Both the position numbers and the translations under genes were made by a program. Below the pieces are notes generated by a model that was given only the letters and a program-made list of their open reading frames with translations, had not been told where the DNA came from and ran no database searches. Shown piece after piece: positions 1-64,000 of a stretch of 64,000 bases of DNA (positions are counted from its first letter, which is position 1; each line of letters starts with the position of its first letter). Origin of the DNA: Reclinomonas americana ATCC 50394 (Eukaryota); NCBI GenBank assembly GCA_048213135.1, contig PS015009.1:434001-498000 (forward strand). The letters are read 5' to 3'.

Positions 1-36
1 CCTTAATTTTACTGAACACATTTTATTCTTCCTGTT

Positions 37-678
37 ATGAAAAAGATACTGGTATTCGCCTTGTCAGGCCTGCTGATCGCTTCCTGTTCCTCACCGGCAA
101 AAGATTCATTTGATGAAAGCCTGGCCAGGCCCGACAGCCTGGGCAACAGCAATACAACAGCAACACCCTCTGCTCCTGTTCAACCCGTGAATGGGCTGAA
201 CAACCTGCCGCAGAACAACCAGCAGCCAGTTATCATTACCCCGCAGCAACAGGCTCAGCCTGCAGCGCCACCGGTCATATCCAGTTCACTGACAGCACCG
301 GGCACCACCACCGCTACGGCCACCACCAGCACTGCAGCCGGTATGAATCCGCCGCACGGACAACCCGGTCACCGGTGTGATATTCCCGTAGGCGCTGCGC
401 TTAATTCAAAACCCGCGGCCACTACTGCTGCTACCAAACCATCTACCACCACAATTACGCCGGTTAATGTTCCTGTAACACCAACAGCGCCGGGCATGAA
501 CCCGCCGCACGGACAACCCGGTCACAGGTGCGACATAGCCGTTGGCGCTCCGCTCAACAGCGCACCCGCAACAGCAACGCCCGTAACCGTACCTGCAACA
601 CCTGTAAGCGTGCCCGCCACAGCACCCGTGGCTGATACAGCCAAAGGCGGTGTTACCGGTTCAAGAGGCGGTAAATAA
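37..678 (+). CDS. Lipoprotein, Pro/Thr/Ala-rich, with two copies of a GMNPPHGQPGHRCDI motif
   Basis: Lipobox LIASC; the motif occurs twice, separated by low-complexity linkers. Confidence 0.8.
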   Translation: MKKILVFALSGLLIASCSSPAKDSFDESLARPDSLGNSNTTATPSAPVQPVNGLNNLPQNNQQPVIITPQQQAQPAAPPVISSSLTAPGTTTATATTSTAAGMNPPHGQPGHRCDIPVGAALNSKPAATTAATKPSTTTITPVNVPVTPTAPGMNPPHGQPGHRCDIAVGAPLNSAPATATPVTVPATPVSVPATAPVADTAKGGVTGSRGGK

Positions 679-699
679 TTATTATATCGAAGGGAACAT

Positions 700-1311
700 C
701 TATTTATTAGGTTGCCCGCTCACATATGTATTTCCCCTGATGTAGAAGCGGTAGGGTAAAGATGCGTCTTTTCCTGCTCCGTCGATGCCGATTCGTTTAC
801 TCGTACCCGTAAGTGATGCCGGCACCATGTAACCATCATCCTCTATTGTTATCATACTGCCGCTCATCAGATCGATCCCGGAATGAATTTTAGTAATACC
901 CAGTGCCTTTCCTGCATTGCCGGGCCCGCGGGTAAGGGTATGATCCGCTTTTGTTTTACCGCAGCGTTTCAGCATCAGCGGTATGCCTTCCATGGGTTCC
1001 ACGGCCCGTACCAGTACCGCGTCAGGAATACCGGGTTCGTTGGTAACGATATTGAAAAGATGGTGCATCCCATAACAAATATAAACATATGAAGTACCGG
1101 CCTTGCTGTACATAGGTTCGTTCCTGGCCGTACGGCGCCCGCCAAATGAATGCGAAGCTTTATCTGTAATCGCAACATAGGCTTCCGTTTCCACAATACG
1201 CCCCGAGGTAATGCCATCCTCAAAGCGGGTAACAATGATCTTTCCCAGCAGTTCACGGGCAATGGTGACCACATCATCACGCTCATAAAAATCGATGCTC
1301 AACTTCCTCAT
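700..1311 (-). CDS. mpg: DNA-3-methyladenine glycosylase (MPG family)
   Basis: GRIVETEAY, YVYICYGMH, AVLVRAVEP and GPG motifs. Confidence 0.92.
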   Translation of the reverse strand: MRKLSIDFYERDDVVTIARELLGKIIVTRFEDGITSGRIVETEAYVAITDKASHSFGGRRTARNEPMYSKAGTSYVYICYGMHHLFNIVTNEPGIPDAVLVRAVEPMEGIPLMLKRCGKTKADHTLTRGPGNAGKALGITKIHSGIDLMSGSMITIEDDGYMVPASLTGTSKRIGIDGAGKDASLPYRFYIRGNTYVSGQPNK

Positions 1312-1362
1312 TATATATTAACTTTAAAGGCTAAAGTAAAATATTATACCGCACAATTCCGC

Positions 1363-2121
1363 ATGCTTAAAGAGATCATCATATCCATACAGGCTTATTA
1401 CCAAACGCACCGCTTCATTATCAAGCACAGGTTATGGAAATGGATACTGGTACCCGGTCTCATTTACAGCATCCTTTTTTTTGCCGGCATCTACTTTTTT
1501 CTCAAATCCAGCAACAGCGCCATTGCCTTCATTTTACAGGAGACCGGTGTAAAAGGCTGGATGGACAGTATGCAGAACAGCTGGCTCAACTTCCTGCTTA
1601 TTTTCGGGCAGATCATCCTGCAACTGGTGTCGCTGCTGTTCTATTTCTCCCTGTTCAAATACCTGTTCCTTATCATCGGCTCACCGGTATTCGCATACCT
1701 CAGCGAAAAAACAGAAAGCATCATAGAAGGTAAGGATTTCCCTTTCAGCTTTAAACAGCTCATGAAAGATATTGCCCGGGGTGTACGACTGGCACTGAGG
1801 AACATGCTCTGGCAAACGGTTTACACGATCTCCATATTCATTCTTTCCTTCATTCCCATTGTAGGATGGGTAATGCCACTGGTGGCACTGATGGTGGAAT
1901 GTTATTACCTGGGCTTCTCCATGCTGGATTACAGCTGTGAACGCAATAAGTTGTCTACCGGGCAAAGCATCGCTTTTATTGGCCGGCACAAGGGACTTGC
2001 CATTGGCAATGGTATGGTCTTTTACCTGATGCACCTGGTGCCCGTGATCGGGTGGCTGTTTGCCCCCAGTTATGCGGTTATTGCGGCCACACTGAGTTTA
2101 TACAACAGTAAGAACGACTGA
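1363..2121 (+). CDS. EI24/CysZ-like membrane protein
   Basis: Multiple TM segments and SPVFAYLSEKTE motif; ATG at 1363 preferred because the longer ORF overlaps mpg. Confidence 0.75.
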   Translation: MLKEIIISIQAYYQTHRFIIKHRLWKWILVPGLIYSILFFAGIYFFLKSSNSAIAFILQETGVKGWMDSMQNSWLNFLLIFGQIILQLVSLLFYFSLFKYLFLIIGSPVFAYLSEKTESIIEGKDFPFSFKQLMKDIARGVRLALRNMLWQTVYTISIFILSFIPIVGWVMPLVALMVECYYLGFSMLDYSCERNKLSTGQSIAFIGRHKGLAIGNGMVFYLMHLVPVIGWLFAPSYAVIAATLSLYNSKND

Positions 2122-2122
2122 C

Positions 2123-2824
2123 ATGAGCGCTTCCATTTATCTTCTGCCCACCCTGCTCGATGAGACAGCAACACCTACCATTCCTCCGTATGTTATGGAA
2201 GCGGTAAGGCAATGCACGGTCATCTTCACGGAAAATGAACGCACCACACGCCGGTTCCTCAAACAAATGGATAAGAGTATCGTGATCGACGATTACGAAT
2301 GGTTTGCCATACACAAAGCGGAGCAGGAAGTACTGGGTGCCTTCAGGCAGAAAGTAAAAGAAGGAAAACACATCGCCATATTCAGCGAGGCGGGCTGCCC
2401 CGGAGTGGCCGACCCCGGGCAGGTGCTGGTGGCAGCCGCACAGGAAATGGATGCTGCTGTAAAACCCTTTGTAGGACCAAGTTCTATCCTGTTATCCCTG
2501 ATGGCCAGCGGTATGAACGGGCAACAATTTGAATTTGTCGGTTATCTCCCAATCGATACTACCCAGAGAATAAAAGCGATCAAAGACCTGGAATTGTCGT
2601 CCCAAAAAAATAACAGCACCAAAATATTCATCGAAACACCTTACCGCAATAACCAGTTGCTCGACATCCTCCTGAAAACCTGCAAAGGTTCAACACGTAT
2701 TTGCATAGCCGCGGATATTACCGGCGGGCAGGAGTACATCAAAACAAAAAAAGTGCAGGACTGGCTGAAAGAAAAAACCGACCTCCACAAGAGGCCGGTC
2801 ATATTTTTACTGCATGCGGATTAA
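2123..2824 (+). CDS. SAM-dependent methyltransferase, tetrapyrrole methylase/RsmI-like
   Basis: SEAGCPGVADPG, VGPSSI and FIETPYRN motifs. Confidence 0.85.
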   Translation: MSASIYLLPTLLDETATPTIPPYVMEAVRQCTVIFTENERTTRRFLKQMDKSIVIDDYEWFAIHKAEQEVLGAFRQKVKEGKHIAIFSEAGCPGVADPGQVLVAAAQEMDAAVKPFVGPSSILLSLMASGMNGQQFEFVGYLPIDTTQRIKAIKDLELSSQKNNSTKIFIETPYRNNQLLDILLKTCKGSTRICIAADITGGQEYIKTKKVQDWLKEKTDLHKRPVIFLLHAD

Positions 2825-2825
2825 A

Positions 2826-3266
2826 CTACCGCTGCACATCTTCCATACGAACAATTTTGTCTACAACATAAACGCTGTAGCCTCTCCAGGGAAGTTTGCC
2901 CCGGTATTCCTTATAATGAAGATCGAAGTATTTACCGCTGTTGTTCATCAGTACATTGGCGAGGCTGTCGCTTTCCACTGAGAACTCAAATTCATAGGAA
3001 TTAATACTGCCCGGCGTTTTGGAGCGAAATCCTGATTGGATAAGTTTGCCTTCATAGGTCTTGAAAACGTTCCCTTTCTTTACCACGTAATTCAGTTCGC
3101 CGGATTTAACGCCTTCGCCAAAAACGAAATAGAATTTCCACCAGAAAGCCACAGCACCGGTGAGGATAGCGAGAAAGATGAACCAGCGAAGGAATTTCCT
3201 GAAACCGCTTTTCTTCTTCGGTTCTTTCGGAGCATGCTGAACATCACTGAATTTTACGTCTTCCAT
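2826..3266 (-). CDS. Conserved hypothetical single-pass membrane protein
   Basis: One TM helix followed by KKGNVFKTYEG, a Bacteroidota-type small protein. Confidence 0.65.
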   Translation of the reverse strand: MEDVKFSDVQHAPKEPKKKSGFRKFLRWFIFLAILTGAVAFWWKFYFVFGEGVKSGELNYVVKKGNVFKTYEGKLIQSGFRSKTPGSINSYEFEFSVESDSLANVLMNNSGKYFDLHYKEYRGKLPWRGYSVYVVDKIVRMEDVQR

Positions 3267-3287
3267 AATTGACCAGTTAAAAAGTGA

Positions 3288-4655
3288 TCACAAACCATAT
3301 TTATCAACAAGATATATCAATGCGGCCATATTTACCGCACCCAGGTGCAGTTCTCTTTTGCTGACGGCCTCAAATACATCGGTGGCCGCGTGATGCAGGT
3401 CGAAGTACCGCTGGCTGTCGGGGCTCAGGCCGCTGAGTACCGTACCGATATCACGTAAAGGACCAATATCGCTTCCGCCGCCACCGGCTCTCAGCTCATA
3501 CACACCATAGGGATAGAACAACGGCTTCCATTGCTGTATTTTTTCGAGTTGTTCCGGTTTGGCTGTAAACCCGAAGCCCCTCGGTGTAAAACCACCGGCA
3601 TCGCTTTCCAGCGCGAAAATATGTTTCTCCTTATTCTGCTTTGCCAGTTCCAGGTATTTCTGTCCGCCCCGGCCGCCATTCTCTTCATTCATGAACATCA
3701 CCGCCCTTACGGTCCTGTCGGGTACATAACCCGATGCTTTCAGCGCCCGTAATACTTCGATGCTCTGTACGCAACCAGCGCCATCATCCTGGGCACCTTC
3801 CGCCAGGTCCCAGCTGTCGAGGTGGCCACCTACCGTGATCACTTCACCGGGGTATTTTTTTCCTCTTATCTCTCCCACTACATTGAAGGAAGGTACATCA
3901 GCCAGCATGGTACTGGTGGTGCGGATAAAAGCCTTTACCGTTTCATGTGTTGTGAGTTCAATGCTGAGGCGATCGGCGTCATTGGTGCTGATGGCTACCG
4001 CCGCTATCTTTGGAAAAGAATCATTGTATTGCGTGGCGCCGGTATGCGGGTAATCGTCGGGGTTACTGGCCAGGGAACGTACCATTACGGCAACGGCGCC
4101 GTATTTAGCCGCCTGTGCAGGGCCAATACGCCTGGCGGTACCACTCTCCCCATAACTGCGGAAGGTTTGTATATTGGTTGGGTTCATCGCGAAATTGAAG
4201 AATACGATCTTTCCTGTAACGCCCTCTTTTCCGAGCCTGTCCAGTTCGGCCATGGTCTTTACTTCCACCACTTCGGCGGTTACGCCTTTTTTACCTGTGC
4301 CTTCGCTGTTGCCCAGGGCGCAAAGGTTAAGGTTAAAACTCTGGTTTTTATCCAGGAATATTTTTCCCTGTTCTTTTTCACCGCGTACCCAATGCGGCAC
4401 CATGCAGGGCTGCAGGTATACCGTATCGGCACCGGCTTCGCGGAGCATGCGGACTGTGGCTTCCACAGCTTTTTGTGCCTGTGGCGAACCACTCAGCCTG
4501 GGGCCTACCTGTTTGCACAGGTAACGCAGGTTGTCGTAAGCCTTACCGCGGATCATGATGTCGTCCGACATTTTTTTGATCTGGAGGGAGTCTTCATTCT
4601 GCGCCATTACGCAGGCGGGAACGAGCAGGGAGAACAGCAGTTGTAACCTTTTCAT
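3288..4655 (-). CDS. M28 family metallopeptidase (carboxypeptidase Q-like), secreted
   Basis: Signal peptide; GGHLDSWD, GAQDDGAG, NEENG, ESD and HH zinc-ligand motifs. Confidence 0.88.
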   Translation of the reverse strand: MKRLQLLFSLLVPACVMAQNEDSLQIKKMSDDIMIRGKAYDNLRYLCKQVGPRLSGSPQAQKAVEATVRMLREAGADTVYLQPCMVPHWVRGEKEQGKIFLDKNQSFNLNLCALGNSEGTGKKGVTAEVVEVKTMAELDRLGKEGVTGKIVFFNFAMNPTNIQTFRSYGESGTARRIGPAQAAKYGAVAVMVRSLASNPDDYPHTGATQYNDSFPKIAAVAISTNDADRLSIELTTHETVKAFIRTTSTMLADVPSFNVVGEIRGKKYPGEVITVGGHLDSWDLAEGAQDDGAGCVQSIEVLRALKASGYVPDRTVRAVMFMNEENGGRGGQKYLELAKQNKEKHIFALESDAGGFTPRGFGFTAKPEQLEKIQQWKPLFYPYGVYELRAGGGGSDIGPLRDIGTVLSGLSPDSQRYFDLHHAATDVFEAVSKRELHLGAVNMAALIYLVDKYGL

Positions 4656-4776
4656 TGGCGTTTCAAATTGGTATACGAAAGTACTGATTTGTTAATACAT
4701 CAGCGGCCCTGCGATTGCGCAATAAATCGGTAACTTGCATTCCCCGGTTGCAACCGGTAACTTTAAACCGCCTTTT

Positions 4777-5895
4777 ATGAACATAGCAATTGTATGCTAT
4801 CCCACTTTTGGTGGCAGTGGCGTACTCGCAACAGAACTGGGCAAGGCCCTTGCCGAAAAAGGACATAATATCCATTTCATCACTTACCAGCAGCCCGTAA
4901 GGCTGAGTGGTTTTCATGCGAATATTTTTTATCACGAAGTAAGGGTGCCTACCTACCCGTTGTTTGATTACCCGCCTTATGAAACGGCCCTGGCCAGTAC
5001 CATGGTGGATGTGGTACTTAACAACAACGTAGAGCTGCTGCATGTGCACTATGCCATACCACACGCTTCGGCGGCTTATATGGCCAAACAGATACTGGCG
5101 AAGGAAGGCAGGCGCATACCGGTGATCACTACCCTGCATGGCACGGATATTACACTGGTGGGCCGCGACAAGACCTACAGCCCGGTGGTGACTTTTTCAA
5201 TGAATGAAAGCGATATGCTTACCGCGGTATCGCATAACCTGAAAGAAGAAACTTACCGCAATTTTGTTATTGAAAAAGAGATACAGGTGATCCACAACTT
5301 TGTGGATGTAAGCCGCTTCAACCGCAAACCGGTGGATGCGTTCAAAAAACTGATCGCTCCTAAAGGAGAACGCATCATTGTGCATGCTTCCAATTTCAGA
5401 AAAGTAAAACGCGTGGATGATGTGATCAACACCTTCCTTTTGCTGAACAAAGAATTGCCCGCCAAGTTGCTGCTATTAGGCGATGGCCCGGAAAGGCCTT
5501 ATGCCGAAAGCATTTGCAGGGATTGTATATCAGTAGAGAACATCAAGTTCCTGGGCAAGCAGGAACAAATGGAAGATATATTGCCGATAGCGGATCTTTT
5601 CCTGCTCACGAGTGAATATGAAAGCTTTGGATTGGCAGCGCTGGAAGCTATGGCGGCGGCGGTACCGGTGATCTCTACCAATGCCGGTGGTTTGCCGGAG
5701 ATCAATATTGACGGGGTAAGCGGCTACATGAGCAATGTGGGTGATGTGGAAGATATGAGCCGCAAAGCTTTATCCATACTGCAGGACGATGATACACTTG
5801 CCCGTTTCAAAGCCGGTGCCCTGAAACAGGCCAGGCAATTCGACATCGCGAATATTGTTCCGCAATACGAAGATCTGTACAAAAAAGTGATCTGA
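4777..5895 (+). CDS. bshA: N-acetyl-alpha-D-glucosaminyl L-malate synthase (GT4)
   Basis: CYPTFGGSG, HVHYAIPHA, TTLHGTD and ESFGLAALEAM motifs. Confidence 0.92.
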   Translation: MNIAIVCYPTFGGSGVLATELGKALAEKGHNIHFITYQQPVRLSGFHANIFYHEVRVPTYPLFDYPPYETALASTMVDVVLNNNVELLHVHYAIPHASAAYMAKQILAKEGRRIPVITTLHGTDITLVGRDKTYSPVVTFSMNESDMLTAVSHNLKEETYRNFVIEKEIQVIHNFVDVSRFNRKPVDAFKKLIAPKGERIIVHASNFRKVKRVDDVINTFLLLNKELPAKLLLLGDGPERPYAESICRDCISVENIKFLGKQEQMEDILPIADLFLLTSEYESFGLAALEAMAAAVPVISTNAGGLPEINIDGVSGYMSNVGDVEDMSRKALSILQDDDTLARFKAGALKQARQFDIANIVPQYEDLYKKVI

Positions 5896-5898
5896 AAT

Positions 5899-7212
5899 TT
5901 ACCTGCGGCGTAACCAGCGTTCGGGGTCCTGGTTGCCTTTTTCATCGCTGATATAGAAGTCGACAGCGCCTACACCTTCCAGGTTGGGCAGAGCTTTACC
6001 GAGTACCTGTCCCATTTTGATCTCCTGTCCGCGTTGCACCGAAACATTCGACAGGTTGCTGTACGTACTGAAGTATTTACCATGCTGAATGATAACCACC
6101 TGCATTTCCTCCACGTATACGATGCTGGATACGATGCCATCGAAAACGGATTTCACCTGCGAGCCGATGTCCGTTACCACGCTGATACCGCTGAATACGA
6201 TCGTAGAGCCGCTTTCCACCTGGTTGGGCCCGTAATGCATCAGTACATAACCTTTATCCACCGGCCAGGGCAGTGATCCCCTGTTGCTGGTGAAATTGGC
6301 ATTGAGCGCCCTGTTCTCCGCATTCAGCAGCACACTCTCCTGCGTTTTAGCTGGCTCTTTCTTAACTGGGGTATTCACCGGTTTGGTAACCGGGTTCGAT
6401 ACGGTTGGATTGGTCCTCGTATTTTTTTCCGCTGCCAGCCTGCGTTCTTCATCAGCCGCTTTCTTAGCTGCCAGTTTGCGGGCCTCATCCATCGCTTTTT
6501 TAATAGCTGCCGCGATGGCGTTATCTACTTTGGCGAGTTGTTTCTTTTTGGCCGCGATCTGCGTGGTCAGTTCTTTTCCCTGTTTTTTCAGCCCTGCCAT
6601 GATCCTGTCCTTTTCCTTTTTCTGATCTTCCAGTACTTCCATTTCCTTATCCTTGGTCTGCAGCACTACATTCTTTTTCTGGCGGGTACCGGCCAGTTCG
6701 TCAATACGCTGGCGGCGGAGGTCCTGTGTACGCAAAATATTCTCTCCCTGCATCTCGCGATAGCTGCGGTAACTTTTCAGGTAAGCAATACGCCTGATGG
6801 CATCGTTGAAGCTGGCCGCGGAGAAAATAAAATTCATGAAATCGTAGTTACTCCTGTTCTTATAGGCGTACACCATACTTTTAGCATACTCCTGTTTCAG
6901 TGTGTCGAGCAAACGGTTATAGCGGTTGATATCGCGTTGCGTAGTTACCATGCTGTTGTCGAGCAGGTTGATATCGCGGTTGATGTTATCGATGATCTTA
7001 TCCTGGATATTCACCTTATCATTGATCAGCCTCCACTGCACCAGGTTCTCCTTGGTCTTGGTCTTATTCTCATTCAGCAGTTTCTCTGTCTGTTCCAGTT
7101 CCTTTTTATACTGGGCACGCTGGCGTTCCAGCTCTTCGCGGGTTTGAGCTTGTGCGCTGATGCCGGATACCACCAGTAAAAGACAGGTAATTGCTGATAC
7201 GATCTTAACCAT
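5899..7212 (-). CDS. Murein hydrolase activator, EnvC-like (coiled coil + degenerate M23 domain)
   Basis: Signal peptide, long coiled coil, LPWPV...IIQHG.YFSTYSNL. Confidence 0.85.
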   Translation of the reverse strand: MVKIVSAITCLLLVVSGISAQAQTREELERQRAQYKKELEQTEKLLNENKTKTKENLVQWRLINDKVNIQDKIIDNINRDINLLDNSMVTTQRDINRYNRLLDTLKQEYAKSMVYAYKNRSNYDFMNFIFSAASFNDAIRRIAYLKSYRSYREMQGENILRTQDLRRQRIDELAGTRQKKNVVLQTKDKEMEVLEDQKKEKDRIMAGLKKQGKELTTQIAAKKKQLAKVDNAIAAAIKKAMDEARKLAAKKAADEERRLAAEKNTRTNPTVSNPVTKPVNTPVKKEPAKTQESVLLNAENRALNANFTSNRGSLPWPVDKGYVLMHYGPNQVESGSTIVFSGISVVTDIGSQVKSVFDGIVSSIVYVEEMQVVIIQHGKYFSTYSNLSNVSVQRGQEIKMGQVLGKALPNLEGVGAVDFYISDEKGNQDPERWLRRR

Positions 7213-7304
7213 GGGCGATGTTTACAGTTTGTCCAAAAATACAATTCAAAAGGGTAAAATGAACAGATGCAGAAACCCACAGCTGTGCATAACATCCTTA
7301 ACGC

Positions 7305-8138
7305 CTATTTGCGCTTATAATTTTTGGGGACGTTGAAGGAAACAGATAAATCTTTGTTAAACTCATACTGCTTAAAATTCAGCTGTATGTCGAGTTTATT
7401 TTTTTCGGAGATGGTGATCTCCCGGTATGTAGAAAAATTTACCCCTGTCTTATTTTCATACCCGCTGTAGGTGATGTCGGCTGTACGGTTACGGGCCACA
7501 TCTATATCGTCGAGTTTGCTGTGCTGCAAAAGAAAATCGTTGGCGGAAAGGGTAAGCAGGTGTTTGAAAAATTTGCCCGTGTTGAGCAGCCATACCTGGT
7601 CCCCGGTTTGTTTATAGGAAATGATCTGCGTGCTGTCCATAAAAACAGGATTACCAACAATGAGGTCCTGTACGGTCTTGAAGTCGAAAGGGATCTCTGT
7701 TACTTCCTGCAGGTAATCGAGTGAGCGGTACTGCACTTCTTTATCCTGTTTATTCAGCAATACCACGCTGTCTTTGGTGATCAGTACACGGTATACTTCA
7801 ATATTGAGGAAGGTGGCGCTGAGCGATATCCATATGGCACTGTCTTTTACAATACGTACAATGGCGGTGATATCGGGTTGCTTCCCTTTATTGTCCTGGT
7901 ACTCTACTTTTATTTTAGCGTTGAATGTTTTAAAGTCGATATGATTGCGGTTCAGGTTGTCAACCGTTTTTTTCAATTTTACGATCGAATCAATATCCGT
8001 AGGCGTATGCGCCACCACAACGATGGCTGTACTGTCCTTTGGTGCAATCACCTTATTGATCTGCCGGGTGGTTTTGCAGGCCGGAAATATCACCAGCGAT
8101 AACAGGGCCATACAGGCTATATGCAGAATTGGCTTCAT
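7305..8138 (-). CDS. DUF4292-like lipoprotein
   Basis: Lipobox FPAC; typical position between dut and the envC-like gene. Confidence 0.7.
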   Translation of the reverse strand: MKPILHIACMALLSLVIFPACKTTRQINKVIAPKDSTAIVVVAHTPTDIDSIVKLKKTVDNLNRNHIDFKTFNAKIKVEYQDNKGKQPDITAIVRIVKDSAIWISLSATFLNIEVYRVLITKDSVVLLNKQDKEVQYRSLDYLQEVTEIPFDFKTVQDLIVGNPVFMDSTQIISYKQTGDQVWLLNTGKFFKHLLTLSANDFLLQHSKLDDIDVARNRTADITYSGYENKTGVNFSTYREITISEKNKLDIQLNFKQYEFNKDLSVSFNVPKNYKRK

Positions 8139-8149
8139 GTTTTTTGTTT

Positions 8150-8593
8150 TTATTTGACACCGGTATGTCCGAATCCGCCGGCGCCCCTGTCAGACAGGTT
8201 CAATTCCTGTACCACGATCAGTTCGGCCTGCTCTGCCTTTGCGATGACCATCTGGGCAATACGGTCGCCGTGAGCAATTTCCTGCGCTGTATCGCTGAGG
8301 TTGATCAGGATCACTTTGATCTCGCCCCTGTAATCACTGTCGATGGTACCGGGTGTATTCAGGCAGGTAATACCCTGTTTGATGGCCAGCCCGCTCCTGG
8401 GCCTTACCTGGGCTTCATAGCCCCGCGGAAGCTCTATAAAGAGGCCTGTGGGTACCAGTGAGCGCTGCAATGGCTGCAACACAAGCGGAGCTTCAAGGCT
8501 GGCCCTGAGGTCCATACCTGCGGAGCCTGCTGTGGCATAGCCGGGTAATGGGTTGGAAGACTGGTTGATGATACTTACCTGAACTGTTTGCAT
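8150..8593 (-). CDS. dut: dUTP diphosphatase
   Basis: [22 protein letters not shown] and [10 protein letters not shown] motifs. Confidence 0.95.
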
Positions 8594-8649
8594 GGGCGCA
8601 AAGTTAGCACTGTAAAAAGGAAATACCACCGTGGCGGACATTTTTATGA

Positions 8650-10755
8650 TCAGCGGAGCAGCATTACCGTGCCCTGCAGGAAATCCTTGCGGCCACGGAG
8701 GCTGGTGTAGGAAAGCATGTAGATATAGGCGCCATTGGGCACAGCCTTGCCTTTATAAGTGCCGTCCCATTTATCGGAAACATTAGCGGTCTCAAACACG
8801 GCCTGTCCCCATTTATTGAAAATACGGAAAGAGAAGCTTCGTACCGATAAGCCGCTGGCCACGCCGAATTTATCATTAAGCCCGTCGTTATTGGGCGTGA
8901 AAGCAGAGGGCAGAAAAAGTTCACAATCACCCCAGATCACCGCTACACTGTCTTTACCGGCGCAACCGCCATCGGTAACGGTAACCTTGTATTCCCCGGC
9001 CGTACCCACAGGAATATACCTGGATGTGGCGCCGGTATTCCAGAGATACTGAATGGATGGTCCGCCGGGTACACCCGCGTCAAGCACAACCACTTTGCCC
9101 AGGCAGATAGAGGTATCGGGTCCCAGGTTCACCACCGGTCTTGGTTTTTCCAGTACTTTAAAAGTATCAGAAACAGAACATCCTTCATAGGACAGTTTTA
9201 TCCAGTATTTGCCTATAGCCGATACCGTTATGCTGTCGTCTGTAGTACCATCGCTCCACAGGTAAGTGGCGCCGGTCATGGGGCTTATGCCTACACGCAG
9301 GCTGATGTTATCGCAGGTGGAGGTATCGCCTCTTAATAATTTACTGTTCGCGGCGATCCATACTTTTTTCCGGATGGTATCATTGGCATTGTTGCCGGCG
9401 CAGTCTTTTTTAAATACGATCAGTCTTACATCGTAATGTCCGGGAGCGGCATAATGGTGCAGGGGCGACAGTTGCGTGGATTCCAGCAGATCGCCGAAGT
9501 TCCACCGTACGGAATCAAGTCCGTCGTTGCGGCTGATATGGAATTGTACATCAGGATCGGTACAGTCGCTTTCCGTACGGGAAAAGCTGTGGGGTGCATA
9601 ATTTACATCCAGGCTGCTCTGGATAAATGTGGGCAACCCAAACTGCACCACTTCCGATTCAGGAGGATAAGGAAATTTGATCTTATCGGGCAAAAAATTA
9701 CATGCGGCGCCTGCTCCATTGGGATTATCGATCACCGACAATGCGTTCGCTTTCCATGCAGCCATATATATTTTTCCATCAGGGCCCAATTGTAATGCGC
9801 CTCCATAATAAGGAGCCGGCTTAGCGATCACCTGTCTTGATGCGGTAATAGCTGCAACAGTATTCACCGATATGTCAAACTGGTACAGTACCGCCGGCTC
9901 TGCACCTGAATTGTTAGCGGAAATGTAGAGGTATTTATTATTCGGTGAAAATTCAGCCCCATAAGCACCTATGAATGTAGGCGCATGCGGTGTTGTATTG
10001 GCTGAAAAGACAACAGGGTTGGTGATTACGCCTGTAGATTTGTTAAAGTCCATCAGTTCCACCAGGTCGTTATCAAATGAATGTACGGCTACCAGTTTAG
10101 CGCCATCGGTAGTGGTTTTCAATGTGCCGATCATATTATTCTGAAAGCCGGATATCACCAGTCCTGTGTGACTTATAACCGGACCTGTAAGGCCGGCGGG
10201 AGAAAGCATGTAAGCATGGTATTCGTCTGTATTCCATTTACGAACGATTATCCAGGTGTTCCTGCTGTCGCACTGGCTTACCGCGGCGATCTTTTCAAAT
10301 ACATCGTTTTCCAGGATCACATTTTTCGTAACCACATCTCCCATGCCACCATTCTTTGTCATGTCGATGACATTATAGGCGAAGCTTTGATCTTCCTGCA
10401 AAGCGCCGCCGGTGGTGAAGAGATAGTAAAGATCTGCATTGGTGGGTGATGGTACGATCACGCAGTTGTTGGTGCTGCTGAGATCCCCCAGGAGGCCTAC
10501 TCCATTGGGCATCGTTGCGCCGGTCCGGTCAAGTACACGGTTACCGTCGGAATAGAAAAGTAATTTGCCGCCTTTATCGCAGATGGAGGCGCTGCCTTCG
10601 AACGGAGAGATGCCGCTGCCTGTAAGGGCTTTTGGTGGGGTGCTGTTAAAGTCAAGCCCAAGGCCCTTTCCAAAGAACCATATGCTGTTGCGTCCCTGGC
10701 CTGCGGCTGTGGCGGTAAGCAGCACAAAAAAATATAGTGCAGTTAATTTCCTCAA
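8650..10755 (-). CDS. Secreted beta-propeller/PKD protein with gliding-motility-associated (type B T9SS) C-terminal domain
   Basis: Signal peptide; PKD-like WNFGD; C-terminal [13 protein letters not shown]...IFNKWG...WDG...G.Y.Y. Confidence 0.82.
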
Positions 10756-10766
10756 GGTTGTTTTTA

Positions 10767-11249
10767 TTAAGATGCTTTTTCCAGTAAAACCGTTGCATAG
10801 GCTACAAGTCCTTCTTCCCTGCCTACAAAACCCATATGCTCGGTGGTGGTAGCTTTAATGGAAACGTCTTCTGTTGTCAATTCCGTAATACCGGCGATGG
10901 TACTTTGCATATCAGCCACGTAGGGTTTTATTTTGGGTGCCTGTAGACATAAGGAGCTGTCGATATTAACGACGCGGTAGCCTTTAGCCCTGATGAGTTC
11001 ATAAGTTTTCCGGAGGAGGATTTTACTGTCGATATTCTTAAGGGATGGATCGGTATCGGGGAAATGAACGCCTATATCGCCAAGGGCAAGGGCGCCCAGC
11101 AGGGCGTCGCAGATCGCATGAAGCAGTACGTCTGCATCGCTGTGGCCCAGGGCGCCTTTAGTATGCGGGATCTTCACGCCTCCAATCCAAAGTTCCCTTC
11201 CTTCCACGAGTTGATGAAAATCGATTCCCGAACCTATGCGATAAGCCAT
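10767..11249 (-). CDS. ispF: 2-C-methyl-D-erythritol 2,4-cyclodiphosphate synthase
   Basis: RIGSGIDFH, GHSDADVLLHAICDALLGA and KATTTE motifs. Confidence 0.95.
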   Translation of the reverse strand: MAYRIGSGIDFHQLVEGRELWIGGVKIPHTKGALGHSDADVLLHAICDALLGALALGDIGVHFPDTDPSLKNIDSKILLRKTYELIRAKGYRVVNIDSSLCLQAPKIKPYVADMQSTIAGITELTTEDVSIKATTTEHMGFVGREEGLVAYATVLLEKAS

Positions 11250-11358
11250 ACTGCTGATGTATTTATCCCGTAAATATCAGCATTTTAGATGGAATAAAAA
11301 TAAAAAAGCGCCCCGGGGATCAACCGGGACGCCTTTTACATGAAAATTTATACTTGAA

Positions 11359-12513
11359 TTATTTACCGTCAAAATTGAACAGTAAACCAAAACGCCATGT
11401 GTTAGACATTGGAATACGGCTGATACCGCTGCCAGAAGGGAAAACATAAGCGAAGTTCAGACCGAACATGCTGTAGTTTAAACCTGCACCAACAGTGAAG
11501 TATTTCCTGTTTCCTTTGTTTGGATTTTCGTAGAAATAACCAGCCCTGAAAGCGAATTGGTTATTGTACCAGTATTCAGCACCGGCACCGATAGTGATTT
11601 CCTGAACTTCTTCGCTGAAGTCTTTAGAATCGCCGAAAGAATTAGCCCAGCTGCTAACAACACCACGATCGCGGTATTTAGCCAGGGCAGCAGCGCTGGT
11701 GTAACCAGAAGAATCCAGTTCTGGAGTTGGTACCAGCAGTTTGTTAACGTCGATTGCGAAAGTCAGTTTGTTTTTGTCGTCGAATACTTTAGTATAAGCA
11801 GCACCCAGGCCTAAGTTAGCAGGGATGAAGTCTTTTTGAGTAGCGTCGCTGGAGTAAGAAATTTTACCGCCGAGGTTGCTGAGGGTCAGACCCCAGTTCA
11901 GGCCCTGGCCGTTTTCTTTAGCGCCGTGGTGGTAGAAGTGCAGATCACCTGCAACAGTGCTACCTGCTTTGTAGTTAACCGGGCTGGAACCGAAAGTACC
12001 GGTAGCCAGGCTGGAGTTGATGTAGCGGATAGCGATACCCAGTGAGTTCTTTTTAGACAGTTTCCTTGAGTAGCCCAGATCGATAGCGAATTCCCTTGGG
12101 TTACCAGTGGCCAGGTCGTTACCAGAAGCGTCTGTGAACTGGATGCTGCCTAATTTGAAATACCTGAGTGAAGCAGAGATAGCCTGCTGATCATCAATTT
12201 TATAGAAACCACCCAGTGAAGCCAGGAATACGTCGTTGATAGACAGATCCCTCAGCCATGGAGTATAGTTAACACTAACAGAACCTTTCTTGGTGCTGAA
12301 AGGAGTCCGGGCTATATTAGCAAAATTGGCATTACCATCAGGCGCAGTTGCAATACCTACATCACCCATACCAGCGGCACGAGCATCTGGAGTTATACGT
12401 AAGAACGGAACAGCGGATGTTACGACGTTGATTTTGTTCTGGGCATTAGATACAGTTATTGCTCCTCCCAGTAACATAACTAAGGCAGTTAGTTTCAAAG
12501 TTACTTTTTTCAT
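11359..12513 (-). CDS. porV: Type IX secretion system outer-membrane protein PorV
   Basis: VPFLRITPDARAAGMGD, YTPWL and GYFYE..KGNRKY motifs; upstream of ispF; ATG at 12513 gives a signal peptide. Confidence 0.88.
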   Translation of the reverse strand: MKKVTLKLTALVMLLGGAITVSNAQNKINVVTSAVPFLRITPDARAAGMGDVGIATAPDGNANFANIARTPFSTKKGSVSVNYTPWLRDLSINDVFLASLGGFYKIDDQQAISASLRYFKLGSIQFTDASGNDLATGNPREFAIDLGYSRKLSKKNSLGIAIRYINSSLATGTFGSSPVNYKAGSTVAGDLHFYHHGAKENGQGLNWGLTLSNLGGKISYSSDATQKDFIPANLGLGAAYTKVFDDKNKLTFAIDVNKLLVPTPELDSSGYTSAAALAKYRDRGVVSSWANSFGDSKDFSEEVQEITIGAGAEYWYNNQFAFRAGYFYENPNKGNRKYFTVGAGLNYSMFGLNFAYVFPSGSGISRIPMSNTWRFGLLFNFDGK

Positions 12514-12660
12514 GCGTTTTGTTTTGTCTTGGTTAGGTAGACTTACCTCTATAAGCGTTAAGTTTAATGGTTGTGTTCTAGTTGTAAAAATAACGGTTTT
12601 ATTGAAATGAACAACTAAATTATAAAATCTTGTTAAAAAATCCAAAACCGGGAACCATTG

Positions 12661-12668
12661 CAAAGATA
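12661..12668 (-). promoter_or_regulatory. Bacteroidota sigma70 -7 element (TATCTTTG) upstream of porV
   Basis: Exact match to the TAnnTTTG consensus on the minus strand. Confidence 0.5.
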
Positions 12669-13362
12669 AGCGCTTTTATCTCTCCCACAATACCACGAAT
12701 GGGTAAGTCGCTATTTATATCTTTCTATTAATCAGCCTCTCCGGCCTCGGTGGACCATAAAACGTCCAATGCTTGTGATTATTGCGGCAGCTTTTCCTTT
12801 CACTTTCTGCGGAAAACCGGCATTTGCGGTGCTTTCTGACTGGAAATTGTACCGCTTACAGTCAGTATCTGTTTCATTTACACAGGAATACCGGCTATGG
12901 TAACCGTTCTTTTGCAACATTATAACACCTGAACGTATCCACCAAAAAAAACGGCAAGAATATTTGTACTTAATTTTTTATACGAAAAAATAAATACCCC
13001 GGACCGTAAGGACTTTTTTTACCGGGAAAGGCGGCTTTACCCTGTCTCATCCGGCTTCAAAGAGCAGCCAGGCCTTTGGCCGGGCGAAAAACCGGAATAC
13101 AGACAACAGGTTTTTTCAATTCGTTGCATAACAATCCGTTATTTTTTTCATCTTCTCCTGTCTTTTGATTTGGATTCCTGCTGTCCTTTCTCCAAAGGCC
13201 TTGCCGGTGGCGGCATTCGTTTATCCACAACGCTTCCCGAACCGGACGGTAAAAAAACAGGGGTAAATATTCCAATTTCAGGCAAAGTAATTATATTCGC
13301 AGCCTGTGTAACCCCACATACAATAATTAAGGAAACCTTTCGTTAAACAATTCGACAAACGA

Positions 13363-14931
13363 ATGAACATGCAAAAACTATTTTCAGGCAGGAACCTGAT
13401 GTTGATTGTAACCGCAGCTGTTACCCTGAGCGCTTGTAAGAAGAGCGGCAAAAGTGGTAAATCATCTACTACGGGCTGGAATTATGATGACAAGAACATG
13501 GGCAATTTTCACGTTGCCAAAGTGAAATATCCCAAGGCAGGACCCGGCCTGGTATTCGTTCAGGGTGGTTCATTCGTAATGGGCGCCAAGGACGAGGATA
13601 TCATGGGTGACTGGAACAACGTTCCCCGCCGTGTTACCGTGCCTTCTTTCTTTATCGACGAAACCGAGGTGGCCAACGTTCACTACCGTGAATACCTGTA
13701 CTGGCTTTCCAACACCTTCTCTGCTGATACCTTCATTATGAGAAAAGCCCTGCCGGATACCCTGGTATGGCGTGAGGAACTGGCTTATAATGAGCCTTAC
13801 GTGGAATACTATTTCCGCTATCCTTCTTATAACTACTATCCTGTAGTGGGTGTTAACTGGAGGCAGGCGCACGATTTCTGTATCTGGCGTACCGACAGGG
13901 TGAATGAACTGAACCTGCAGAAGAAAGGCTTCCTGAAAAAAGACGCGATCAAAAGGGAAATGAAAGGCGCCGGCGCTGACGGTTCTTTCAATACCGAAAC
14001 ATACCTGATGGCCCCGGATATGATCCAGGCAAGGAATAAACCTAAGAAAACGAACCTGAAAGACGTGAACGGTAAACCAAGGTCTACCGTAACCATGGAA
14101 GACGGTATCCTGAATATGGGTTATCGCCTGCCTACTGAAGCAGAATGGGAATATGCTGCCTACGGTATGCTGGCCCAGAACCCTTCTCCACGTACCAAAG
14201 AAAAGAAAAGCGGTGAAGAGTTGTTCTCTAATCAGCAGATCTATTCCTGGAGCCAGAATCCTAACGGCCTCCGTGATAACCGCCGTGGCAGCTGGCAGGG
14301 TAAATTCCTGGCCAACTTCAAACGCGGAAGTGGTGATAACATGGGTGTTGCCGGTGGTCTGAATGACCGTGCCGCTATCCCTGGTAATATCAAATCGTTT
14401 TACCCCAATGCATTCGGTCTGTACAACATGAGTGGTAACGTGAGCGAATGGGTAGGTGACGTATACAGGCCAATGACACCAAGCGACGCGGAAGACTTCA
14501 ACTATTTCCGTGGTAATAAATTCCAGAAATATTACAAGAATTCCGGTGGCGATTATGAAAGGGATACCATGGGCCGCCTGAAAAAAGTAGACATCTCTGA
14601 TGACGAAGTAAGGGGTCGCAGCAACTACCAGAAAAATAACGTGATCAACTACCTCGATGGTGATTCTGCCAGCGGTGTATTCTATGGTTATGGTGTTTCT
14701 TCCCTGATCAATGATTCATCCAGGGTGATCAAAGGTGGCAGCTGGAACGACAGGCCATACTGGTTGTCTCCCGGCACACGCCGTTTCATGCAGGAAGACC
14801 AGGCTGCCAGCACAGTAGGTTTCCGCTGCGCTCAAACCTATCTCGGACCTCCGGAAGGACCCGGATTTAAAGAAGGTAACAACTTCGCCAAACGCAAACA
14901 GAACTCACGCAAAGGCAAGAAGAAAAAATAA
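13363..14931 (+). CDS. gldJ: Gliding motility lipoprotein GldJ (FGE-sulfatase domain)
   Basis: Lipobox LSAC; DETEVAN, YPVVGVNW, RLPTEAEWEYAA and GFRCA motifs; upstream of murF and divergent from porV. Confidence 0.82.
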   Translation: MNMQKLFSGRNLMLIVTAAVTLSACKKSGKSGKSSTTGWNYDDKNMGNFHVAKVKYPKAGPGLVFVQGGSFVMGAKDEDIMGDWNNVPRRVTVPSFFIDETEVANVHYREYLYWLSNTFSADTFIMRKALPDTLVWREELAYNEPYVEYYFRYPSYNYYPVVGVNWRQAHDFCIWRTDRVNELNLQKKGFLKKDAIKREMKGAGADGSFNTETYLMAPDMIQARNKPKKTNLKDVNGKPRSTVTMEDGILNMGYRLPTEAEWEYAAYGMLAQNPSPRTKEKKSGEELFSNQQIYSWSQNPNGLRDNRRGSWQGKFLANFKRGSGDNMGVAGGLNDRAAIPGNIKSFYPNAFGLYNMSGNVSEWVGDVYRPMTPSDAEDFNYFRGNKFQKYYKNSGGDYERDTMGRLKKVDISDDEVRGRSNYQKNNVINYLDGDSASGVFYGYGVSSLINDSSRVIKGGSWNDRPYWLSPGTRRFMQEDQAASTVGFRCAQTYLGPPEGPGFKEGNNFAKRKQNSRKGKKKK

Positions 14932-14950
14932 CGAACTCTTTATAAAGAAG

Positions 14951-14974
14951 CCTCCCCAAGCGGGAGGTTTTTTT
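14951..14974 (+). terminator. Intrinsic terminator after gldJ
   Basis: CCTCCC-caagc-GGGAGG hairpin followed by T7. Confidence 0.75.
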
Positions 14975-15053
14975 ATGCCTTGTATGCAGGGCCCGGAGAT
15001 TTTAAAATTTTGATTTTTGAATTTTTAATTTTCATGATTGTATTTTTGATCTC

Positions 15054-16331
15054 ATGGAAATACAGGAACTATACCGCATATTTTTACAGCACCCTTCGGT
15101 ACAAACCGACAGCAGGAAGATACAAGCAGGAGATATTTTTTTCGCGCTGAAAGGCCCCAGCTTCAATGGCAACCTGTTTGCCGGCCAGGCTATCGCCGAC
15201 GGAGCGGCCTATGCCATTGTAGACGAGTACAGCGGGCCACCTAATGACAGAATAATAGTTACTGAAGATTGCCTGGCCACATTACAGCAACTCGCGGGCT
15301 ATCACCGCCTGCAGTTCAACATACCTTTTATCGCCATCACCGGCAGCAATGGCAAAACCACCACCAAGGAACTGGTGCATGAGGTATTGTCTGCCAGGTA
15401 CATCACTTATACCACAGAGGGTAACCTCAACAACCATATCGGCGTTCCTTTAACACTGCTTAAAATCAAGCCCGATGCGCAGATGGCCATCGTAGAGATG
15501 GGCGCCAACCACCAGCGGGAAATCGCTTCCTATTGCGAATATGCCCGGCCTACACACGGTTTAATCACCAATGCCGGTAAAGCCCACCTGGAAGGATTTG
15601 GCGGTGTTGAGGGTATTCGCAAAGGCAAGGGTGAGCTGTTCGATTTCCTGCGCACGCACAATGGCACGGCCTTCATCATGAAAGATTACGATTACCTCAG
15701 CGACATGAGCAGGGGCATCAATGAAGTGATAACCTATGGTACAAAAGATGCCGGCATAACCGGCGAAGTGGCCGGCAGCGCCAGTTTGCTTGAGGTAAAG
15801 ATCACGGGAGGTACTGATCCCATGCTTATCCGCACGCAGCTGGTTGGAGATTACAACCTGCCCAACGTACTTGCGGCAGTAGCTTTGGGAAAATATTTTG
15901 ACGTGTCTCCTGAAAAGATCAGGCTGGCACTGGAAAACTACGCACCCTCCAACAGCCGTTCGCAACTGGTACGGTCGGGTACCAACAACATCATTCTCGA
16001 CGCTTATAACGCGAACCCCAGCAGTATGAAAGCGGCCATTGAGAATTTTGCATCCATGGAAGGCAACAGCAAAGTGCTGATGCTGGGCGGTATGCGGGAA
16101 CTGGGTGAGGAAAGTAATGCCGAACACCAGGCCCTTGTCAACCTGATTCAACAGTATAAATGGAAAGAAGTGGTATTGGTAGGTGGCGATTTTAAAAATA
16201 TACAACAGCCTTATCAATATTTTGATAACTCGGAACAGGCCCGCGACTGGTACAGGCAGCAGCAGTTCCAGGATACGCAGGTACTGATAAAAGGATCGAG
16301 AGGTATACAAATGGAAAAAGTGCTGCAGTAA
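15054..16331 (+). CDS. murF: UDP-N-acetylmuramoyl-tripeptide--D-Ala-D-Ala ligase
   Basis: ITGSNGKTTTKE, NNHIGVP, DAYNANPSSM and IKGSRG motifs. Confidence 0.95.
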   Translation: MEIQELYRIFLQHPSVQTDSRKIQAGDIFFALKGPSFNGNLFAGQAIADGAAYAIVDEYSGPPNDRIIVTEDCLATLQQLAGYHRLQFNIPFIAITGSNGKTTTKELVHEVLSARYITYTTEGNLNNHIGVPLTLLKIKPDAQMAIVEMGANHQREIASYCEYARPTHGLITNAGKAHLEGFGGVEGIRKGKGELFDFLRTHNGTAFIMKDYDYLSDMSRGINEVITYGTKDAGITGEVAGSASLLEVKITGGTDPMLIRTQLVGDYNLPNVLAAVALGKYFDVSPEKIRLALENYAPSNSRSQLVRSGTNNIILDAYNANPSSMKAAIENFASMEGNSKVLMLGGMRELGEESNAEHQALVNLIQQYKWKEVVLVGGDFKNIQQPYQYFDNSEQARDWYRQQQFQDTQVLIKGSRGIQMEKVLQ

Positions 16332-16361
16332 AACTACATTCTTCACGAAACGGTAATGGTA

Positions 16362-19300
16362 TCAGAACAGCAATTTCACTTCATGTTCCTGCCTGTCATT
16401 TTTTAATATAATGAACATGTCCTGCTGAATTACACCATCGAGGTATACTTCCTGTTTTTGCTTTCCTTCCTGTGCATAATGGATGTGATACACACTGTCG
16501 CCAAACCGGTAATGTATAGTAACAGAAGGCCAGTCCGCAGGCAGGCAGGGCCTGAATTCCAACCTGTCGCCCTTACGTTTCAATCCAATGAACCATTCCA
16601 TGATCAACTGGTACATCCACCCTGCCGAGCCGGTATACCAGGTCCAGCCTCCACGACCCTTGTGTAACGGTTGCGCATATACGTCGGCGGCAATCACGTA
16701 AGGCTCTACTTTATATACTTCCATTTTTTCGGGTGTGCTGCCATGATTAACCGGGTTGATCAGTTGCAGTAATTCCCAGGTCTTCTCTTTATCTCCCAAT
16801 GCGGCAAAGGCCATGGTAAGCCACACCGCCGCATGTGTATACTGTCCGCCGTTTTCCCGCACACCGGGTACATAACCTTTGATATAGCCCGGGTTCAGGT
16901 CAGACTGATCAAAAGGCGGGTCGAATAACTGGATGATCTTTTCTTCCTTGCGCACCAGTTTTTTATAGGCCGATGCCATGGCCTGCTGCATTCTTTTTTC
17001 GTCGCCCGATGCAGACAGAACAGACCAGCTTTGAGCGATCGAGTCAATTTTACATTCGTCATTCTCTACTGAGCCCAGCGGTGTGCCATCATCAAAGAAA
17101 GCTCTCTTGTACCATTCTCCATCCCAGCCATGCTGTTGTATATTGCTGTTAAGCAGTGCGGCTTGTTGTTTGCATTTACCTGCAACGGCGTCATCTGATC
17201 TTGATTGTGCCAGTTCACCAAAGCGTACCAGTATATCATACAGGAAAAAGGCCAGCCATATGCTTTCACCTTTTCCATGATGTCCCACCCTGTCCATACC
17301 ATCATTCCAATCGCCTGATCCCATCAGCGGCAAACCATGTTCTCCAAAAGTCAATCCATGCTCTATCGCTTTCACACAATGTTCGTAGAGCGAACCCGAT
17401 TCATCGGAACGTATCGGCAGGTCATAATAAGATTCTTCACCGGAATGCAGCGACCTTCCTTCCAGGTAATGAACCTGTTCATCAAGAACCGCCTCATCCC
17501 CGGTAACTTCTATATACCTCAACGTTACAAATGGCAGCCAGAGGTAATCGTCGGAACAGGTTGTGCGCACACCCCTCCCCATGGGCGGATGCCACCAGTG
17601 CTGCACATCTCCTTTCCTGAATTGCCGCGATGCACATAAGAGGACCTGCTCCCTCGCCTGTTCGGGCTGTGTATGCAGCATCGACAGCATATCCTGCAAC
17701 TGGTCCCTGAAACCAAACGCGCCGCCCGATTGATAAAACCCGCTCCTGGCCCATATCCTGCTCGATAAAGTCTGGTAATTGAGCCAGCCGTTCGCCAACA
17801 GGTCAACCGCCTTGTCCGGCGTTTCCACGCGAACCGTATGCAGCGTCCGCTCCCAGTACCTTTTAATTTCTTCCAATACTTTATGCGCCGCTTCATCTCC
17901 TTCAAACCTGCGGATCAGTGTTAAAGCATCGTCGGTATTTTTCCCTGCGCCCAACCGGAACACGATCTCCCTTTCTTCGCCTTCGCCCAACTCAACCTGT
18001 ACCTGTAATACACCACAGGGATCAAGCGCAGCGCCCGTTCTGCCCGACAGTCTTACCCGCTTCATGGCTGCAGGGCTTGACAGCAAACCATTCCTGCCGA
18101 TGAATTCCGCCCGGTCGGTAGTGAAACTCCGGTTTCGGTCATCTGCATCAAAGAAGATCACTTTATTATCTAATGCTGTATTGTAGCGATTCCTCGCCAG
18201 CAATGCTCCTGTTGATGTATCCGCTTCTGTGATCACATGCATGATGGATTTGGCACGCAGATCGCCGAGCACCCATTCCATATAACCGGTGAGTGATAAT
18301 TTTCTGGTGCGCCTGGTATCATTGCGCAGGCGTATTGAAATAAATTTTACGCTTTCGGTAAGGTGCGTGTACACACACATCTCAGAATAAATACCATTTT
18401 CCGCGTGCTGAAAAGTACTGTAACCATAGCCATGCCTGGTAATATAAGGCAGGTTAGACCTGCAGGGCAGCGGTGCCGGCGACCAGAAACTGCCGCTTTC
18501 TTCATCCCGCACATAAAAAGCTTCTCCCTGCAGATCGCATACCGGGTCGTTGTTCCAGGGCGTCAGCCGCAATTCGTGGGCATTCTCTATCCAGGTATAG
18601 GATTGACCGCTTTCAGAAATAATACTGCCGAAGGTTGGATTGGCCAGTACATTGCTCCATGGGGCGGGTGTTGTTTCATTAGCGGAAGTTATGATCACAT
18701 ATTCTTTTCCATCGGCGGAAAAACCTCCTCTTCCGTTAAAGAAGTGCAGTTCTTCTTCAATGGCCACCGGGTTGCTCACAATCTCGTCTGTGCGTGTGGG
18801 TGACAACAAAGGAATGTTAAGCCTGGTCTTGCTCCTCCTGTTCACCTGTTCTTCCAGCGTTCCCTGGCTGTCGGAGATCACGATATGCGCTACGGTCTGG
18901 AACAGTATCCTGTCCTCATTCGACACCTGGTCGGCAGAACGGATGAAGATACCTCCCGGCTGGTCTTTGATGTCCATGCTGGTGCCCGGCGCGATGAAGC
19001 CCAGTATCTGGTTCTGCAAAGCCTGCCGGTAGCCGCCATGGTCATCATTGATGATCACGAGGTCCACTACAAGCCCCTTTAACCGCCAGTAAGCATGCGC
19101 CTGCACCATTTGTTTAACCAGGTCAATATTGTCTGATTCTTCAATGAGCACCAATACTATGGGCAGGTCGCCGGAAATGGAGTAGCCCCACAACCCCGAC
19201 TGGCTGAGGTGGTTTTTCAATATAACGGAGGCATCAGCCCGCAGGGAATCATTGGCAAAAATGATGGAGCCTGCCAGCTTCGCGTACAACTGCGCATCGG

Positions 19301-22300
19301 ATTCCAGCGCGTTGATCTGGCGCAGGATCACCTGGCTGTGCGTCCACGACAACTCGATCACACGGCTGATCATGTAATGATCCTGGTATTTATTGACGAG
19401 GTTATAACAATTATCTTTTGTATCGGCAATGCCATATACCATATCCACCATGGCAGATTCACCGGGTTCAATGGTAATGCGGTACCGGATAGCCACAACA
19501 GGATCCAGCACAGCACCCTCGGTGCCGGTAAGTGGGCCGGTTTTGCCAAGTACCTGTGCATTGGAGAGATTTCTTCCCCGGCCAATGAATTTGGCCCTGT
19601 CTGTTTCATACGACACTTCCTGCACTTTGGCGCCGGACACTTTCATCAGGTGAAACATGAATGGTGGTTTCTCATCCACCGACCTGGGGCGTCGTGAACA
19701 AAGGATCGCGTTTTTCTGCTGCAGTATCTCTGTCTGTATAAATAATTTATTAAACGCAGGATGAAGTTCATCGGCTATAGGTACGGTAAGCACCACTTCG
19801 GCATAACTGATCACTTCTATATTGCGCACCTTGCGTGACCGATTGGTGAGGTGTACCCGTCTCAGTTCAATATCATCTTCAGGAGACACCACGATCTCTG
19901 TGTGCGTTTCGATGCCCTGGTCGCGGCGCCGGAATTCGGCCTTACCCTGTGAAAATACCGCTTCGTAACTATCGCCCTTGCCCAGTACCGGCTGGTGGGC
20001 GTTGGACCATACCACATCATTATCAGCATCACGGATGAAACAAAATATCCCGGTATTGTCGCAGGTGCTGTCCTCACGCCAACGGTTAATCGCCGTTTGT
20101 TTCCAGCGGCTGTATCCTCCGCCGGCATTAGTGATCATTACATTGTAATTGCCATTGGACAACAGTTGTACTTCCGGAATTATGGTATCAGGTGTACTGA
20201 TCACCCGCATGGGCGTTTCCGCTCCGCTGATCAGGCCCGCTGCATCTGCAATATGTGCGGAAGGTGAATAAAAAGTGGTTACCCTGGGAATACGTTCCTG
20301 CAGCAAAAGAAGCGTGGTCTTTACCTGTACATCGGATTCAAATCTTTTTTGCATGGGCTGATCAAGCAGCAGGTAAGCCAGTGAAAGAAAACCCATGCCC
20401 TGGTGGTGCGCCATAAAAGACTGTATAACGGTATGTGTTTTCCTGCCCGGCTGACGCGACGCGGTGTAGTCAATCGCTTCATAAAAACCATACTGTCCTT
20501 CAAAACCCAGTTCTTTCATGCGTTGCATGTTCTGCCATGCCTCTTCGGGAGCAACCATCAGCGACATCAGCGTGGCATAAGGCGCTATCACCAGGTCCTC
20601 TCCCAGCCCGCGTTTGAAGCCCAATCCCGGTACACCGAAAGCCCGGTACTGGTAATTGAGGCTGGCATCTACCATATTGTACCCCGACTCTGAAATACCC
20701 CAGGGCACATTCCGTTTTTTTCCATAGTCAATCTGTTTTTGTACAACGGCTTTGTAGGTCTGTTCGAGCAGGGTATTTTCATACGATGGCATGATCAGCA
20801 ATGGCATCAGGTATTCAAACATGGAGCCGCTCCACGACAGCAGGATAGGCATGGCGCCGGCATTGGTCAGTTGCCTGCCCAGTGCAAACCAGCTCTCCTG
20901 TGGTATCTTACCCTGGGCTATACCGAGGAAGGCAGCCAGCCTGGCTTCTGAGGCCAGCAGGTCATAATAGCTGTTGTCCTTACGATGTTCATCTGCATTA
21001 TAACCGATAGCCAGCAGGTGTTGCGTTCTGTCGTACAGGAAACCATAATCAATATTACAGTACTCATCACATTTCAGTTGCACCGTATCCGCATCAGTAA
21101 AAAATTGCCGCAACCGTTCTACAGATGCCGTCACCGCTTTTTCATATTCACCCAGCAACTGGCGTTTTGCTGTATCGTTTTCGGCCGGCAATTGTTCATG
21201 CAGGGTTTCCAGGAAACGATGGTTACCGGTTTCAAGCGCTTCATAAGTGGGTATGTCCAGTTCCGTACCGGCAAGCAGGCCCTGGTATTTTTCCGGCAAC
21301 GGCGGCAGGTTCAACCAGGGCAGGAACGCGATGCACTCGTCACGCATTTCTTCCAGTTGCGACAGCGTATTTTTTTCCCATCCTGCGGTAACACTCATCT
21401 TGCTGATAAACGCAATCAGGCGGCTAAGCTCTGCTACGGTAGCCGCGAAAGAGACGGGCTTATTGCGGCACACCTGTTCCAGCTCCGACTGCAGTTGTTG
21501 CTGACCGGCATGAACAACCTGCTCACCCGCCATGCGAACGGTATCCAGCAGGCCTTCAAAAAACCTGCCCGGGATTACCTTGTCCACCCGGAGCGACAAC
21601 ACGCCTTGTTTGAGTGTAATAAGATGACCGGCAAAATTGCCACTGTCTACCGTAGAAATATATTTCGGGTGAAGCGGTTCCAGCGTAACCGTATCATACC
21701 AGTTGTAAAGATGGCCACGAAAGCGTCCCATTTTATCAAGCGATGTAAGGGTGCGGTTGCTCCTGCTGAGCAACTTTCCTGCAGTGATGTATCCAAAATC
21801 ATACGCGGCAAGATTCGATAATAAAGAGAGACCGATATTGGTAGGTGATGTACGATGAGCGATGCGCTCCACGGGATTTTCCTGGTAGTTATCCGGCGGC
21901 AGCCAGTTATCGTGGTCTCCCACAAATGTTTCAAAAAAAGCCCAGATCTTTCTTGCCGTAGTATAGAGCGCCGCGACTTGCCCGACAGTAAGATCCGACT
22001 TGCGGACGGTAAGCGGGAAGCTGATGGTTCGTGTAATATAGGGCGATGCCAGCCACAGGATCAGAAAAGGCAAGGCAATGGCAAATGAAACCGGGTTGTA
22101 AGAGAGAAGATAAATAAAAAGCGATGCGGATAACACCACAGGGAACCACATCTTTACATATTCACCAAGTATGGAATTGTGCCAGTTCTTTTTAGCACTG
22201 CCAAAAGGATTCCACTGCAGCAGTTTGCGGCGTGAAATGTAAACCCGCCACAGTGTTCGAACTATTGCATCGGTATTGATGTACGCCTCGTAAGGAATAC

Positions 22301-25046
22301 AGATCAGCGTTATGATATGCTGTATAAAATGATTGGCAGATGAGCGGATGCAAAACAGTACGTGCTGCGAAAGCAATTCATCTTTTGGTTTATTGAGCAG
22401 CTGCCCCGTAAGCGATATGATCGGCGGCAGGAAAACAATCGCCGTTACCGTCAGTGTCCAGAACCAGGAAACAGCAGAGATCAGCCAGCCATACAATAAC
22501 AATAACAAAAGCGCACCGGGTACCAGGCTGCGACGAAGGTTATCAAATATTTTCCATTGCCCTAAACGCGACAAGGGGTTACTTCTCAGTTTACCATCGG
22601 ATGAAGGAATGAAAGGGAAGGTCCATGCAGCGATCTGCCAGTCGCCCCGGATCCAGCGATGACGCCGTTGCATATCCGTGCTGTATTGTGATGGATATTC
22701 TTCATACAATTGAACATCCGTCAGTAATCCTGAACGAACATAATTGCCTTCCAGCAGATCGTGGCTCAATATCCTGTTATCCGGGAAACGGTTGCTCAAT
22801 ACCTGGTCAAATACTTTCAGATCGTAGATGCCTTTACCAATGAAAGAGCCTTCACGAAAAATATCCTGGTACACATCTGATATGGCCTTGGTATAAGGAT
22901 CAGTGCCCTGGTCATTCGAGTGGATACGTGCAAAAAGCGATGCATTGTTGTGCGGCAAAGTATTGGAAACCCGGGGTTGCAAAATGGTATATCCTTCGGT
23001 AACGATTCTTTTCTTCTGAGAATATACCGGTTGATTGAGCGGGTGTGCCATGGTGCCGATCATCTTCGAAGCCGTGTCACGCGGCAACTGTGTATCGGTA
23101 TCCAGGGTGATGATGTACCTGATGCCGGGATACACTTCATCGTCACCAACGATCAATGAAAAAGCGGAGCGGTTATTATGAATAAGCAACGCGTTCAGGT
23201 CTTCAAGTTTTCCTCTTTTCCTTTCATATCCCATCCATAATTTTTCACGTGCATTCCATTTTCTCGGGCGATGAAAAAGAAAGAAGATGTCATTTTTATC
23301 TCGGCCGTATTTCCTGTTCAATGCAATGATCTTTTCACCTGCCAGGTCGGTGAGCATTTCATCTTCCGGCTGATGTTCTTCCTTTGCATCTTTAAAATCG
23401 GTGAGTAACGCGAAATGAATATGCTCATCCCTGTTGGCGAGAAAGCGCACTTCCAGGTCTTCTACCAATTCTTCGATGGCGTTTACATCGGTGATCATGG
23501 TAGGTACCACCACCAGGGTTTTGCAGGAAGCAGGCACACCTTTGGAGAAATCCAGCTTAGGCAAAAGACAGGGCCTGGCCAGCAGTGCGGATATCCAGTT
23601 CACCAATGACAAAGCCAGTTGACTTATAGCAATTGCAGATAATAAGGTGACCCCGATAACGATCCATTTATTGACACCCTCGCCATATATTTCGTTAAAT
23701 GGTATCCAGGTGAGCAATAACGTAAGTACCAGTATGGCACCGGTATAACCTGCAAGCGGTATCTTATTAAAAAATTTGCGGCATTTTTCCCTGAATGACA
23801 AACGTACCTTCGCAAACTTTTCAATAACAGGCAATCCTTTATCTACCAGGTAATAACCGATATGCGCTGTTTTTTCCGCTGCGGTGCTGCCCGACGCCAG
23901 TTGCACCAGCTTATTGGCAATGGCCATTTCAGAAAGGTTACCTTTCTTGGCAATACGTTCGAGCGCATGACGATACTGGTCGCGGGTATAAAAATCCATG
24001 CGGGTGTACGTGTCATCTTTCCGCAATATTTTTTCAACCAGACTGGCTTCTTCCACAAATTCTCTCCAGTCGTGCGAACTCAGGAAACGCAGTCCGTTAA
24101 TACTGTTACTGATGGAGAGTTGATCCGCAGCCTGCATCTGGTTTTCCAGGTGTATCATTTCTGCCGTACTGAAACCCGATTCCGCAACACGCTGTTCGAT
24201 CCAGTTCAGCGGAAGCGCCATCGTTGTTCCTTTTTCCTGCAGCCTGCGGGTAAATTCCGCGATGAAGGAACTGTCCATAGGCGGGTTGGCCCTCGTCATA
24301 TCCGCAATGACCAGCACAAGGTTCTTGGGATCGGTTTCGATGGTGTGCATCATTTCATCGACCCAGTAATTCGCATGGTTCTTACTTTCAATATCAATCG
24401 CGATCTGTATGGCGATGCGTCTTAAATTCTCTATCAGCGCCAGCCGCAGCATGATGGGCACGGCCCACAATTCACCCAGCTGTAATGAGGTTACCGACTG
24501 GTACGAGTTGATGAAGCCGGTAAGGTTTCCAAGCGTTACGCGACCATCCGTATGTGAAATAATTTCCACAGCAATGGCATATACCCTGGGGTAACCTGCA
24601 TAATCGCCGTGAAGCAGTTGCGGAAGTCCTTTACTGTATCCTTTGGGTAAATGTTTTTTTGCCAGGTATATCTGTTCTTCAATCAGGTAAAAATTATCAA
24701 GAAGCCACTCTCCCGCCGGTATCACCCGGTTGTTTTGTTTAACCGATTGGGTCAGCATACCATGTACATCCATCAATATGTCTTCATTTTCAGCGAGTCG
24801 CTTCAACAGTTGTTCAGCTGTATTTTCCCTTACTTCGGTATGACTTTTCGCCAATGTAATGGCATAACGTTCCAATTGTTCTTCGGTAAATAATTCGGAA
24901 CGGAAGGGTGGCTTTTCGTTTGCATATTCCCGTATGCGGTTGTATCCAAAAAAAGGAATAAAAATATTCTTCTTAAGCGTTGCTATGGCCTGCGGAAGAA
25001 TTTCAAAGATGTCGCTCTGCTGCGTTTTTCTTCTGGAAAATTTCAT
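16362..25046 (-). CDS. Cyclic beta-1,2-glucan synthase (Cgs/NdvB-like; GT84 region plus C-terminal GH94-type phosphorylase)
   Basis: About 2,900 aa; MGYERKRGK, TLDTDT, SHDLLEG, RRHRWIRGDWQ, WLPPDNYQ, SGGAFGFRDQLQD, GDWNDG and ENGGQYTH motifs; start may be 25046 or 25094. Confidence 0.85.
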   Translation of the reverse strand: MKFSRRKTQQSDIFEILPQAIATLKKNIFIPFFGYNRIREYANEKPPFRSELFTEEQLERYAITLAKSHTEVRENTAEQLLKRLAENEDILMDVHGMLTQSVKQNNRVIPAGEWLLDNFYLIEEQIYLAKKHLPKGYSKGLPQLLHGDYAGYPRVYAIAVEIISHTDGRVTLGNLTGFINSYQSVTSLQLGELWAVPIMLRLALIENLRRIAIQIAIDIESKNHANYWVDEMMHTIETDPKNLVLVIADMTRANPPMDSSFIAEFTRRLQEKGTTMALPLNWIEQRVAESGFSTAEMIHLENQMQAADQLSISNSINGLRFLSSHDWREFVEEASLVEKILRKDDTYTRMDFYTRDQYRHALERIAKKGNLSEMAIANKLVQLASGSTAAEKTAHIGYYLVDKGLPVIEKFAKVRLSFREKCRKFFNKIPLAGYTGAILVLTLLLTWIPFNEIYGEGVNKWIVIGVTLLSAIAISQLALSLVNWISALLARPCLLPKLDFSKGVPASCKTLVVVPTMITDVNAIEELVEDLEVRFLANRDEHIHFALLTDFKDAKEEHQPEDEMLTDLAGEKIIALNRKYGRDKNDIFFLFHRPRKWNAREKLWMGYERKRGKLEDLNALLIHNNRSAFSLIVGDDEVYPGIRYIITLDTDTQLPRDTASKMIGTMAHPLNQPVYSQKKRIVTEGYTILQPRVSNTLPHNNASLFARIHSNDQGTDPYTKAISDVYQDIFREGSFIGKGIYDLKVFDQVLSNRFPDNRILSHDLLEGNYVRSGLLTDVQLYEEYPSQYSTDMQRRHRWIRGDWQIAAWTFPFIPSSDGKLRSNPLSRLGQWKIFDNLRRSLVPGALLLLLLYGWLISAVSWFWTLTVTAIVFLPPIISLTGQLLNKPKDELLSQHVLFCIRSSANHFIQHIITLICIPYEAYINTDAIVRTLWRVYISRRKLLQWNPFGSAKKNWHNSILGEYVKMWFPVVLSASLFIYLLSYNPVSFAIALPFLILWLASPYITRTISFPLTVRKSDLTVGQVAALYTTARKIWAFFETFVGDHDNWLPPDNYQENPVERIAHRTSPTNIGLSLLSNLAAYDFGYITAGKLLSRSNRTLTSLDKMGRFRGHLYNWYDTVTLEPLHPKYISTVDSGNFAGHLITLKQGVLSLRVDKVIPGRFFEGLLDTVRMAGEQVVHAGQQQLQSELEQVCRNKPVSFAATVAELSRLIAFISKMSVTAGWEKNTLSQLEEMRDECIAFLPWLNLPPLPEKYQGLLAGTELDIPTYEALETGNHRFLETLHEQLPAENDTAKRQLLGEYEKAVTASVERLRQFFTDADTVQLKCDEYCNIDYGFLYDRTQHLLAIGYNADEHRKDNSYYDLLASEARLAAFLGIAQGKIPQESWFALGRQLTNAGAMPILLSWSGSMFEYLMPLLIMPSYENTLLEQTYKAVVQKQIDYGKKRNVPWGISESGYNMVDASLNYQYRAFGVPGLGFKRGLGEDLVIAPYATLMSLMVAPEEAWQNMQRMKELGFEGQYGFYEAIDYTASRQPGRKTHTVIQSFMAHHQGMGFLSLAYLLLDQPMQKRFESDVQVKTTLLLLQERIPRVTTFYSPSAHIADAAGLISGAETPMRVISTPDTIIPEVQLLSNGNYNVMITNAGGGYSRWKQTAINRWREDSTCDNTGIFCFIRDADNDVVWSNAHQPVLGKGDSYEAVFSQGKAEFRRRDQGIETHTEIVVSPEDDIELRRVHLTNRSRKVRNIEVISYAEVVLTVPIADELHPAFNKLFIQTEILQQKNAILCSRRPRSVDEKPPFMFHLMKVSGAKVQEVSYETDRAKFIGRGRNLSNAQVLGKTGPLTGTEGAVLDPVVAIRYRITIEPGESAMVDMVYGIADTKDNCYNLVNKYQDHYMISRVIELSWTHSQVILRQINALESDAQLYAKLAGSIIFANDSLRADASVILKNHLSQSGLWGYSISGDLPIVLVLIEESDNIDLVKQMVQAHAYWRLKGLVVDLVIINDDHGGYRQALQNQILGFIAPGTSMDIKDQPGGIFIRSADQVSNEDRILFQTVAHIVISDSQGTLEEQVNRRSKTRLNIPLLSPTRTDEIVSNPVAIEEELHFFNGRGGFSADGKEYVIITSANETTPAPWSNVLANPTFGSIISESGQSYTWIENAHELRLTPWNNDPVCDLQGEAFYVRDEESGSFWSPAPLPCRSNLPYITRHGYGYSTFQHAENGIYSEMCVYTHLTESVKFISIRLRNDTRRTRKLSLTGYMEWVLGDLRAKSIMHVITEADTSTGALLARNRYNTALDNKVIFFDADDRNRSFTTDRAEFIGRNGLLSSPAAMKRVRLSGRTGAALDPCGVLQVQVELGEGEEREIVFRLGAGKNTDDALTLIRRFEGDEAAHKVLEEIKRYWERTLHTVRVETPDKAVDLLANGWLNYQTLSSRIWARSGFYQSGGAFGFRDQLQDMLSMLHTQPEQAREQVLLCASRQFRKGDVQHWWHPPMGRGVRTTCSDDYLWLPFVTLRYIEVTGDEAVLDEQVHYLEGRSLHSGEESYYDLPIRSDESGSLYEHCVKAIEHGLTFGEHGLPLMGSGDWNDGMDRVGHHGKGESIWLAFFLYDILVRFGELAQSRSDDAVAGKCKQQAALLNSNIQQHGWDGEWYKRAFFDDGTPLGSVENDECKIDSIAQSWSVLSASGDEKRMQQAMASAYKKLVRKEEKIIQLFDPPFDQSDLNPGYIKGYVPGVRENGGQYTHAAVWLTMAFAALGDKEKTWELLQLINPVNHGSTPEKMEVYKVEPYVIAADVYAQPLHKGRGGWTWYTGSAGWMYQLIMEWFIGLKRKGDRLEFRPCLPADWPSVTIHYRFGDSVYHIHYAQEGKQKQEVYLDGVIQQDMFIILKNDRQEHEVKLLF

Positions 25047-25343
25047 AATATATTCCTTTTCGGACTTGGTGATTGAATCTATGCCAATTATCATGCCGCC
25101 GGACTACATATATCTAATGTTCTGATTTAGTGCAGACTGGAAATTTCGCAGGGGTAAGCCTTACAGGCGGTGGTATGTTGCTGTTAAAGAGAATAGCTTC
25201 TGTGTGAAGTTAATGTATTTATTGTTCAACAATCGGTATATCCCGGTTTGTGAGTAATAAAGTCTACAGTTTCTCCAGGTCGGGCCCGGTACGTAAGTAA
25301 CAACTGCGATGGAACAGGATTTGATATAGTTTTTGTAAATATT

Positions 25344-25967
25344 GTGATTATGCTCAAGACCATTACCTCTACACGTATCGCCCTGCTTATAGCCGTTTTA
25401 TACCTTATATGTTTCCAGGTATTCCTGTTGCTCCCGCAGAACCTGTGGCTTTGTATCGGGAATGCATTGGTTTTCTCCGCGGTAACGGGGTATACCTTTT
25501 ATACAAGCCGGGTTCGTAATGGGAGGATGACTTTCCCTGCATTGATCAGTATGGGGATGCGTGTGACATTCAATGGTTCATTGATCGCTTTTGCCGGCGC
25601 AATTGTTTTGTCTTTATTGAATTTTTACATGTTTCCCGGCTTAAGTAATCGTTCATTCTTTTCATCAGCCCTTATTGCGAACAGTTCATTTTCAGGATGG
25701 AGAGAACTCATCACACTCCTGTTTGCAAATACATTACTGGTCAACCTGGTTTGCGGAAGCCTGGCTTCCTTCTTTACAGCCGGACTGATCAATGAAAAAA
25801 ATTATCACAGTAGCAGGGGGCCTCTTCCTTCTGTTGATTTATACCGTTCAGTACCACTCGCAAGGAAAAGCAGCGTAAGGAAAAATGCAGAACTTGAAGA
25901 ATATACGGAGGCTGAAACCGGCTGGCTGAATAAAAACCTGGTACTGGAAGCGGAAACGCTGAATTAA
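25344..25967 (+). CDS. Hypothetical multi-pass membrane protein
   Basis: About four hydrophobic segments; no motif recognised. Confidence 0.55.
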   Translation: MIMLKTITSTRIALLIAVLYLICFQVFLLLPQNLWLCIGNALVFSAVTGYTFYTSRVRNGRMTFPALISMGMRVTFNGSLIAFAGAIVLSLLNFYMFPGLSNRSFFSSALIANSSFSGWRELITLLFANTLLVNLVCGSLASFFTAGLINEKNYHSSRGPLPSVDLYRSVPLARKSSVRKNAELEEYTEAETGWLNKNLVLEAETLN

Positions 25968-26060
25968 GATTACCATTTTCATATACACACTACCCTGGTC
26001 CCGTTTTTAATACTACCCGTGAACGATCCTGGTTACGGCAACCCACACCCCATTTCTGTT

Positions 26061-27257
26061 ATGCAACTTTTATCAGGTTATCCTTTCTGGCTGATCAAGG
26101 ACGGGCTGCCTTTTGGATACCCGGCCCTTGAACATTCAGTCACCACAGATGTGGCAGTTATCGGCGGCGGAATTTCCGGCGCACTGATGGGCTATTACCT
26201 CGCCAAAGCCGGTATTCCTGCTGTTATTGCCGACAGGCATACCATTGGCCTGGGCAGCACCTGTGGCAGCACTTCGCTGCTCCAGTATGAGATCGACATT
26301 CCGCTTTCCCGTCTCTCGCAAAAGATCGGTAAGGAAAAAGCTTCGCGGGCATACCGGGTTTGCGCAGAAGCTATCGATCAGCTTAAAGACATTGGCAGGG
26401 ATATAGGGTTTGAACAGATTGAGGACAAAAAGAGTTTGTATTATGCCGCACAGCGCAGTCACAAAAATCTTATAAAGGAAGAGTATGTCGCCCGCAAGGA
26501 AATAGGGCTGGAAGTGGAGTTGCTTTCAGCACGTGAAATAAAAGACAGCTACGGCATTGTTGCACCTTCTGCCATCCTTTCGCACAAGGCTGCGCAGACA
26601 GACGCTTATGCCCTCACGCATGCCCTGCATCAATACGCGTTGCAAAAAGGTATACAGGTATATGACCGTACGCTGGTTGAAAAGATCGATCACCGCAGCA
26701 ATGACGTGGTATTGCACACAAACAGGGGTTACACCATTACCGCCCGGAAACTGGTATTTGCCACAGGTTACGAAACCACGCAATATATCGGCAAAAACAT
26801 GGTTTCTCTCAAAACAACTTATGCTGCGGTTTCGGAACAAATGTGCAGCGATACTTCATTCTGGAAAGACGAAGCCCTCATCTGGAATACGGGTTCGCCT
26901 TACCTGTACCTGCGTACCACACCCGACAGGCGCATCATTGCCGGCGGACGTGATGAGGATATCACCCGTGCGGATTATAACCATATACAGAAGATGACCG
27001 CCAAACTGGTAAAGGACATCAGCCAGGTATTACCCTCCATCAGTTTCCGGCCAGAATTCAGCTGGGCAGGCGTTTTTGCCAATACCGAAGATGGCCTGCC
27101 TTATATTGGCACTTATGAAAAAATGCCGCACAGTTATTTTGCCCTGGGGTTTGGCGGAAACGGCATCACGTTCAGTGCTGTTGCAGCGGAAATGATCATC
27201 GGTATGATAAAGGGAGTGCATGTAAACAACAGCGATATTTTTTCCTTTGACCGGTAA
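26061..27257 (+). CDS. FAD-dependent oxidoreductase (DAO/DadA family)
   Basis: VIGGGISG Rossmann motif; DGLPYIG; LGFGGNGIT. Confidence 0.85.
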   Translation: MQLLSGYPFWLIKDGLPFGYPALEHSVTTDVAVIGGGISGALMGYYLAKAGIPAVIADRHTIGLGSTCGSTSLLQYEIDIPLSRLSQKIGKEKASRAYRVCAEAIDQLKDIGRDIGFEQIEDKKSLYYAAQRSHKNLIKEEYVARKEIGLEVELLSAREIKDSYGIVAPSAILSHKAAQTDAYALTHALHQYALQKGIQVYDRTLVEKIDHRSNDVVLHTNRGYTITARKLVFATGYETTQYIGKNMVSLKTTYAAVSEQMCSDTSFWKDEALIWNTGSPYLYLRTTPDRRIIAGGRDEDITRADYNHIQKMTAKLVKDISQVLPSISFRPEFSWAGVFANTEDGLPYIGTYEKMPHSYFALGFGGNGITFSAVAAEMIIGMIKGVHVNNSDIFSFDR

Positions 27258-27264
27258 TAAAAAA

Positions 27265-27284
27265 GGAGCAGTATCAACTGCTCC
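27265..27284. terminator. Hairpin between convergent genes
   Basis: GGAGCAGT-atca-ACTGCTCC preceded by an A-run (a T-run on the minus strand). Confidence 0.6.
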
Positions 27285-27308
27285 ATGATTCATTAATGAT
27301 GCTACTGA

Positions 27309-27779
27309 TCATTCTTTACCGGCATCCCGGTAGGTTTTGATCAGGTCGTGGCTTCTTTTAAGATCTGCTTTCTGCGAAGCGATCAGTTGCCTTGTCTCCG
27401 TATCCATGTCCGCGTCTGTACCCAGCGCATCGGTGTAGGCACGCTGTGCCGCATCTTCGCCAAATTCGCAGGCCGACAATATCGCTTTCCTGTCGTTGCC
27501 GGAGAAAGTGACTTTCACATCCATCCATGCCCGGTACAGTTTGCCCATGACGGTGGTGCCGCCTTCGGTCTGCCCACCCAGCTCCTGTATGCGTTCTATC
27601 AGGTCTGCATTGTAAGAACGGCTGTCATCTGCCATCTGCCGGAAAATGGTACGCAGGTCAACATCCAGGTCTTTGCTTTCATCGGCTGCTTTTTCGTAAC
27701 CGGATACGCGATCGTTATTGATCTTCACAAGATCGTTCAGCACTTCGATGAGTTTTTCATCTGTTCCAACGGTATTCAT
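27309..27779 (-). CDS. PA2169/DUF2383 family four-helix-bundle (ferritin-like) protein
   Basis: LNDLVKINNDRVSGYEKA, LYRAWMDVK and CEFGEDAA motifs. Confidence 0.85.
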   Translation of the reverse strand: MNTVGTDEKLIEVLNDLVKINNDRVSGYEKAADESKDLDVDLRTIFRQMADDSRSYNADLIERIQELGGQTEGGTTVMGKLYRAWMDVKVTFSGNDRKAILSACEFGEDAAQRAYTDALGTDADMDTETRQLIASQKADLKRSHDLIKTYRDAGKE

Positions 27780-27830
27780 AATTGTACAATTTATAGGTAA
27801 ACAATAATAAAGACATTTCTCTTTTGCCGG

Positions 27831-28061
27831 TCACTGGTCATGCTGCAAAGTCTTTTCTCCATCCTTCACTTCTGTAGCCGCTGTCTTTTTTTGTTCTTCG
27901 GTTTTTGGATTGATGAGCTGCGGTTTCGACTGCCCGTGCGGGAAGCCGGGAAAATCCAGGTCGATCTTTGGATCGGGGTTATCGTATACTTCTTCCCTGT
28001 TACGGATCGGGGTTGTTGCCGTTTTGTTTAAGAAATACCGTTTTGTTCTTTTAGCCATCAT
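27831..28061 (-). CDS. Small hypothetical protein
   Basis: 76 aa, in operon-like spacing with its neighbours; DPKIDLDFPGFPH segment. Confidence 0.6.
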   Translation of the reverse strand: MMAKRTKRYFLNKTATTPIRNREEVYDNPDPKIDLDFPGFPHGQSKPQLINPKTEEQKKTAATEVKDGEKTLQHDQ

Positions 28062-28066
28062 ATGCG

Positions 28067-28243
28067 TCAGCCTTTTTTACCGCCAAAGATTTTAAACAAA
28101 ATAAAGCCTACCAGTGCCACGCCGCCGATAATGATCAGGAAGCCTGTCCATACCCCGGCTTTAAAAATATCGCCTACCAGTTCGCAGGAGCTCAGCAGGC
28201 AGGTGCACAGGATAAGAATGGGAATGATGATTCTGAGTTTCAT
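28067..28243 (-). CDS. Small membrane lipoprotein (58 aa), not in the ORF track
   Basis: Hand translation: MKLRIIIPILILCTCLLSSCELVGDIFKAGVWTGFLIIIGGVALVGFILFKIFGGKKG; lipobox LSSC then one TM helix; stop lies 5 nt before the next start. Confidence 0.7.
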   Translation of the reverse strand: MKLRIIIPILILCTCLLSSCELVGDIFKAGVWTGFLIIIGGVALVGFILFKIFGGKKG

Positions 28244-28570
28244 AATGAGTAGAGTTTAATGTGAAGAAGAACCTGTTCACACGCATTCATCCGCACCCTA
28301 AACAGTTATAAAAAACCATACCAGCAAAAAAACAAACGATGACAGCATTAAAACGGGGCATATTTTACCCGTGCTGCGTACAGGCGCTGCCCCGCTGGGG
28401 AGTGATGGTAATACTTGTTTGTTTTGGGGGATATGCTTAACCGGGGCACAGTTTGGTAGAATGAGGGAGGCGCCAGTGGGCGGTTAGGGTGGAACGCTTG
28501 CGCCAGAGAGAGGTCAAGCCCAACTTGCAGCAATACCAATGTTGTGTGTAGTGCTTATTTAGGTCTCAAA

Positions 28571-31500
28571 TTAAATAAGGGTCAGGTTTAAAGCAATTGC
28601 TCCTTTATAATTAAATCCGATTTTAAATGTTACTTTTTGTCCACGTTTTAACTGATCCCAATCTAAATTGTCATTATCAAACCTATAGAAGAAAAGGTCG
28701 TCAGAAATTCCGTCTCTTTTTACAAAACCATAACTCACTTCTACTTTTAAAATTGTACCTGTGAACAATTCAGGTTTCTTGTTTTTCTTTATAATTCCAT
28801 AAGGCATATTTTTTATGTCAGGAGAAAGATTAACAGTCGATAATAATTTAAAATTTTGCTTAGCCTCTGTTATTTCATTTGTCAAATATTGAGACCTTGC
28901 ATGCCAGAATTGTGCTTGAAATCTACTATCACCCTTCGTAAACGACCTTCGTAAATAATATTTTATGTCTTCATAAATTGGAGTTTCATTTTTTTCCAAT
29001 AGCATAGCATACTTAAAATTCAAATCCTTGTCGCCTGAATTTGTTACTAATGCTTCTTTGATAATTTTTAATGCTTTTTCTAACTCTCCTTCTCTATCAT
29101 AAAAATTTGCTAATCGAAGTGCAATAAAAGGGCTTGACTTATTTGCATTAAAAGCCTTTTCTAGTAACTCTCTAGCATTTTGAGTATCATTTATTATTTC
29201 ATTAAATGATGATTCGATTTCCAAAAGAAATTGGTCATTTAAAAAATATTGTTTTGCTGTTGCAAAAACTTTTTCAATGTCTTTTAAGCATCTCTCAATG
29301 GCTGGAGCATCCTCATACTGGAGTACTTTCTTTAATTTAAGAATATAAGCTTTTAAGCTCGTATGAAAAGGATGCGGATTTGAAATACCTTTCCTTATTA
29401 TTGAGTTACAGATTTCGATAGTCTCGTCAATATGAGAAAAAAACTCTGTATCAAGTCTTGCCTTTTCCGCCTTCTTTAATATCATTTCAGCAAATGTGTG
29501 TGAAATAAAAGGGTCTCCTGGCAATAATTCATAAGCACTTTTCAAATGCTTTTCGGCTGTAACAACACTGCCTCCATTGGCAGTCATTTCAAAAATAGCT
29601 TGTTGTTGATATAGTTTAGCGTCGCTCTTGCTTACGTCAGATGCAATTAGGTAAATTTTTCTAATCATTTGTGGGTCAGGAAACACATCGATTAACTTTT
29701 TTGCATTTACAATAGACATAAATGCAAGCCTGTCGCTTTCATAATCAATATTTAAATTGTTTAAAATTCTTACATACTCGTCAAAACAATCTTGAGGTGT
29801 GGTTAATACTTTTTCAAATATTATTTCAGCAATCATTCTATTTCTTGTTAAATAAACATAGTCATTTATTTTATTGTCTTTTTTATCGAAAACAATATAT
29901 TCAAGAGGTTTGAATAATTTTTCTTTAAACTCGTGAAAACTGATGTTATGAACCCTTGATATAAAACCTGCTCTAGCCTCGGCTCCAATTCTGTGAAAAA
30001 TACTTACAGTTAAATATAAAGATTGAGCTCTTGCGTCATTTATTGATTTGTATTCGTTAAAAATGATTTCTTCAAATGGCTTGCTGTTAGTTGCTTCATA
30101 AAGTGCTACTAATAGTTCCCGCCCTGCTTTTTCAGAAAATGCTTTTACTCTTTCTTCAATCGTTTTATTTTTAAGAGTGTATAAAGAATTGTGCCTTTCA
30201 AGCAAATTAAGTAGTTCTTTAATTTCAGAATCAGATAGATACTTTATATGGTAAGATTGAGATAGGTAATTTGCTAAATCTTGGCATTCAATATTCCAAA
30301 CATTTAAACGTTCCGCACCGATAATAGTTAATTTTATCTTGTCTTTTTTTGCTTTTTTTAGTAAATAGATAATTTCGTCTTCTAGTATTGAGATATTGTC
30401 AATAAACAAGTAAATACGTTCTTTTATGTAACTTGACAATTCAATGATTTGCTCGGGTAAAATTTTCATTCCTTCTTTCAAAACAATGCAAAACCTCTCT
30501 ACAGTTGTCGCTCCTTCATAGGCTAATCTTTTTAATAAAACACTTTTACCACTACCCGCATTACCTTTTAATAAATAAAAAAATTGGTCAGTAGAATTAT
30601 GCAGGTCATCGTCCATCAGGACTTCAAATATTATCCCATCTTTTATTTTTCTATCAACATCTAAGTTTTTAATAATTGGATCCCAATTGTTAAAGAAACC
30701 TTTGTAAAATTCTTTCGGGTCTGTATTTGGGGAACTTAAATTAGAATGAACATATTCAATGTTATTGGCAATAAAGCTTAAAAAATTTTCAGTTGGTTTT
30801 AAATTATCTATGGAAGTTTGAAACCAACTATAAATTGGGAGAGTTGTTTCTATTTTAAGTGAGGATAGCTTTCTTGAATTTAAATCAACTTTTTTGTCAA
30901 TCTCGTTTATAAAGTTTTCAAAAGACATTTTAATGGGAGTTATTTTTTTACCTTCCCAAAGTCTTTCTTCTCTTTCATTAATATTCGGCCCAACCATATA
31001 AGACCGAACTCTGTTCGTATTGTCTTTGTCTAATTTATTCAATATTGTTCTTATGTCTGGGTCAGCCATTCCAAATCCAACGAACAAGAAAGTGTAATCA
31101 TAAATTAACTCTTGTAGTTCTGTAAATAGTCTATCCCTTTTGCTACTGAAATTGGCAAATTGGTCTGGGGTTAGTATTAATGGAGCATCTGGGTCATTAA
31201 TATCGTTTAGACAGCCATGAATTTTATAATAGGGTAGAATATTTTCTTTATAAAAAATTTGTGTTTTGGGAGTATTTTTTGATACTGTCACCAATTCTTG
31301 AAAACTATTCTTGTTTTGATGATAAGCCTTTTCAATTATTAAATCATAGTTAGTGGTAAAAATTGCTTTCCATACAAATTGTGGTATTTTTAAATGATAG
31401 CTATTGGGTAAAAATTCTTTAAAGATGGAAGCTATAAATTGTTGTACTTCAAACAAAGAAGATTCAGAGATACATAGTTCAGAGATATAGGATAAATCAC

Positions 31501-31672
31501 CTTCTACATCGTTTCCCAAAAACTTTTCAGCTAATTTTTTTGATAGTTCTTTTCCACTTGGCAAAGTTTCCTTGCCTCCATTTTTTGCTCCAAAGCTAGA
31601 GCCTGCTCCCAAAAATAAAACAACGTTTCCTGCTTTAATTTGTTCAATTAAATGATGTGGTATTGTAGTCAT
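28571..31672 (-). CDS. SIR2-like domain + P-loop NTPase (STAND-like) + helical repeats + C-terminal cold-shock/OB domain; putative antiphage protein
   Basis: FLGAGSS, TTNYD, KIHG and FVGFG (SIR2); GNAGSGKS Walker A and LFIDN Walker B; C-terminal YGFVKRDG...LFF...GQKVTF; visibly AT-rich. Confidence 0.75.
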   Translation of the reverse strand: MTTIPHHLIEQIKAGNVVLFLGAGSSFGAKNGGKETLPSGKELSKKLAEKFLGNDVEGDLSYISELCISESSLFEVQQFIASIFKEFLPNSYHLKIPQFVWKAIFTTNYDLIIEKAYHQNKNSFQELVTVSKNTPKTQIFYKENILPYYKIHGCLNDINDPDAPLILTPDQFANFSSKRDRLFTELQELIYDYTFLFVGFGMADPDIRTILNKLDKDNTNRVRSYMVGPNINEREERLWEGKKITPIKMSFENFINEIDKKVDLNSRKLSSLKIETTLPIYSWFQTSIDNLKPTENFLSFIANNIEYVHSNLSSPNTDPKEFYKGFFNNWDPIIKNLDVDRKIKDGIIFEVLMDDDLHNSTDQFFYLLKGNAGSGKSVLLKRLAYEGATTVERFCIVLKEGMKILPEQIIELSSYIKERIYLFIDNISILEDEIIYLLKKAKKDKIKLTIIGAERLNVWNIECQDLANYLSQSYHIKYLSDSEIKELLNLLERHNSLYTLKNKTIEERVKAFSEKAGRELLVALYEATNSKPFEEIIFNEYKSINDARAQSLYLTVSIFHRIGAEARAGFISRVHNISFHEFKEKLFKPLEYIVFDKKDNKINDYVYLTRNRMIAEIIFEKVLTTPQDCFDEYVRILNNLNIDYESDRLAFMSIVNAKKLIDVFPDPQMIRKIYLIASDVSKSDAKLYQQQAIFEMTANGGSVVTAEKHLKSAYELLPGDPFISHTFAEMILKKAEKARLDTEFFSHIDETIEICNSIIRKGISNPHPFHTSLKAYILKLKKVLQYEDAPAIERCLKDIEKVFATAKQYFLNDQFLLEIESSFNEIINDTQNARELLEKAFNANKSSPFIALRLANFYDREGELEKALKIIKEALVTNSGDKDLNFKYAMLLEKNETPIYEDIKYYLRRSFTKGDSRFQAQFWHARSQYLTNEITEAKQNFKLLSTVNLSPDIKNMPYGIIKKNKKPELFTGTILKVEVSYGFVKRDGISDDLFFYRFDNDNLDWDQLKRGQKVTFKIGFNYKGAIALNLTLI

Positions 31673-31949
31673 TAGATTTTTGATTAGTTAATAGGTTGTT
31701 TATTATTAAAAGATTTCTTTAGGTTTTTATTTCGCTATTTATATTGTTTATTTCGTAAATGCCAAAATTGATATTGTTGCATTAAACAATAGCTATTCAA
31801 AGGATTTTTTGGGTTCCTATTTACGAAAGTATCCAGGGTGTTTTTGGAGCAAATCTTGGGTACTGCTTTAGGATGCTGATAAAAGTAACAATTTTTATAA
31901 TATAAAAGGCCGCAAATATGCGGCCTTTGTTCAGTATTTCTAAAAAGGG

Positions 31950-32375
31950 TTATTTCCCCTTTTCTATAAGCTTTTTTATTTCCTGCATCATCTCATCCTT
32001 TTCCTTCAGCATCCTTTCATACAACACAATCTTCTCTTCGTGTAGCTTTTTAATTTCCTCAAGGGGATTAATATTAAACGTTGGATGTGAGTTACCAATG
32101 TAGGCATCTTTTTCAATATTGAATGTATTGGCAATAACATTCACCGCCTGCTCCTCATCAAAATTCTGAAAAGCTTCCACGGGTATTTTCAGTGCGGTAG
32201 ATATCTTAGCCAGCAGGGAAACATCGATGGTTTCCTTTTGCTCCAGCAGCGATATTCTTTGCTGGTTCCAGTCATCACCCAGGTCGGCGGCAAGGGCATC
32301 CTGTTTTATCCCCAGCATTTCACGAAAACGCTTTACGTTGCGGCCCTGGTGTATGGTGCGGTCATTGGCTGTCAT
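31950..32375 (-). CDS. XRE-family helix-turn-helix transcriptional regulator
   Basis: HQGRNVKRFREMLGIKQDALA...QQRISLLEQKE; ATG at 32375 just downstream of TACATTTG (32380-32387). Confidence 0.88.
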   Translation of the reverse strand: MTANDRTIHQGRNVKRFREMLGIKQDALAADLGDDWNQQRISLLEQKETIDVSLLAKISTALKIPVEAFQNFDEEQAVNVIANTFNIEKDAYIGNSHPTFNINPLEEIKKLHEEKIVLYERMLKEKDEMMQEIKKLIEKGK

Positions 32376-32465
32376 GTGGCAAATGTAATTTTTTTGTTCC
32401 CGCACAAGGTAAATATTTCCATGTAAAATACAGGTGCGGGTTTGTGCAATACAATAAATATAAAT

Positions 32466-32524
32466 GAAGGACGGAAAGAAGGAAGGAAGGAAAGAATGAA
32501 GGAATGAAGGAATTAAAGAAGAAG
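32466..32524 (+). repeat. Degenerate (GAAG)n purine-rich microsatellite
   Basis: gaaggacggaaagaaggaaggaaggaaagaatgaaggaatgaagg. Confidence 0.7.
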
Positions 32525-32540
32525 CCATGAACCTATCCGG

Positions 32541-32914
32541 GTTAGGTAGGGAACGTATCCACGATAGGTTATGAACCTATCCTCATTAGGTGGGGTAACG
32601 TGTCTCGTTAGGTGGGGGAACGTATCTCATTAGGTGGGGGGACGTATCTCATTAGGTTAAGGGACGTATCCCGTTAGGTTGGGGGACGTATCCCGTTAGG
32701 TTGGGGGACGTGTCCCGTTAGGTTGATAGACGTATCTCGTTAGGTTGGGGGACGTATCCCGTTAGGTGGGGGAACGTATCCCGTTAGGTTGGGGAACGTA
32801 TCCCGTTAGGTTAGGGAACGTATCCCGTTAGGTTAGGGAACGTATCTCATTAGGTTATGGAACGTATCTCATTAGGTTGGGTAACGTAAACCGTTAGGTT
32901 AGGGAACGTAATCC
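32541..32914 (+). repeat. Tandem array of 17 x 22-bp units, consensus RTTAGGTnnnnnnACGTATCYC
   Basis: Units counted by hand, e.g. gttaggttgggggacgtatccc; exact 22-nt register, with a partial unit at each end. Confidence 0.92.
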
Positions 32915-33079
32915 GCTAGGTTACCAGGTGATGGTCTGGCAATTAAACTGCAAGGTCATTGTTCTCCCTGCGTTATTATTTTGTTTCCCGGAGGATATGC
33001 CAACCCGGACACTGTCCGGTAGAATGAAACAGTTACAAGAGAACCGCCAGGGCGGAACACTTACGCCAGTGAGGACACG

Positions 33080-33212
33080 CTTTACGTAACCTCTGCGTCC
33101 TCCTTTCTCTACGGTAAAACAAAATAGTAACAGATGTAACGACCCGGTTTACCGGCAATTATCACCAATTCACTTTGCGTAACCTCTGCGTCCTTCTTTC
33201 TTCGCGGTAAAA
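33080..33212 (+). repeat. Imperfect ~40-bp direct repeat pair (33080-33119 and 33173-33212)
   Basis: cttt(a/g)cgtaacctctgcgtcct(c/t)ctttct...cggtaaaa occurs twice. Confidence 0.7.
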
Positions 33213-33219
33213 AATAAAA

Positions 33220-33284
33220 TGCCCCGCAGGGGCAATTCCATCATTTCGGATGCTATTGAAATAAAAAATGCCCCTCACGGGGCA
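33220..33284 (-). terminator. Two duplicated terminator-like hairpins downstream of tRNA-Ser
   Basis: TGCCCC-loop-GGGGCA at 33220-33234 and 33269-33284, each followed by a T-run on the minus strand. Confidence 0.65.
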
Positions 33285-33294
33285 ATTCTGTTTG

Positions 33295-33381
33295 CGGAGA
33301 CGGCGAGATTCGAACTCGCGATAGAGTTTCCCCTATACACACTTTCCAGGCGTGCTCCTTCAACCACTCGGACACGTCTCC
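33295..33381 (-). tRNA. tRNA-Ser (GGA)
   Basis: Reverse complement GGAGACGTGTCCGAGTGGTTGAAGGAGCACGCCTGGAAAGTGTGT...GTTCGAATCTCGCCGTCTCCG; long variable arm; CCA not encoded. Confidence 0.95.
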
Positions 33382-33395
33382 AATTTTTAGGACGG

Positions 33396-33403
33396 CAAAA
33401 ATA
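33396..33403 (-). promoter_or_regulatory. -7 promoter element (TATTTTTG) of tRNA-Ser
   Basis: TAnnTTTG match 14 nt upstream of the tRNA 5' end. Confidence 0.55.
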
Positions 33404-33415
33404 CAGTAACCCGGC

Positions 33416-34198
33416 CTAGTTACCGAATATTTTTTCTGCATTGGCCGTAGTTACCGCCGCCACCTCTTCCGGCGATACCTGCTTTACTTCCGCAAGCCGG
33501 GCCAGTACATATTTCAGGTAGCTGCTTTCATTGCGTTTTCCCCTGAAAGGCACCGGGCTCAGGTAGGGTGCATCGGTTTCCAAAACCATATGTTCCAGGC
33601 CAATGTGTTCCAGCACTTCCGCCAGCCCCGATTTTTTATAGGTAAGCACACCTCCTATTCCCAGGTACATGCCCGTATCAATAATAGCCCTGGCCTGTTC
33701 CAGGCTGCCGCCAAAACAATGAAAGATGCCTTTCACTCCCCTGCCGGCATATTCCTTCACCACGGCAATCGACTCATCCGTGGCCTCCCGGCTGTGGATG
33801 ACGATGGGCAGGTTGTACTGCAGCGACCATTCAATCTGTGTGCGAAAGGCCTCATATTGCTGTTCGGTAAATTGTTTATCCCAGTAAAAATCAAGCCCTA
33901 TCTCTCCCACCGCCGCGAATTTTCTTTTGGCCAGCCAGTTTTCTACCAGTGCCAGTTCATCCCTGTAATTTTCTTTTACATAGCAGGGGTGCAATCCCAT
34001 CATGGCTATGCATTTGCCCGGGTAAAGCGCCTCCAGTGCCAGCATGTCATCAATATGCTCACTGTCGATACCCGGCAGGTAAAAACGCTGTACGCCCTCC
34101 GCTTCAGCACGTTGTATCACTTCATGGATGGTAGTTTTGAATTCATCGAGATAAAGATGGCAATGCGTATCGGTCAGTACCTTTTTCATAGGCCGCAA
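33416..34198 (-). CDS. tatD: TatD family hydrolase
   Basis: DTHCH, GLHP, VGEIGLD, IHSR, FHCF and LETDAPYL motifs. Confidence 0.92.
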   Translation of the reverse strand: MRPMKKVLTDTHCHLYLDEFKTTIHEVIQRAEAEGVQRFYLPGIDSEHIDDMLALEALYPGKCIAMMGLHPCYVKENYRDELALVENWLAKRKFAAVGEIGLDFYWDKQFTEQQYEAFRTQIEWSLQYNLPIVIHSREATDESIAVVKEYAGRGVKGIFHCFGGSLEQARAIIDTGMYLGIGGVLTYKKSGLAEVLEHIGLEHMVLETDAPYLSPVPFRGKRNESSYLKYVLARLAEVKQVSPEEVAAVTTANAEKIFGN

Positions 34199-34292
34199 AG
34201 TTCACGAAAAAAAATGTAACACTTTATTTAAACCCCTTTCCCCGGCCCGGGTCATAGAGGCGATCTATTTATTCACCTTTATTATTTTATTT

Positions 34293-35195
34293 ATGAAACC
34301 AACTCTTATCCTGTCAAGAGGGCTAACGGCGTTCGCCCTTTTGATAACGCTGGTGCTGCCCTCCTGTAAAAAAGAAAGCACCGGCAACGATCCCGCTTCC
34401 ACCGACCCCACCAGTGAATCTCTTGCCATCACCGAAAGCAGAGATGAAGCAGAGACCGATGCCCAGTATGACGATGTATTCAACATCACCGCCAGCATGA
34501 ACAGCAAACAAACCGGCGAAGACCTGGGTGTAGGTGTAAACGTATCAGGCCTGTTTGAACTGGGCGATGTTTCCGGCAACGTTACCGGCCGCTGTTTTAC
34601 CATTACGGTGGCACCCGCTATTCCGCACGTATTCCCTAAAACCGTCACTATCGATTTCGGTGATGGCTGTCTTTGTCGCGATGGTAAGTACCGCAAGGGA
34701 AAGATCGTATCCATTTACACCAACCCCATGCAGGTGCCCGGTGCCATTACTTCCACCACATTTGTGAATTACTATGTGGATAGTTTTAAAATAGAGGGCA
34801 CCCATATATCCGAGAACACCAGCACCTCCAACATGCAGGGCTGGAAATTAAGCGTGATCGATGGTAAGATCACCAACACCGCCAGTGGTCGCTGGAGGAA
34901 GTGGAACAGCACCAAATCGGTATTACAGGTAGAAGGAAACGGCACATCCCATTACCCGCTCGACGATGTGTACAAAATCACAGGAAGCGCACGGAGCCTC
35001 AATTCCGCGGGTCATACCTGGGCTTCGCTGGTAGTGGAACCGCTCATTAAAAAGTTTACCTGCCGCTGGATTGTGAAGGGAACCGTACGCTTATTCAAAG
35101 ACGGGCAGGAGGCTTTACTCGATTACGGCAATGGCGACTGCGACAACCAGGCCATAATTTATGTTAACGGAATACCTCACCCGGTGACCTTATAA
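34293..35195 (+). CDS. Hypothetical lipoprotein (paralog of 36036-36893)
   Basis: Lipobox LPSC; FPKTVTIDFGDGC...RKGKI and DYGNGDCDN. Confidence 0.75.
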   Translation: MKPTLILSRGLTAFALLITLVLPSCKKESTGNDPASTDPTSESLAITESRDEAETDAQYDDVFNITASMNSKQTGEDLGVGVNVSGLFELGDVSGNVTGRCFTITVAPAIPHVFPKTVTIDFGDGCLCRDGKYRKGKIVSIYTNPMQVPGAITSTTFVNYYVDSFKIEGTHISENTSTSNMQGWKLSVIDGKITNTASGRWRKWNSTKSVLQVEGNGTSHYPLDDVYKITGSARSLNSAGHTWASLVVEPLIKKFTCRWIVKGTVRLFKDGQEALLDYGNGDCDNQAIIYVNGIPHPVTL

Positions 35196-35328
35196 AGGGG
35201 TAGAAAAAAAAATTGTTATTTTAATTACAAATTGTAATTTTAGCCCAGTTTTCATAGGGTACGGATTAAAAACGGGCCAGGGTTTCTACCCCGGCCCAAT
35301 TTTTTTTCAGGCACAGATTACCATGCTG

Positions 35329-35961
35329 TTATGAAGTCTCCATCGGCCTGAAAGCGAAGCCAGCACTGCTGAAATGAGCCAAAACCTTTGGCAGTGCATA
35401 CCGTAGTTTTTCCTCCGCTTTTTCACTGTCATGAAACACGATTATGGACCCGTCGGTGGTATGCCGTAAAACGTTGTTGAGACATTGTTCAGGGGTGATG
35501 GACAAATCGAAGTCGCCGCTGAGGACCGTCCACATCACCGGAATGAGATGATAAGGAGCTGCCATGATCTTTTTTTCCTGCGACCGGGTAAGTCGTCCGT
35601 ACGGCGGTCGGAACAGCCGGGAACCGATCAGTTCCTGCGCCTGTGCCACATCGGCGAGGTAAGCCTCATCCGCATGTTTCCAGCCATTCAGGTGGTTTTG
35701 GGTATGATTGCCCACCGAGTGCCCTTCTTCCAGTATACGGCGGTAGGTTTCCGGCCAGGCCGCCACATTTTTGCCGATACAGAAAAAGCTGGCTTTGGCG
35801 CCATACTTCCTGAGTTCGTCCAGCACAAAGCCCGTAACCGAAGGATGCGGGCCGTCGTCAAAACTCAGGTAAATGGCCTTTTCCCGCAGCCGGGGCTGAT
35901 CCCAGGTACGTTTATTGTACAATTTTTTGAGCCACCACGGCGTTTTGACCAGGTAAAACAT
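35329..35961 (-). CDS. Polysaccharide deacetylase (CE4/NodB)
   Basis: SFDDGP, GNHTQNH, FRPPYG and VFHDS motifs. Confidence 0.9.
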   Translation of the reverse strand: MFYLVKTPWWLKKLYNKRTWDQPRLREKAIYLSFDDGPHPSVTGFVLDELRKYGAKASFFCIGKNVAAWPETYRRILEEGHSVGNHTQNHLNGWKHADEAYLADVAQAQELIGSRLFRPPYGRLTRSQEKKIMAAPYHLIPVMWTVLSGDFDLSITPEQCLNNVLRHTTDGSIIVFHDSEKAEEKLRYALPKVLAHFSSAGFAFRPMETS

Positions 35962-36035
35962 AAGGCAAATTAATTTTTTTATGCCGATTAAACCTTCTTC
36001 CGGGGCTTTGGTCTCAGGAGGACAAAAACTAATTT

Positions 36036-36893
36036 ATGAAAGCGAAACACCTTTTAATTGTTGCAGCAATTACCTCATTCACCTTTACACTGAACTCCTG
36101 CAAAAAGAACAATGCTGACTCCGAAGAATTTGAAACCACCTTTGAACTGAGTGGCGACCAGGCTATCGCTGACAACCTGAACGAAGACGCCAATGATGTT
36201 TTTATGGAAGCGGCGGCTGACAATGACCTGATGGGCACCAATATTGTTGCCGGCACGGTTGAGTCCACCAACATCCTCGGTTGCGCCACCGTAACCGTAA
36301 CACCTCCCCCTCCTGGCGGCGGTTTTCCTAAAACCATCCTCATCGACTTTGGTACAGCAGGTTGCACCTCTCCCAATGGCATTACCCGCAAAGGCAAGAT
36401 CACCGTTGTACTTTCCGATTCTGTAAGAAAGCCCGGCAGCACAGCCGTAATGACTTTCGACAACTACTATGTGAACGGTTACAAAAAAGAAGGTACCATT
36501 ACCTGGACCAACACCAGCCAGCCTGGCGGTAAAAGCTGGCAAAGGAAAGTAGAGAATGGCAAGATCACCGCTCCCGATGGCAGGTTCTGGTTCCATTCCG
36601 GTATCAAGAACGTAACACAAACTGCCGGTGTAGCCACCCCGCTCAACCTGCTGGATGATGTGTTCTCCATTACCGGTAACCACACCGTAACCAACGCTGC
36701 CGGCGCTACCCGTGAAGTAACCACGCCTGAAGCCCTGCAGAAAAAGACCATCTGTGAAAATATCGACAAGGGTAAACTGAAGATCCAGGGACCGAACCAC
36801 TACGCCATCATCGACTTTGGCGACGGTACCTGCGACCGCGTGGCTACCATCTCCATTGATGGACGCCCTGCCAGGACCATCCTGCTGCGCTGA
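36036..36893 (+). CDS. Hypothetical lipoprotein (paralog of 34293-35195)
   Basis: Lipobox LNSC; FPKTILIDFGTAGC...RKGKI and DFGDGTCD. Confidence 0.75.
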   Translation: MKAKHLLIVAAITSFTFTLNSCKKNNADSEEFETTFELSGDQAIADNLNEDANDVFMEAAADNDLMGTNIVAGTVESTNILGCATVTVTPPPPGGGFPKTILIDFGTAGCTSPNGITRKGKITVVLSDSVRKPGSTAVMTFDNYYVNGYKKEGTITWTNTSQPGGKSWQRKVENGKITAPDGRFWFHSGIKNVTQTAGVATPLNLLDDVFSITGNHTVTNAAGATREVTTPEALQKKTICENIDKGKLKIQGPNHYAIIDFGDGTCDRVATISIDGRPARTILLR

Positions 36894-36921
36894 TCATAAA
36901 AAATAGGTTCGCCTGTATATG

Positions 36922-36949
36922 GCCGCTTCCTTTGGGAGCGGCTTTTTTT
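36922..36949 (+). terminator. Intrinsic terminator
   Basis: GCCGCTTCC-tttg-GGAGCGGC followed by T7. Confidence 0.7.
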
Positions 36950-37029
36950 ATATCACGGTCCGCACCCGCACAGGAAAGACAGCCCTTTACAGGTGCATAT
37001 CCCCGCAAACGGCCTTATCTTTGCGCCCT

Positions 37030-38553
37030 ATGAGTAAAGTAAGGGTACGTTTCGCTCCCAGCCCCACGGGAGGGCTGCATTTAGGCGGTGTGCGCACTGT
37101 CCTGTTCAATTATCTTTTCGCCAAACAGCATGGCGGTGATTTTATCGTTCGTATAGAGGACACCGATCAAACCCGTTTTGTACCCGGTGCCGAAGAATAC
37201 ATTTTTGAATGCCTGCAGTGGTGCGGACTGGAACCCGATGAAAGTGTGCTCCACGGTGGCCCTTACGCCCCTTACCGCCAGAGCGAAAGAAAAGCGGGTT
37301 ACCGCCAGTATGCCGAACAACTGGTGAAAGATGGGCACGCCTATTACGCCTTCGATACCCCGGCCGAACTGGAAGCCATGAGGGAACAACTGAAAGCCGA
37401 AGGAAGCAGCAGCCTGCAATACGATCACCGCATACGCATGCGCATGAAAAATTCGCTGAACCTGCTGCCCCAAGAAACGCAGGCCCTGCTGGATGCCGGA
37501 ACACCTTACGTGATCCGCATTAAGGTAGAACCCAATGAACTGATCCCTTTTACCGATATGATCCGCGGCGAACTGGAATTTGATACCAATACGGTTGATG
37601 ATAAAGTACTGCTGAAAGCCGATGGTATGCCTACCTATCACCTGGCCGTGGTAGTGGATGATCACCTGATGAAGATCAGCCACGCTTTCCGCGGTGAAGA
37701 ATGGCTGCCCAGCGCACCGGTGCATGTACTGTTATGGAAATATCTTTTCGGGCTGGATGCCATGCCCCAATGGGCGCACCTGCCGCTTATCTTAAAACCC
37801 GACGGTAATGGCAAACTGAGCAAACGTGATGGCGACAGGCTGGGTTTCCCGGTATATGCCATGGACTGGACAGATCCGCAGAGCGGTGACCTGACAAAAG
37901 GTTTTAAAGAGATCGGTTTCCTGCCGGAAGCCTTCATTAACCTGCTGGCCGTACTCGGCTGGAACGATGGAACCGAACAGGAAATATTTACACTGGATGA
38001 ACTGGTTAACAAATTCTCCATCGAACGCGTACACAAAGGCGGCGCCAAATTCGATTTTGAAAAAGCGAAATGGTTCAACCACGAATGGATAAAAAAACTG
38101 CCTGCATCGCATTACCTGCCGCAGGTGAAAAATATTTTATTGGCAGATGGTATTGAAACAGGCGATGAGGAAAAACTGCTGAAAGTGCTGGAACTGGTAA
38201 AAGACCGTTGTACCCTGCTCACCGATTTTTCGCAGCAGGCCGGTTTCTTTTTCAAAGCTCCTGCAACGCTGGATGAAGCCGCGGTAAAACCGAAATGGGA
38301 TGATGGTAAAAAAGCGTTCTTTAACGAATTCATCAGCCGGTCGCAGGGCCTGCCGGTGTGGGATGCTCCTGCTATCGAAACTTTATTTAAAGAGCTGGCT
38401 GCTGAAAAAAACATCAAACCCGGCGAGCTGCAGCTGCCCATGCGCATTATGCTGGTAGGCGGTAAGTTTGGCCCCGCTGTTTTTGTCATTGCTGAGATCA
38501 TCGGTAAAGAAGAAACCATCAGCAGGATCAGCCATGCGCTTACTGTTTTTTAA
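37030..38553 (+). CDS. gltX: Glutamate--tRNA ligase
   Basis: RFAPSPTG.LHLGG (HIGH-like) and KLSKR motifs; TATCTTTG -7 element at 37016-37023. Confidence 0.95.
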   Translation: MSKVRVRFAPSPTGGLHLGGVRTVLFNYLFAKQHGGDFIVRIEDTDQTRFVPGAEEYIFECLQWCGLEPDESVLHGGPYAPYRQSERKAGYRQYAEQLVKDGHAYYAFDTPAELEAMREQLKAEGSSSLQYDHRIRMRMKNSLNLLPQETQALLDAGTPYVIRIKVEPNELIPFTDMIRGELEFDTNTVDDKVLLKADGMPTYHLAVVVDDHLMKISHAFRGEEWLPSAPVHVLLWKYLFGLDAMPQWAHLPLILKPDGNGKLSKRDGDRLGFPVYAMDWTDPQSGDLTKGFKEIGFLPEAFINLLAVLGWNDGTEQEIFTLDELVNKFSIERVHKGGAKFDFEKAKWFNHEWIKKLPASHYLPQVKNILLADGIETGDEEKLLKVLELVKDRCTLLTDFSQQAGFFFKAPATLDEAAVKPKWDDGKKAFFNEFISRSQGLPVWDAPAIETLFKELAAEKNIKPGELQLPMRIMLVGGKFGPAVFVIAEIIGKEETISRISHALTVF

Positions 38554-38612
38554 CGGCTTTTAAACTTTTGGTGAGGAGCAAGGTCTAACCGTTCACCTGC
38601 AAAACCATTTCA

Positions 38613-39863
38613 ATGAAATACCTCAGCCTGCTTATTATTGCCGCTGCCTGTTTTATCTCCTGCGGGAAAGGAACAGACGATACCCGTACACCCATTACCC
38701 CCACGCCTACACCCACACCCACTACCGACAGTTTTACAGTAACGGTAACCAATGGATATGGCACTGGAAAATACAAGACCGGCGATACCGTACACATCTT
38801 CAGCACGGCTTATACAGACAGCGAGATATTTGACAAATGGAACGGCTCCGATGCCACACTGCTCAACGCTTCAGGCGAGTGGCACTCCTGGTTCATTATG
38901 CCTGGCAGGAATGTGGCCTTCACCGGCAGTACCAGAACGATTACACCAGTTACACTCCAGTTTGAAATGATACGCGGCCGCGACCGTAATAAACCGGTTT
39001 ACTCTTATTTCCCGGCGGGGCACAAAGGTTTCGTATATATGCTCCATGGCTCAGGTGGCAACGCAGCCAATGTAGTCAACAATTTCGAGTTCAAACAACT
39101 GTGTAAAGAACTCGTTACCGATGGTTTTGGCGTGATCATAACCGAAGCGGAAGAGGCTACTACGGGTATTGACGCCGATGGTGATGGAAAATTAAGATGG
39201 TGGTATTCTCCCTATGATTCAGTGACCAATGCCGATTATGCCAATATCAAAATCATTACCGACACGTTCTATAACCGCGGCGTTACCAATCGCGGCAAAC
39301 TTCGTTATTCAGTAGGGATGAGCAACGGCGGCGCTTTTTCCGCGTCGCTTTCCTCGCTCTTTAAATACAAAGCCGGTGTTAGTTACTGCGCCCCGGCAGG
39401 CTCGGCCATTGCACTCATTTCCACTACCCCTTTCCAGTTCTGCATGGCCAGGTTCGATAACCACGAGAATGTAGGCCCGCAGGGCAATGCAGACGCCCTC
39501 AGCAATTCCAGTACCCTCACGGGAAGGGGCATCTGCAGTAAATATTTTATCAAAGAACACGCACCGCTGTACCCCGAACGTTTTGCCCGCAGGGGTGATA
39601 TTACCATTGCCAAATCCACGGCTCTTTTTAACGAATTAAAAAACAAGGGTTATCTCGACAACAGGAATTATTTCATCGGCTTTTCCGGTCCGCTCACCAC
39701 GGCCTACCAGGCCAACCCCACCTCCTTCCCGGAGCTGAACAGCCTGACCGCGTTGCAAAAGTTGTTCTACCTGGAGCAGATTGACCTGTCGGTATCCGAC
39801 CACCAGATGTACAGCGATTACAACAAAGCCACCCTGCGCTTCTTCAACCAGCAGTGCCTGTAA
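38613..39863 (+). CDS. Lipoprotein with TP-repeat linker and alpha/beta-hydrolase-like domain
   Basis: Lipobox FISC; PTPTPTPT; LHGSGG and GMSNGG nucleophile-elbow motif. Confidence 0.65.
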   Translation: MKYLSLLIIAAACFISCGKGTDDTRTPITPTPTPTPTTDSFTVTVTNGYGTGKYKTGDTVHIFSTAYTDSEIFDKWNGSDATLLNASGEWHSWFIMPGRNVAFTGSTRTITPVTLQFEMIRGRDRNKPVYSYFPAGHKGFVYMLHGSGGNAANVVNNFEFKQLCKELVTDGFGVIITEAEEATTGIDADGDGKLRWWYSPYDSVTNADYANIKIITDTFYNRGVTNRGKLRYSVGMSNGGAFSASLSSLFKYKAGVSYCAPAGSAIALISTTPFQFCMARFDNHENVGPQGNADALSNSSTLTGRGICSKYFIKEHAPLYPERFARRGDITIAKSTALFNELKNKGYLDNRNYFIGFSGPLTTAYQANPTSFPELNSLTALQKLFYLEQIDLSVSDHQMYSDYNKATLRFFNQQCL

Positions 39864-39934
39864 TAAAGCCCCGTTCCGCACTTACTATATCTGTGGAATA
39901 GTTTACTTTTACAGCCTTCTTACCGTTATTGCAT

Positions 39935-40348
39935 ATGAAGAATAAAAGACCTATACGGGTACTGGTGGCTAAAGTAGGGCTGGATGGCCACGACCGCGGT
40001 GCTAAAGTGATCGCCACGGCGCTGCGTGACGCAGGAATGGAAGTGATCTATACCGGCCTGCGGCAAACCCCCGAAATGGTGGTAAATGCTGCCCTCCAGG
40101 AAGACGTTGACGCTATTGGCATCAGCATCCTCAGCGGCGCACACAATACTGTTTTTCCAAAAGTCATCGCGCTGATGAAAGAAAAAGGGATGAACGACGT
40201 ACTGCTTACCGGCGGTGGCATCATTCCTGAAGACGATATGCAGTCGCTTAACGAAATGGGCGTGGGCAAATTATTTGCACCAGGCACCACCACCGAAGAG
40301 ATCGCTTCCTACATCCGTGAATGGGTGGAAGCCAACCGCAGTTTTTAA
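39935..40348 (+). CDS. Cobalamin-binding domain protein (methylmalonyl-CoA mutase C-terminal subunit)
   Basis: [19 protein letters not shown] and GGGIIP motifs. Confidence 0.9.
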
Positions 40349-40367
40349 CCTCATCAAAACTATTGTC

Positions 40368-41162
40368 ATGTATACTACGCTTATTACCGAACTGAGTGAA
40401 GGCATTTTTACAATCACCATCAACAGGCCCGATAAACTGAACGCCCTGAATAAGGACGTGTTCAACGACCTGGATAAAGCCGTTGACGAAGTATACAGCA
40501 ACCCCGATATTAAGACCGCCATCATCACCGGTGCCGGCCCCAAGGCATTTGTAGCGGGCGCCGACATTACCGAATTCAACGGGCTGGATAAAGAACAGGC
40601 CATGGCATTGGCCAAACGCGGACAGGATGTTTTTTTCAAGATAGAGAACAGCCGTAAACCAATCGTTGCCGCGGTAAATGGTTTTGCGCTCGGCGGTGGC
40701 TGCGAATTGGCTATGGCCTGCCACTTCAGGTTGTGCAGCGAGAATGCCAGATTCGGGCAGCCCGAAGTGAACCTGGGCCTCATACCCGGTTATGGCGGCA
40801 CACAACGCCTCACCCAGCTTGTAGGAAAAGGCAAAAGCATGGAACTGCAAATGACAGCGCATATGGTTGATGCCAATGAAGCCCTTTCGCTCGGACTCGT
40901 TAATCATGTAACCACTGCCGAAAGCCTGCTCACGAGAACGCGTGAGATCTTATCCATCATACAGGCCAAAGCGCCGGTTGCCATTGGCAAAGTCATCGAA
41001 TGCATCAATGTGGCCGTGGTAAGCGACAGCGCCTACACCAATGGCAAAAGCGGCTACGATAAAGAAGTGGAAGCTTTTGGCGATTGTTTCGTAACGGATG
41101 ATATGAAGGAAGGAACAAGCGCATTCCTCGAAAAAAGGAAAGCGGTTTTCACTGGAAAATAA
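40368..41162 (+). CDS. Enoyl-CoA hydratase/isomerase family protein
   Basis: AFVAGADI, ALGGGCELAMAC and GQPEVNLGLIPGYGGTQRL motifs. Confidence 0.92.
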   Translation: MYTTLITELSEGIFTITINRPDKLNALNKDVFNDLDKAVDEVYSNPDIKTAIITGAGPKAFVAGADITEFNGLDKEQAMALAKRGQDVFFKIENSRKPIVAAVNGFALGGGCELAMACHFRLCSENARFGQPEVNLGLIPGYGGTQRLTQLVGKGKSMELQMTAHMVDANEALSLGLVNHVTTAESLLTRTREILSIIQAKAPVAIGKVIECINVAVVSDSAYTNGKSGYDKEVEAFGDCFVTDDMKEGTSAFLEKRKAVFTGK

Positions 41163-41174
41163 TACAAGTAAAGT

Positions 41175-42509
41175 TTACTCTTTGATGAAGTAAGCTTCAA
41201 TACTGCTTACGACGGTTTTCTCCCTCGCCTGTTTTCCCAATTTCAGGATCACATGCGTTGCCCGTGCCTGCGGGAAAGTGATGATGCGTTTATGCCCGAT
41301 GGTGGTGCCTTTTATTTCCTGCATCACTTCCATTTTTTCATCCAGTAACGTAATCGTGAATTCGTCACAGAACTGGCCTTTTTTAAGGTCTTCTTTCAAC
41401 ACAATACAATTGAGTGTTACCGGTTCGGGAAAAAGAATACCGGTATAGGCGCCGTGCCCGGAAAGTTGTCCTTCTGTTGCTTTCCCGGTAATGAGGTTTT
41501 TCTTAAACGCGTTTTGTTTCAGAGTGGCAAACCCAACCAATGCCGCGGAATCATTAGGATGAATTAATCCATTCGTATCCGGCGGTACATTCAGCAACAG
41601 GTTGGCGCCCCGGCCAACACTTTTCAAATAAAGATCGAAAAGTTGTTGCGGTGTTTTTACCTTGTCATTTTCTTCCTGGTGCCAGAACCATCCCGGACGT
41701 ATGCTTACATCGCATTCGGCAGGTATCCAGTATTTCCCGTAACGGTTGCCGGTGGTCAGTGTATCCTGTGGCGGTGCACCTGCTCCTCTTTTAAAGCCCG
41801 CGGTATCCAGGTAATTCCAGTTGGTAGTGCCCGCCAACCCGCTCTCGTTGCCTACCCAGCGTAGGTCGGGACCAATATCGCTGAAGATGACCGTTTGCGG
41901 GGATAGCTTCCTGACCAGTTTTTCAAAACGCCGGAAATCATACGCCTGCTTTTTTCCATCAGGGCCCTCGCCATTGGCACCATCCCACCACAACTCCCAT
42001 ATAGGTCCGTAATTACTGAACACTTCTTTCAGCATATTGGCGAATACATCATTATAAGCAGGTGTTCCGTATTTCGGATGATTGCGGTCCCACGGAGATA
42101 GGTATACGCCAAAACGCAGGTCATACTTTTTGCAGGCCGCAGACAGTTCCTTCAGCACATCACCTTTCCCGTTCTTCCATTTACTTTCCCTTACGGTATG
42201 CTTGGAATATTTACTGGGCCAGAGACAAAATCCGTCGTGATGCTTGGCCGTAATAATAATCCCTTTCGCTCCCGCCGCTTTGGCAACCCGGCACCATTGT
42301 TCACAATCGAGTTGCTGCGGATTGAATAATTCTTCCCGCTCATTACCATGCCCCCACTCCAGCCCGGTGAATGTGTTAGGCCCGAAATGAGCAAAGAGGT
42401 AAAACTCCATGTCATGCCAGGCGAGTTGCTGCGGCGTTGGTACAGGTTGCGTATATGCGTAACCGGTATACAACAGGAATACTACCAGCAGTGTTTTTTT
42501 CATGACCAT
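41175..42509 (-). CDS. Alpha-L-fucosidase (GH29)
   Basis: TAKHHDGFCLW, YLSPWD, WWDGA and ECDVSIRPGWF motifs. Confidence 0.9.
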   Translation of the reverse strand: MVMKKTLLVVFLLYTGYAYTQPVPTPQQLAWHDMEFYLFAHFGPNTFTGLEWGHGNEREELFNPQQLDCEQWCRVAKAAGAKGIIITAKHHDGFCLWPSKYSKHTVRESKWKNGKGDVLKELSAACKKYDLRFGVYLSPWDRNHPKYGTPAYNDVFANMLKEVFSNYGPIWELWWDGANGEGPDGKKQAYDFRRFEKLVRKLSPQTVIFSDIGPDLRWVGNESGLAGTTNWNYLDTAGFKRGAGAPPQDTLTTGNRYGKYWIPAECDVSIRPGWFWHQEENDKVKTPQQLFDLYLKSVGRGANLLLNVPPDTNGLIHPNDSAALVGFATLKQNAFKKNLITGKATEGQLSGHGAYTGILFPEPVTLNCIVLKEDLKKGQFCDEFTITLLDEKMEVMQEIKGTTIGHKRIITFPQARATHVILKLGKQAREKTVVSSIEAYFIKE

Positions 42510-42510
42510 T

Positions 42511-43956
42511 TTATTGCTGTACTTTAATTACCCAAACAAGGTCGCCATTGTGCTGCAGCCCCGCAGGCACATCAATCTCCGTTCCGCCTCCGGGCACCGT
42601 TTTCCAATTGATCTTTTTTCCGCTGGAAAGCAGGCTGAGGCGGGCACCCGGCGTACAACTGATCTTTTCCAGAATGAGTTTTTTTGCAGGAAATGTAAAA
42701 AGAAAAACATACCTGGTCTTACCATCTTTCGACTGTGTGAAGCGTATGTTTTCTCCTTCTGAAAAAGTGCTGTACATCCGCGTGTCATAAATAGATGCTC
42801 CGTTGCGTTTCATCCATTTTCCTATTTCCTTCAAACGGCTGTACGCTACGGTGTCCAGTTCTCCATCCGGGCCGGGCCCTATATTCAAAAGAAAATTACC
42901 ACCCTTGCTCACCACATCAACCAGTTTCCGCACCAGTTCATCCGCAGGTTTGTAAGTATCGCCTGCCACATAACTCCAGCTCGTGGCCATGGTCATGCAG
43001 GTCTCCCAGGGATAAGGCAATCCCTTTTCCGGAATATGCTGTTCCGGCGTAAGGTAGTTCTGGTAAATACCGGGAACGGCACGATCAACCACAATCAGCC
43101 CCGGCTGTTGCTTTCGGGCTTCTTTCACCAGGCCGGGCATATCAATATCCTGGCTTTGCGGGTTACGTGCCCAGCGGCTGTTTTCATATACCTCGTTCAT
43201 ATCTTTCGTAACATCACTGTCGCTTTTTGCCCTCACCCAGCCACCATCCAGCCAGAGGATATCGATCTTCCCATAATCGCTTAATAACTCCTTCACCTGC
43301 GTGTGGGTATAATCAACAAATTTTTTCCATTGCTCCGGGTACTTCTGTATAGAATAGTTGGGGTTCCTGTCCGACGGCGGGAAACGTTTCCACCAGTAAT
43401 AATCGCTGTGCCAGTCGGGTTTGGAGAAGTAGGCGCCAATGCGGAATTCTTCTTTCCTGAATGCGCTGAACACTTCTTTGGCGATATTACGGTTAGGACT
43501 ACCCGAAAATGGACATCCCGGGTCGGTTACCTTATAATCAGTAGTACGGGTATCGAACATACAGAACCCGTCGTGGTGCTTGGTGGTGAACACCACGTAT
43601 TTCATACCGGCATCTTTGGCGGCGGCGGCCCATTTGGAAGGATCAAAATGCAACGGGTTGAATGTCTTCTTCAATCCCTCATAAGCCCTTCGGTAATCCT
43701 CGTAATTATCGGCCACGCCTGGCTTACGCCCGCCGGTGGCCCAGCTCAGGTCTTCGGGGCAAATACTCCAGCTCTCCACAATGCTCCACTGGCTGTAAGT
43801 ACCCCAATGCAGCAGCAGGCCGAATTTAAGGTCCTTCCATTCTTCCAGGTGCCGCTGTACCAATGGGTCGGGATCGGGAAAATAGGCTTGTTCCTGTGCC
43901 TGCATGCGTACACACAACAGGAAAAAAACTACAGTCAGTAGATGTTTCTTAAGCAA
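42511..43956 (-). CDS. Alpha-L-fucosidase (GH29)
   Basis: TTKHHDGFCMF, LWLDGGW, WETCMT and GGNFLLNIGP motifs. Confidence 0.9.
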   Translation of the reverse strand: MLKKHLLTVVFFLLCVRMQAQEQAYFPDPDPLVQRHLEEWKDLKFGLLLHWGTYSQWSIVESWSICPEDLSWATGGRKPGVADNYEDYRRAYEGLKKTFNPLHFDPSKWAAAAKDAGMKYVVFTTKHHDGFCMFDTRTTDYKVTDPGCPFSGSPNRNIAKEVFSAFRKEEFRIGAYFSKPDWHSDYYWWKRFPPSDRNPNYSIQKYPEQWKKFVDYTHTQVKELLSDYGKIDILWLDGGWVRAKSDSDVTKDMNEVYENSRWARNPQSQDIDMPGLVKEARKQQPGLIVVDRAVPGIYQNYLTPEQHIPEKGLPYPWETCMTMATSWSYVAGDTYKPADELVRKLVDVVSKGGNFLLNIGPGPDGELDTVAYSRLKEIGKWMKRNGASIYDTRMYSTFSEGENIRFTQSKDGKTRYVFLFTFPAKKLILEKISCTPGARLSLLSSGKKINWKTVPGGGTEIDVPAGLQHNGDLVWVIKVQQ

Positions 43957-43963
43957 GGTGTAT

Positions 43964-45049
43964 TTATTTTTTATTCAGGTCAATGGCTTTGCCAATGGGA
44001 TGCGTTGCGGTATACGTATAGCCCAGCATTTTTGCCAGCGTTTGCGCATACTGTTCCTGGTACCACTGGCCTTCGATTTTCATTTCACCACGGGCATCGA
44101 TACCGGGTCCCATGGCAGCAAACCATATTTCGTGCGCATCAGCGATCTTATTGTTGTGACTGGTCCATTCTTTCTTCTCCTTATCGCCTCTTCCATGATC
44201 GGTGGTAATAAAGATCGCGGTTTTATTTTTATACTGCGGATCGCTTTGTACAAAATCCCATATCGCTTTCAGCCAGGCATCTACCTGGTGCGCCGCGTCG
44301 AGGTACGAGCGGTACTTACCGGCATGCGCCCATTCATCCGTCTCGCCATAAGCAATGTACAGGAACCTGGGCTTTTTAGTCCGCAGGTTTTCCATCGCTG
44401 CATAATGGGTGAACACATCCAGGCATTCTTCATCTCCGAATGGTTTGTACGAATCGGCCAGCATATTATTAATGAGCTTTTCCGCTGCTGCCGGTGTTTT
44501 GCCACCGCAGGGATCAAAGGCAGCCACCACAGGAATGCCACTTCTTTCCTCGTTCAGGATACGGTTGAACGCTTCCCAGGCGCCGAAAGCAGACACTTTA
44601 CCTTTAAAGCCCGGTTGCCGGTTCAAAAATTCCGGCAGGGTTATGTGCGGATTGGGTGCATAGCCATTGGAGTTGATGGCTGTATCCGGGTATCCCGTCA
44701 TGATCTCGTTATAACCCGGGTAACTGAACCAGTACGGATTGGCATTGTCGACTTTATTACCATATTGGCGGTTGCCGTATACCTGCCCTTTTGCAGCGAT
44801 ATCGCTCCATAAAAAAGGCATCAGTTTTTTTCTTCTTTCTTCGGCAGATGGCGCCCAGTAATGTTTGAAGAGTTCTGCGCTGTCGCCTTCGTTGTATTTG
44901 GAATTATTGGCAATAGCGGAGTCCATGCCCTTAAAAACATCCTGCCAGCGCATACCATCGGTAGTGATGAGGATGATGTTCTGCACCTGCTGTGCTTTTG
45001 TGGCCAGGGCCATCACCAGTAATACATTAAGGAAGACTATTTTTCTCAT
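43964..45049 (-). CDS. Alkaline phosphatase superfamily protein, secreted
   Basis: ITTDGMRWQ, SYPGY, DEWAH and TTDHGRG motifs. Confidence 0.78.
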   Translation of the reverse strand: MRKIVFLNVLLVMALATKAQQVQNIILITTDGMRWQDVFKGMDSAIANNSKYNEGDSAELFKHYWAPSAEERRKKLMPFLWSDIAAKGQVYGNRQYGNKVDNANPYWFSYPGYNEIMTGYPDTAINSNGYAPNPHITLPEFLNRQPGFKGKVSAFGAWEAFNRILNEERSGIPVVAAFDPCGGKTPAAAEKLINNMLADSYKPFGDEECLDVFTHYAAMENLRTKKPRFLYIAYGETDEWAHAGKYRSYLDAAHQVDAWLKAIWDFVQSDPQYKNKTAIFITTDHGRGDKEKKEWTSHNNKIADAHEIWFAAMGPGIDARGEMKIEGQWYQEQYAQTLAKMLGYTYTATHPIGKAIDLNKK

Positions 45050-45251
45050 GTTACAGGAGTTGAATATATAGGTGGTACAATGCTGCTAAAGTAACAAAAA
45101 CTGCCCATTGACAACCCCTGCCAAAGTAAAGTAATTCCTATTTCTTAGAATCCGCTACCAGCTCTATACTCATCATTCCTATTACCACCCGTAATTAGTA
45201 ATTAGTAATTCGCATTTATCTCTATTTTTGCAAAAAATCAAACCCCAGTAT

Positions 45252-46649
45252 ATGGACTACAGAATTGAAAAAGACACCATGGGCGAGGTGAAAGTGCCCG
45301 TAACCGCTTATTATGGCGCACAAACGCAACGCAGTATCGACAATTTCAAGATCGCACAGGACATCAACCGCATGCCGAAAGAGATCATCAGGGCGTTTGC
45401 CTATCTCAAACACGCGGCGGCACTGACCAACCAGGAAGCCGGGGTATTGCCCAAAAAGAAGGCCGACCTTATTGGCAAGGTTAGCAAAGAGATCCTGGAA
45501 GGCAAACTGGACGACTATTTCCCGCTGGTGGTATGGCAAACGGGCAGTGGCACCCAAAGCAATATGAATGTGAATGAAGTGATTGCTTACCGCGGGCATG
45601 TGATCAATGGCGGTAAGCTGAGTGATAAAGAAAAATACCTGCACCCCAATGACGATGTCAATAAATCGCAGTCGTCCAACGATACCTTCCCTACCGCCAT
45701 GCACATTGCGGCTTACAAAATATTACTGGAGACCACCATTCCCGGCATTGAAAAACTGAAGAATACGCTCGACAAAAAAGCGAAGGCTTTCAAAAAAGTG
45801 GTGAAGATCGGTCGCACCCACTGTATGGATGCTACACCGCTTACGCTTGGACAGGAATTCAGCGGCTATGTATCGCAACTGGAGCATGGTATTAAGGCCA
45901 TTAAAAATACACTCCCTCACCTCAGCGAACTCGCCCTGGGCGGAACGGCTGTAGGCACCGGCATTAATACGCCTCCCAAATATGATGTGAACGTGGCTAA
46001 ACACATCGCCAAACTCACCAAACTGCCTTTTGTTACAGCCAAAAACAAATTTGAGGCCCTGGCGGCGCACGACGCGATTGTTGAAGCACATGGCGCATTG
46101 AAAACAGTAGCCGTAAGCCTGATGAAGATAGCGAATGATGTAAGGTTATTGTCCAGCGGCCCCCGCAGCGGCATTGGCGAAATATTCATCCCCGATAATG
46201 AACCGGGTTCTTCCATCATGCCGGGCAAGGTAAACCCAACGCAGTGCGAAGCGCTGACGATGATTGCCGCCCAGGTGCTGGGTAACGACGTGGCTATCAA
46301 TATTGGCGGTGCCACCGGCCATTTTGAGCTGAACGTATTTAAACCGGTGATGATCTACAACTTCCTGCACAGTGCCCGCCTCATTGGCGATGGCTGCGTA
46401 AGCTTCAATGATAAATGCGCCGTTGGTATTGAGCCTATTAAAGAGAATATCAAAAAACACCTTGATAATTCCCTGATGCTGGTGACGGCCCTGAATACAA
46501 AGATCGGCTACTACAAAGCCGCCGAAATTGCGCAGAAGGCTCATAAAGAAGGCACTACTTTAAAAGAGATGGCGGTTAAACTGGGTTATGTAACACCTAA
46601 GGAATTTGACGAGTGGGTGATACCCGCCAATATGGTTGGAAAAATATAA
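45252..46649 (+). CDS. fumC: Fumarate hydratase class II
   Basis: [20 protein letters not shown] and [13 protein letters not shown] motifs; TATTTTTG -7 element at 45223-45230. Confidence 0.95.
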
Positions 46650-46670
46650 ACATTACAACATTTCTTTAAC

Positions 46671-46714
46671 ATACCCCGCACAGGCATTTTTCAGCTGGTG
46701 CGGGGTATTTCTTT
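46671..46714 (+). terminator. Terminator-like hairpin after fumC
   Basis: ATACCCCGCAC...GTGCGGGGTAT followed by a T-rich tail. Confidence 0.6.
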
Positions 46715-47133
46715 AAACCCTTTACTGTAGCGGGTTTCATCCGATTAAAATATCCTTCCTTTCCCGCATTTTTATTTTTCAGAAAGAAAAAGTTTCAAAA
46801 AATATTTTTTGTACTCTGAAAAATATCTATAAATTTATACTCATCCGATTTCAAACTGTCTTAAACTGTACCCTTATGAGAATGTTGCATTTTTCCTGCA
46901 AAATCTGTTTCTGCACTACGCTACATCAGGAATTCCATCTGCGTTTAAACACATCTGAAATTACACAAGGACGACTTTGGCATTAAAGAAATGCCCCGGG
47001 TTGTATCAACAGTAAAGTTCGTCCTGTTAAACCCACACACCGCTTCCATTATTACCGGTTTACCGGTTCGGTCATGATTATTCTTCTGCCCTAGGAATTA
47101 ATCAAGTTTTTTTTAACCAATAAATAAAAAACG

Positions 47134-47301
47134 ATGACTGAAAACAAAAATCTCGTTCAGGATTTGAAACAAGCCCTGTCCGTAATGGAACTCGAAGAAA
47201 GATTCGAAATGACAGCTGCTGCTGCAGATGCCCTGCGTTGCGGTGACAACAACAGTTGCACCATCAAAACAGAGGTTCCTACATCAACAGCTTCTGTGTA
47301 A
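47134..47301 (+). CDS. RiPP precursor peptide A1 (55 aa), not in the ORF track
   Basis: Hand translation: MTENKNLVQDLKQALSVMELEERFEMTAAAADALRCGDNNSCTIKTEVPTSTASV; paralog of A2 and A3. Confidence 0.88.
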   Translation: MTENKNLVQDLKQALSVMELEERFEMTAAAADALRCGDNNSCTIKTEVPTSTASV

Positions 47302-47319
47302 GCAGCATCCACTTGCTTA

Positions 47320-47347
47320 AGGGGCAGTAATGTCCGTTACTGCCCTC
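47320..47347 (+). other. Intergenic stem-loop after precursor A1 (repeated at 47570-47597; variant at 47830-47857)
   Basis: GGGCAGTAA-tgtccg-TTACTGCCC. Confidence 0.75.
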
Positions 47348-47383
47348 TCTTTCCTGTTTTTTTTAACCAATAAATACACACAA

Positions 47384-47551
47384 ATGACAAACAACAAAAA
47401 CATGGAACTGGAGCTGAAGCAGGCTCTGTCTGTGATGGAACTCGAAGAAAGGTTCGAAATGACAGCTGCCGCTGCCGACGCTCTGCGTTGCGGTGACAAT
47501 GACAGCTGCACCATCAAAACACAGGCGCCAACTTCAACAGCATCTGTGTAA
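47384..47551 (+). CDS. RiPP precursor peptide A2 (55 aa)
   Basis: MTNNKNMELELKQALSVMELEERFEMTAAAADALRCGDNDSCTIKTQAPTSTASV; start set by alignment with A1. Confidence 0.88.
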   Translation: MTNNKNMELELKQALSVMELEERFEMTAAAADALRCGDNDSCTIKTQAPTSTASV

Positions 47552-47633
47552 GCAGCAACAACTTGCTTAAGGGGCAGTAATGTCCGTTACTGCCCTCTTT
47601 AACCTGTTTTTTTTAACCAATAAATACACACAA

Positions 47634-47804
47634 ATGACAAACAACAAAAACATGGAACTGGAGCTGAAGCAAGCTCTGTCCATCATGGAACTGGAAGAAA
47701 GGTTCGAAATGACTGCTGCTGCTGCTGACGCTCTGCGTTGCGGTGACAACCAAAGCTGCACCATTATCGTACAGCCGGCACCTAAAGCAGAAGTGTCACT
47801 GTAA
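47634..47804 (+). CDS. RiPP precursor peptide A3 (56 aa)
   Basis: MTNNKNMELELKQALSIMELEERFEMTAAAADALRCGDNQSCTIIVQPAPKAEVSL. Confidence 0.88.
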   Translation: MTNNKNMELELKQALSIMELEERFEMTAAAADALRCGDNQSCTIIVQPAPKAEVSL

Positions 47805-47917
47805 TTCCTGGTTTCCAAAAGTCACATGTAAAGGGGCAGTATCATTACTGCTCCTTTATAGCCTGAAGAGGTCAACGTATTCATTTTTTACATCATGCAA
47901 AATATGTGCCGGTCAAT

Positions 47918-48094
47918 ATGAAAAACGATAAACTGAAAAGCCTGGTAAGGCAGATCGCGGAAAACACCACGGAAAAAAAGGAAAAGGATCCCGGGATATT
48001 GCAGAACCTCTCCCGTGATTTCCTGGCCAAGGAACTGAAGAAACAGGAAGACAATAAACACGTGATCACCGAATCACACAACATCACCCGGTAA
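47918..48094 (+). CDS. Small charged hypothetical protein (58 aa)
   Basis: MKNDKLKSLVRQIAENTTEKKEKDPGILQNLSRDFLAKELKKQEDNKHVITESHNITR; ends 13 nt before the rSAM start. Confidence 0.55.
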   Translation: MKNDKLKSLVRQIAENTTEKKEKDPGILQNLSRDFLAKELKKQEDNKHVITESHNITR

Positions 48095-48107
48095 ACCGTT
48101 AAAGATC

Positions 48108-49460
48108 ATGAAATTCGCCCTGTCCTATTATACGATCGCGTCCGACGCTTTTATGTCCGCTAAATATGAACTGCCTGTTCGGGTATTGTACAGCTCCCGT
48201 TCGGGTAAAGCGCTTACCATCAGCGACAGCCTCTATGACAAGATCAGTATGAATGATTATTCCGGCCTGTCGTATGAAGACCTGGAACAACTGATTGAAA
48301 CGGAAGCCATTGTTCCTGAAGGAGAAAATGAACTGGAAACCGTAATCAGTGCCAATAAGGGCGAGCTGAACGACAGTACCACACTGAGTTACATTATACA
48401 ACCTACGGCCCAGTGCCAGCTGGGCTGCGACTATTGCGGGCAGGCACATACCAAGAAACAGATCGACGCCGACATGTACGAGAATATTCTGAAAAGGATC
48501 GAGTACAAACTGCTGACCGGTATATACACAACACTGCGTATATCCTGGTTCGGATCTGAACCGCTGGTGGGCCTGCGCAACATACGTGAACTCACTCCCC
48601 GGCTTAAGCTGCTGGCCGAAGCTTATAACTGCCGTTACGGTGCCGCCATCGTTACCAACGGACTTTCCCTCAAGCCCAATATTTATAAGGAACTGGTGAC
48701 GGAGTACGACATCGACGGTATCGAAATCACACTGGACGGCGTTGCCGAGTTCCACGACAAAAGGAGGCACACTAAAGAAGGTGAAGGAACTTTCGACATC
48801 ATTTTTAAAAACCTGCTGGCGGTATGCGACAGTGAAACATTTGAAAAGAGCAATACGCAAATTTCCATTCGTTGCAATATCGATAAAAGAAATTATGAAG
48901 GTGTGTCGCCGCTTATACAACTGCTGGCAAAGCATGGATTACAGAAGAAAATAAAATTCTATCCCTCTCCCATTCACTCGTGGGGCAATGACGCTCATAC
49001 CCTGTCCCTGGAGAAAGAGGAATATGCTAATAAAGAAATTGACTGGATCATTGAAATGGCGCAGCACGGCTTCCCGCTTACCGGCCTTATTCCCGGCACC
49101 AAAAGAAGTGTATGTATTGCCGTTACCGGCGACGCGGAAGTGGTTGACGCCTATGGAAATATTTTCAACTGCACCGAAGTGCCTTATGTTCCAATATACG
49201 AGAACTCGGATTATATACTGGGCAATATCAAATCAACACCCGCTGACGTCACCATTACCAAAAGATCTTTCCAGGACTGGAACGACCAGGTGCTGAACGA
49301 TAACAATACCTGCTCTACCTGCAAGATGCTGCCCGTATGTGGCGGCATGTGTCCCAAATCCTGGGCGGAAGGCATTGCGGCCTGCCCAAGCAATAAATTC
49401 AACATCAAGGATAAACTGGTACTCGCTTACATGTATACCAATAACGAATTACCCGCTTAA
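48108..49460 (+). CDS. Radical SAM/SPASM peptide maturase with putative N-terminal RRE
   Basis: CQLGCDYC (CX3CX2C); WFGSEPL, VTNG, ITLDG; SPASM cysteines C...GNIFNC...CSTCKMLPVCGGMC...C. Confidence 0.9.
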   Translation: MKFALSYYTIASDAFMSAKYELPVRVLYSSRSGKALTISDSLYDKISMNDYSGLSYEDLEQLIETEAIVPEGENELETVISANKGELNDSTTLSYIIQPTAQCQLGCDYCGQAHTKKQIDADMYENILKRIEYKLLTGIYTTLRISWFGSEPLVGLRNIRELTPRLKLLAEAYNCRYGAAIVTNGLSLKPNIYKELVTEYDIDGIEITLDGVAEFHDKRRHTKEGEGTFDIIFKNLLAVCDSETFEKSNTQISIRCNIDKRNYEGVSPLIQLLAKHGLQKKIKFYPSPIHSWGNDAHTLSLEKEEYANKEIDWIIEMAQHGFPLTGLIPGTKRSVCIAVTGDAEVVDAYGNIFNCTEVPYVPIYENSDYILGNIKSTPADVTITKRSFQDWNDQVLNDNNTCSTCKMLPVCGGMCPKSWAEGIAACPSNKFNIKDKLVLAYMYTNNELPA

Positions 49461-49469
49461 TACGGCCCT

Positions 49470-50432
49470 ATGGTAATAACAGAAAAATACAACCTGGAAG
49501 AACTGATCCACCTGCTGAGCAGGCAGGCAGATAAAAAGAAACAACCCGACGACTTCCTGAAATCGGGCATACTGCTGATCAATAAAGCCAAGGAACATCT
49601 GGACCGGGACGAAGTATTTGAACTGCTCTACCTTTTCAACCAGTGCAAAAAAGGGTACTATGAAATACTGAAACGCAACCGCATATCGGCTTCCTGGTTT
49701 TTTGAAAAAATAGAAAGCTGGATCAGCACCAGGTATACAGAAAAGCCCTACTGCGCCGCCATCGCTTTCCTTTTCCTGGCCAAGAACTATGCGGATATGC
49801 AGGCTGATTATGTCCGGGCGAAAGAAATGCTGATAAAAGGAATCGGTGCAATTGATACCCTGTTTGCGAAAGATGCAGATGGTCTTTTCATCCGCCTTAA
49901 AAATTTTATGCTGGTGCTGTACAACAAAGCCCTTGTAAAAGAAGGCGAAGTGGCTGCTGCTGTAAATAACCTCACGGAAGAATTGTGCCGCCACCTTGGT
50001 AGCGCCACAGGTGAGCAGGCATCCGATACTGATGAATGTATCTATCGCTTATTCACCGATCTCTACGGTTTTTCTTTATTCAGCGACGCTGTTGCGGGTT
50101 ATATGAAACAACACATCAGCGACGCCTGTAACCGTCAGCAGGATATGCCCGGAACGGGTTATACCGGTTATTTCATAGCGGCGGAAAGAGCCATCGCCGG
50201 GGATGATATAACCGTGTATTTTGAAAAGATCACGGATATGGCAAGGTCATTTTCCGATCCTGCGCAGGCCGCCATGCTGGCCTACCAGTTTGCACAGGGC
50301 GACAAATACCTGGCAATGCAGAACGATCCCATGCGGACATCATTCGCCCTGGCCTTTGAAATTTTTGTAAAACGTACCATGCCGGGCTATGTATCGGAAA
50401 AAATGTTCGACAGTAAGAAACAACTACAATAA
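49470..50432 (+). CDS. Hypothetical, predicted helical protein (320 aa)
   Basis: Tightly coupled within the operon; no motif recognised. Confidence 0.65.
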   Translation: MVITEKYNLEELIHLLSRQADKKKQPDDFLKSGILLINKAKEHLDRDEVFELLYLFNQCKKGYYEILKRNRISASWFFEKIESWISTRYTEKPYCAAIAFLFLAKNYADMQADYVRAKEMLIKGIGAIDTLFAKDADGLFIRLKNFMLVLYNKALVKEGEVAAAVNNLTEELCRHLGSATGEQASDTDECIYRLFTDLYGFSLFSDAVAGYMKQHISDACNRQQDMPGTGYTGYFIAAERAIAGDDITVYFEKITDMARSFSDPAQAAMLAYQFAQGDKYLAMQNDPMRTSFALAFEIFVKRTMPGYVSEKMFDSKKQLQ

Positions 50433-50453
50433 ATCACTCAGAAAAGATCTAAA

Positions 50454-51194
50454 ATGGAAAAAGGGAAACTGGTTTTGGTTACCGGCGGAAGCCGCGGAAT
50501 TGGAAAAGCCATCTGCCTGGAATTGGCAGGCAAAGGGAATGTCATCCTATTTACTTACCTGTCCAACGAAGAAGCCGCCAACGCCACAGAAGCTGAATTA
50601 CAGGCGATCAGCGAATTCGGGCACAAAGGATTTAAGTGCGACATGGCCGACAAGGAAGCTGTGCAGCAGTTATTCAAACAGATCCATAAGGATTTTGGTA
50701 AAGTGGAAGTGCTGGTCAACAATGCCGGTATTACCGGGAATGTAAAATTATTTATGATGACCTCCGATACAGACTGGTGGTCCATCTTCAATAATAATTT
50801 TCAATCCGTGCTGAATGCCGTACGTTTTGTTTTGCCGGGTATGATATCAAAAAAGGATGGTATTATCATCAACATGGGTTCCCTGTCGGGAAAGGATGGA
50901 ACTCCCGGCTCATCGGCTTATTCCTCCTCCAAAGCCGCCATCATCACTTTTACCAAATGCCTCTTCCAGGAACATGCGCAACATGGTATCAAAGCCTTTT
51001 GTGTATCGCCCGGTTTTGTAGAGACCGATATGATCAAAGATGTTCCCGAACCCTATATCAAGTACAGGATGGTGAAAACACCATTGCGCCGCCCCGGCAC
51101 AACCGCCGAGATCGCCAACCTTGTTGCTTACCTGGCAGGATCGCCCCCTGCATTGCTGGGCGGACAGGATATCAGTATTGACGGACTGCAATAA
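50454..51194 (+). CDS. 3-oxoacyl-ACP reductase (FabG-like SDR)
   Basis: TGGSRGIG, VNNAG, YSSSK and PGFVETDM motifs. Confidence 0.9.
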   Translation: MEKGKLVLVTGGSRGIGKAICLELAGKGNVILFTYLSNEEAANATEAELQAISEFGHKGFKCDMADKEAVQQLFKQIHKDFGKVEVLVNNAGITGNVKLFMMTSDTDWWSIFNNNFQSVLNAVRFVLPGMISKKDGIIINMGSLSGKDGTPGSSAYSSSKAAIITFTKCLFQEHAQHGIKAFCVSPGFVETDMIKDVPEPYIKYRMVKTPLRRPGTTAEIANLVAYLAGSPPALLGGQDISIDGLQ

Positions 51195-51206
51195 AAGAAA
51201 CTGCTT

Positions 51207-52424
51207 ATGAAGAAAAGAATTGTAATTACCGGGATGGGCATACTGTCCTCCATTGGCGACACGGTGGAAGAATTCACCTCCAGCCTGTATAACGGCGTAT
51301 CGGGACTCAAACCCATACCAGCCGAAAGATTTTCCACTGAATCGAGGGTGTACCGTAACCGCAACGCCCACGTGATCAGGCAGGAATTGTTCAGCTCCAT
51401 ACTTGCAGATGATGAAACTGTTCTGCGGGAAGCCTCCGTAAGGGCCATCCGCCAGGCCATTACCGACGCGGGGCTTGACATGAATACAATAAATAAACGC
51501 AGCCTCGGGCTTTGTATAGGTACATCTGTCGGTTCCAACTTTCCTTTTATGAGGTGGGTGAATGAGTTCCTCAAAGACAGCAGCGCCATGCAAACGCTGA
51601 TCACCACGCCCACCATTGCCGGCGCCGTTGCCAAAACATTCGGCGTGCTGGGCCCCGTCAGTACGATATCTACCGCCTGCGCCGCAGGCACCAACAGCAT
51701 AGGCAGGGCCTGCGATTTCATCAGCAATGACAGGGCCGAATACATGATCGCGGGAGGTATCGATATTTTTACAGATCATTCTTTCAGTGGTTTTAACAGC
51801 CTTACCGCCATTTCAAAAAGCGATTGCAAACCTTTCGACAACAACAGGGATGGCATGATGCTCGGCGACGCTTCCGCTTACTTTATCATGGAATCATATG
51901 AACACGCCGTTAACCGGGGTGCACGCATCCACGCCGAAGTGCTGGGTTATTCAACGCTGAACGAAGCTTATCATGCCACCGCGCCAACACCTGATGGTTC
52001 CATGGCCTACCGCGTGATGAACGAAGCCATCGCCTATTCAGGCATTCAGCCGCATGAAATAGAATACATCAATGCGCATGGCACCGCCACCAAGGCCAAT
52101 GACGAAATGGAGTTCGTTGCCATTAAGCGTTTTGTCAAAGACAATCCTGTATACATCAGTTCTACCAAATCGCTCACCGGCCATACGCTGGGCGCCGCCG
52201 GCAGTATAGAGCTGATGGCAACCATTGTAGGTATGCAGAACAATTTTATCCCCCCCTCTCTCAATGTGAGTTCCCCGATCGAACAGGAAGATTGTGCTAA
52301 CATGATCTTCGTGAAGGACAAGGGACTGCAGAAAGAGTTCAGCACCGCCATATCCAACTCCTTTGGCTTCGCCGGGAATATGGCCTCTATCGTTGTACGC
52401 AAAATCAATCATCATAACAATTAA
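51207..52424 (+). CDS. Beta-ketoacyl-ACP synthase (FabF-like, catalytic)
   Basis: TACAAG (Cys), NAHGT (His), GHTLGAAG (His) and NSFGFAG motifs. Confidence 0.92.
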   Translation: MKKRIVITGMGILSSIGDTVEEFTSSLYNGVSGLKPIPAERFSTESRVYRNRNAHVIRQELFSSILADDETVLREASVRAIRQAITDAGLDMNTINKRSLGLCIGTSVGSNFPFMRWVNEFLKDSSAMQTLITTPTIAGAVAKTFGVLGPVSTISTACAAGTNSIGRACDFISNDRAEYMIAGGIDIFTDHSFSGFNSLTAISKSDCKPFDNNRDGMMLGDASAYFIMESYEHAVNRGARIHAEVLGYSTLNEAYHATAPTPDGSMAYRVMNEAIAYSGIQPHEIEYINAHGTATKANDEMEFVAIKRFVKDNPVYISSTKSLTGHTLGAAGSIELMATIVGMQNNFIPPSLNVSSPIEQEDCANMIFVKDKGLQKEFSTAISNSFGFAGNMASIVVRKINHHNN

Positions 52425-52435
52425 AACCTACTATT

Positions 52436-52705
52436 ATGACTATCGAAAACATCCAACTGAAGATCAACAGCATCATTATCGATGTACTGAAGCTGAACAA
52501 AAAACCGGAAGAACTGGCGCCCGAAACACCGTTCTTTTCCACTTCGCCTACCAATCCCGGTATCGTGGAAGATTCACTGGCCATCCTGGAAATATCTTCC
52601 CGCATTGCTGAAGAGTTTGACCTGATCCCCGGCGAGATTGATGAAAAAGATTTTCAGAACATTGGCACGCTGAGTTCCGCCATCGCGACCTTAAAAGCCG
52701 CCTGA
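52436..52705 (+). CDS. Acyl carrier protein
   Basis: 89 aa, acidic; GIVEDSL phosphopantetheine-Ser motif; EEFD...F.NIGTL. Confidence 0.82.
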   Translation: MTIENIQLKINSIIIDVLKLNKKPEELAPETPFFSTSPTNPGIVEDSLAILEISSRIAEEFDLIPGEIDEKDFQNIGTLSSAIATLKAA

Positions 52706-52738
52706 TCCTTTATTCAACCATAACAAAGAAAAGATCAA

Positions 52739-53923
52739 TTGGAAAAGAACGTTTTCATAGATAAGGTCCATGCCATAGACAACAATATCGGCAACCGGGA
52801 AAGTAAAAAACTGGCCGGGGCTCTTGCAAAGGATTTCAACTTTGTATCGGCTAACCTGTCCAATTTTTTGCCTGCTATTCCGCAGGAACAGCACTGGGAC
52901 CTCTATGTTGAACTAATGCGCAACCGTTCGCTCGCCGTTTTTCACAGTGAACTTACGCAACTCGCAGACCGCATGGAAGCGAGAGGCGACCTGGGTTTCC
53001 TGGAAACGGTTGGTAAGAAACCCTGTATCTTTTGTAATTATCACCTGGGGTCGTACCGGGCACTGCTGGGTTTCCTGGTGAACAGGAAGATCGACTTCGC
53101 CTTATTGCTCGACAACCGTACTTTTTCCGAACAGGGCGATAAAATAAGGGCAAGCATCGCTTCACTTCAGCAACACGCACAACACGAAGTATCCTTTGAT
53201 CTTTTCAACGTGGAAAACCCCGCTGCCATGATGCATATCGGGCAATGGATCAAAGCCGGAAAATCGCTGGTGGCCTACCTTGATGGCAATACCGGTTATG
53301 GCGGTATCAAAAGCGGGAAACAGGAAGTGTATGCACAGCTTGAATTTATGGGTATGCCCATCAGCAGCCGCAAAGGCATAGCCACGCTGTCTTATATCAC
53401 CAATGTGCCGATCATTCCCGCCATCAGTTATTTCGAAGATCGGGAAGCAGCCCCTGTACTCGACTTTCATCCGCCTGTTATACCACACAGGGAAACGCCC
53501 AGGGAAACCTGGGTAACGGATACCCTCCAGCGGTTGTATGCCATTCTTGAAAACAAACTGCGCCAGTATCCCCTGCAATGGGAAGCCTGGCTTTATGTTC
53601 ACAAGTTTCTTGACATGGAAACATTGCAAAAACGTTATGCCGTCGAAAAGGGTGACGTCGCCATACCAGGTAATGAAGACGCGGAACTGTCTTTTAATAA
53701 AGCGCTGTACGGTCTTTTCCTGCTGGATGAAACGCCTTACCTGTTCAACAGGCGTACCTATATCACGTACGAGATCAATGAACCGGTATTCAGCACCCTG
53801 CAGCAACTCGCGGCAAAAGACAGTATGCGCCGGGCTGAACTGAACATAAGCGACAGCAGCATGGGGCAGTTACTGGCACTGAATGTTTTATCACCTTGTT
53901 TACAAAACGCGGGAACCATATGA
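52739..53923 (+). CDS. LpxL/LPLAT-superfamily acyltransferase with C-terminal RRE-like domain
   Basis: TTG start; NYHLGSY, YLDGN, EFMG...RKGIATLS...VPIIP and YPLQWEAW motifs; extra ~75-aa C-terminal beta3-alpha domain. Confidence 0.68.
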   Translation: MEKNVFIDKVHAIDNNIGNRESKKLAGALAKDFNFVSANLSNFLPAIPQEQHWDLYVELMRNRSLAVFHSELTQLADRMEARGDLGFLETVGKKPCIFCNYHLGSYRALLGFLVNRKIDFALLLDNRTFSEQGDKIRASIASLQQHAQHEVSFDLFNVENPAAMMHIGQWIKAGKSLVAYLDGNTGYGGIKSGKQEVYAQLEFMGMPISSRKGIATLSYITNVPIIPAISYFEDREAAPVLDFHPPVIPHRETPRETWVTDTLQRLYAILENKLRQYPLQWEAWLYVHKFLDMETLQKRYAVEKGDVAIPGNEDAELSFNKALYGLFLLDETPYLFNRRTYITYEINEPVFSTLQQLAAKDSMRRAELNISDSSMGQLLALNVLSPCLQNAGTI

Positions 53924-55341
53924 GCGGTAACATGCTACTGGACGCCATCAAAAAACAAACCAGCGCCAACCCCGGCGGAGTTGCTCTTATGGAGGAAGGC
54001 CGTCAGTTGACCTATGCCGGATTATGGAAAGAGACAGATGAACTCGCAACTTTCTTTGCCAGACAAGGTATGGGTAAGGGCACCATCGTTCCCATTTATT
54101 ACAAAAACTCCATTCAACTCGCTGTTGTGTTCCTGGCGCTGCTTTCTGTTAATGCCAGCCCGCTGATACTGAGCCAGGAAAGACTGGGCACTGGCGACCT
54201 GGACGCGTTTCATTTTCATGCATTGATCATTGCCGAAGGAGAACAACATTTTTTCCCGGCATACGACAACCACCCGGTAACCCGTCATGGTGATCTCCGT
54301 ATTATTTTCAACACCAGGCCGGCGAAAAAGATCAGCCCCAAACTGCCCGGCATACTCGTTACCAGTTCAGGCAGCACCAGTAAGCCCAAGCTGATCGTAC
54401 TGACGATGGAAGGCGTTTTGCAAAATATAAAAGCCAACAGCCAGTCGCTGGGTATTGTTTCTTCCGACATCAGCCTGCAATGCCTGCCCATGAGTTATTC
54501 TTACGGACTCGTAGGCCAGTTCCTTACCCACCTGTATTGCGGCGCCGGCATTGTATTCAGCTCGAATAAACTGCTGGTACTGATGATGTCGGGATACATC
54601 AGCAAATACAAAATAACCACCCTGTTCACCGTACCGCCTATGTTGCGGCAATTCCTGGCCCTGGTGCACCCGGGCAACAGCCATGAAGTATATTCTTCAC
54701 TCCGGCTGGTGACCATCGGCGGCAATCATGTGGAAGCTTATACGGTAAAGAAAGCGATGAACCTGTTCAATTGCCAGGTGGTAAAAACTTATGGCCTGGC
54801 CGAAGCGGGTCCGCGTGTATGCAGCAACTTCATTACACCGGGCAATGAATCGGCCATCAATACCGCCGGTAAACCTATCGACAGGGTTAGCATCGACATT
54901 GTGGACGCCAAAGGAAATCCTTTGCAAAAAGGGCTTACCGGCCGCATATTGGTGAACAGCCCCTGCGTAAGCGCCGGGTACCTGCACCAGGCGGAGCGCT
55001 CTATCGTTACCGGCAAACGGGTACTGACAAAGGATTACGGGTATATAGAAAAGAACGGGAACCTGGTGGTAGTGGGCAGGCGTGGACAATACATGTATGC
55101 GCAGGGCAGGAAAATATGGTTCAGCGAAATAGAATCGGTGATCTATAATTCGGGCCAGGTTTGCAAGATCGCCTCTTCAAAAAAAGGAAGATCATTATAC
55201 CTGCAGGTACTCCCTTTATCCAATTGCAGGATAACGGAAGAAGGAATAAATAAAATGCTGGTCCACACTTTCGGGGACGTGATAGCGAGCCGGGTTCATG
55301 TTGAGTTCATTAATATACTGCAGATAAAAACTTTAAAATAA
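53920..55341 (+). CDS. Adenylate-forming enzyme (acyl-AMP/ACP ligase family)
   Basis: TSSGSTSKPK, TYGLAEA and TKDYG...VVGR motifs; ATGA overlap with the upstream gene. Confidence 0.85.
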   Translation: MSGNMLLDAIKKQTSANPGGVALMEEGRQLTYAGLWKETDELATFFARQGMGKGTIVPIYYKNSIQLAVVFLALLSVNASPLILSQERLGTGDLDAFHFHALIIAEGEQHFFPAYDNHPVTRHGDLRIIFNTRPAKKISPKLPGILVTSSGSTSKPKLIVLTMEGVLQNIKANSQSLGIVSSDISLQCLPMSYSYGLVGQFLTHLYCGAGIVFSSNKLLVLMMSGYISKYKITTLFTVPPMLRQFLALVHPGNSHEVYSSLRLVTIGGNHVEAYTVKKAMNLFNCQVVKTYGLAEAGPRVCSNFITPGNESAINTAGKPIDRVSIDIVDAKGNPLQKGLTGRILVNSPCVSAGYLHQAERSIVTGKRVLTKDYGYIEKNGNLVVVGRRGQYMYAQGRKIWFSEIESVIYNSGQVCKIASSKKGRSLYLQVLPLSNCRITEEGINKMLVHTFGDVIASRVHVEFINILQIKTLK

Positions 55342-55350
55342 ACTACCGGT

Positions 55351-56001
55351 ATGGAACGTGTTGCTGTGGTTTGGACAGATAAAAAAGAGTGTACCGGCGA
55401 CCGGTACCTGGCGGGCATACTTGCGGGACTTAAAGAAGAATTTACCAGCAGGTACCATTTCCTGGCACCTCGCGAAGAGACCATCATCGGGCGGTTACTG
55501 TTGTGCAGCCTGTTACCCGGGATGTCACTTTCGGCTCTCATGAAAAACACCACCTATTCCGCCACAGGAAAACCTTATTTACAAGACGGCAGCCGGCATT
55601 TCAGTATCAGTCATTCCGGCGACCTGGTTATAGCCGCCTGTTCTGATCATGGCGGGATTGGGATAGACACCATTGAAACCGTTCGGATGAAAGATCAATC
55701 TCTCTCCTTTCTTCACCCGGATGAAAAGGAAGCTTATGATTCAAGTGAAGATAAGACCGCTTATCTCGGCAGTGTATGGACGAAAAAGGAAGCGATCTCA
55801 AAACTGACCGGCCAGGGCTGGGTGCCCGGATTTTCGGGCATCAATACAGAACATCCTGTGATCAACGGGCAACTGTTCCGGTTGGGAAAAATTGATATAC
55901 ATAACAATTACAGCACCCACATCGCCAGCGAAGAAAAAATTATGCCGGTGCTGACCCGGTTGTCTGCCAGGCAACTGATCAACCGGCAGCACTATAACTA
56001 A
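55351..56001 (+). CDS. 4'-phosphopantetheinyl transferase (Sfp-type)
   Basis: GKPY, FSISHSG, IGID and WTKKEAISK motifs. Confidence 0.85.
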   Translation: MERVAVVWTDKKECTGDRYLAGILAGLKEEFTSRYHFLAPREETIIGRLLLCSLLPGMSLSALMKNTTYSATGKPYLQDGSRHFSISHSGDLVIAACSDHGGIGIDTIETVRMKDQSLSFLHPDEKEAYDSSEDKTAYLGSVWTKKEAISKLTGQGWVPGFSGINTEHPVINGQLFRLGKIDIHNNYSTHIASEEKIMPVLTRLSARQLINRQHYN

Positions 56002-56010
56002 TTATAAACT

Positions 56011-56457
56011 ATGATAAGCAATACTACTTTACCACAACCTTCTGCCCTGCTGCCGCATGGTGAACCTATCCTGCAAATAGACAGGATACTGGAATATATA
56101 CCCGGCAAAGGCCTGACAGCACAAAAAGAGATCACCGAAGAGAACCCATTTCTTAAAGGACATTTTCCGGGCTACCCGCTTATGCCGGGCGTAATACTGA
56201 TAGAAATGATGTTCCAGTCCTGCGGACTTTACGGAAGAATGGAAGCCGCCACCGGTGCTGTTGAAGAAGGAGCGAAAAAAATCGGCAAGGCCATTAAGAT
56301 CAATAATGCCGTATTCAAAAGTGAAGTACGACCGGGCGACCTGCTGGAGATCAGCGTACAGTTCAAACAAAAAATATTTGCCTTTTCTGTATTCGACTGC
56401 AGCATTACCAGCGATAAAAAAGTAGTGGCCGAAGCAGAAGTGACCGTATACATTTAA
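56011..56457 (+). CDS. 3-hydroxyacyl-ACP dehydratase (FabZ-like)
   Basis: LPH..PILQID, GHFPGYPLMPGVILIE and VRPGD motifs. Confidence 0.9.
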   Translation: MISNTTLPQPSALLPHGEPILQIDRILEYIPGKGLTAQKEITEENPFLKGHFPGYPLMPGVILIEMMFQSCGLYGRMEAATGAVEEGAKKIGKAIKINNAVFKSEVRPGDLLEISVQFKQKIFAFSVFDCSITSDKKVVAEAEVTVYI

Positions 56458-56468
56458 ACAGTAAGATC

Positions 56469-57704
56469 ATGACAAATCATAAAGAACGCATCCTCATTAC
56501 CGGCATTGGCGCCCTCAGTAACCTGGGTATTGGTATTAAGGATTCCGTGGAACACATCAGGCAGAACAAACCTTCGTTTACGGAAAAAAGCGAATGGACA
56601 GTAGAAGGACTCGATAAAGAATATATCGGGGAGTGCGCCGGGTTTGAGTTTGAAAAGGTTTTTGAAAACCCCGGAACGGTTTTCCGGTATTCCCAACTAT
56701 CGATCATGGCCTGCAAGCTGGCACTGGATGATGCCGGGCTGGCGCCTCATACGGGCGACTCTTCCCGCACCGGCCTTATCATCAATTCCGATCTTGGTGC
56801 CAGCACCGCGGCTGAAAATTACGCGATGAAATTATACGCCAAAGGGCCGGAAAGGGTAAGCCCTTTTGACTTTACCAAATCCGTTGCCAACTGCGTAATC
56901 GGCGATACCGCCCGCCAGTTCAAGATCACCGGCGCCAGCTCTTTTATCATTGGAGAGAACAGCATCTCGTATGGCTTCAACCTGCTGCAGGACGGCAAGG
57001 CAGACATCATTATTTGCGGCGGTGTTGATGAACTGAGGGACAGAACGCTGTGGAATTATTCAAGACGGGGATTGACCGTGCCGGTGAATGGCTCCGATCC
57101 CGCTACGAACAGTCCTTCCAGTTTGCCCGGAGAAGACAACCGTATGCTTTTTGGTGAAGGCGCCGCCTTTGTGGTGCTTGAAACCGAATCCCATGCCAAA
57201 CAAAGGGGCGCTAAAATTTATGCGGAGATGCTGGGAGAATTTTCAGGATGCGATTCATTATGCAACGAGATCATCTGGGAAAGATCGCCGGAAGATCTTT
57301 CTTATAATATGCGCAAGGCAATGGAAGTATCGGGTATAGGTCCGGAGCAGGTATCTTTTATCATGGGTGCATCCACGCTTCCCTGGCAGGTGAACGCCTA
57401 TGAAGTACCCGCCATTGAAGAAGTGTGGAAAAACGAACCCGTAAAATACAGCAGCATCAAGTGCAGGACCGGGGAAACATTCAGCTCATCGCCGGTACTC
57501 TCTTTCGCGCTGGCGGCGGCTTACCTGTCGGAAGGCGCTATTCCCGGAACAGGCTGGCCCGCGTCTTTGTGGCAGCACAACCCGCAGCACATTCAAATGA
57601 TCGCTGCAGATGAATCAATAGGAAATGAACCGGCCTGTTGTCTTGTCAATTCCATACAACTGGGCGGCAATACTACATCAGCCATCATAAAAACATATCA
57701 ATAA
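56469..57704 (+). CDS. Non-catalytic ketosynthase homolog (chain-length-factor-like)
   Basis: KS fold motifs ITGIG, VSPF, GEGAAFVVLE and GGN, but no TAC, HGT or GH motifs at the catalytic positions. Confidence 0.75.
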   Translation: MTNHKERILITGIGALSNLGIGIKDSVEHIRQNKPSFTEKSEWTVEGLDKEYIGECAGFEFEKVFENPGTVFRYSQLSIMACKLALDDAGLAPHTGDSSRTGLIINSDLGASTAAENYAMKLYAKGPERVSPFDFTKSVANCVIGDTARQFKITGASSFIIGENSISYGFNLLQDGKADIIICGGVDELRDRTLWNYSRRGLTVPVNGSDPATNSPSSLPGEDNRMLFGEGAAFVVLETESHAKQRGAKIYAEMLGEFSGCDSLCNEIIWERSPEDLSYNMRKAMEVSGIGPEQVSFIMGASTLPWQVNAYEVPAIEEVWKNEPVKYSSIKCRTGETFSSSPVLSFALAAAYLSEGAIPGTGWPASLWQHNPQHIQMIAADESIGNEPACCLVNSIQLGGNTTSAIIKTYQ

Positions 57705-57721
57705 AGGAGCAGGTACATACG

Positions 57722-59929
57722 ATGATAAGAAGGGCAGTACGAATTATATCCGTGATACTGGGGCTGACGCTCCCTGTACCTCTTTTTGCCCAGTTTAAAC
57801 TGAAGGGGGTTATCCGTAACGCGGACCTTAAACCCGTGGCGAACGCGAAAGTATATTTCAAGGAAGATTTTGAATTTGTATACTCCGATGTCAACGGCAA
57901 TTTTCAGTTGCCGCTTACCGACACCGGCAATTTCATCATTGTGGCCGAGCTATCGCCCTATCCTCCCGCCGAAGCGGATATTACCATAAAGGAACTGACC
58001 CGTGATCTTTCCGTTACCCTTTCGCTGAGTCAGAAGTCAGGAAGCGTTCTGAAGAATGTTACCGTTAAAGCCGCGGTACTGAGTGCTACGAATGACAAGG
58101 CCCGGTCGGAACTGTTTGCCAAGATCGATATACTGACCACGGCAGGTTCCAATGCCGATATTACCTCTGCCTTTAAAACCCTGCCGGGTACCCAGCAGGC
58201 CGTTTCGGAAGACGGGTTATTTGTAAGGGGTGGCCAGGGATCTGAAACACAACCTTATATTGACGGACTACGCACGCCGAATTTTTATTACAGCGGCGCA
58301 CCCGACATTTCCCACCGGGGTCGTTTCCCGCCCTCACTTTTTAAAGGTTCTTTCTTCGCCAGTGGTGGCTATTCAGCGCAATATGGACAGGCATTGTCAT
58401 CCGTTATCGTACTGGAAACGGAAGGATTGCCTGCCAGCAGTTCTATAGACTTTAACATTGGTACGGTAGGCGCCGGCGCTTCGGCCAATATGTTGTCGAA
58501 GAATGGCCGCTCGTCGTACGGAGGGTCGATCAGTTATCTTAACCTGCGGCCTTACTACAGTATCATTAAACAGGCATACGATTTTGAAGAGCCGCCTTAC
58601 TTCCTCGATGGCAGTATTTTCTTCAGGATCAAGACAGGGAAAAAAGGCCTGCTCAAATTGTACAGCAGCCTGTCGCAAAGTGACCTGTCCCTGTTCCGGC
58701 AAAATATAGATTATGATTACCGGCAGGATTACTACAGGTTACGTAACAAAAACAGCTACAGCAATATTTCCTATACATCGGCACTCAGCAACAACTGGTC
58801 GCTGGAGTCGGGTGGTGCATGGGGACAGAACAGGGATATTTTCAGGCTGGGCCAGGTGGACTCTGCCACCACTTCGCGGTACAAAGACAGTTCGGTAATG
58901 AATTACTCGCTCCAGGGAAGGATCGCACTGAAAAAAAGATTCGACAATAAATTATCGCTGCTTACCGGCACAGAGTACCAGTACTATTATAAAAAATTCG
59001 ACAAGAGCAGTGTATTGAGTACGGCGCATGCCAGTTTCTCTGACAACTACGCCGCCTTGTTTGCTGAAATGAATTATGAAATAGCCGATAAGCTGAACGC
59101 AAGGCTGGGTGTAAGAGGTGAATATTCATCGATCCTCAACAGGCTTGTCGCCGCCCCGCGTGCCATGGTGGATTACAATTTTTATAAAAACTACCACCTT
59201 AACTTTTCTTACGGGCAGTTTTACCAGAAGCCCGAAGAGGACATGTTCTTCTTCAAACAGGATATGCGTTTCCTGAAATCGACCCATTATATCCTGGGTC
59301 TGCAAAAACTGAAAACGAATTCCTATACGCTCCGCGTGGAAGCGTATTACAAGAAATATGACCGGCTTACCCTGTTCACCCCAGACACCACGCAGGATGG
59401 GTACGGCTATGCCAGGGGGATCGAGTTTTTCTGGCGTAAAAAGATCAATGAGAAGAGTATGGAATACTGGATATCCTACTCTTACCTGGATTCAAAAAGA
59501 AAGTTCTGGTATTATCCTGTGTATACACAGCCTGGCTTTGTTTCCAATCACGCCATGTCGCTTGTGTTCAAACGTTATTTCAGTAAGATCAGTACACATA
59601 TCGCAGCGTCCTATTCTTTTGAATCGGGCAAACCTTATTATAACCCGTTGCGCTCCACATCTGAATACCTGGAAGACCGCACCAGCAGCTACCGCAACCT
59701 GAACCTGAGCGTAGCCTATGTAAGAAATATTAAGAAAGTGTATTCCATATTCGTAGTAACAGTAAGTAATGTGCTGAATGACAAACAGGTTTTTGGATAC
59801 CGGTATTCCTCCGTCGACATCAACAAAAGACAGGAGGTCAAACCGCTGGCCGGCAGGTTCATATTTATAGGCGCATTTTTCAGCATTGGGATCGACAGAA
59901 CGGAAGACGCCTTTAACAGGTCACTATAA
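57722..59929 (+). CDS. TonB-dependent receptor with N-terminal carboxypeptidase-regulatory-like domain
   Basis: Signal peptide from ATG 57722; plug motifs LPG...LFVRGG...IDG and GGYSAQYGQALSSVI; beta-barrel-like C-terminal half. Confidence 0.82.
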   Translation: MIRRAVRIISVILGLTLPVPLFAQFKLKGVIRNADLKPVANAKVYFKEDFEFVYSDVNGNFQLPLTDTGNFIIVAELSPYPPAEADITIKELTRDLSVTLSLSQKSGSVLKNVTVKAAVLSATNDKARSELFAKIDILTTAGSNADITSAFKTLPGTQQAVSEDGLFVRGGQGSETQPYIDGLRTPNFYYSGAPDISHRGRFPPSLFKGSFFASGGYSAQYGQALSSVIVLETEGLPASSSIDFNIGTVGAGASANMLSKNGRSSYGGSISYLNLRPYYSIIKQAYDFEEPPYFLDGSIFFRIKTGKKGLLKLYSSLSQSDLSLFRQNIDYDYRQDYYRLRNKNSYSNISYTSALSNNWSLESGGAWGQNRDIFRLGQVDSATTSRYKDSSVMNYSLQGRIALKKRFDNKLSLLTGTEYQYYYKKFDKSSVLSTAHASFSDNYAALFAEMNYEIADKLNARLGVRGEYSSILNRLVAAPRAMVDYNFYKNYHLNFSYGQFYQKPEEDMFFFKQDMRFLKSTHYILGLQKLKTNSYTLRVEAYYKKYDRLTLFTPDTTQDGYGYARGIEFFWRKKINEKSMEYWISYSYLDSKRKFWYYPVYTQPGFVSNHAMSLVFKRYFSKISTHIAASYSFESGKPYYNPLRSTSEYLEDRTSSYRNLNLSVAYVRNIKKVYSIFVVTVSNVLNDKQVFGYRYSSVDINKRQEVKPLAGRFIFIGAFFSIGIDRTEDAFNRSL

Positions 59930-59958
59930 AATATTTTATTAAAACAAATAATACGACT

Positions 59959-60621
59959 ATGAAAATGATGAAACTAATCGGGTTGGGTTTATTGATCGCG
60001 GCCATCCCTTTTGCATCGGAAGCGCAAAACAAAAAAGAGGCCAAATACCTGGCTGCTATGAAAAGCGCTGTAGCCATTGTGGACACCTGCGAAACCAAAG
60101 AAGTATTTCTTGGCGTGCAGGAAAAATTCAGCCATATCGCTTCACAGAGAAAGACCGACTGGCTGCCTTACTATTATATCGCCTTCTGTTATACACATGT
60201 CGCCATGATGAACAAGGTACCCGACAGTATTGAATATTACACCCAGCTGGCCGACCAGGCCATCACCATGTCGGATTCGCTGAATAAAAAGAACGCTGAA
60301 CTGTATTGCCTGAAAGCATTGAATACCATCGCTAAAATAGATGTTGATTTTATGAAAAGGGGTTTGCAGTATTCTTCGCTGGCCAATAAAATGCTCGACG
60401 AAGCACAAAAGATCGACTCGGCAAACCCACGGGTGTATTACCTGAAAGGCAGGTTCCTGTATGGCCGGCCGGTACAGTTTGGCGGTGGTAAAAAAGCGGC
60501 GAAGCCCTGGTTTGAAAAAGCCGTGGCCGCTTATACCGCTCACAACGACCGCACCAGCATTTACCCGCACTGGGGCGATAACCTCGCCAACAGGTTACTG
60601 CTCGCCTGCAAAGAAGATTGA
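59959..60621 (+). CDS. Secreted TPR-like helical protein
   Basis: Signal peptide; WLPYYY, NPRVYYLKG...FGGGK..A and PHWG motifs, typical of partners of this receptor type. Confidence 0.7.
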   Translation: MKMMKLIGLGLLIAAIPFASEAQNKKEAKYLAAMKSAVAIVDTCETKEVFLGVQEKFSHIASQRKTDWLPYYYIAFCYTHVAMMNKVPDSIEYYTQLADQAITMSDSLNKKNAELYCLKALNTIAKIDVDFMKRGLQYSSLANKMLDEAQKIDSANPRVYYLKGRFLYGRPVQFGGGKKAAKPWFEKAVAAYTAHNDRTSIYPHWGDNLANRLLLACKED

Positions 60622-60643
60622 TAACAGATAAACCGTTCAGAAG

Positions 60644-61639
60644 ATGATCCGATCAATGAAATTTTTTAAGACCGGCGAACCAACCGATGTTCTTTCTTTT
60701 GAAGATCATGAACTTGTTCCGCTGGAAGATATTGAAGTAAGGGTACGCGTCCGCTACAGCAATATCAATTATTCCGACCTGGTGGTGGTGAGGGGGCAGT
60801 ATGGCTACCTGCTCGATCTTCCGGCCGTAGCCGGTGCTGAAGGTGTGGGCACTATCATTGCAACCGGCAAGGCCGTAACAGAGTTTGCCGTTGGTGACCG
60901 GGTAACTTTTCACAGTTCCGCCGGTGGCGCCTGGGCAGAAGAGATTAACCTGCACCAGAAACACGTAGTGAAAGTTCCCGAAAAAATGAGCGATGAAGTA
61001 GCCGCACAGTTCTTTACCAATCCCATTGCGGCAGTGGCTATGCTGGATGAGGCGAATGTTCAAAGCGGGGACACCATACTGGTAACCGCGGCAGGATCAT
61101 CATTGGGTAAACTGCTCATCCAGTTCGCCCAACGAAGGGGCATTGCCGTTATTGCCGTAACCCGTACCGATGATCTTACAGAATACCTGCTGGAACTGGG
61201 CGCCAAAGCCGTGATCAATTCTGAGAAAGAGAACCTGAGCATAAGGGTAAAAGAGCTTACCGATAACCAGGGTGTACAATTCATTTTTGATGCCGTATCG
61301 GGTAAACTGGCCAACCAGCTGATGTACTGCATGGCTGAAGGCGGCAGGTATATTCTTATCGGCGCCCTGAGTGCGGAAAGGATACCGCTGAACTCCAGCC
61401 TCATCATTGCCAGGAACATCATCATCGATTCCTTCTGGGCACATCGCTGGTACCTGAAGCAGTATCGCGTTTCCCCGGAGCAGCACCGCGAACTCCGCAA
61501 AAAAGTGATACAGGATATGGCCGACTGGGATATACAATTGCCGGTTGATAAAATATACCCGCTCAGCGATACGGTTGAGGCCCTGCGGCATTTTCAGCAA
61601 AGCGGACGGGCGGGCAAAATACTGATCAGCTGCACCTGA
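60644..61639 (+). CDS. MDR-superfamily oxidoreductase (enoyl-thioester reductase-like)
   Basis: INYSD, GAEGVG, VGDRV, TAAGSSLG and GKIL motifs. Confidence 0.82.
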   Translation: MIRSMKFFKTGEPTDVLSFEDHELVPLEDIEVRVRVRYSNINYSDLVVVRGQYGYLLDLPAVAGAEGVGTIIATGKAVTEFAVGDRVTFHSSAGGAWAEEINLHQKHVVKVPEKMSDEVAAQFFTNPIAAVAMLDEANVQSGDTILVTAAGSSLGKLLIQFAQRRGIAVIAVTRTDDLTEYLLELGAKAVINSEKENLSIRVKELTDNQGVQFIFDAVSGKLANQLMYCMAEGGRYILIGALSAERIPLNSSLIIARNIIIDSFWAHRWYLKQYRVSPEQHRELRKKVIQDMADWDIQLPVDKIYPLSDTVEALRHFQQSGRAGKILISCT

Positions 61640-61669
61640 AGGTCAGCTGTACCGAACTAAAATGAATTT

Positions 61670-62416
61670 ATGAAACTGAACGATATTATATATGCGCTGG
61701 CAACAGATACGGTGACACTGGCCCTGTTTTTAGCCGTTGTTTTTTTCTTCCGGAAACAGGTGGTAAAACCCGCCATGCTGCTGCATTTTATTATAGCTTT
61801 TTATATCATCGAAACCTTATCATTCCTCGGCACATTGCTGCAGGTACAATTGTTTCCATCGCTCGAATACAGCTGGGTAAGCAAACTAGTAACGCTTATC
61901 TCCGTGCTGGTGGTTTACAGGATATGGTTTCCCGGCCTTTTCAGGCAATTCGGGTTTACAGCCCCCGGGAATAAGGAATACCTGAGGTGGGGTATTATCC
62001 TGGTGGCCGGATTGATCGCTTTCAAATTCACGACCAACTATCTCAGTTCCGACATCGAAAAAATAACAACAGAGAATATCATCTACCAGGCTACACTGCC
62101 CGGTATACAGGAGGAGGTCATATTCCGGGGACTTTACCTGGCCCTGCTGGTCAATGCTTTTTCTGAAAGCAGCCAATCATTTCTCCGCGGAACAGGTGTT
62201 TATGGTGTACTGCTCATCCTGCTGTTCGCCCTCGTACACGCTGTGGAGATCGGTAACGGGTTTAAGTTTCATTTTAATGTGGTACTGTTTTTCTCTTCCG
62301 CGCTGGCCGGTTGGGTGTATACCTGGTTACGACAACGCAGCGGATCACTGGTACCGCCAATCATCGGTCATAATCTTACGAACCTGTCCATCAGCATAGC
62401 CCAACTGCTCAAATGA
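61670..62416 (+). CDS. CPBP family intramembrane metalloprotease (CAAX/Abi)
   Basis: EEVIFRG, FALVH and HNLTN motifs; multiple TM helices. Confidence 0.88.
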   Translation: MKLNDIIYALATDTVTLALFLAVVFFFRKQVVKPAMLLHFIIAFYIIETLSFLGTLLQVQLFPSLEYSWVSKLVTLISVLVVYRIWFPGLFRQFGFTAPGNKEYLRWGIILVAGLIAFKFTTNYLSSDIEKITTENIIYQATLPGIQEEVIFRGLYLALLVNAFSESSQSFLRGTGVYGVLLILLFALVHAVEIGNGFKFHFNVVLFFSSALAGWVYTWLRQRSGSLVPPIIGHNLTNLSISIAQLLK

Positions 62417-64000
62417 AGGAGAACAGCACATATGAACATTTTGATTTCGCGGTGCTGAGAACCCCGTTGCTTCCGATGTATACGGCAGTGAACGGGAAAA
62501 AACGGTTGTTTATTTCCGATTCGGATGATTATGCTACCTTATTCAGTAAATTATCATCCCCTCACTTTGAAGAAGCATTGCTCATCTCTTCATCTGACCT
62601 GTACCAGGAATACCTGAAAATAAAATCCGAAGGCGTTAACGAGGAAAATAAAAGTGCTCTGCGTAAACTGATCTGTTATTTCCTCCGCATGTCGGCACGG
62701 GCCACCCCTTATGGTATATCTGCCGGTGTTTCGGCGCTGACCATTAGCGACCAGACCTCAATCCGGATCGGCAATATGGAGGAGCACCGGAAAAAAGCCA
62801 GCATCAACTTCGATTACATCACGGGCAAAATGAAAGGGTTGATGAAAGAGGAGGCTTTTGTAAAAAAGCAGACCTACTATGCCAACAATACCGTTTACGT
62901 CAACTTTAATGGCATACACTTTAACCGCATCAACCTCCCACCCTATACACAATCCGTAATCGGTTACTCACAGCTGATCATGGACCTCCTCGGTTTTGCA
63001 AAGCATGGCAAACATTTCGATGAGCTGGTCGGCTATATCACCACTGCCCTGCAGCAACCGGCCGACGCAGCAGCAGCTTTCATTATTAAACTGGTCTCGA
63101 TTGAACTGCTGACGCCGGATATTCTGCCTTCGCTTTTTTCAAAAGACATCAATGGCGCTTTCTGGGGCAAACTGAATAACGCCGCATCATTGAATGGATT
63201 GGGTAAAGTTGCCCTGCAAATGGAAACAATCAAACAGGAAAGTATCGGCAACAGCATCGGCACGTTCAAAGACATCACCGAATCTCTTTCACTTGAAGGC
63301 ATAAATAATTACCTGCATTTTACATCTGCCTATTGCCTGGAAGATAACCGGGTTGATGCCCGTGTCGCAAATGATATCAGCAACCTGCTTGTTTTTCTTT
63401 GTAAACTGCGCGGGCAGAAAGGCAATGCCTACCTCCGGCAGTTCACCCGGCAGTTTGAGGAACGCTATGGCGATAAACAGGTATTGCTCGCCGAAGCGCT
63501 TAATGAACGTACGGGTATCGGCTATCCTCCGAGGGCAACACCGTTCATTAAAAATGATATTACCCTTGCTTTAAAGAATATCGATTTCCTGCAATCTCCC
63601 GATGGTCACCAGTGGGACAACTTCATCATCTACCTGCTCAACCGGCGGCGTTCGGTTAACAGTAAGGAGATCATACTTACAGAAGAGGACCTCAGTCTTT
63701 ACAATTGCGGATTAGCGGAAGAGGACCTCAGCAGTTCCCTTTACTGTACGTTCGGACTTATTTCAGAAAAAGAAACAGGCACAAAGGATGGCGAATACCT
63801 CATTGACTTTATGTATGCCGGCGGACCTTCCTGTATCAATTCACTTAACCGGTTTTCGGGATTGGGTGAAGAACTGGGAAGGAATATCGCGGCCTGCGCA
63901 CAGTGGGAGAATGATTATTATAAAGACCAGGGCATTAATCTGGCGGAGATCAATTTCCTGCCCCGCAATGGCATTGCCGGTAATATACTGCAACGCGGCA
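62413..64000 (+). CDS. lanB: Lantibiotic dehydratase (LanB, glutamylation domain), truncated by the window end; not in the ORF track
   Basis: Hand translation of segments in one frame: FAVLRTPLLP, FEEALLISSSDLY, YFLRMSARATPYGISAG, FEERYGDKQVLLAEALNERTGIGY, AEINFLP...GNILQR; ATGA overlap with the CPBP gene. Confidence 0.88.
   Translation, partial: MKENSTYEHFDFAVLRTPLLPMYTAVNGKKRLFISDSDDYATLFSKLSSPHFEEALLISSSDLYQEYLKIKSEGVNEENKSALRKLICYFLRMSARATPYGISAGVSALTISDQTSIRIGNMEEHRKKASINFDYITGKMKGLMKEEAFVKKQTYYANNTVYVNFNGIHFNRINLPPYTQSVIGYSQLIMDLLGFAKHGKHFDELVGYITTALQQPADAAAAFIIKLVSIELLTPDILPSLFSKDINGAFWGKLNNAASLNGLGKVALQMETIKQESIGNSIGTFKDITESLSLEGINNYLHFTSAYCLEDNRVDARVANDISNLLVFLCKLRGQKGNAYLRQFTRQFEERYGDKQVLLAEALNERTGIGYPPRATPFIKNDITLALKNIDFLQSPDGHQWDNFIIYLLNRRRSVNSKEIILTEEDLSLYNCGLAEEDLSSSLYCTFGLISEKETGTKDGEYLIDFMYAGGPSCINSLNRFSGLGEELGRNIAACAQWENDYYKDQGINLAEINFLPRNGIAGNILQRG

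Follow-up and report, generated by a model that had tools for sequence, protein, structure and literature searches.

The locus described here probably makes small cross-linked lipopeptides, since three peptide precursor genes adjoin genes for both fatty-acid-building and peptide-modifying enzymes. The three genes (A1, A2 and A3) lie in a window of 64,000 nucleotides, which is the whole stretch of DNA analysed; all coordinates refer to it and all features given below lie on its + strand. A1-A3 are very likely real RiPP precursors, and they probably represent paralogous members of an uncatalogued Bacteroidota RiPP family. A functional tie between these peptides and the lipid genes is likely, and the product is probably a lipidated, thioether-cross-linked RiPP, whose chemistry we infer. 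Acylation of the peptide itself is somewhat favoured by the gene linkage.

The initial annotation had described three tandem genes with a 250-bp periodicity, which was borne out by a repeat search and by Tandem Repeats Finder. The tandem array comprises 3 x 250-nt units (47106..47855), and the ATG starts at 47134, 47384 and 47634 are spaced by exactly 250 bp. The repeat search placed the units at 47106-47355, 47356-47605 (84% identical to unit 1) and 47606-47855 (63%), and Tandem Repeats Finder returned a period of 250, 2.6 copies, 87% matches and a score of 989. Each unit consists of an A-rich 5' leader followed by a precursor gene and a hairpin; the 28-nt 5' segments show pairwise identities from 23/28 to 28/28, and units 1 and 2 agree at 49 of 54 positions in the segment behind the stop codon. 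A1 (47134..47301, 55 aa) carries the core CGDNNSCTI and the tail KTEVPTSTASV, A2 (47384..47551, 55 aa) the core CGDNDSCTI and the tail KTQAPTSTASV, and A3 (47634..47804, 56 aa) the core CGDNQSCTI and the tail IVQPAPKAEVSL, in agreement with the peptide sequences originally quoted for the three genes. It was equally correct that A1, being shorter than 60 aa, falls below the cut-off of the ORF list and that the list over-extends A2 and A3, whose upstream ATGs (47330 and 47580) lie within the preceding hairpins. The 250-bp period is exact in the window but peculiar to its genome, the start-to-start spacings in relatives being 255/190 (locus L002), 254/186 (L003) and 239/235 (L004). Beyond the array, a possible small Lys/Glu-rich ORF of 58 aa (47918..48094) is uncertain; L002 and L003 have an ORF of similar size in the corresponding place, with a similarity that was not significant (BLASTP E 0.27), and no Pfam or NCBIfam family matched it.

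The synonymous differences among the copies, previously read as a sign of protein-level selection, were found to be real. Within the 34-codon block L11-I44, third-position differences among A1-A3 number 10-12 of 34, and Nei-Gojobori counting returned a high pS (0.37-0.57) and a low pN (0.013-0.044). Comparison of the window copies with those of L002 and L003 gave pS values of 0.41-0.84 and pN values of 0.04-0.11. A1-A3 are under strong purifying selection. The array could also be regarded as a non-coding tandem repeat or RNA element in which the ORFs are incidental, as its units contain conserved non-coding parts and stable hairpins and its products were detected as RNA and not as protein. However, this explanation is already contradicted and hardly credible, since pN/pS is about 0.02-0.12 in the 34-codon block, 41 peptides retain frame and motif despite DNA divergence, and an Rfam search of the window returned nothing above the gathering score.

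Three stable hairpins accompany the precursor genes. Hairpin 1 (47321..47346), an 11-bp stem followed by a T-rich run, was found in the terminator scan and has a fold energy of -20.5 kcal/mol (z -4.05, none of 200 shuffles equally stable). Hairpin 2 (47569..47599), followed by T8, showed -20.4 kcal/mol (z -3.63), and hairpin 3 (47827..47860), a 15-bp stem past the last precursor, -26 kcal/mol (z -4.71). L002 has hairpins of different sequence at the corresponding places. Hairpin 1 is a probable partial terminator or stabiliser.

The precursors A1-A3 are heavily transcribed. Contigs from RNA libraries covered A1 with at least 99% identity (47132-47345 in X17, 47145-47340 in X18), as well as A2 (47392-47590, X18) and A3 (47638-47810, X17), and some of their ends fall near the hairpins (47345 and 47340 at hairpin 1, 47590 at hairpin 2). 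In libraries X15 and X16 the summed contig depth was 3.1e3-3.8e5 over the array versus 0-36 downstream, and single array contigs had a depth of 1972-14197 versus 4.4-35.5 for downstream contigs; these values derive from assembled contigs, not reads, each contig has a single depth value that sums over strains, 147 of the contigs can be placed at two positions, and DNA may be present in RNA libraries. The drop from 10^4-10^5 to 0-36 occurs past hairpin 3. X17 and X18, which come from two other studies, contained pieces from the array and upstream only (at least 99% identity), with no cover beyond 47843 and too few contigs to bear on the enzyme genes. A strict pattern based on the Bacteroidota promoter consensus matched twice in the window, never near the array and no more often than by chance, and a sigma-70 promoter scan of the window remained at chance level.

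Outside the window the peptides have 17 close and 24 distant relatives. The close family shows 26 invariant columns in 20 peptides, and a profile search against 1.84 billion representatives returned 28 matches at E<=1e-3, consisting of 2 close-family peptides, 25 further small peptides (the 24 of alignment A4 and P0035) and a spurious 257-aa protein. The distant relatives include WP_191039706.1 from Spirosoma validum. No Pfam or NCBIfam match was obtained for any member. The family-wide motif, L..ELEER(F/H)E.T followed about 8 residues on by (R/K)C, was not found in the published literature, and neither the main text nor one supplementary file of PMC7268733 contains its strings. Conservation in the 41-member superfamily alignment is highest in the ELEERFE stretch, E21, R23 and E25 being invariant and L15, E19, L20, F24, T27 and C36 conserved in at least 90% of the sequences. 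The peptides thus display the generic layout of RiPP precursors, with a leader conserved in 41 peptides and cores that differ beyond (R/K)C; the precursors adjoin maturase genes in the 4 of 4 loci with enough context. The proposal of precursor-type genes adjoining radical SAM (rSAM) and LanB genes is supported, the precursor genes being both under selection and transcribed.

The boundary between leader and core had to be revised. A conserved leader extending up to CTI, with diverging tails, had been proposed; distant relatives share sequence only up to (R/K)C and then diverge, so that the comparison of sequences places the junction most likely at R35|C36. CGDNxxCTI is probably a subfamily-specific core and not leader, and the variable tail, which differs in both length (6-12 residues) and sequence, probably represents the C-terminal part of the core or a follower. 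Cores in the family are 6-20 residues long. The leader of A1-A3 is acidic (ELEERFEMTAAAADALR), has an Arg at position -1 and, on visual inspection, lacks a hydrophobic segment; inspection of A1-A3 also confirmed the absence of a Gly-Gly site. The further statement that no FNLD-type box occurs can be disputed, as F24-E-(M/L)-T27 is similar to the FxLD box described in PMC7268733, with Thr replacing Asp. In the core, C36, D38, N39 and C42 are invariant in the close family. Asn occupies Cys+3 in 17/17 close and 12/24 distant members, and the NxxC motif (N39-x-x-C42) is present in all 17 close members and repeated twice in the distant relatives P0024 and P0025.

Arrays of differing copies occur in five of five loci, with three copies each in the window, L002, L003 and L004 and nine in Chondrinema litorale. 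The occurrence of several non-identical copies at every locus fits the small family of congeners suggested by the initial annotation. L002 and L003 have the same gene order as the window as far as these loci reach, from the rSAM gene to the chain-length-factor (CLF)-like ketosynthase (KS); their proteins from rSAM to FabZ are 26-68% identical to those of the window, and the centre of the peptide is invariant. The independent contexts of the peptide family amount to two lineages and Chondrinema.

When genome contigs were scanned with the peptide alignment, the only locus to appear was L001, a fortuitous match that lies opposite a permease gene, and the metagenome matches L005 and L006 are chance ADALRCGDN strings within a helicase-like ORF. 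No relative was found when genome contigs were scanned with the rSAM protein, and a scan of viral contigs with the peptide superfamily found nothing. Scanning viral contigs with the rSAM alignment gave 14 loci; L008, the one examined, encodes an rSAM protein 49% identical to that of the window, after which come genes for an uncharacterised 300-aa protein and a C39 ABC exporter but no lipid genes, the precursors lying past the contig end. An rSAM protein on a Rhizobium etli plasmid (39.5% identical) was rejected, its neighbourhood of JmjC, GNAT and another kind of small protein being unrelated.

The first enzyme gene downstream of the array (48108..49460, PF04055) encodes a peptide maturase of the radical SAM/SPASM type that carries an RRE-like domain at its N-terminus; the protein is 66% identical in L002 and L003. 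Roughly 600 homologues of this enzyme occur in Dyadobacter, Spirosoma, Runella, Mucilaginibacter, Hymenobacter and Rhabdobacter. Its best NCBIfam match, TIGR04463, scored 207 bits against a cut-off of 525, and further models also remained under their cut-offs (PapB 95/340, SCIFF 52.7/425); every NCBIfam equivalog was thus far below the level that would place the enzyme in a curated thioether-forming family. The AF2 model of the protein (pLDDT 91.4) found CteB (5why/5wgg) as its top Foldseek matches, with an E value of 4e-16 over 461-483 columns and the N-terminal domain included. This modelled likeness to CteB would indicate a class of mechanism and not membership of a named family, and the structural relatives also include anSME and SuiB, which catalyse other chemistries. 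TigE, another structural relative, reportedly makes cyclopropylglycine. The invariant C36, D38, N39 and C42, together with the precedents of NxxcB, which forms a beta-thioether between Cys and Asn at NxxC, and PapB, which links Cys to Asp or Glu (both PMC9389541), lead to the prediction of a Cys-to-carbon thioether. By analogy, formation of a Cys-Asn/Asp thioether by the window enzyme can be put forward tentatively, as a possibility falling short of an even chance.

The adjacent gene (49470..50432) codes for an all-helical, fast-evolving 320-aa protein, which is 26-27% identical to the gene product at the same position in L002 and L003 and travels with the rSAM gene. No family match was obtained for it, a word search returned only the protein itself, the AF2 model had a pLDDT of 57.6, and structural recognition in the Atlas fell below the bar. 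Foldseek gave no match at E<=0.001, only weak TPR/Rap-like rows at E values of at least 0.07.

The genes that follow encode a complete set of lipid-synthesis functions, each with a counterpart on the Chondrinema litorale plasmid NZ_CP111044.1. They are a FabG-type SDR ketoreductase (KR; 50454..51194, 51% identical to its Chondrinema counterpart), an active-type KAS II ketosynthase with Cys-His-His present (51207..52424, 55%), an acyl carrier protein with the DSL motif (ACP; 52436..52705, 48% to hyp97) and an LpxL/LPLAT-like acyltransferase (52739..53923, 39%). There follow an adenylate-forming enzyme for starter loading (53920..55341, PF00501, 36%), which starts at either TTG 53896 or ATG 53920, a 4'-phosphopantetheinyl transferase (PPTase; 55351..56001) and a FabZ-type dehydratase (DH; 56011..56457), the latter two assigned by family matches and their Chondrinema counterparts. 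The KS-like, CLF-like partner (56469..57704, 42% to a Chondrinema 'KS N-terminal-like' protein) lacks the catalytic Cys and both His residues when aligned with the active KS. The acyltransferase has weak NCBIfam matches to lipid A and PIM acyltransferases, its L002 orthologue matches PF03279 (E 7.6e-5), and it is the candidate for joining the lipid to the peptide. These lipid-synthesis genes, overlooked in the initial annotation, are the most constant partners of the peptide family.

Further downstream we identified a TonB-dependent-receptor-like outer-membrane barrel with a signal peptide (57722..59929, CarboxypepD_reg and Plug), 40% identical over 719 aa to a Chondrinema TonB-dependent receptor, and a TPR-like 220-aa protein (59959..60621, 42% to hyp220) with Atlas structure matches to TPR/Sel1-like clusters (TM 0.82-0.90). 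An MDR-family reductase (60644..61639), similar to PIG3 quinone reductase and PKS enoyl-reductases by family matches, has no counterpart in the Chondrinema locus. A CPBP (CAAX/Rce1-like) intramembrane protease (61670..62416, PF02517), which scored 107.9 bits on CPBP_Sphingo against a cut-off of 225 and possibly serves in processing or immunity, overlaps by 4 bp the start of the gene for a LanB-type lanthipeptide dehydratase (62413..64000), of which the N-terminal part is present up to the window end. LanB matched PF04738 (E 9.8e-57) and shares 23% identity (E 3e-23) with its full-length Chondrinema counterpart. From rSAM to LanB the genes form an operon on one strand with gaps of -28 to +33 bp. 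Among the 18 window proteins scanned, neither a LanC nor a GNAT acyltransferase was found, and the window ends inside LanB.

The Chondrinema plasmid shares 11 genes with the window at 23-55% identity, namely those for KS, CLF-like KS, ACP, KR, DH, adenylating enzyme, PPTase, LpxL/LPLAT-like acyltransferase, TonB-type barrel, TPR-like protein and LanB. Its gene order differs, the array following the lipid genes, and no rSAM relative was detected anywhere on its 641 kb. The Chondrinema peptides have very short cores of 6-9 residues, among them CTITQK, CIYSEK and CTITGDLV, with Thr (4/9), Ser (3/9) or Lys (2/9) at Cys+3; in the RefSeq-derived record, 8 of the 9 copies have no annotated gene in the PLSDB table. 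The LanB is of full length with the elimination domain PF14028, and a LanC-family gene lies about 2.4 kb from it (62.9 bits, cut-off 23.2). CxxS/T cores thus occur here with LanB and LanC, and the rSAM/SPASM enzyme was seen only with CxxN cores. These data also bear on ELEERFEM, which had been proposed as the leader recognition motif. As the most conserved element, persisting across clusters with differing tailoring enzymes, ELEERFE fits such a role; however, it is not specific for the RRE of the rSAM enzyme, since ELEERHE is found in the Chondrinema cluster, which lacks an rSAM relative.

A comparable set of KS/CLF, ACP, KR, DH, adenylating enzyme and LPLAT is also found in aryl-polyene/flexirubin pigment clusters, so that the acceptor of the lipid could be a membrane lipid and not the peptide. 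The operon might accordingly serve two pathways, one for unlipidated lanthipeptide/rSAM RiPPs and a separate, co-regulated one for an aryl-polyene- or flexirubin-like lipid attached to a membrane lipid. The composition of the module (KS, CLF, ACP, KR, DH, adenylating enzyme and LpxL-like acyltransferase) would agree with this arrangement, as would the rSAM relative of L008 without lipid genes, the absence of the GNAT of known lipidated RiPPs and the 194.7 bits scored by the FabG-type reductase on the flexirubin model FlxB_rubin_SDR. That score, however, is below the 340-bit cut-off for a curated flexirubin enzyme and no better than for a generic FabG. Moreover, the module accompanies the peptide family in the 4 of 4 loci with enough context, the window genes form a single tightly packed operon, and the linkage between window lineage and Chondrinema was kept despite gene-order rearrangement at 23-55% protein identity. 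We therefore consider two separate pathways unlikely and retain a lipopeptide product as the preferred reading.

The strict conservation around the Cys raises a different question, as 26 columns are invariant in 20 peptides while the enzymes diverge to 27-67% identity. The peptides could be scaffolds or carriers in the style of PQQ, mycofactocin or pearlin, with a small molecule made from the Cys region, the rest discarded and no congeners formed; the LanB-type enzyme and the Chondrinema cores of only 6-9 residues would suit such a role. In known scaffold peptides the modification falls on a C-terminus that is conserved, whereas the C-termini here are variable, with tails of 6-12 residues, and every array holds several different cores. 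The PF14028 elimination domain, a feature of true dehydratases, in the Chondrinema LanB and the nearby LanC gene also speak against a scaffold, which we regard as very unlikely.

The locus was compared with several known systems. Class I lanthipeptides, among which the pinensins and their kin represent Bacteroidota, are similar in having LanB in the operon (LanB and LanC in Chondrinema) and cores with Cys and Ser/Thr, and the F-x-(L/M)-T leader box (H-E-M-T in Chondrinema) resembles FxLD; PMC7268733 describes FxLD and LxLxKx5L as leader boxes of this class and Bacteroidota as rich in class I clusters. Unlike these, the A1-A3 leader matches neither box exactly on visual inspection, the family cores start with Cys and are very short, a lipid module is attached and the window subfamily has an rSAM enzyme. 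Ranthipeptide and sactipeptide systems (CteB/SCIFF, PapB/freyrasin, NxxcB/NxxcA) share the rSAM/SPASM enzyme with RRE-like domain and CteB-like predicted fold, and the window core holds Cys, Asp and Asn in CxxN/NxxC spacing, like the NxxC and Cys-Asp substrates covered in PMC9389541. They differ in that the window leader family is unrelated, a lipid module and LanB are present, and the cross-link is a prediction.

A further parallel is offered by lipidated RiPPs (lipolanthines, goadvionins, selidamides and lipoavitides), in which ribosomal peptide genes are combined with dedicated fatty-acid/polyketide enzymes and an acyltransferase (10.1101/2023.10.25.564083 and PMC8784127), the acyltransferases of the known examples being GNATs (PMC8784127). 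These systems belong to Actinomycetota, Cyanobacteria and Pseudomonadota and combine class III or AviCys chemistry with acyltransferases of the GNAT or another type, whereas the window locus is Bacteroidota-like and contains a KS/CLF pair, an LpxL/LPLAT-like acyltransferase, a class I LanB and an rSAM enzyme, with 3-9 precursors per array in the family. DAG-RiPPs (PMC13056109) are likewise lipid-peptide hybrids, found in Bacteroidota and other phyla, with the lipid carried by the Cys at core position 1, but they depend on a lipoprotein signal peptide and the housekeeping lipoprotein pathway. The window locus differs by its acidic leader without an h-region and its own encoded lipid synthesis, and neither a lipoprotein signal peptide nor a lipobox before the Cys was seen in A1-A3 by eye. 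Minviopeptin (PMC12912966) was judged to be unrelated.

Taken together, the lipopeptide pathway can be envisaged as follows. The array would be transcribed far more strongly than the enzyme genes, the hairpins serving as partial terminators or as stabilisers, and the leader would dock the peptide onto the maturases. The CteB-like rSAM/SPASM enzyme would form one or two Cys-to-Asn (or Asp) thioethers within C36-x-x-N39-x-x-C42, LanB may dehydrate Ser40/41 or Thr43, and the leader would be cleaved at R35|C36. The KS/CLF set would build an ACP-bound chain from the starter loaded by the adenylating enzyme, and the LPLAT-like acyltransferase would transfer it to the peptide, three genes thus giving three lipopeptide congeners. 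A broader and more doubtful generalisation is that one leader family defines a modular Bacteroidota pathway to short Cys-first lipopeptides, in which a beta-thioether from Cys(i) to residue(i+3) is made by interchangeable chemistries and an LpxL-type transferase, not a GNAT, adds the KS/CLF-made ACP-bound chain. LanB/LanC would then serve a Ser/Thr acceptor, as in the Chondrinema cores CTIT and CIYS, and the rSAM enzyme Asn, as in CGDN of the window and CxxN of distant members.

Hybrids of RiPPs and lipids are uncommon and in demand as lipopeptides that can be encoded genetically, and those known are mostly actinobacterial or cyanobacterial, with GNAT acyltransferases in most. The precursors described here are among the most abundant transcripts of their locus in biofilm metatranscriptomes. 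The system is directly testable, because Chondrinema litorale WSW3-B12 is cultured, the cores comprise only 6-20 residues and precursor RNA is abundant. The locus suggests a Bacteroidota route to such hybrids with other parts, namely a KS/CLF pair, an LpxL-like transferase, a class I LanB and an optional rSAM enzyme, and the family represents a natural experiment in which one leader recruits different ring-forming enzymes.

The ORFs and translations of the three tandem precursor genes matched the exact sequences reported in the initial annotation. A1 (47134-47301, + strand) and A2 (47384-47551, +) each begin with an ATG and encode 55 residues, and A3 (47634-47804, +), also with an ATG start, encodes 56. 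The ORF track was indeed at fault, as A2 and A3 had been over-extended to ATGs within the preceding hairpins and A1 had been lost at the 60-aa cutoff. A repeat search defined the array as three 250-nt tandem units at 47106-47855 (Tandem Repeats Finder: period 250, 87% matches, score 989), each made up of an A-rich 5' segment (23/28 to 28/28 identity between units), the gene and a stable hairpin. The three hairpins showed energies of -20.5, -20.4 and -26 kcal/mol (z -4.05, -3.63 and -4.71), each being more stable than all 200 shuffles. The exact 250-bp period is local to the window genome and not a general trait, as the start spacings in relatives are 255/190, 254/186 and 239/235 bp.

Within the 34-codon block L11-I44, 10-12 of 34 third positions differed between copies, with pS of 0.37-0.57 and pN of 0.013-0.044, in agreement with the earlier claim that several differences are synonymous. 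These values rule out a recent duplication, and the high pS, low pN and many third-position differences mark A1-A3, at the sequence level, as old paralogues kept constant as proteins. Antisense ORFs of 51-83 aa lie opposite the precursors (47157-47818, - strand; e.g. ...SPQRRASAAAAVISNLSSSS...) and recur in the window, in the other array loci L002, L003 and L004 and in Chondrinema; they merely reflect the conserved codons of the sense strand and do not point to genes. A Lys/Glu-rich 58-aa ORF (47918-48094) lies between the array and the radical SAM (rSAM) gene; L002 and L003 hold a counterpart of equal size at the same position, the similarity not being significant (E 0.27).

Public runs containing part of 46700-50500 numbered 20 of the 24 listed, six of those being recorded as RNA, and four metatranscriptome runs (X15 and X16 from one study, X17 and X18 from two others) were examined as Logan contigs. 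Summed contig depth in X15 and X16, a measure that is constant along each contig and pools strains, with 147 contigs fitting two places, was 245-677 just upstream of the array, 3.1e3-3.8e5 over it and 0-36 from 47843 on; single contigs had depths of 1972-14197 within the array versus 4.4-35.5 over the rSAM gene and beyond. RNA libraries may contain DNA, but carry-over cannot explain an excess of a hundred to ten thousand times that is limited to the array. This excess is good evidence that the array is strongly transcribed, and hints weakly that the hairpins reduce read-through. At an identity of at least 99%, X17 contigs covered only 46860-47036, 47132-47345 and 47638-47810, and X18 contigs only 47145-47340 and 47392-47590. 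The 3' ends of these contigs, which cannot show transcript ends, coincide with hairpins 1 and 2. Upstream of the array, the fumC stop is directly followed by a hairpin (ACCCCGCAC...GTGCGGGGT) and a T-rich run (46672-46708), which look like a terminator. An X16 RNA-library contig (46719-47290) spans from just past this hairpin into A1, suggesting a long 5' leader for the array or a promoter between 46709 and 46719.

A word-indexed search returned 21 proteins, four from the window and 17 from elsewhere, without informative names. The 20-sequence alignment showed 26 invariant columns, covering MELEERFE.TAA.ADALRCGDN..CTI, and variable parts in the first ~10 and last 6-12 residues. When 1.84 billion representatives were searched exhaustively with a profile, 28 matches at E<=1e-3 were obtained, namely two close-family peptides, 25 further small peptides (33-68 aa) and one spurious 257-aa protein; the distant members include a Spirosoma validum "hypothetical protein". 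Alignment of 41 peptides showed E21, R23 and E25 to be invariant, and L15, E19, L20, F24, T27 and C36 to be kept in at least 90%. Past (R/K)C the distant members carry divergent short cores (e.g. CDNNTVVIRLV, CSGNDVEVDVKVK, CTITGDLV), so the leader most likely ends at R35 and CGDNxxCTI is most likely a subfamily-specific core; the conserved leader had earlier been drawn through CTI, which misplaced the boundary. The ELEERFE motif stands as the leader motif of the family, not as a signal specific to the rSAM enzyme, being found, as ELEERHE, in the rSAM-less Chondrinema. C36-G-D-N39-x-x-C42, which combines CxxN and NxxC, occurs in 17/17 close members, N occupies Cys+3 in 12/24 distant ones, and the intermediate peptides P0024 and P0025 read CGDNxxCNxxC. 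Pfam and NCBIfam searches of the family peptides gave no match, and the motif strings were found in no paper on bacteria or peptide natural products, nor in one supplementary file of a large lanthipeptide-mining paper (PMC7268733).

Every gene between 48108 and the end of the window is on the + strand, and the gaps range from -28 to +33 bp. The first two encode the rSAM/SPASM enzyme and an unknown protein of 320 aa. Next come a KR, an active KS, a DSL-motif ACP, an acyltransferase of LpxL/LPLAT-like type, an adenylating enzyme, a PPTase, a FabZ-type DH and a KS-like protein, which resembles a chain-length factor (CLF) because the catalytic Cys and both His are missing. After these follow a TonB-type barrel, a TPR-like protein, an MDR reductase similar to PKS enoyl reductases, a CPBP intramembrane protease and a LanB dehydratase, of which the N-terminal 529 residues are present. 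Two metagenome loci, L002 and L003, are close to each other. Both have three tandem precursors, after which the window genes recur in unchanged order up to where the loci end, with identities to the window of 66% (rSAM), 26-27% (320-aa protein), 55-56% (KR), 67-68% (KS), 63-64% (ACP), 43-44% (acyltransferase), 47% (adenylating enzyme), 30-31% (PPTase) and 58-59% (DH). Despite this enzyme divergence the peptide centre is invariant across the three loci. The short locus L004 (1087 nt) likewise contains three precursor copies. The region upstream of the L002 array (L002:4618-9323) holds another rSAM gene, which is unrelated (24% identity to that of the window). Behind it lie a C39-peptidase ABC exporter, a 170-aa ORF and a divergent LuxR-type response regulator, and these genes probably form a Gly-Gly-type RiPP cassette of their own. 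A tRNA-Lys(ttt) gene with a terminator (L002:9746-9818) lies ~180 bp upstream of that array, and the cluster may therefore be an island acquired at this site; the window array follows fumC instead.

The decisive independent case for linkage of array and module, as judged from gene content, was found in the Chondrinema litorale WSW3-B12 plasmid NZ_CP111044.1, which carries nine tandem precursors (L022:13474-15376) reading MSKE(V/I)LK..LNIVELEERHEMTAVAA(D/E)ADRC, then IYSEK, TITQK, TITGDLV, IYKEA or IYKEASLV. The PLSDB gene table lists only the first (WP_284686454.1, hypothetical protein) and no CDS for the other eight. The precursors directly follow orthologues of window genes: LPLAT-like (39% identity), adenylating enzyme (36%), PPTase (33%), DH (48%), CLF (42%), TPR-like (42%), KR (51%), KS (55%) and ACP (48%). 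A TonB-dependent receptor (40% to the window barrel) comes next, and a full-length LanB (23%, E 3e-23) adjoins. Near this LanB are a gene of the LanC family and a histidine kinase/LytTR pair. Genes specific to Chondrinema encode UpxY and, within L022:15582-21346, an M50 metallopeptidase, a type II thioesterase and a protein of the arginase family (PF00491), which could act on a guanidino starter unit or convert the Arg conserved before Cys. The locus has no counterparts of the rSAM enzyme, 320-aa protein, MDR reductase or CPBP protease, and a search of the whole 641-kb replicon at E<=1e-5, which had no positive control and is therefore weak, returned no rSAM relative. The lipid module, barrel, TPR-like protein and LanB are thus the constant partners of the leader family across a rearranged gene order, and the rSAM enzyme and 320-aa protein are a subfamily add-on. 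The initial annotation had overlooked the lipid module. Its precursor-gene claim is upheld by the selection and transcription seen, by the leader common to the family, by the arrays and by conserved linkage, and its expectation of several congeners fits the differing copies in each locus.

The window rSAM enzyme is a member of a family that is large in Bacteroidota (606 proteins at E<=1e-20), of which the best 120, the window's own protein excluded, are 47-69% identical; among the named sources are Dyadobacter, Spirosoma, Runella, Mucilaginibacter, Hymenobacter and Rhabdobacter. For the confident AF2 model (pLDDT 91.4), Foldseek ranked the thioether-forming CteB first (E 4e-16), and the 461-483 aligned columns indicate that the N-terminal RRE-like domain is included; TigE, anSME, ChlB and SuiB followed, and PDB sequence searches agreed. 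All NCBIfam equivalogs fell far below their cut-offs, which places the enzyme outside every named family. An IMG/VR contig (L008:1-4480) starts exactly at an rSAM gene 49% identical to the window's. Next to it are genes for an unrelated unknown protein of 300 aa and a C39 ABC exporter, and lipid genes are absent; its precursors would lie beyond the contig end. The enzyme family is thus wider than the lipid-peptide pathway. On a Rhizobium etli plasmid (L007:11671-16973), an rSAM/SPASM gene 39.5% identical to the window's lies after a 77-aa peptide ending ...NSGCGKAKLNNLSGVDLMSKLNG and before JmjC-domain and GNAT genes, forming another uncharacterised RiPP-like cassette.

The leader would dock the peptide on the maturases, and in the CGDN subfamily the rSAM enzyme would cross-link the core. 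NxxcB is described as forming a Cys-Asn beta-thioether at NxxC motifs, and PapB as linking Cys to Asp or Glu (PMC9389541). At Cys+3 the Chondrinema peptides carry Thr (4/9), Ser (3/9) or Lys (2/9). N at this position with the rSAM enzyme, and Thr, Ser or Lys in the rSAM-less Chondrinema with LanB/LanC, suggest from few independent data points one i-to-i+3 ring made by two chemistries, heterolytic if the acceptor is dehydratable and radical if it is Asn. Structural relatives of the rSAM enzyme carry out other reactions as well, TigE being described as a cyclopropylglycine synthase. For the lipid, we infer from gene linkage alone that a starter would be adenylated, elongated by KS/CLF on the ACP and transferred to the peptide by the LpxL-like enzyme, possibly on the N-terminal Cys after R35|C36 cleavage or on the conserved Arg/Lys side chain. 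The reading we consider probable is that A1-A3 are precursors of an uncatalogued RiPP family, with lipidation and thioether cross-links as the putative chemistry. The leading rival, in which a single operon yields the peptide and the lipid as two independent products, we regard as rather unlikely. Leader or tail might be removed by the CPBP protease in the window or by the M50 peptidase in Chondrinema, and the barrel might handle the product, both being guesses.

Known RiPP hybrids with fatty acids or polyketides include lipolanthines, goadvionins, selidamides and lipoavitides (10.1101/2023.10.25.564083; PMC8784127), described from phyla other than that of this Bacteroidota-type locus. Goadvionins and selidamides are reported to use GNAT acyltransferases (PMC8784127), whereas no GNAT was found among the 18 window proteins scanned. 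The DAG-RiPPs of Bacteroidota are described with a lipoprotein signal peptide (PMC13056109), in contrast to the acidic leaders of A1-A3, which have none. Lanthipeptide clusters with fatty-acid/polyketide or rSAM genes are noted in bulk, and not described, in PMC7268733, and keyword searches of the literature returned no paper on a Bacteroidota rSAM/LanB/KS-CLF peptide cluster. The locus therefore combines an uncatalogued leader family with an unusual set of enzymes and conforms to established principles of RiPP and hybrid biosynthesis.
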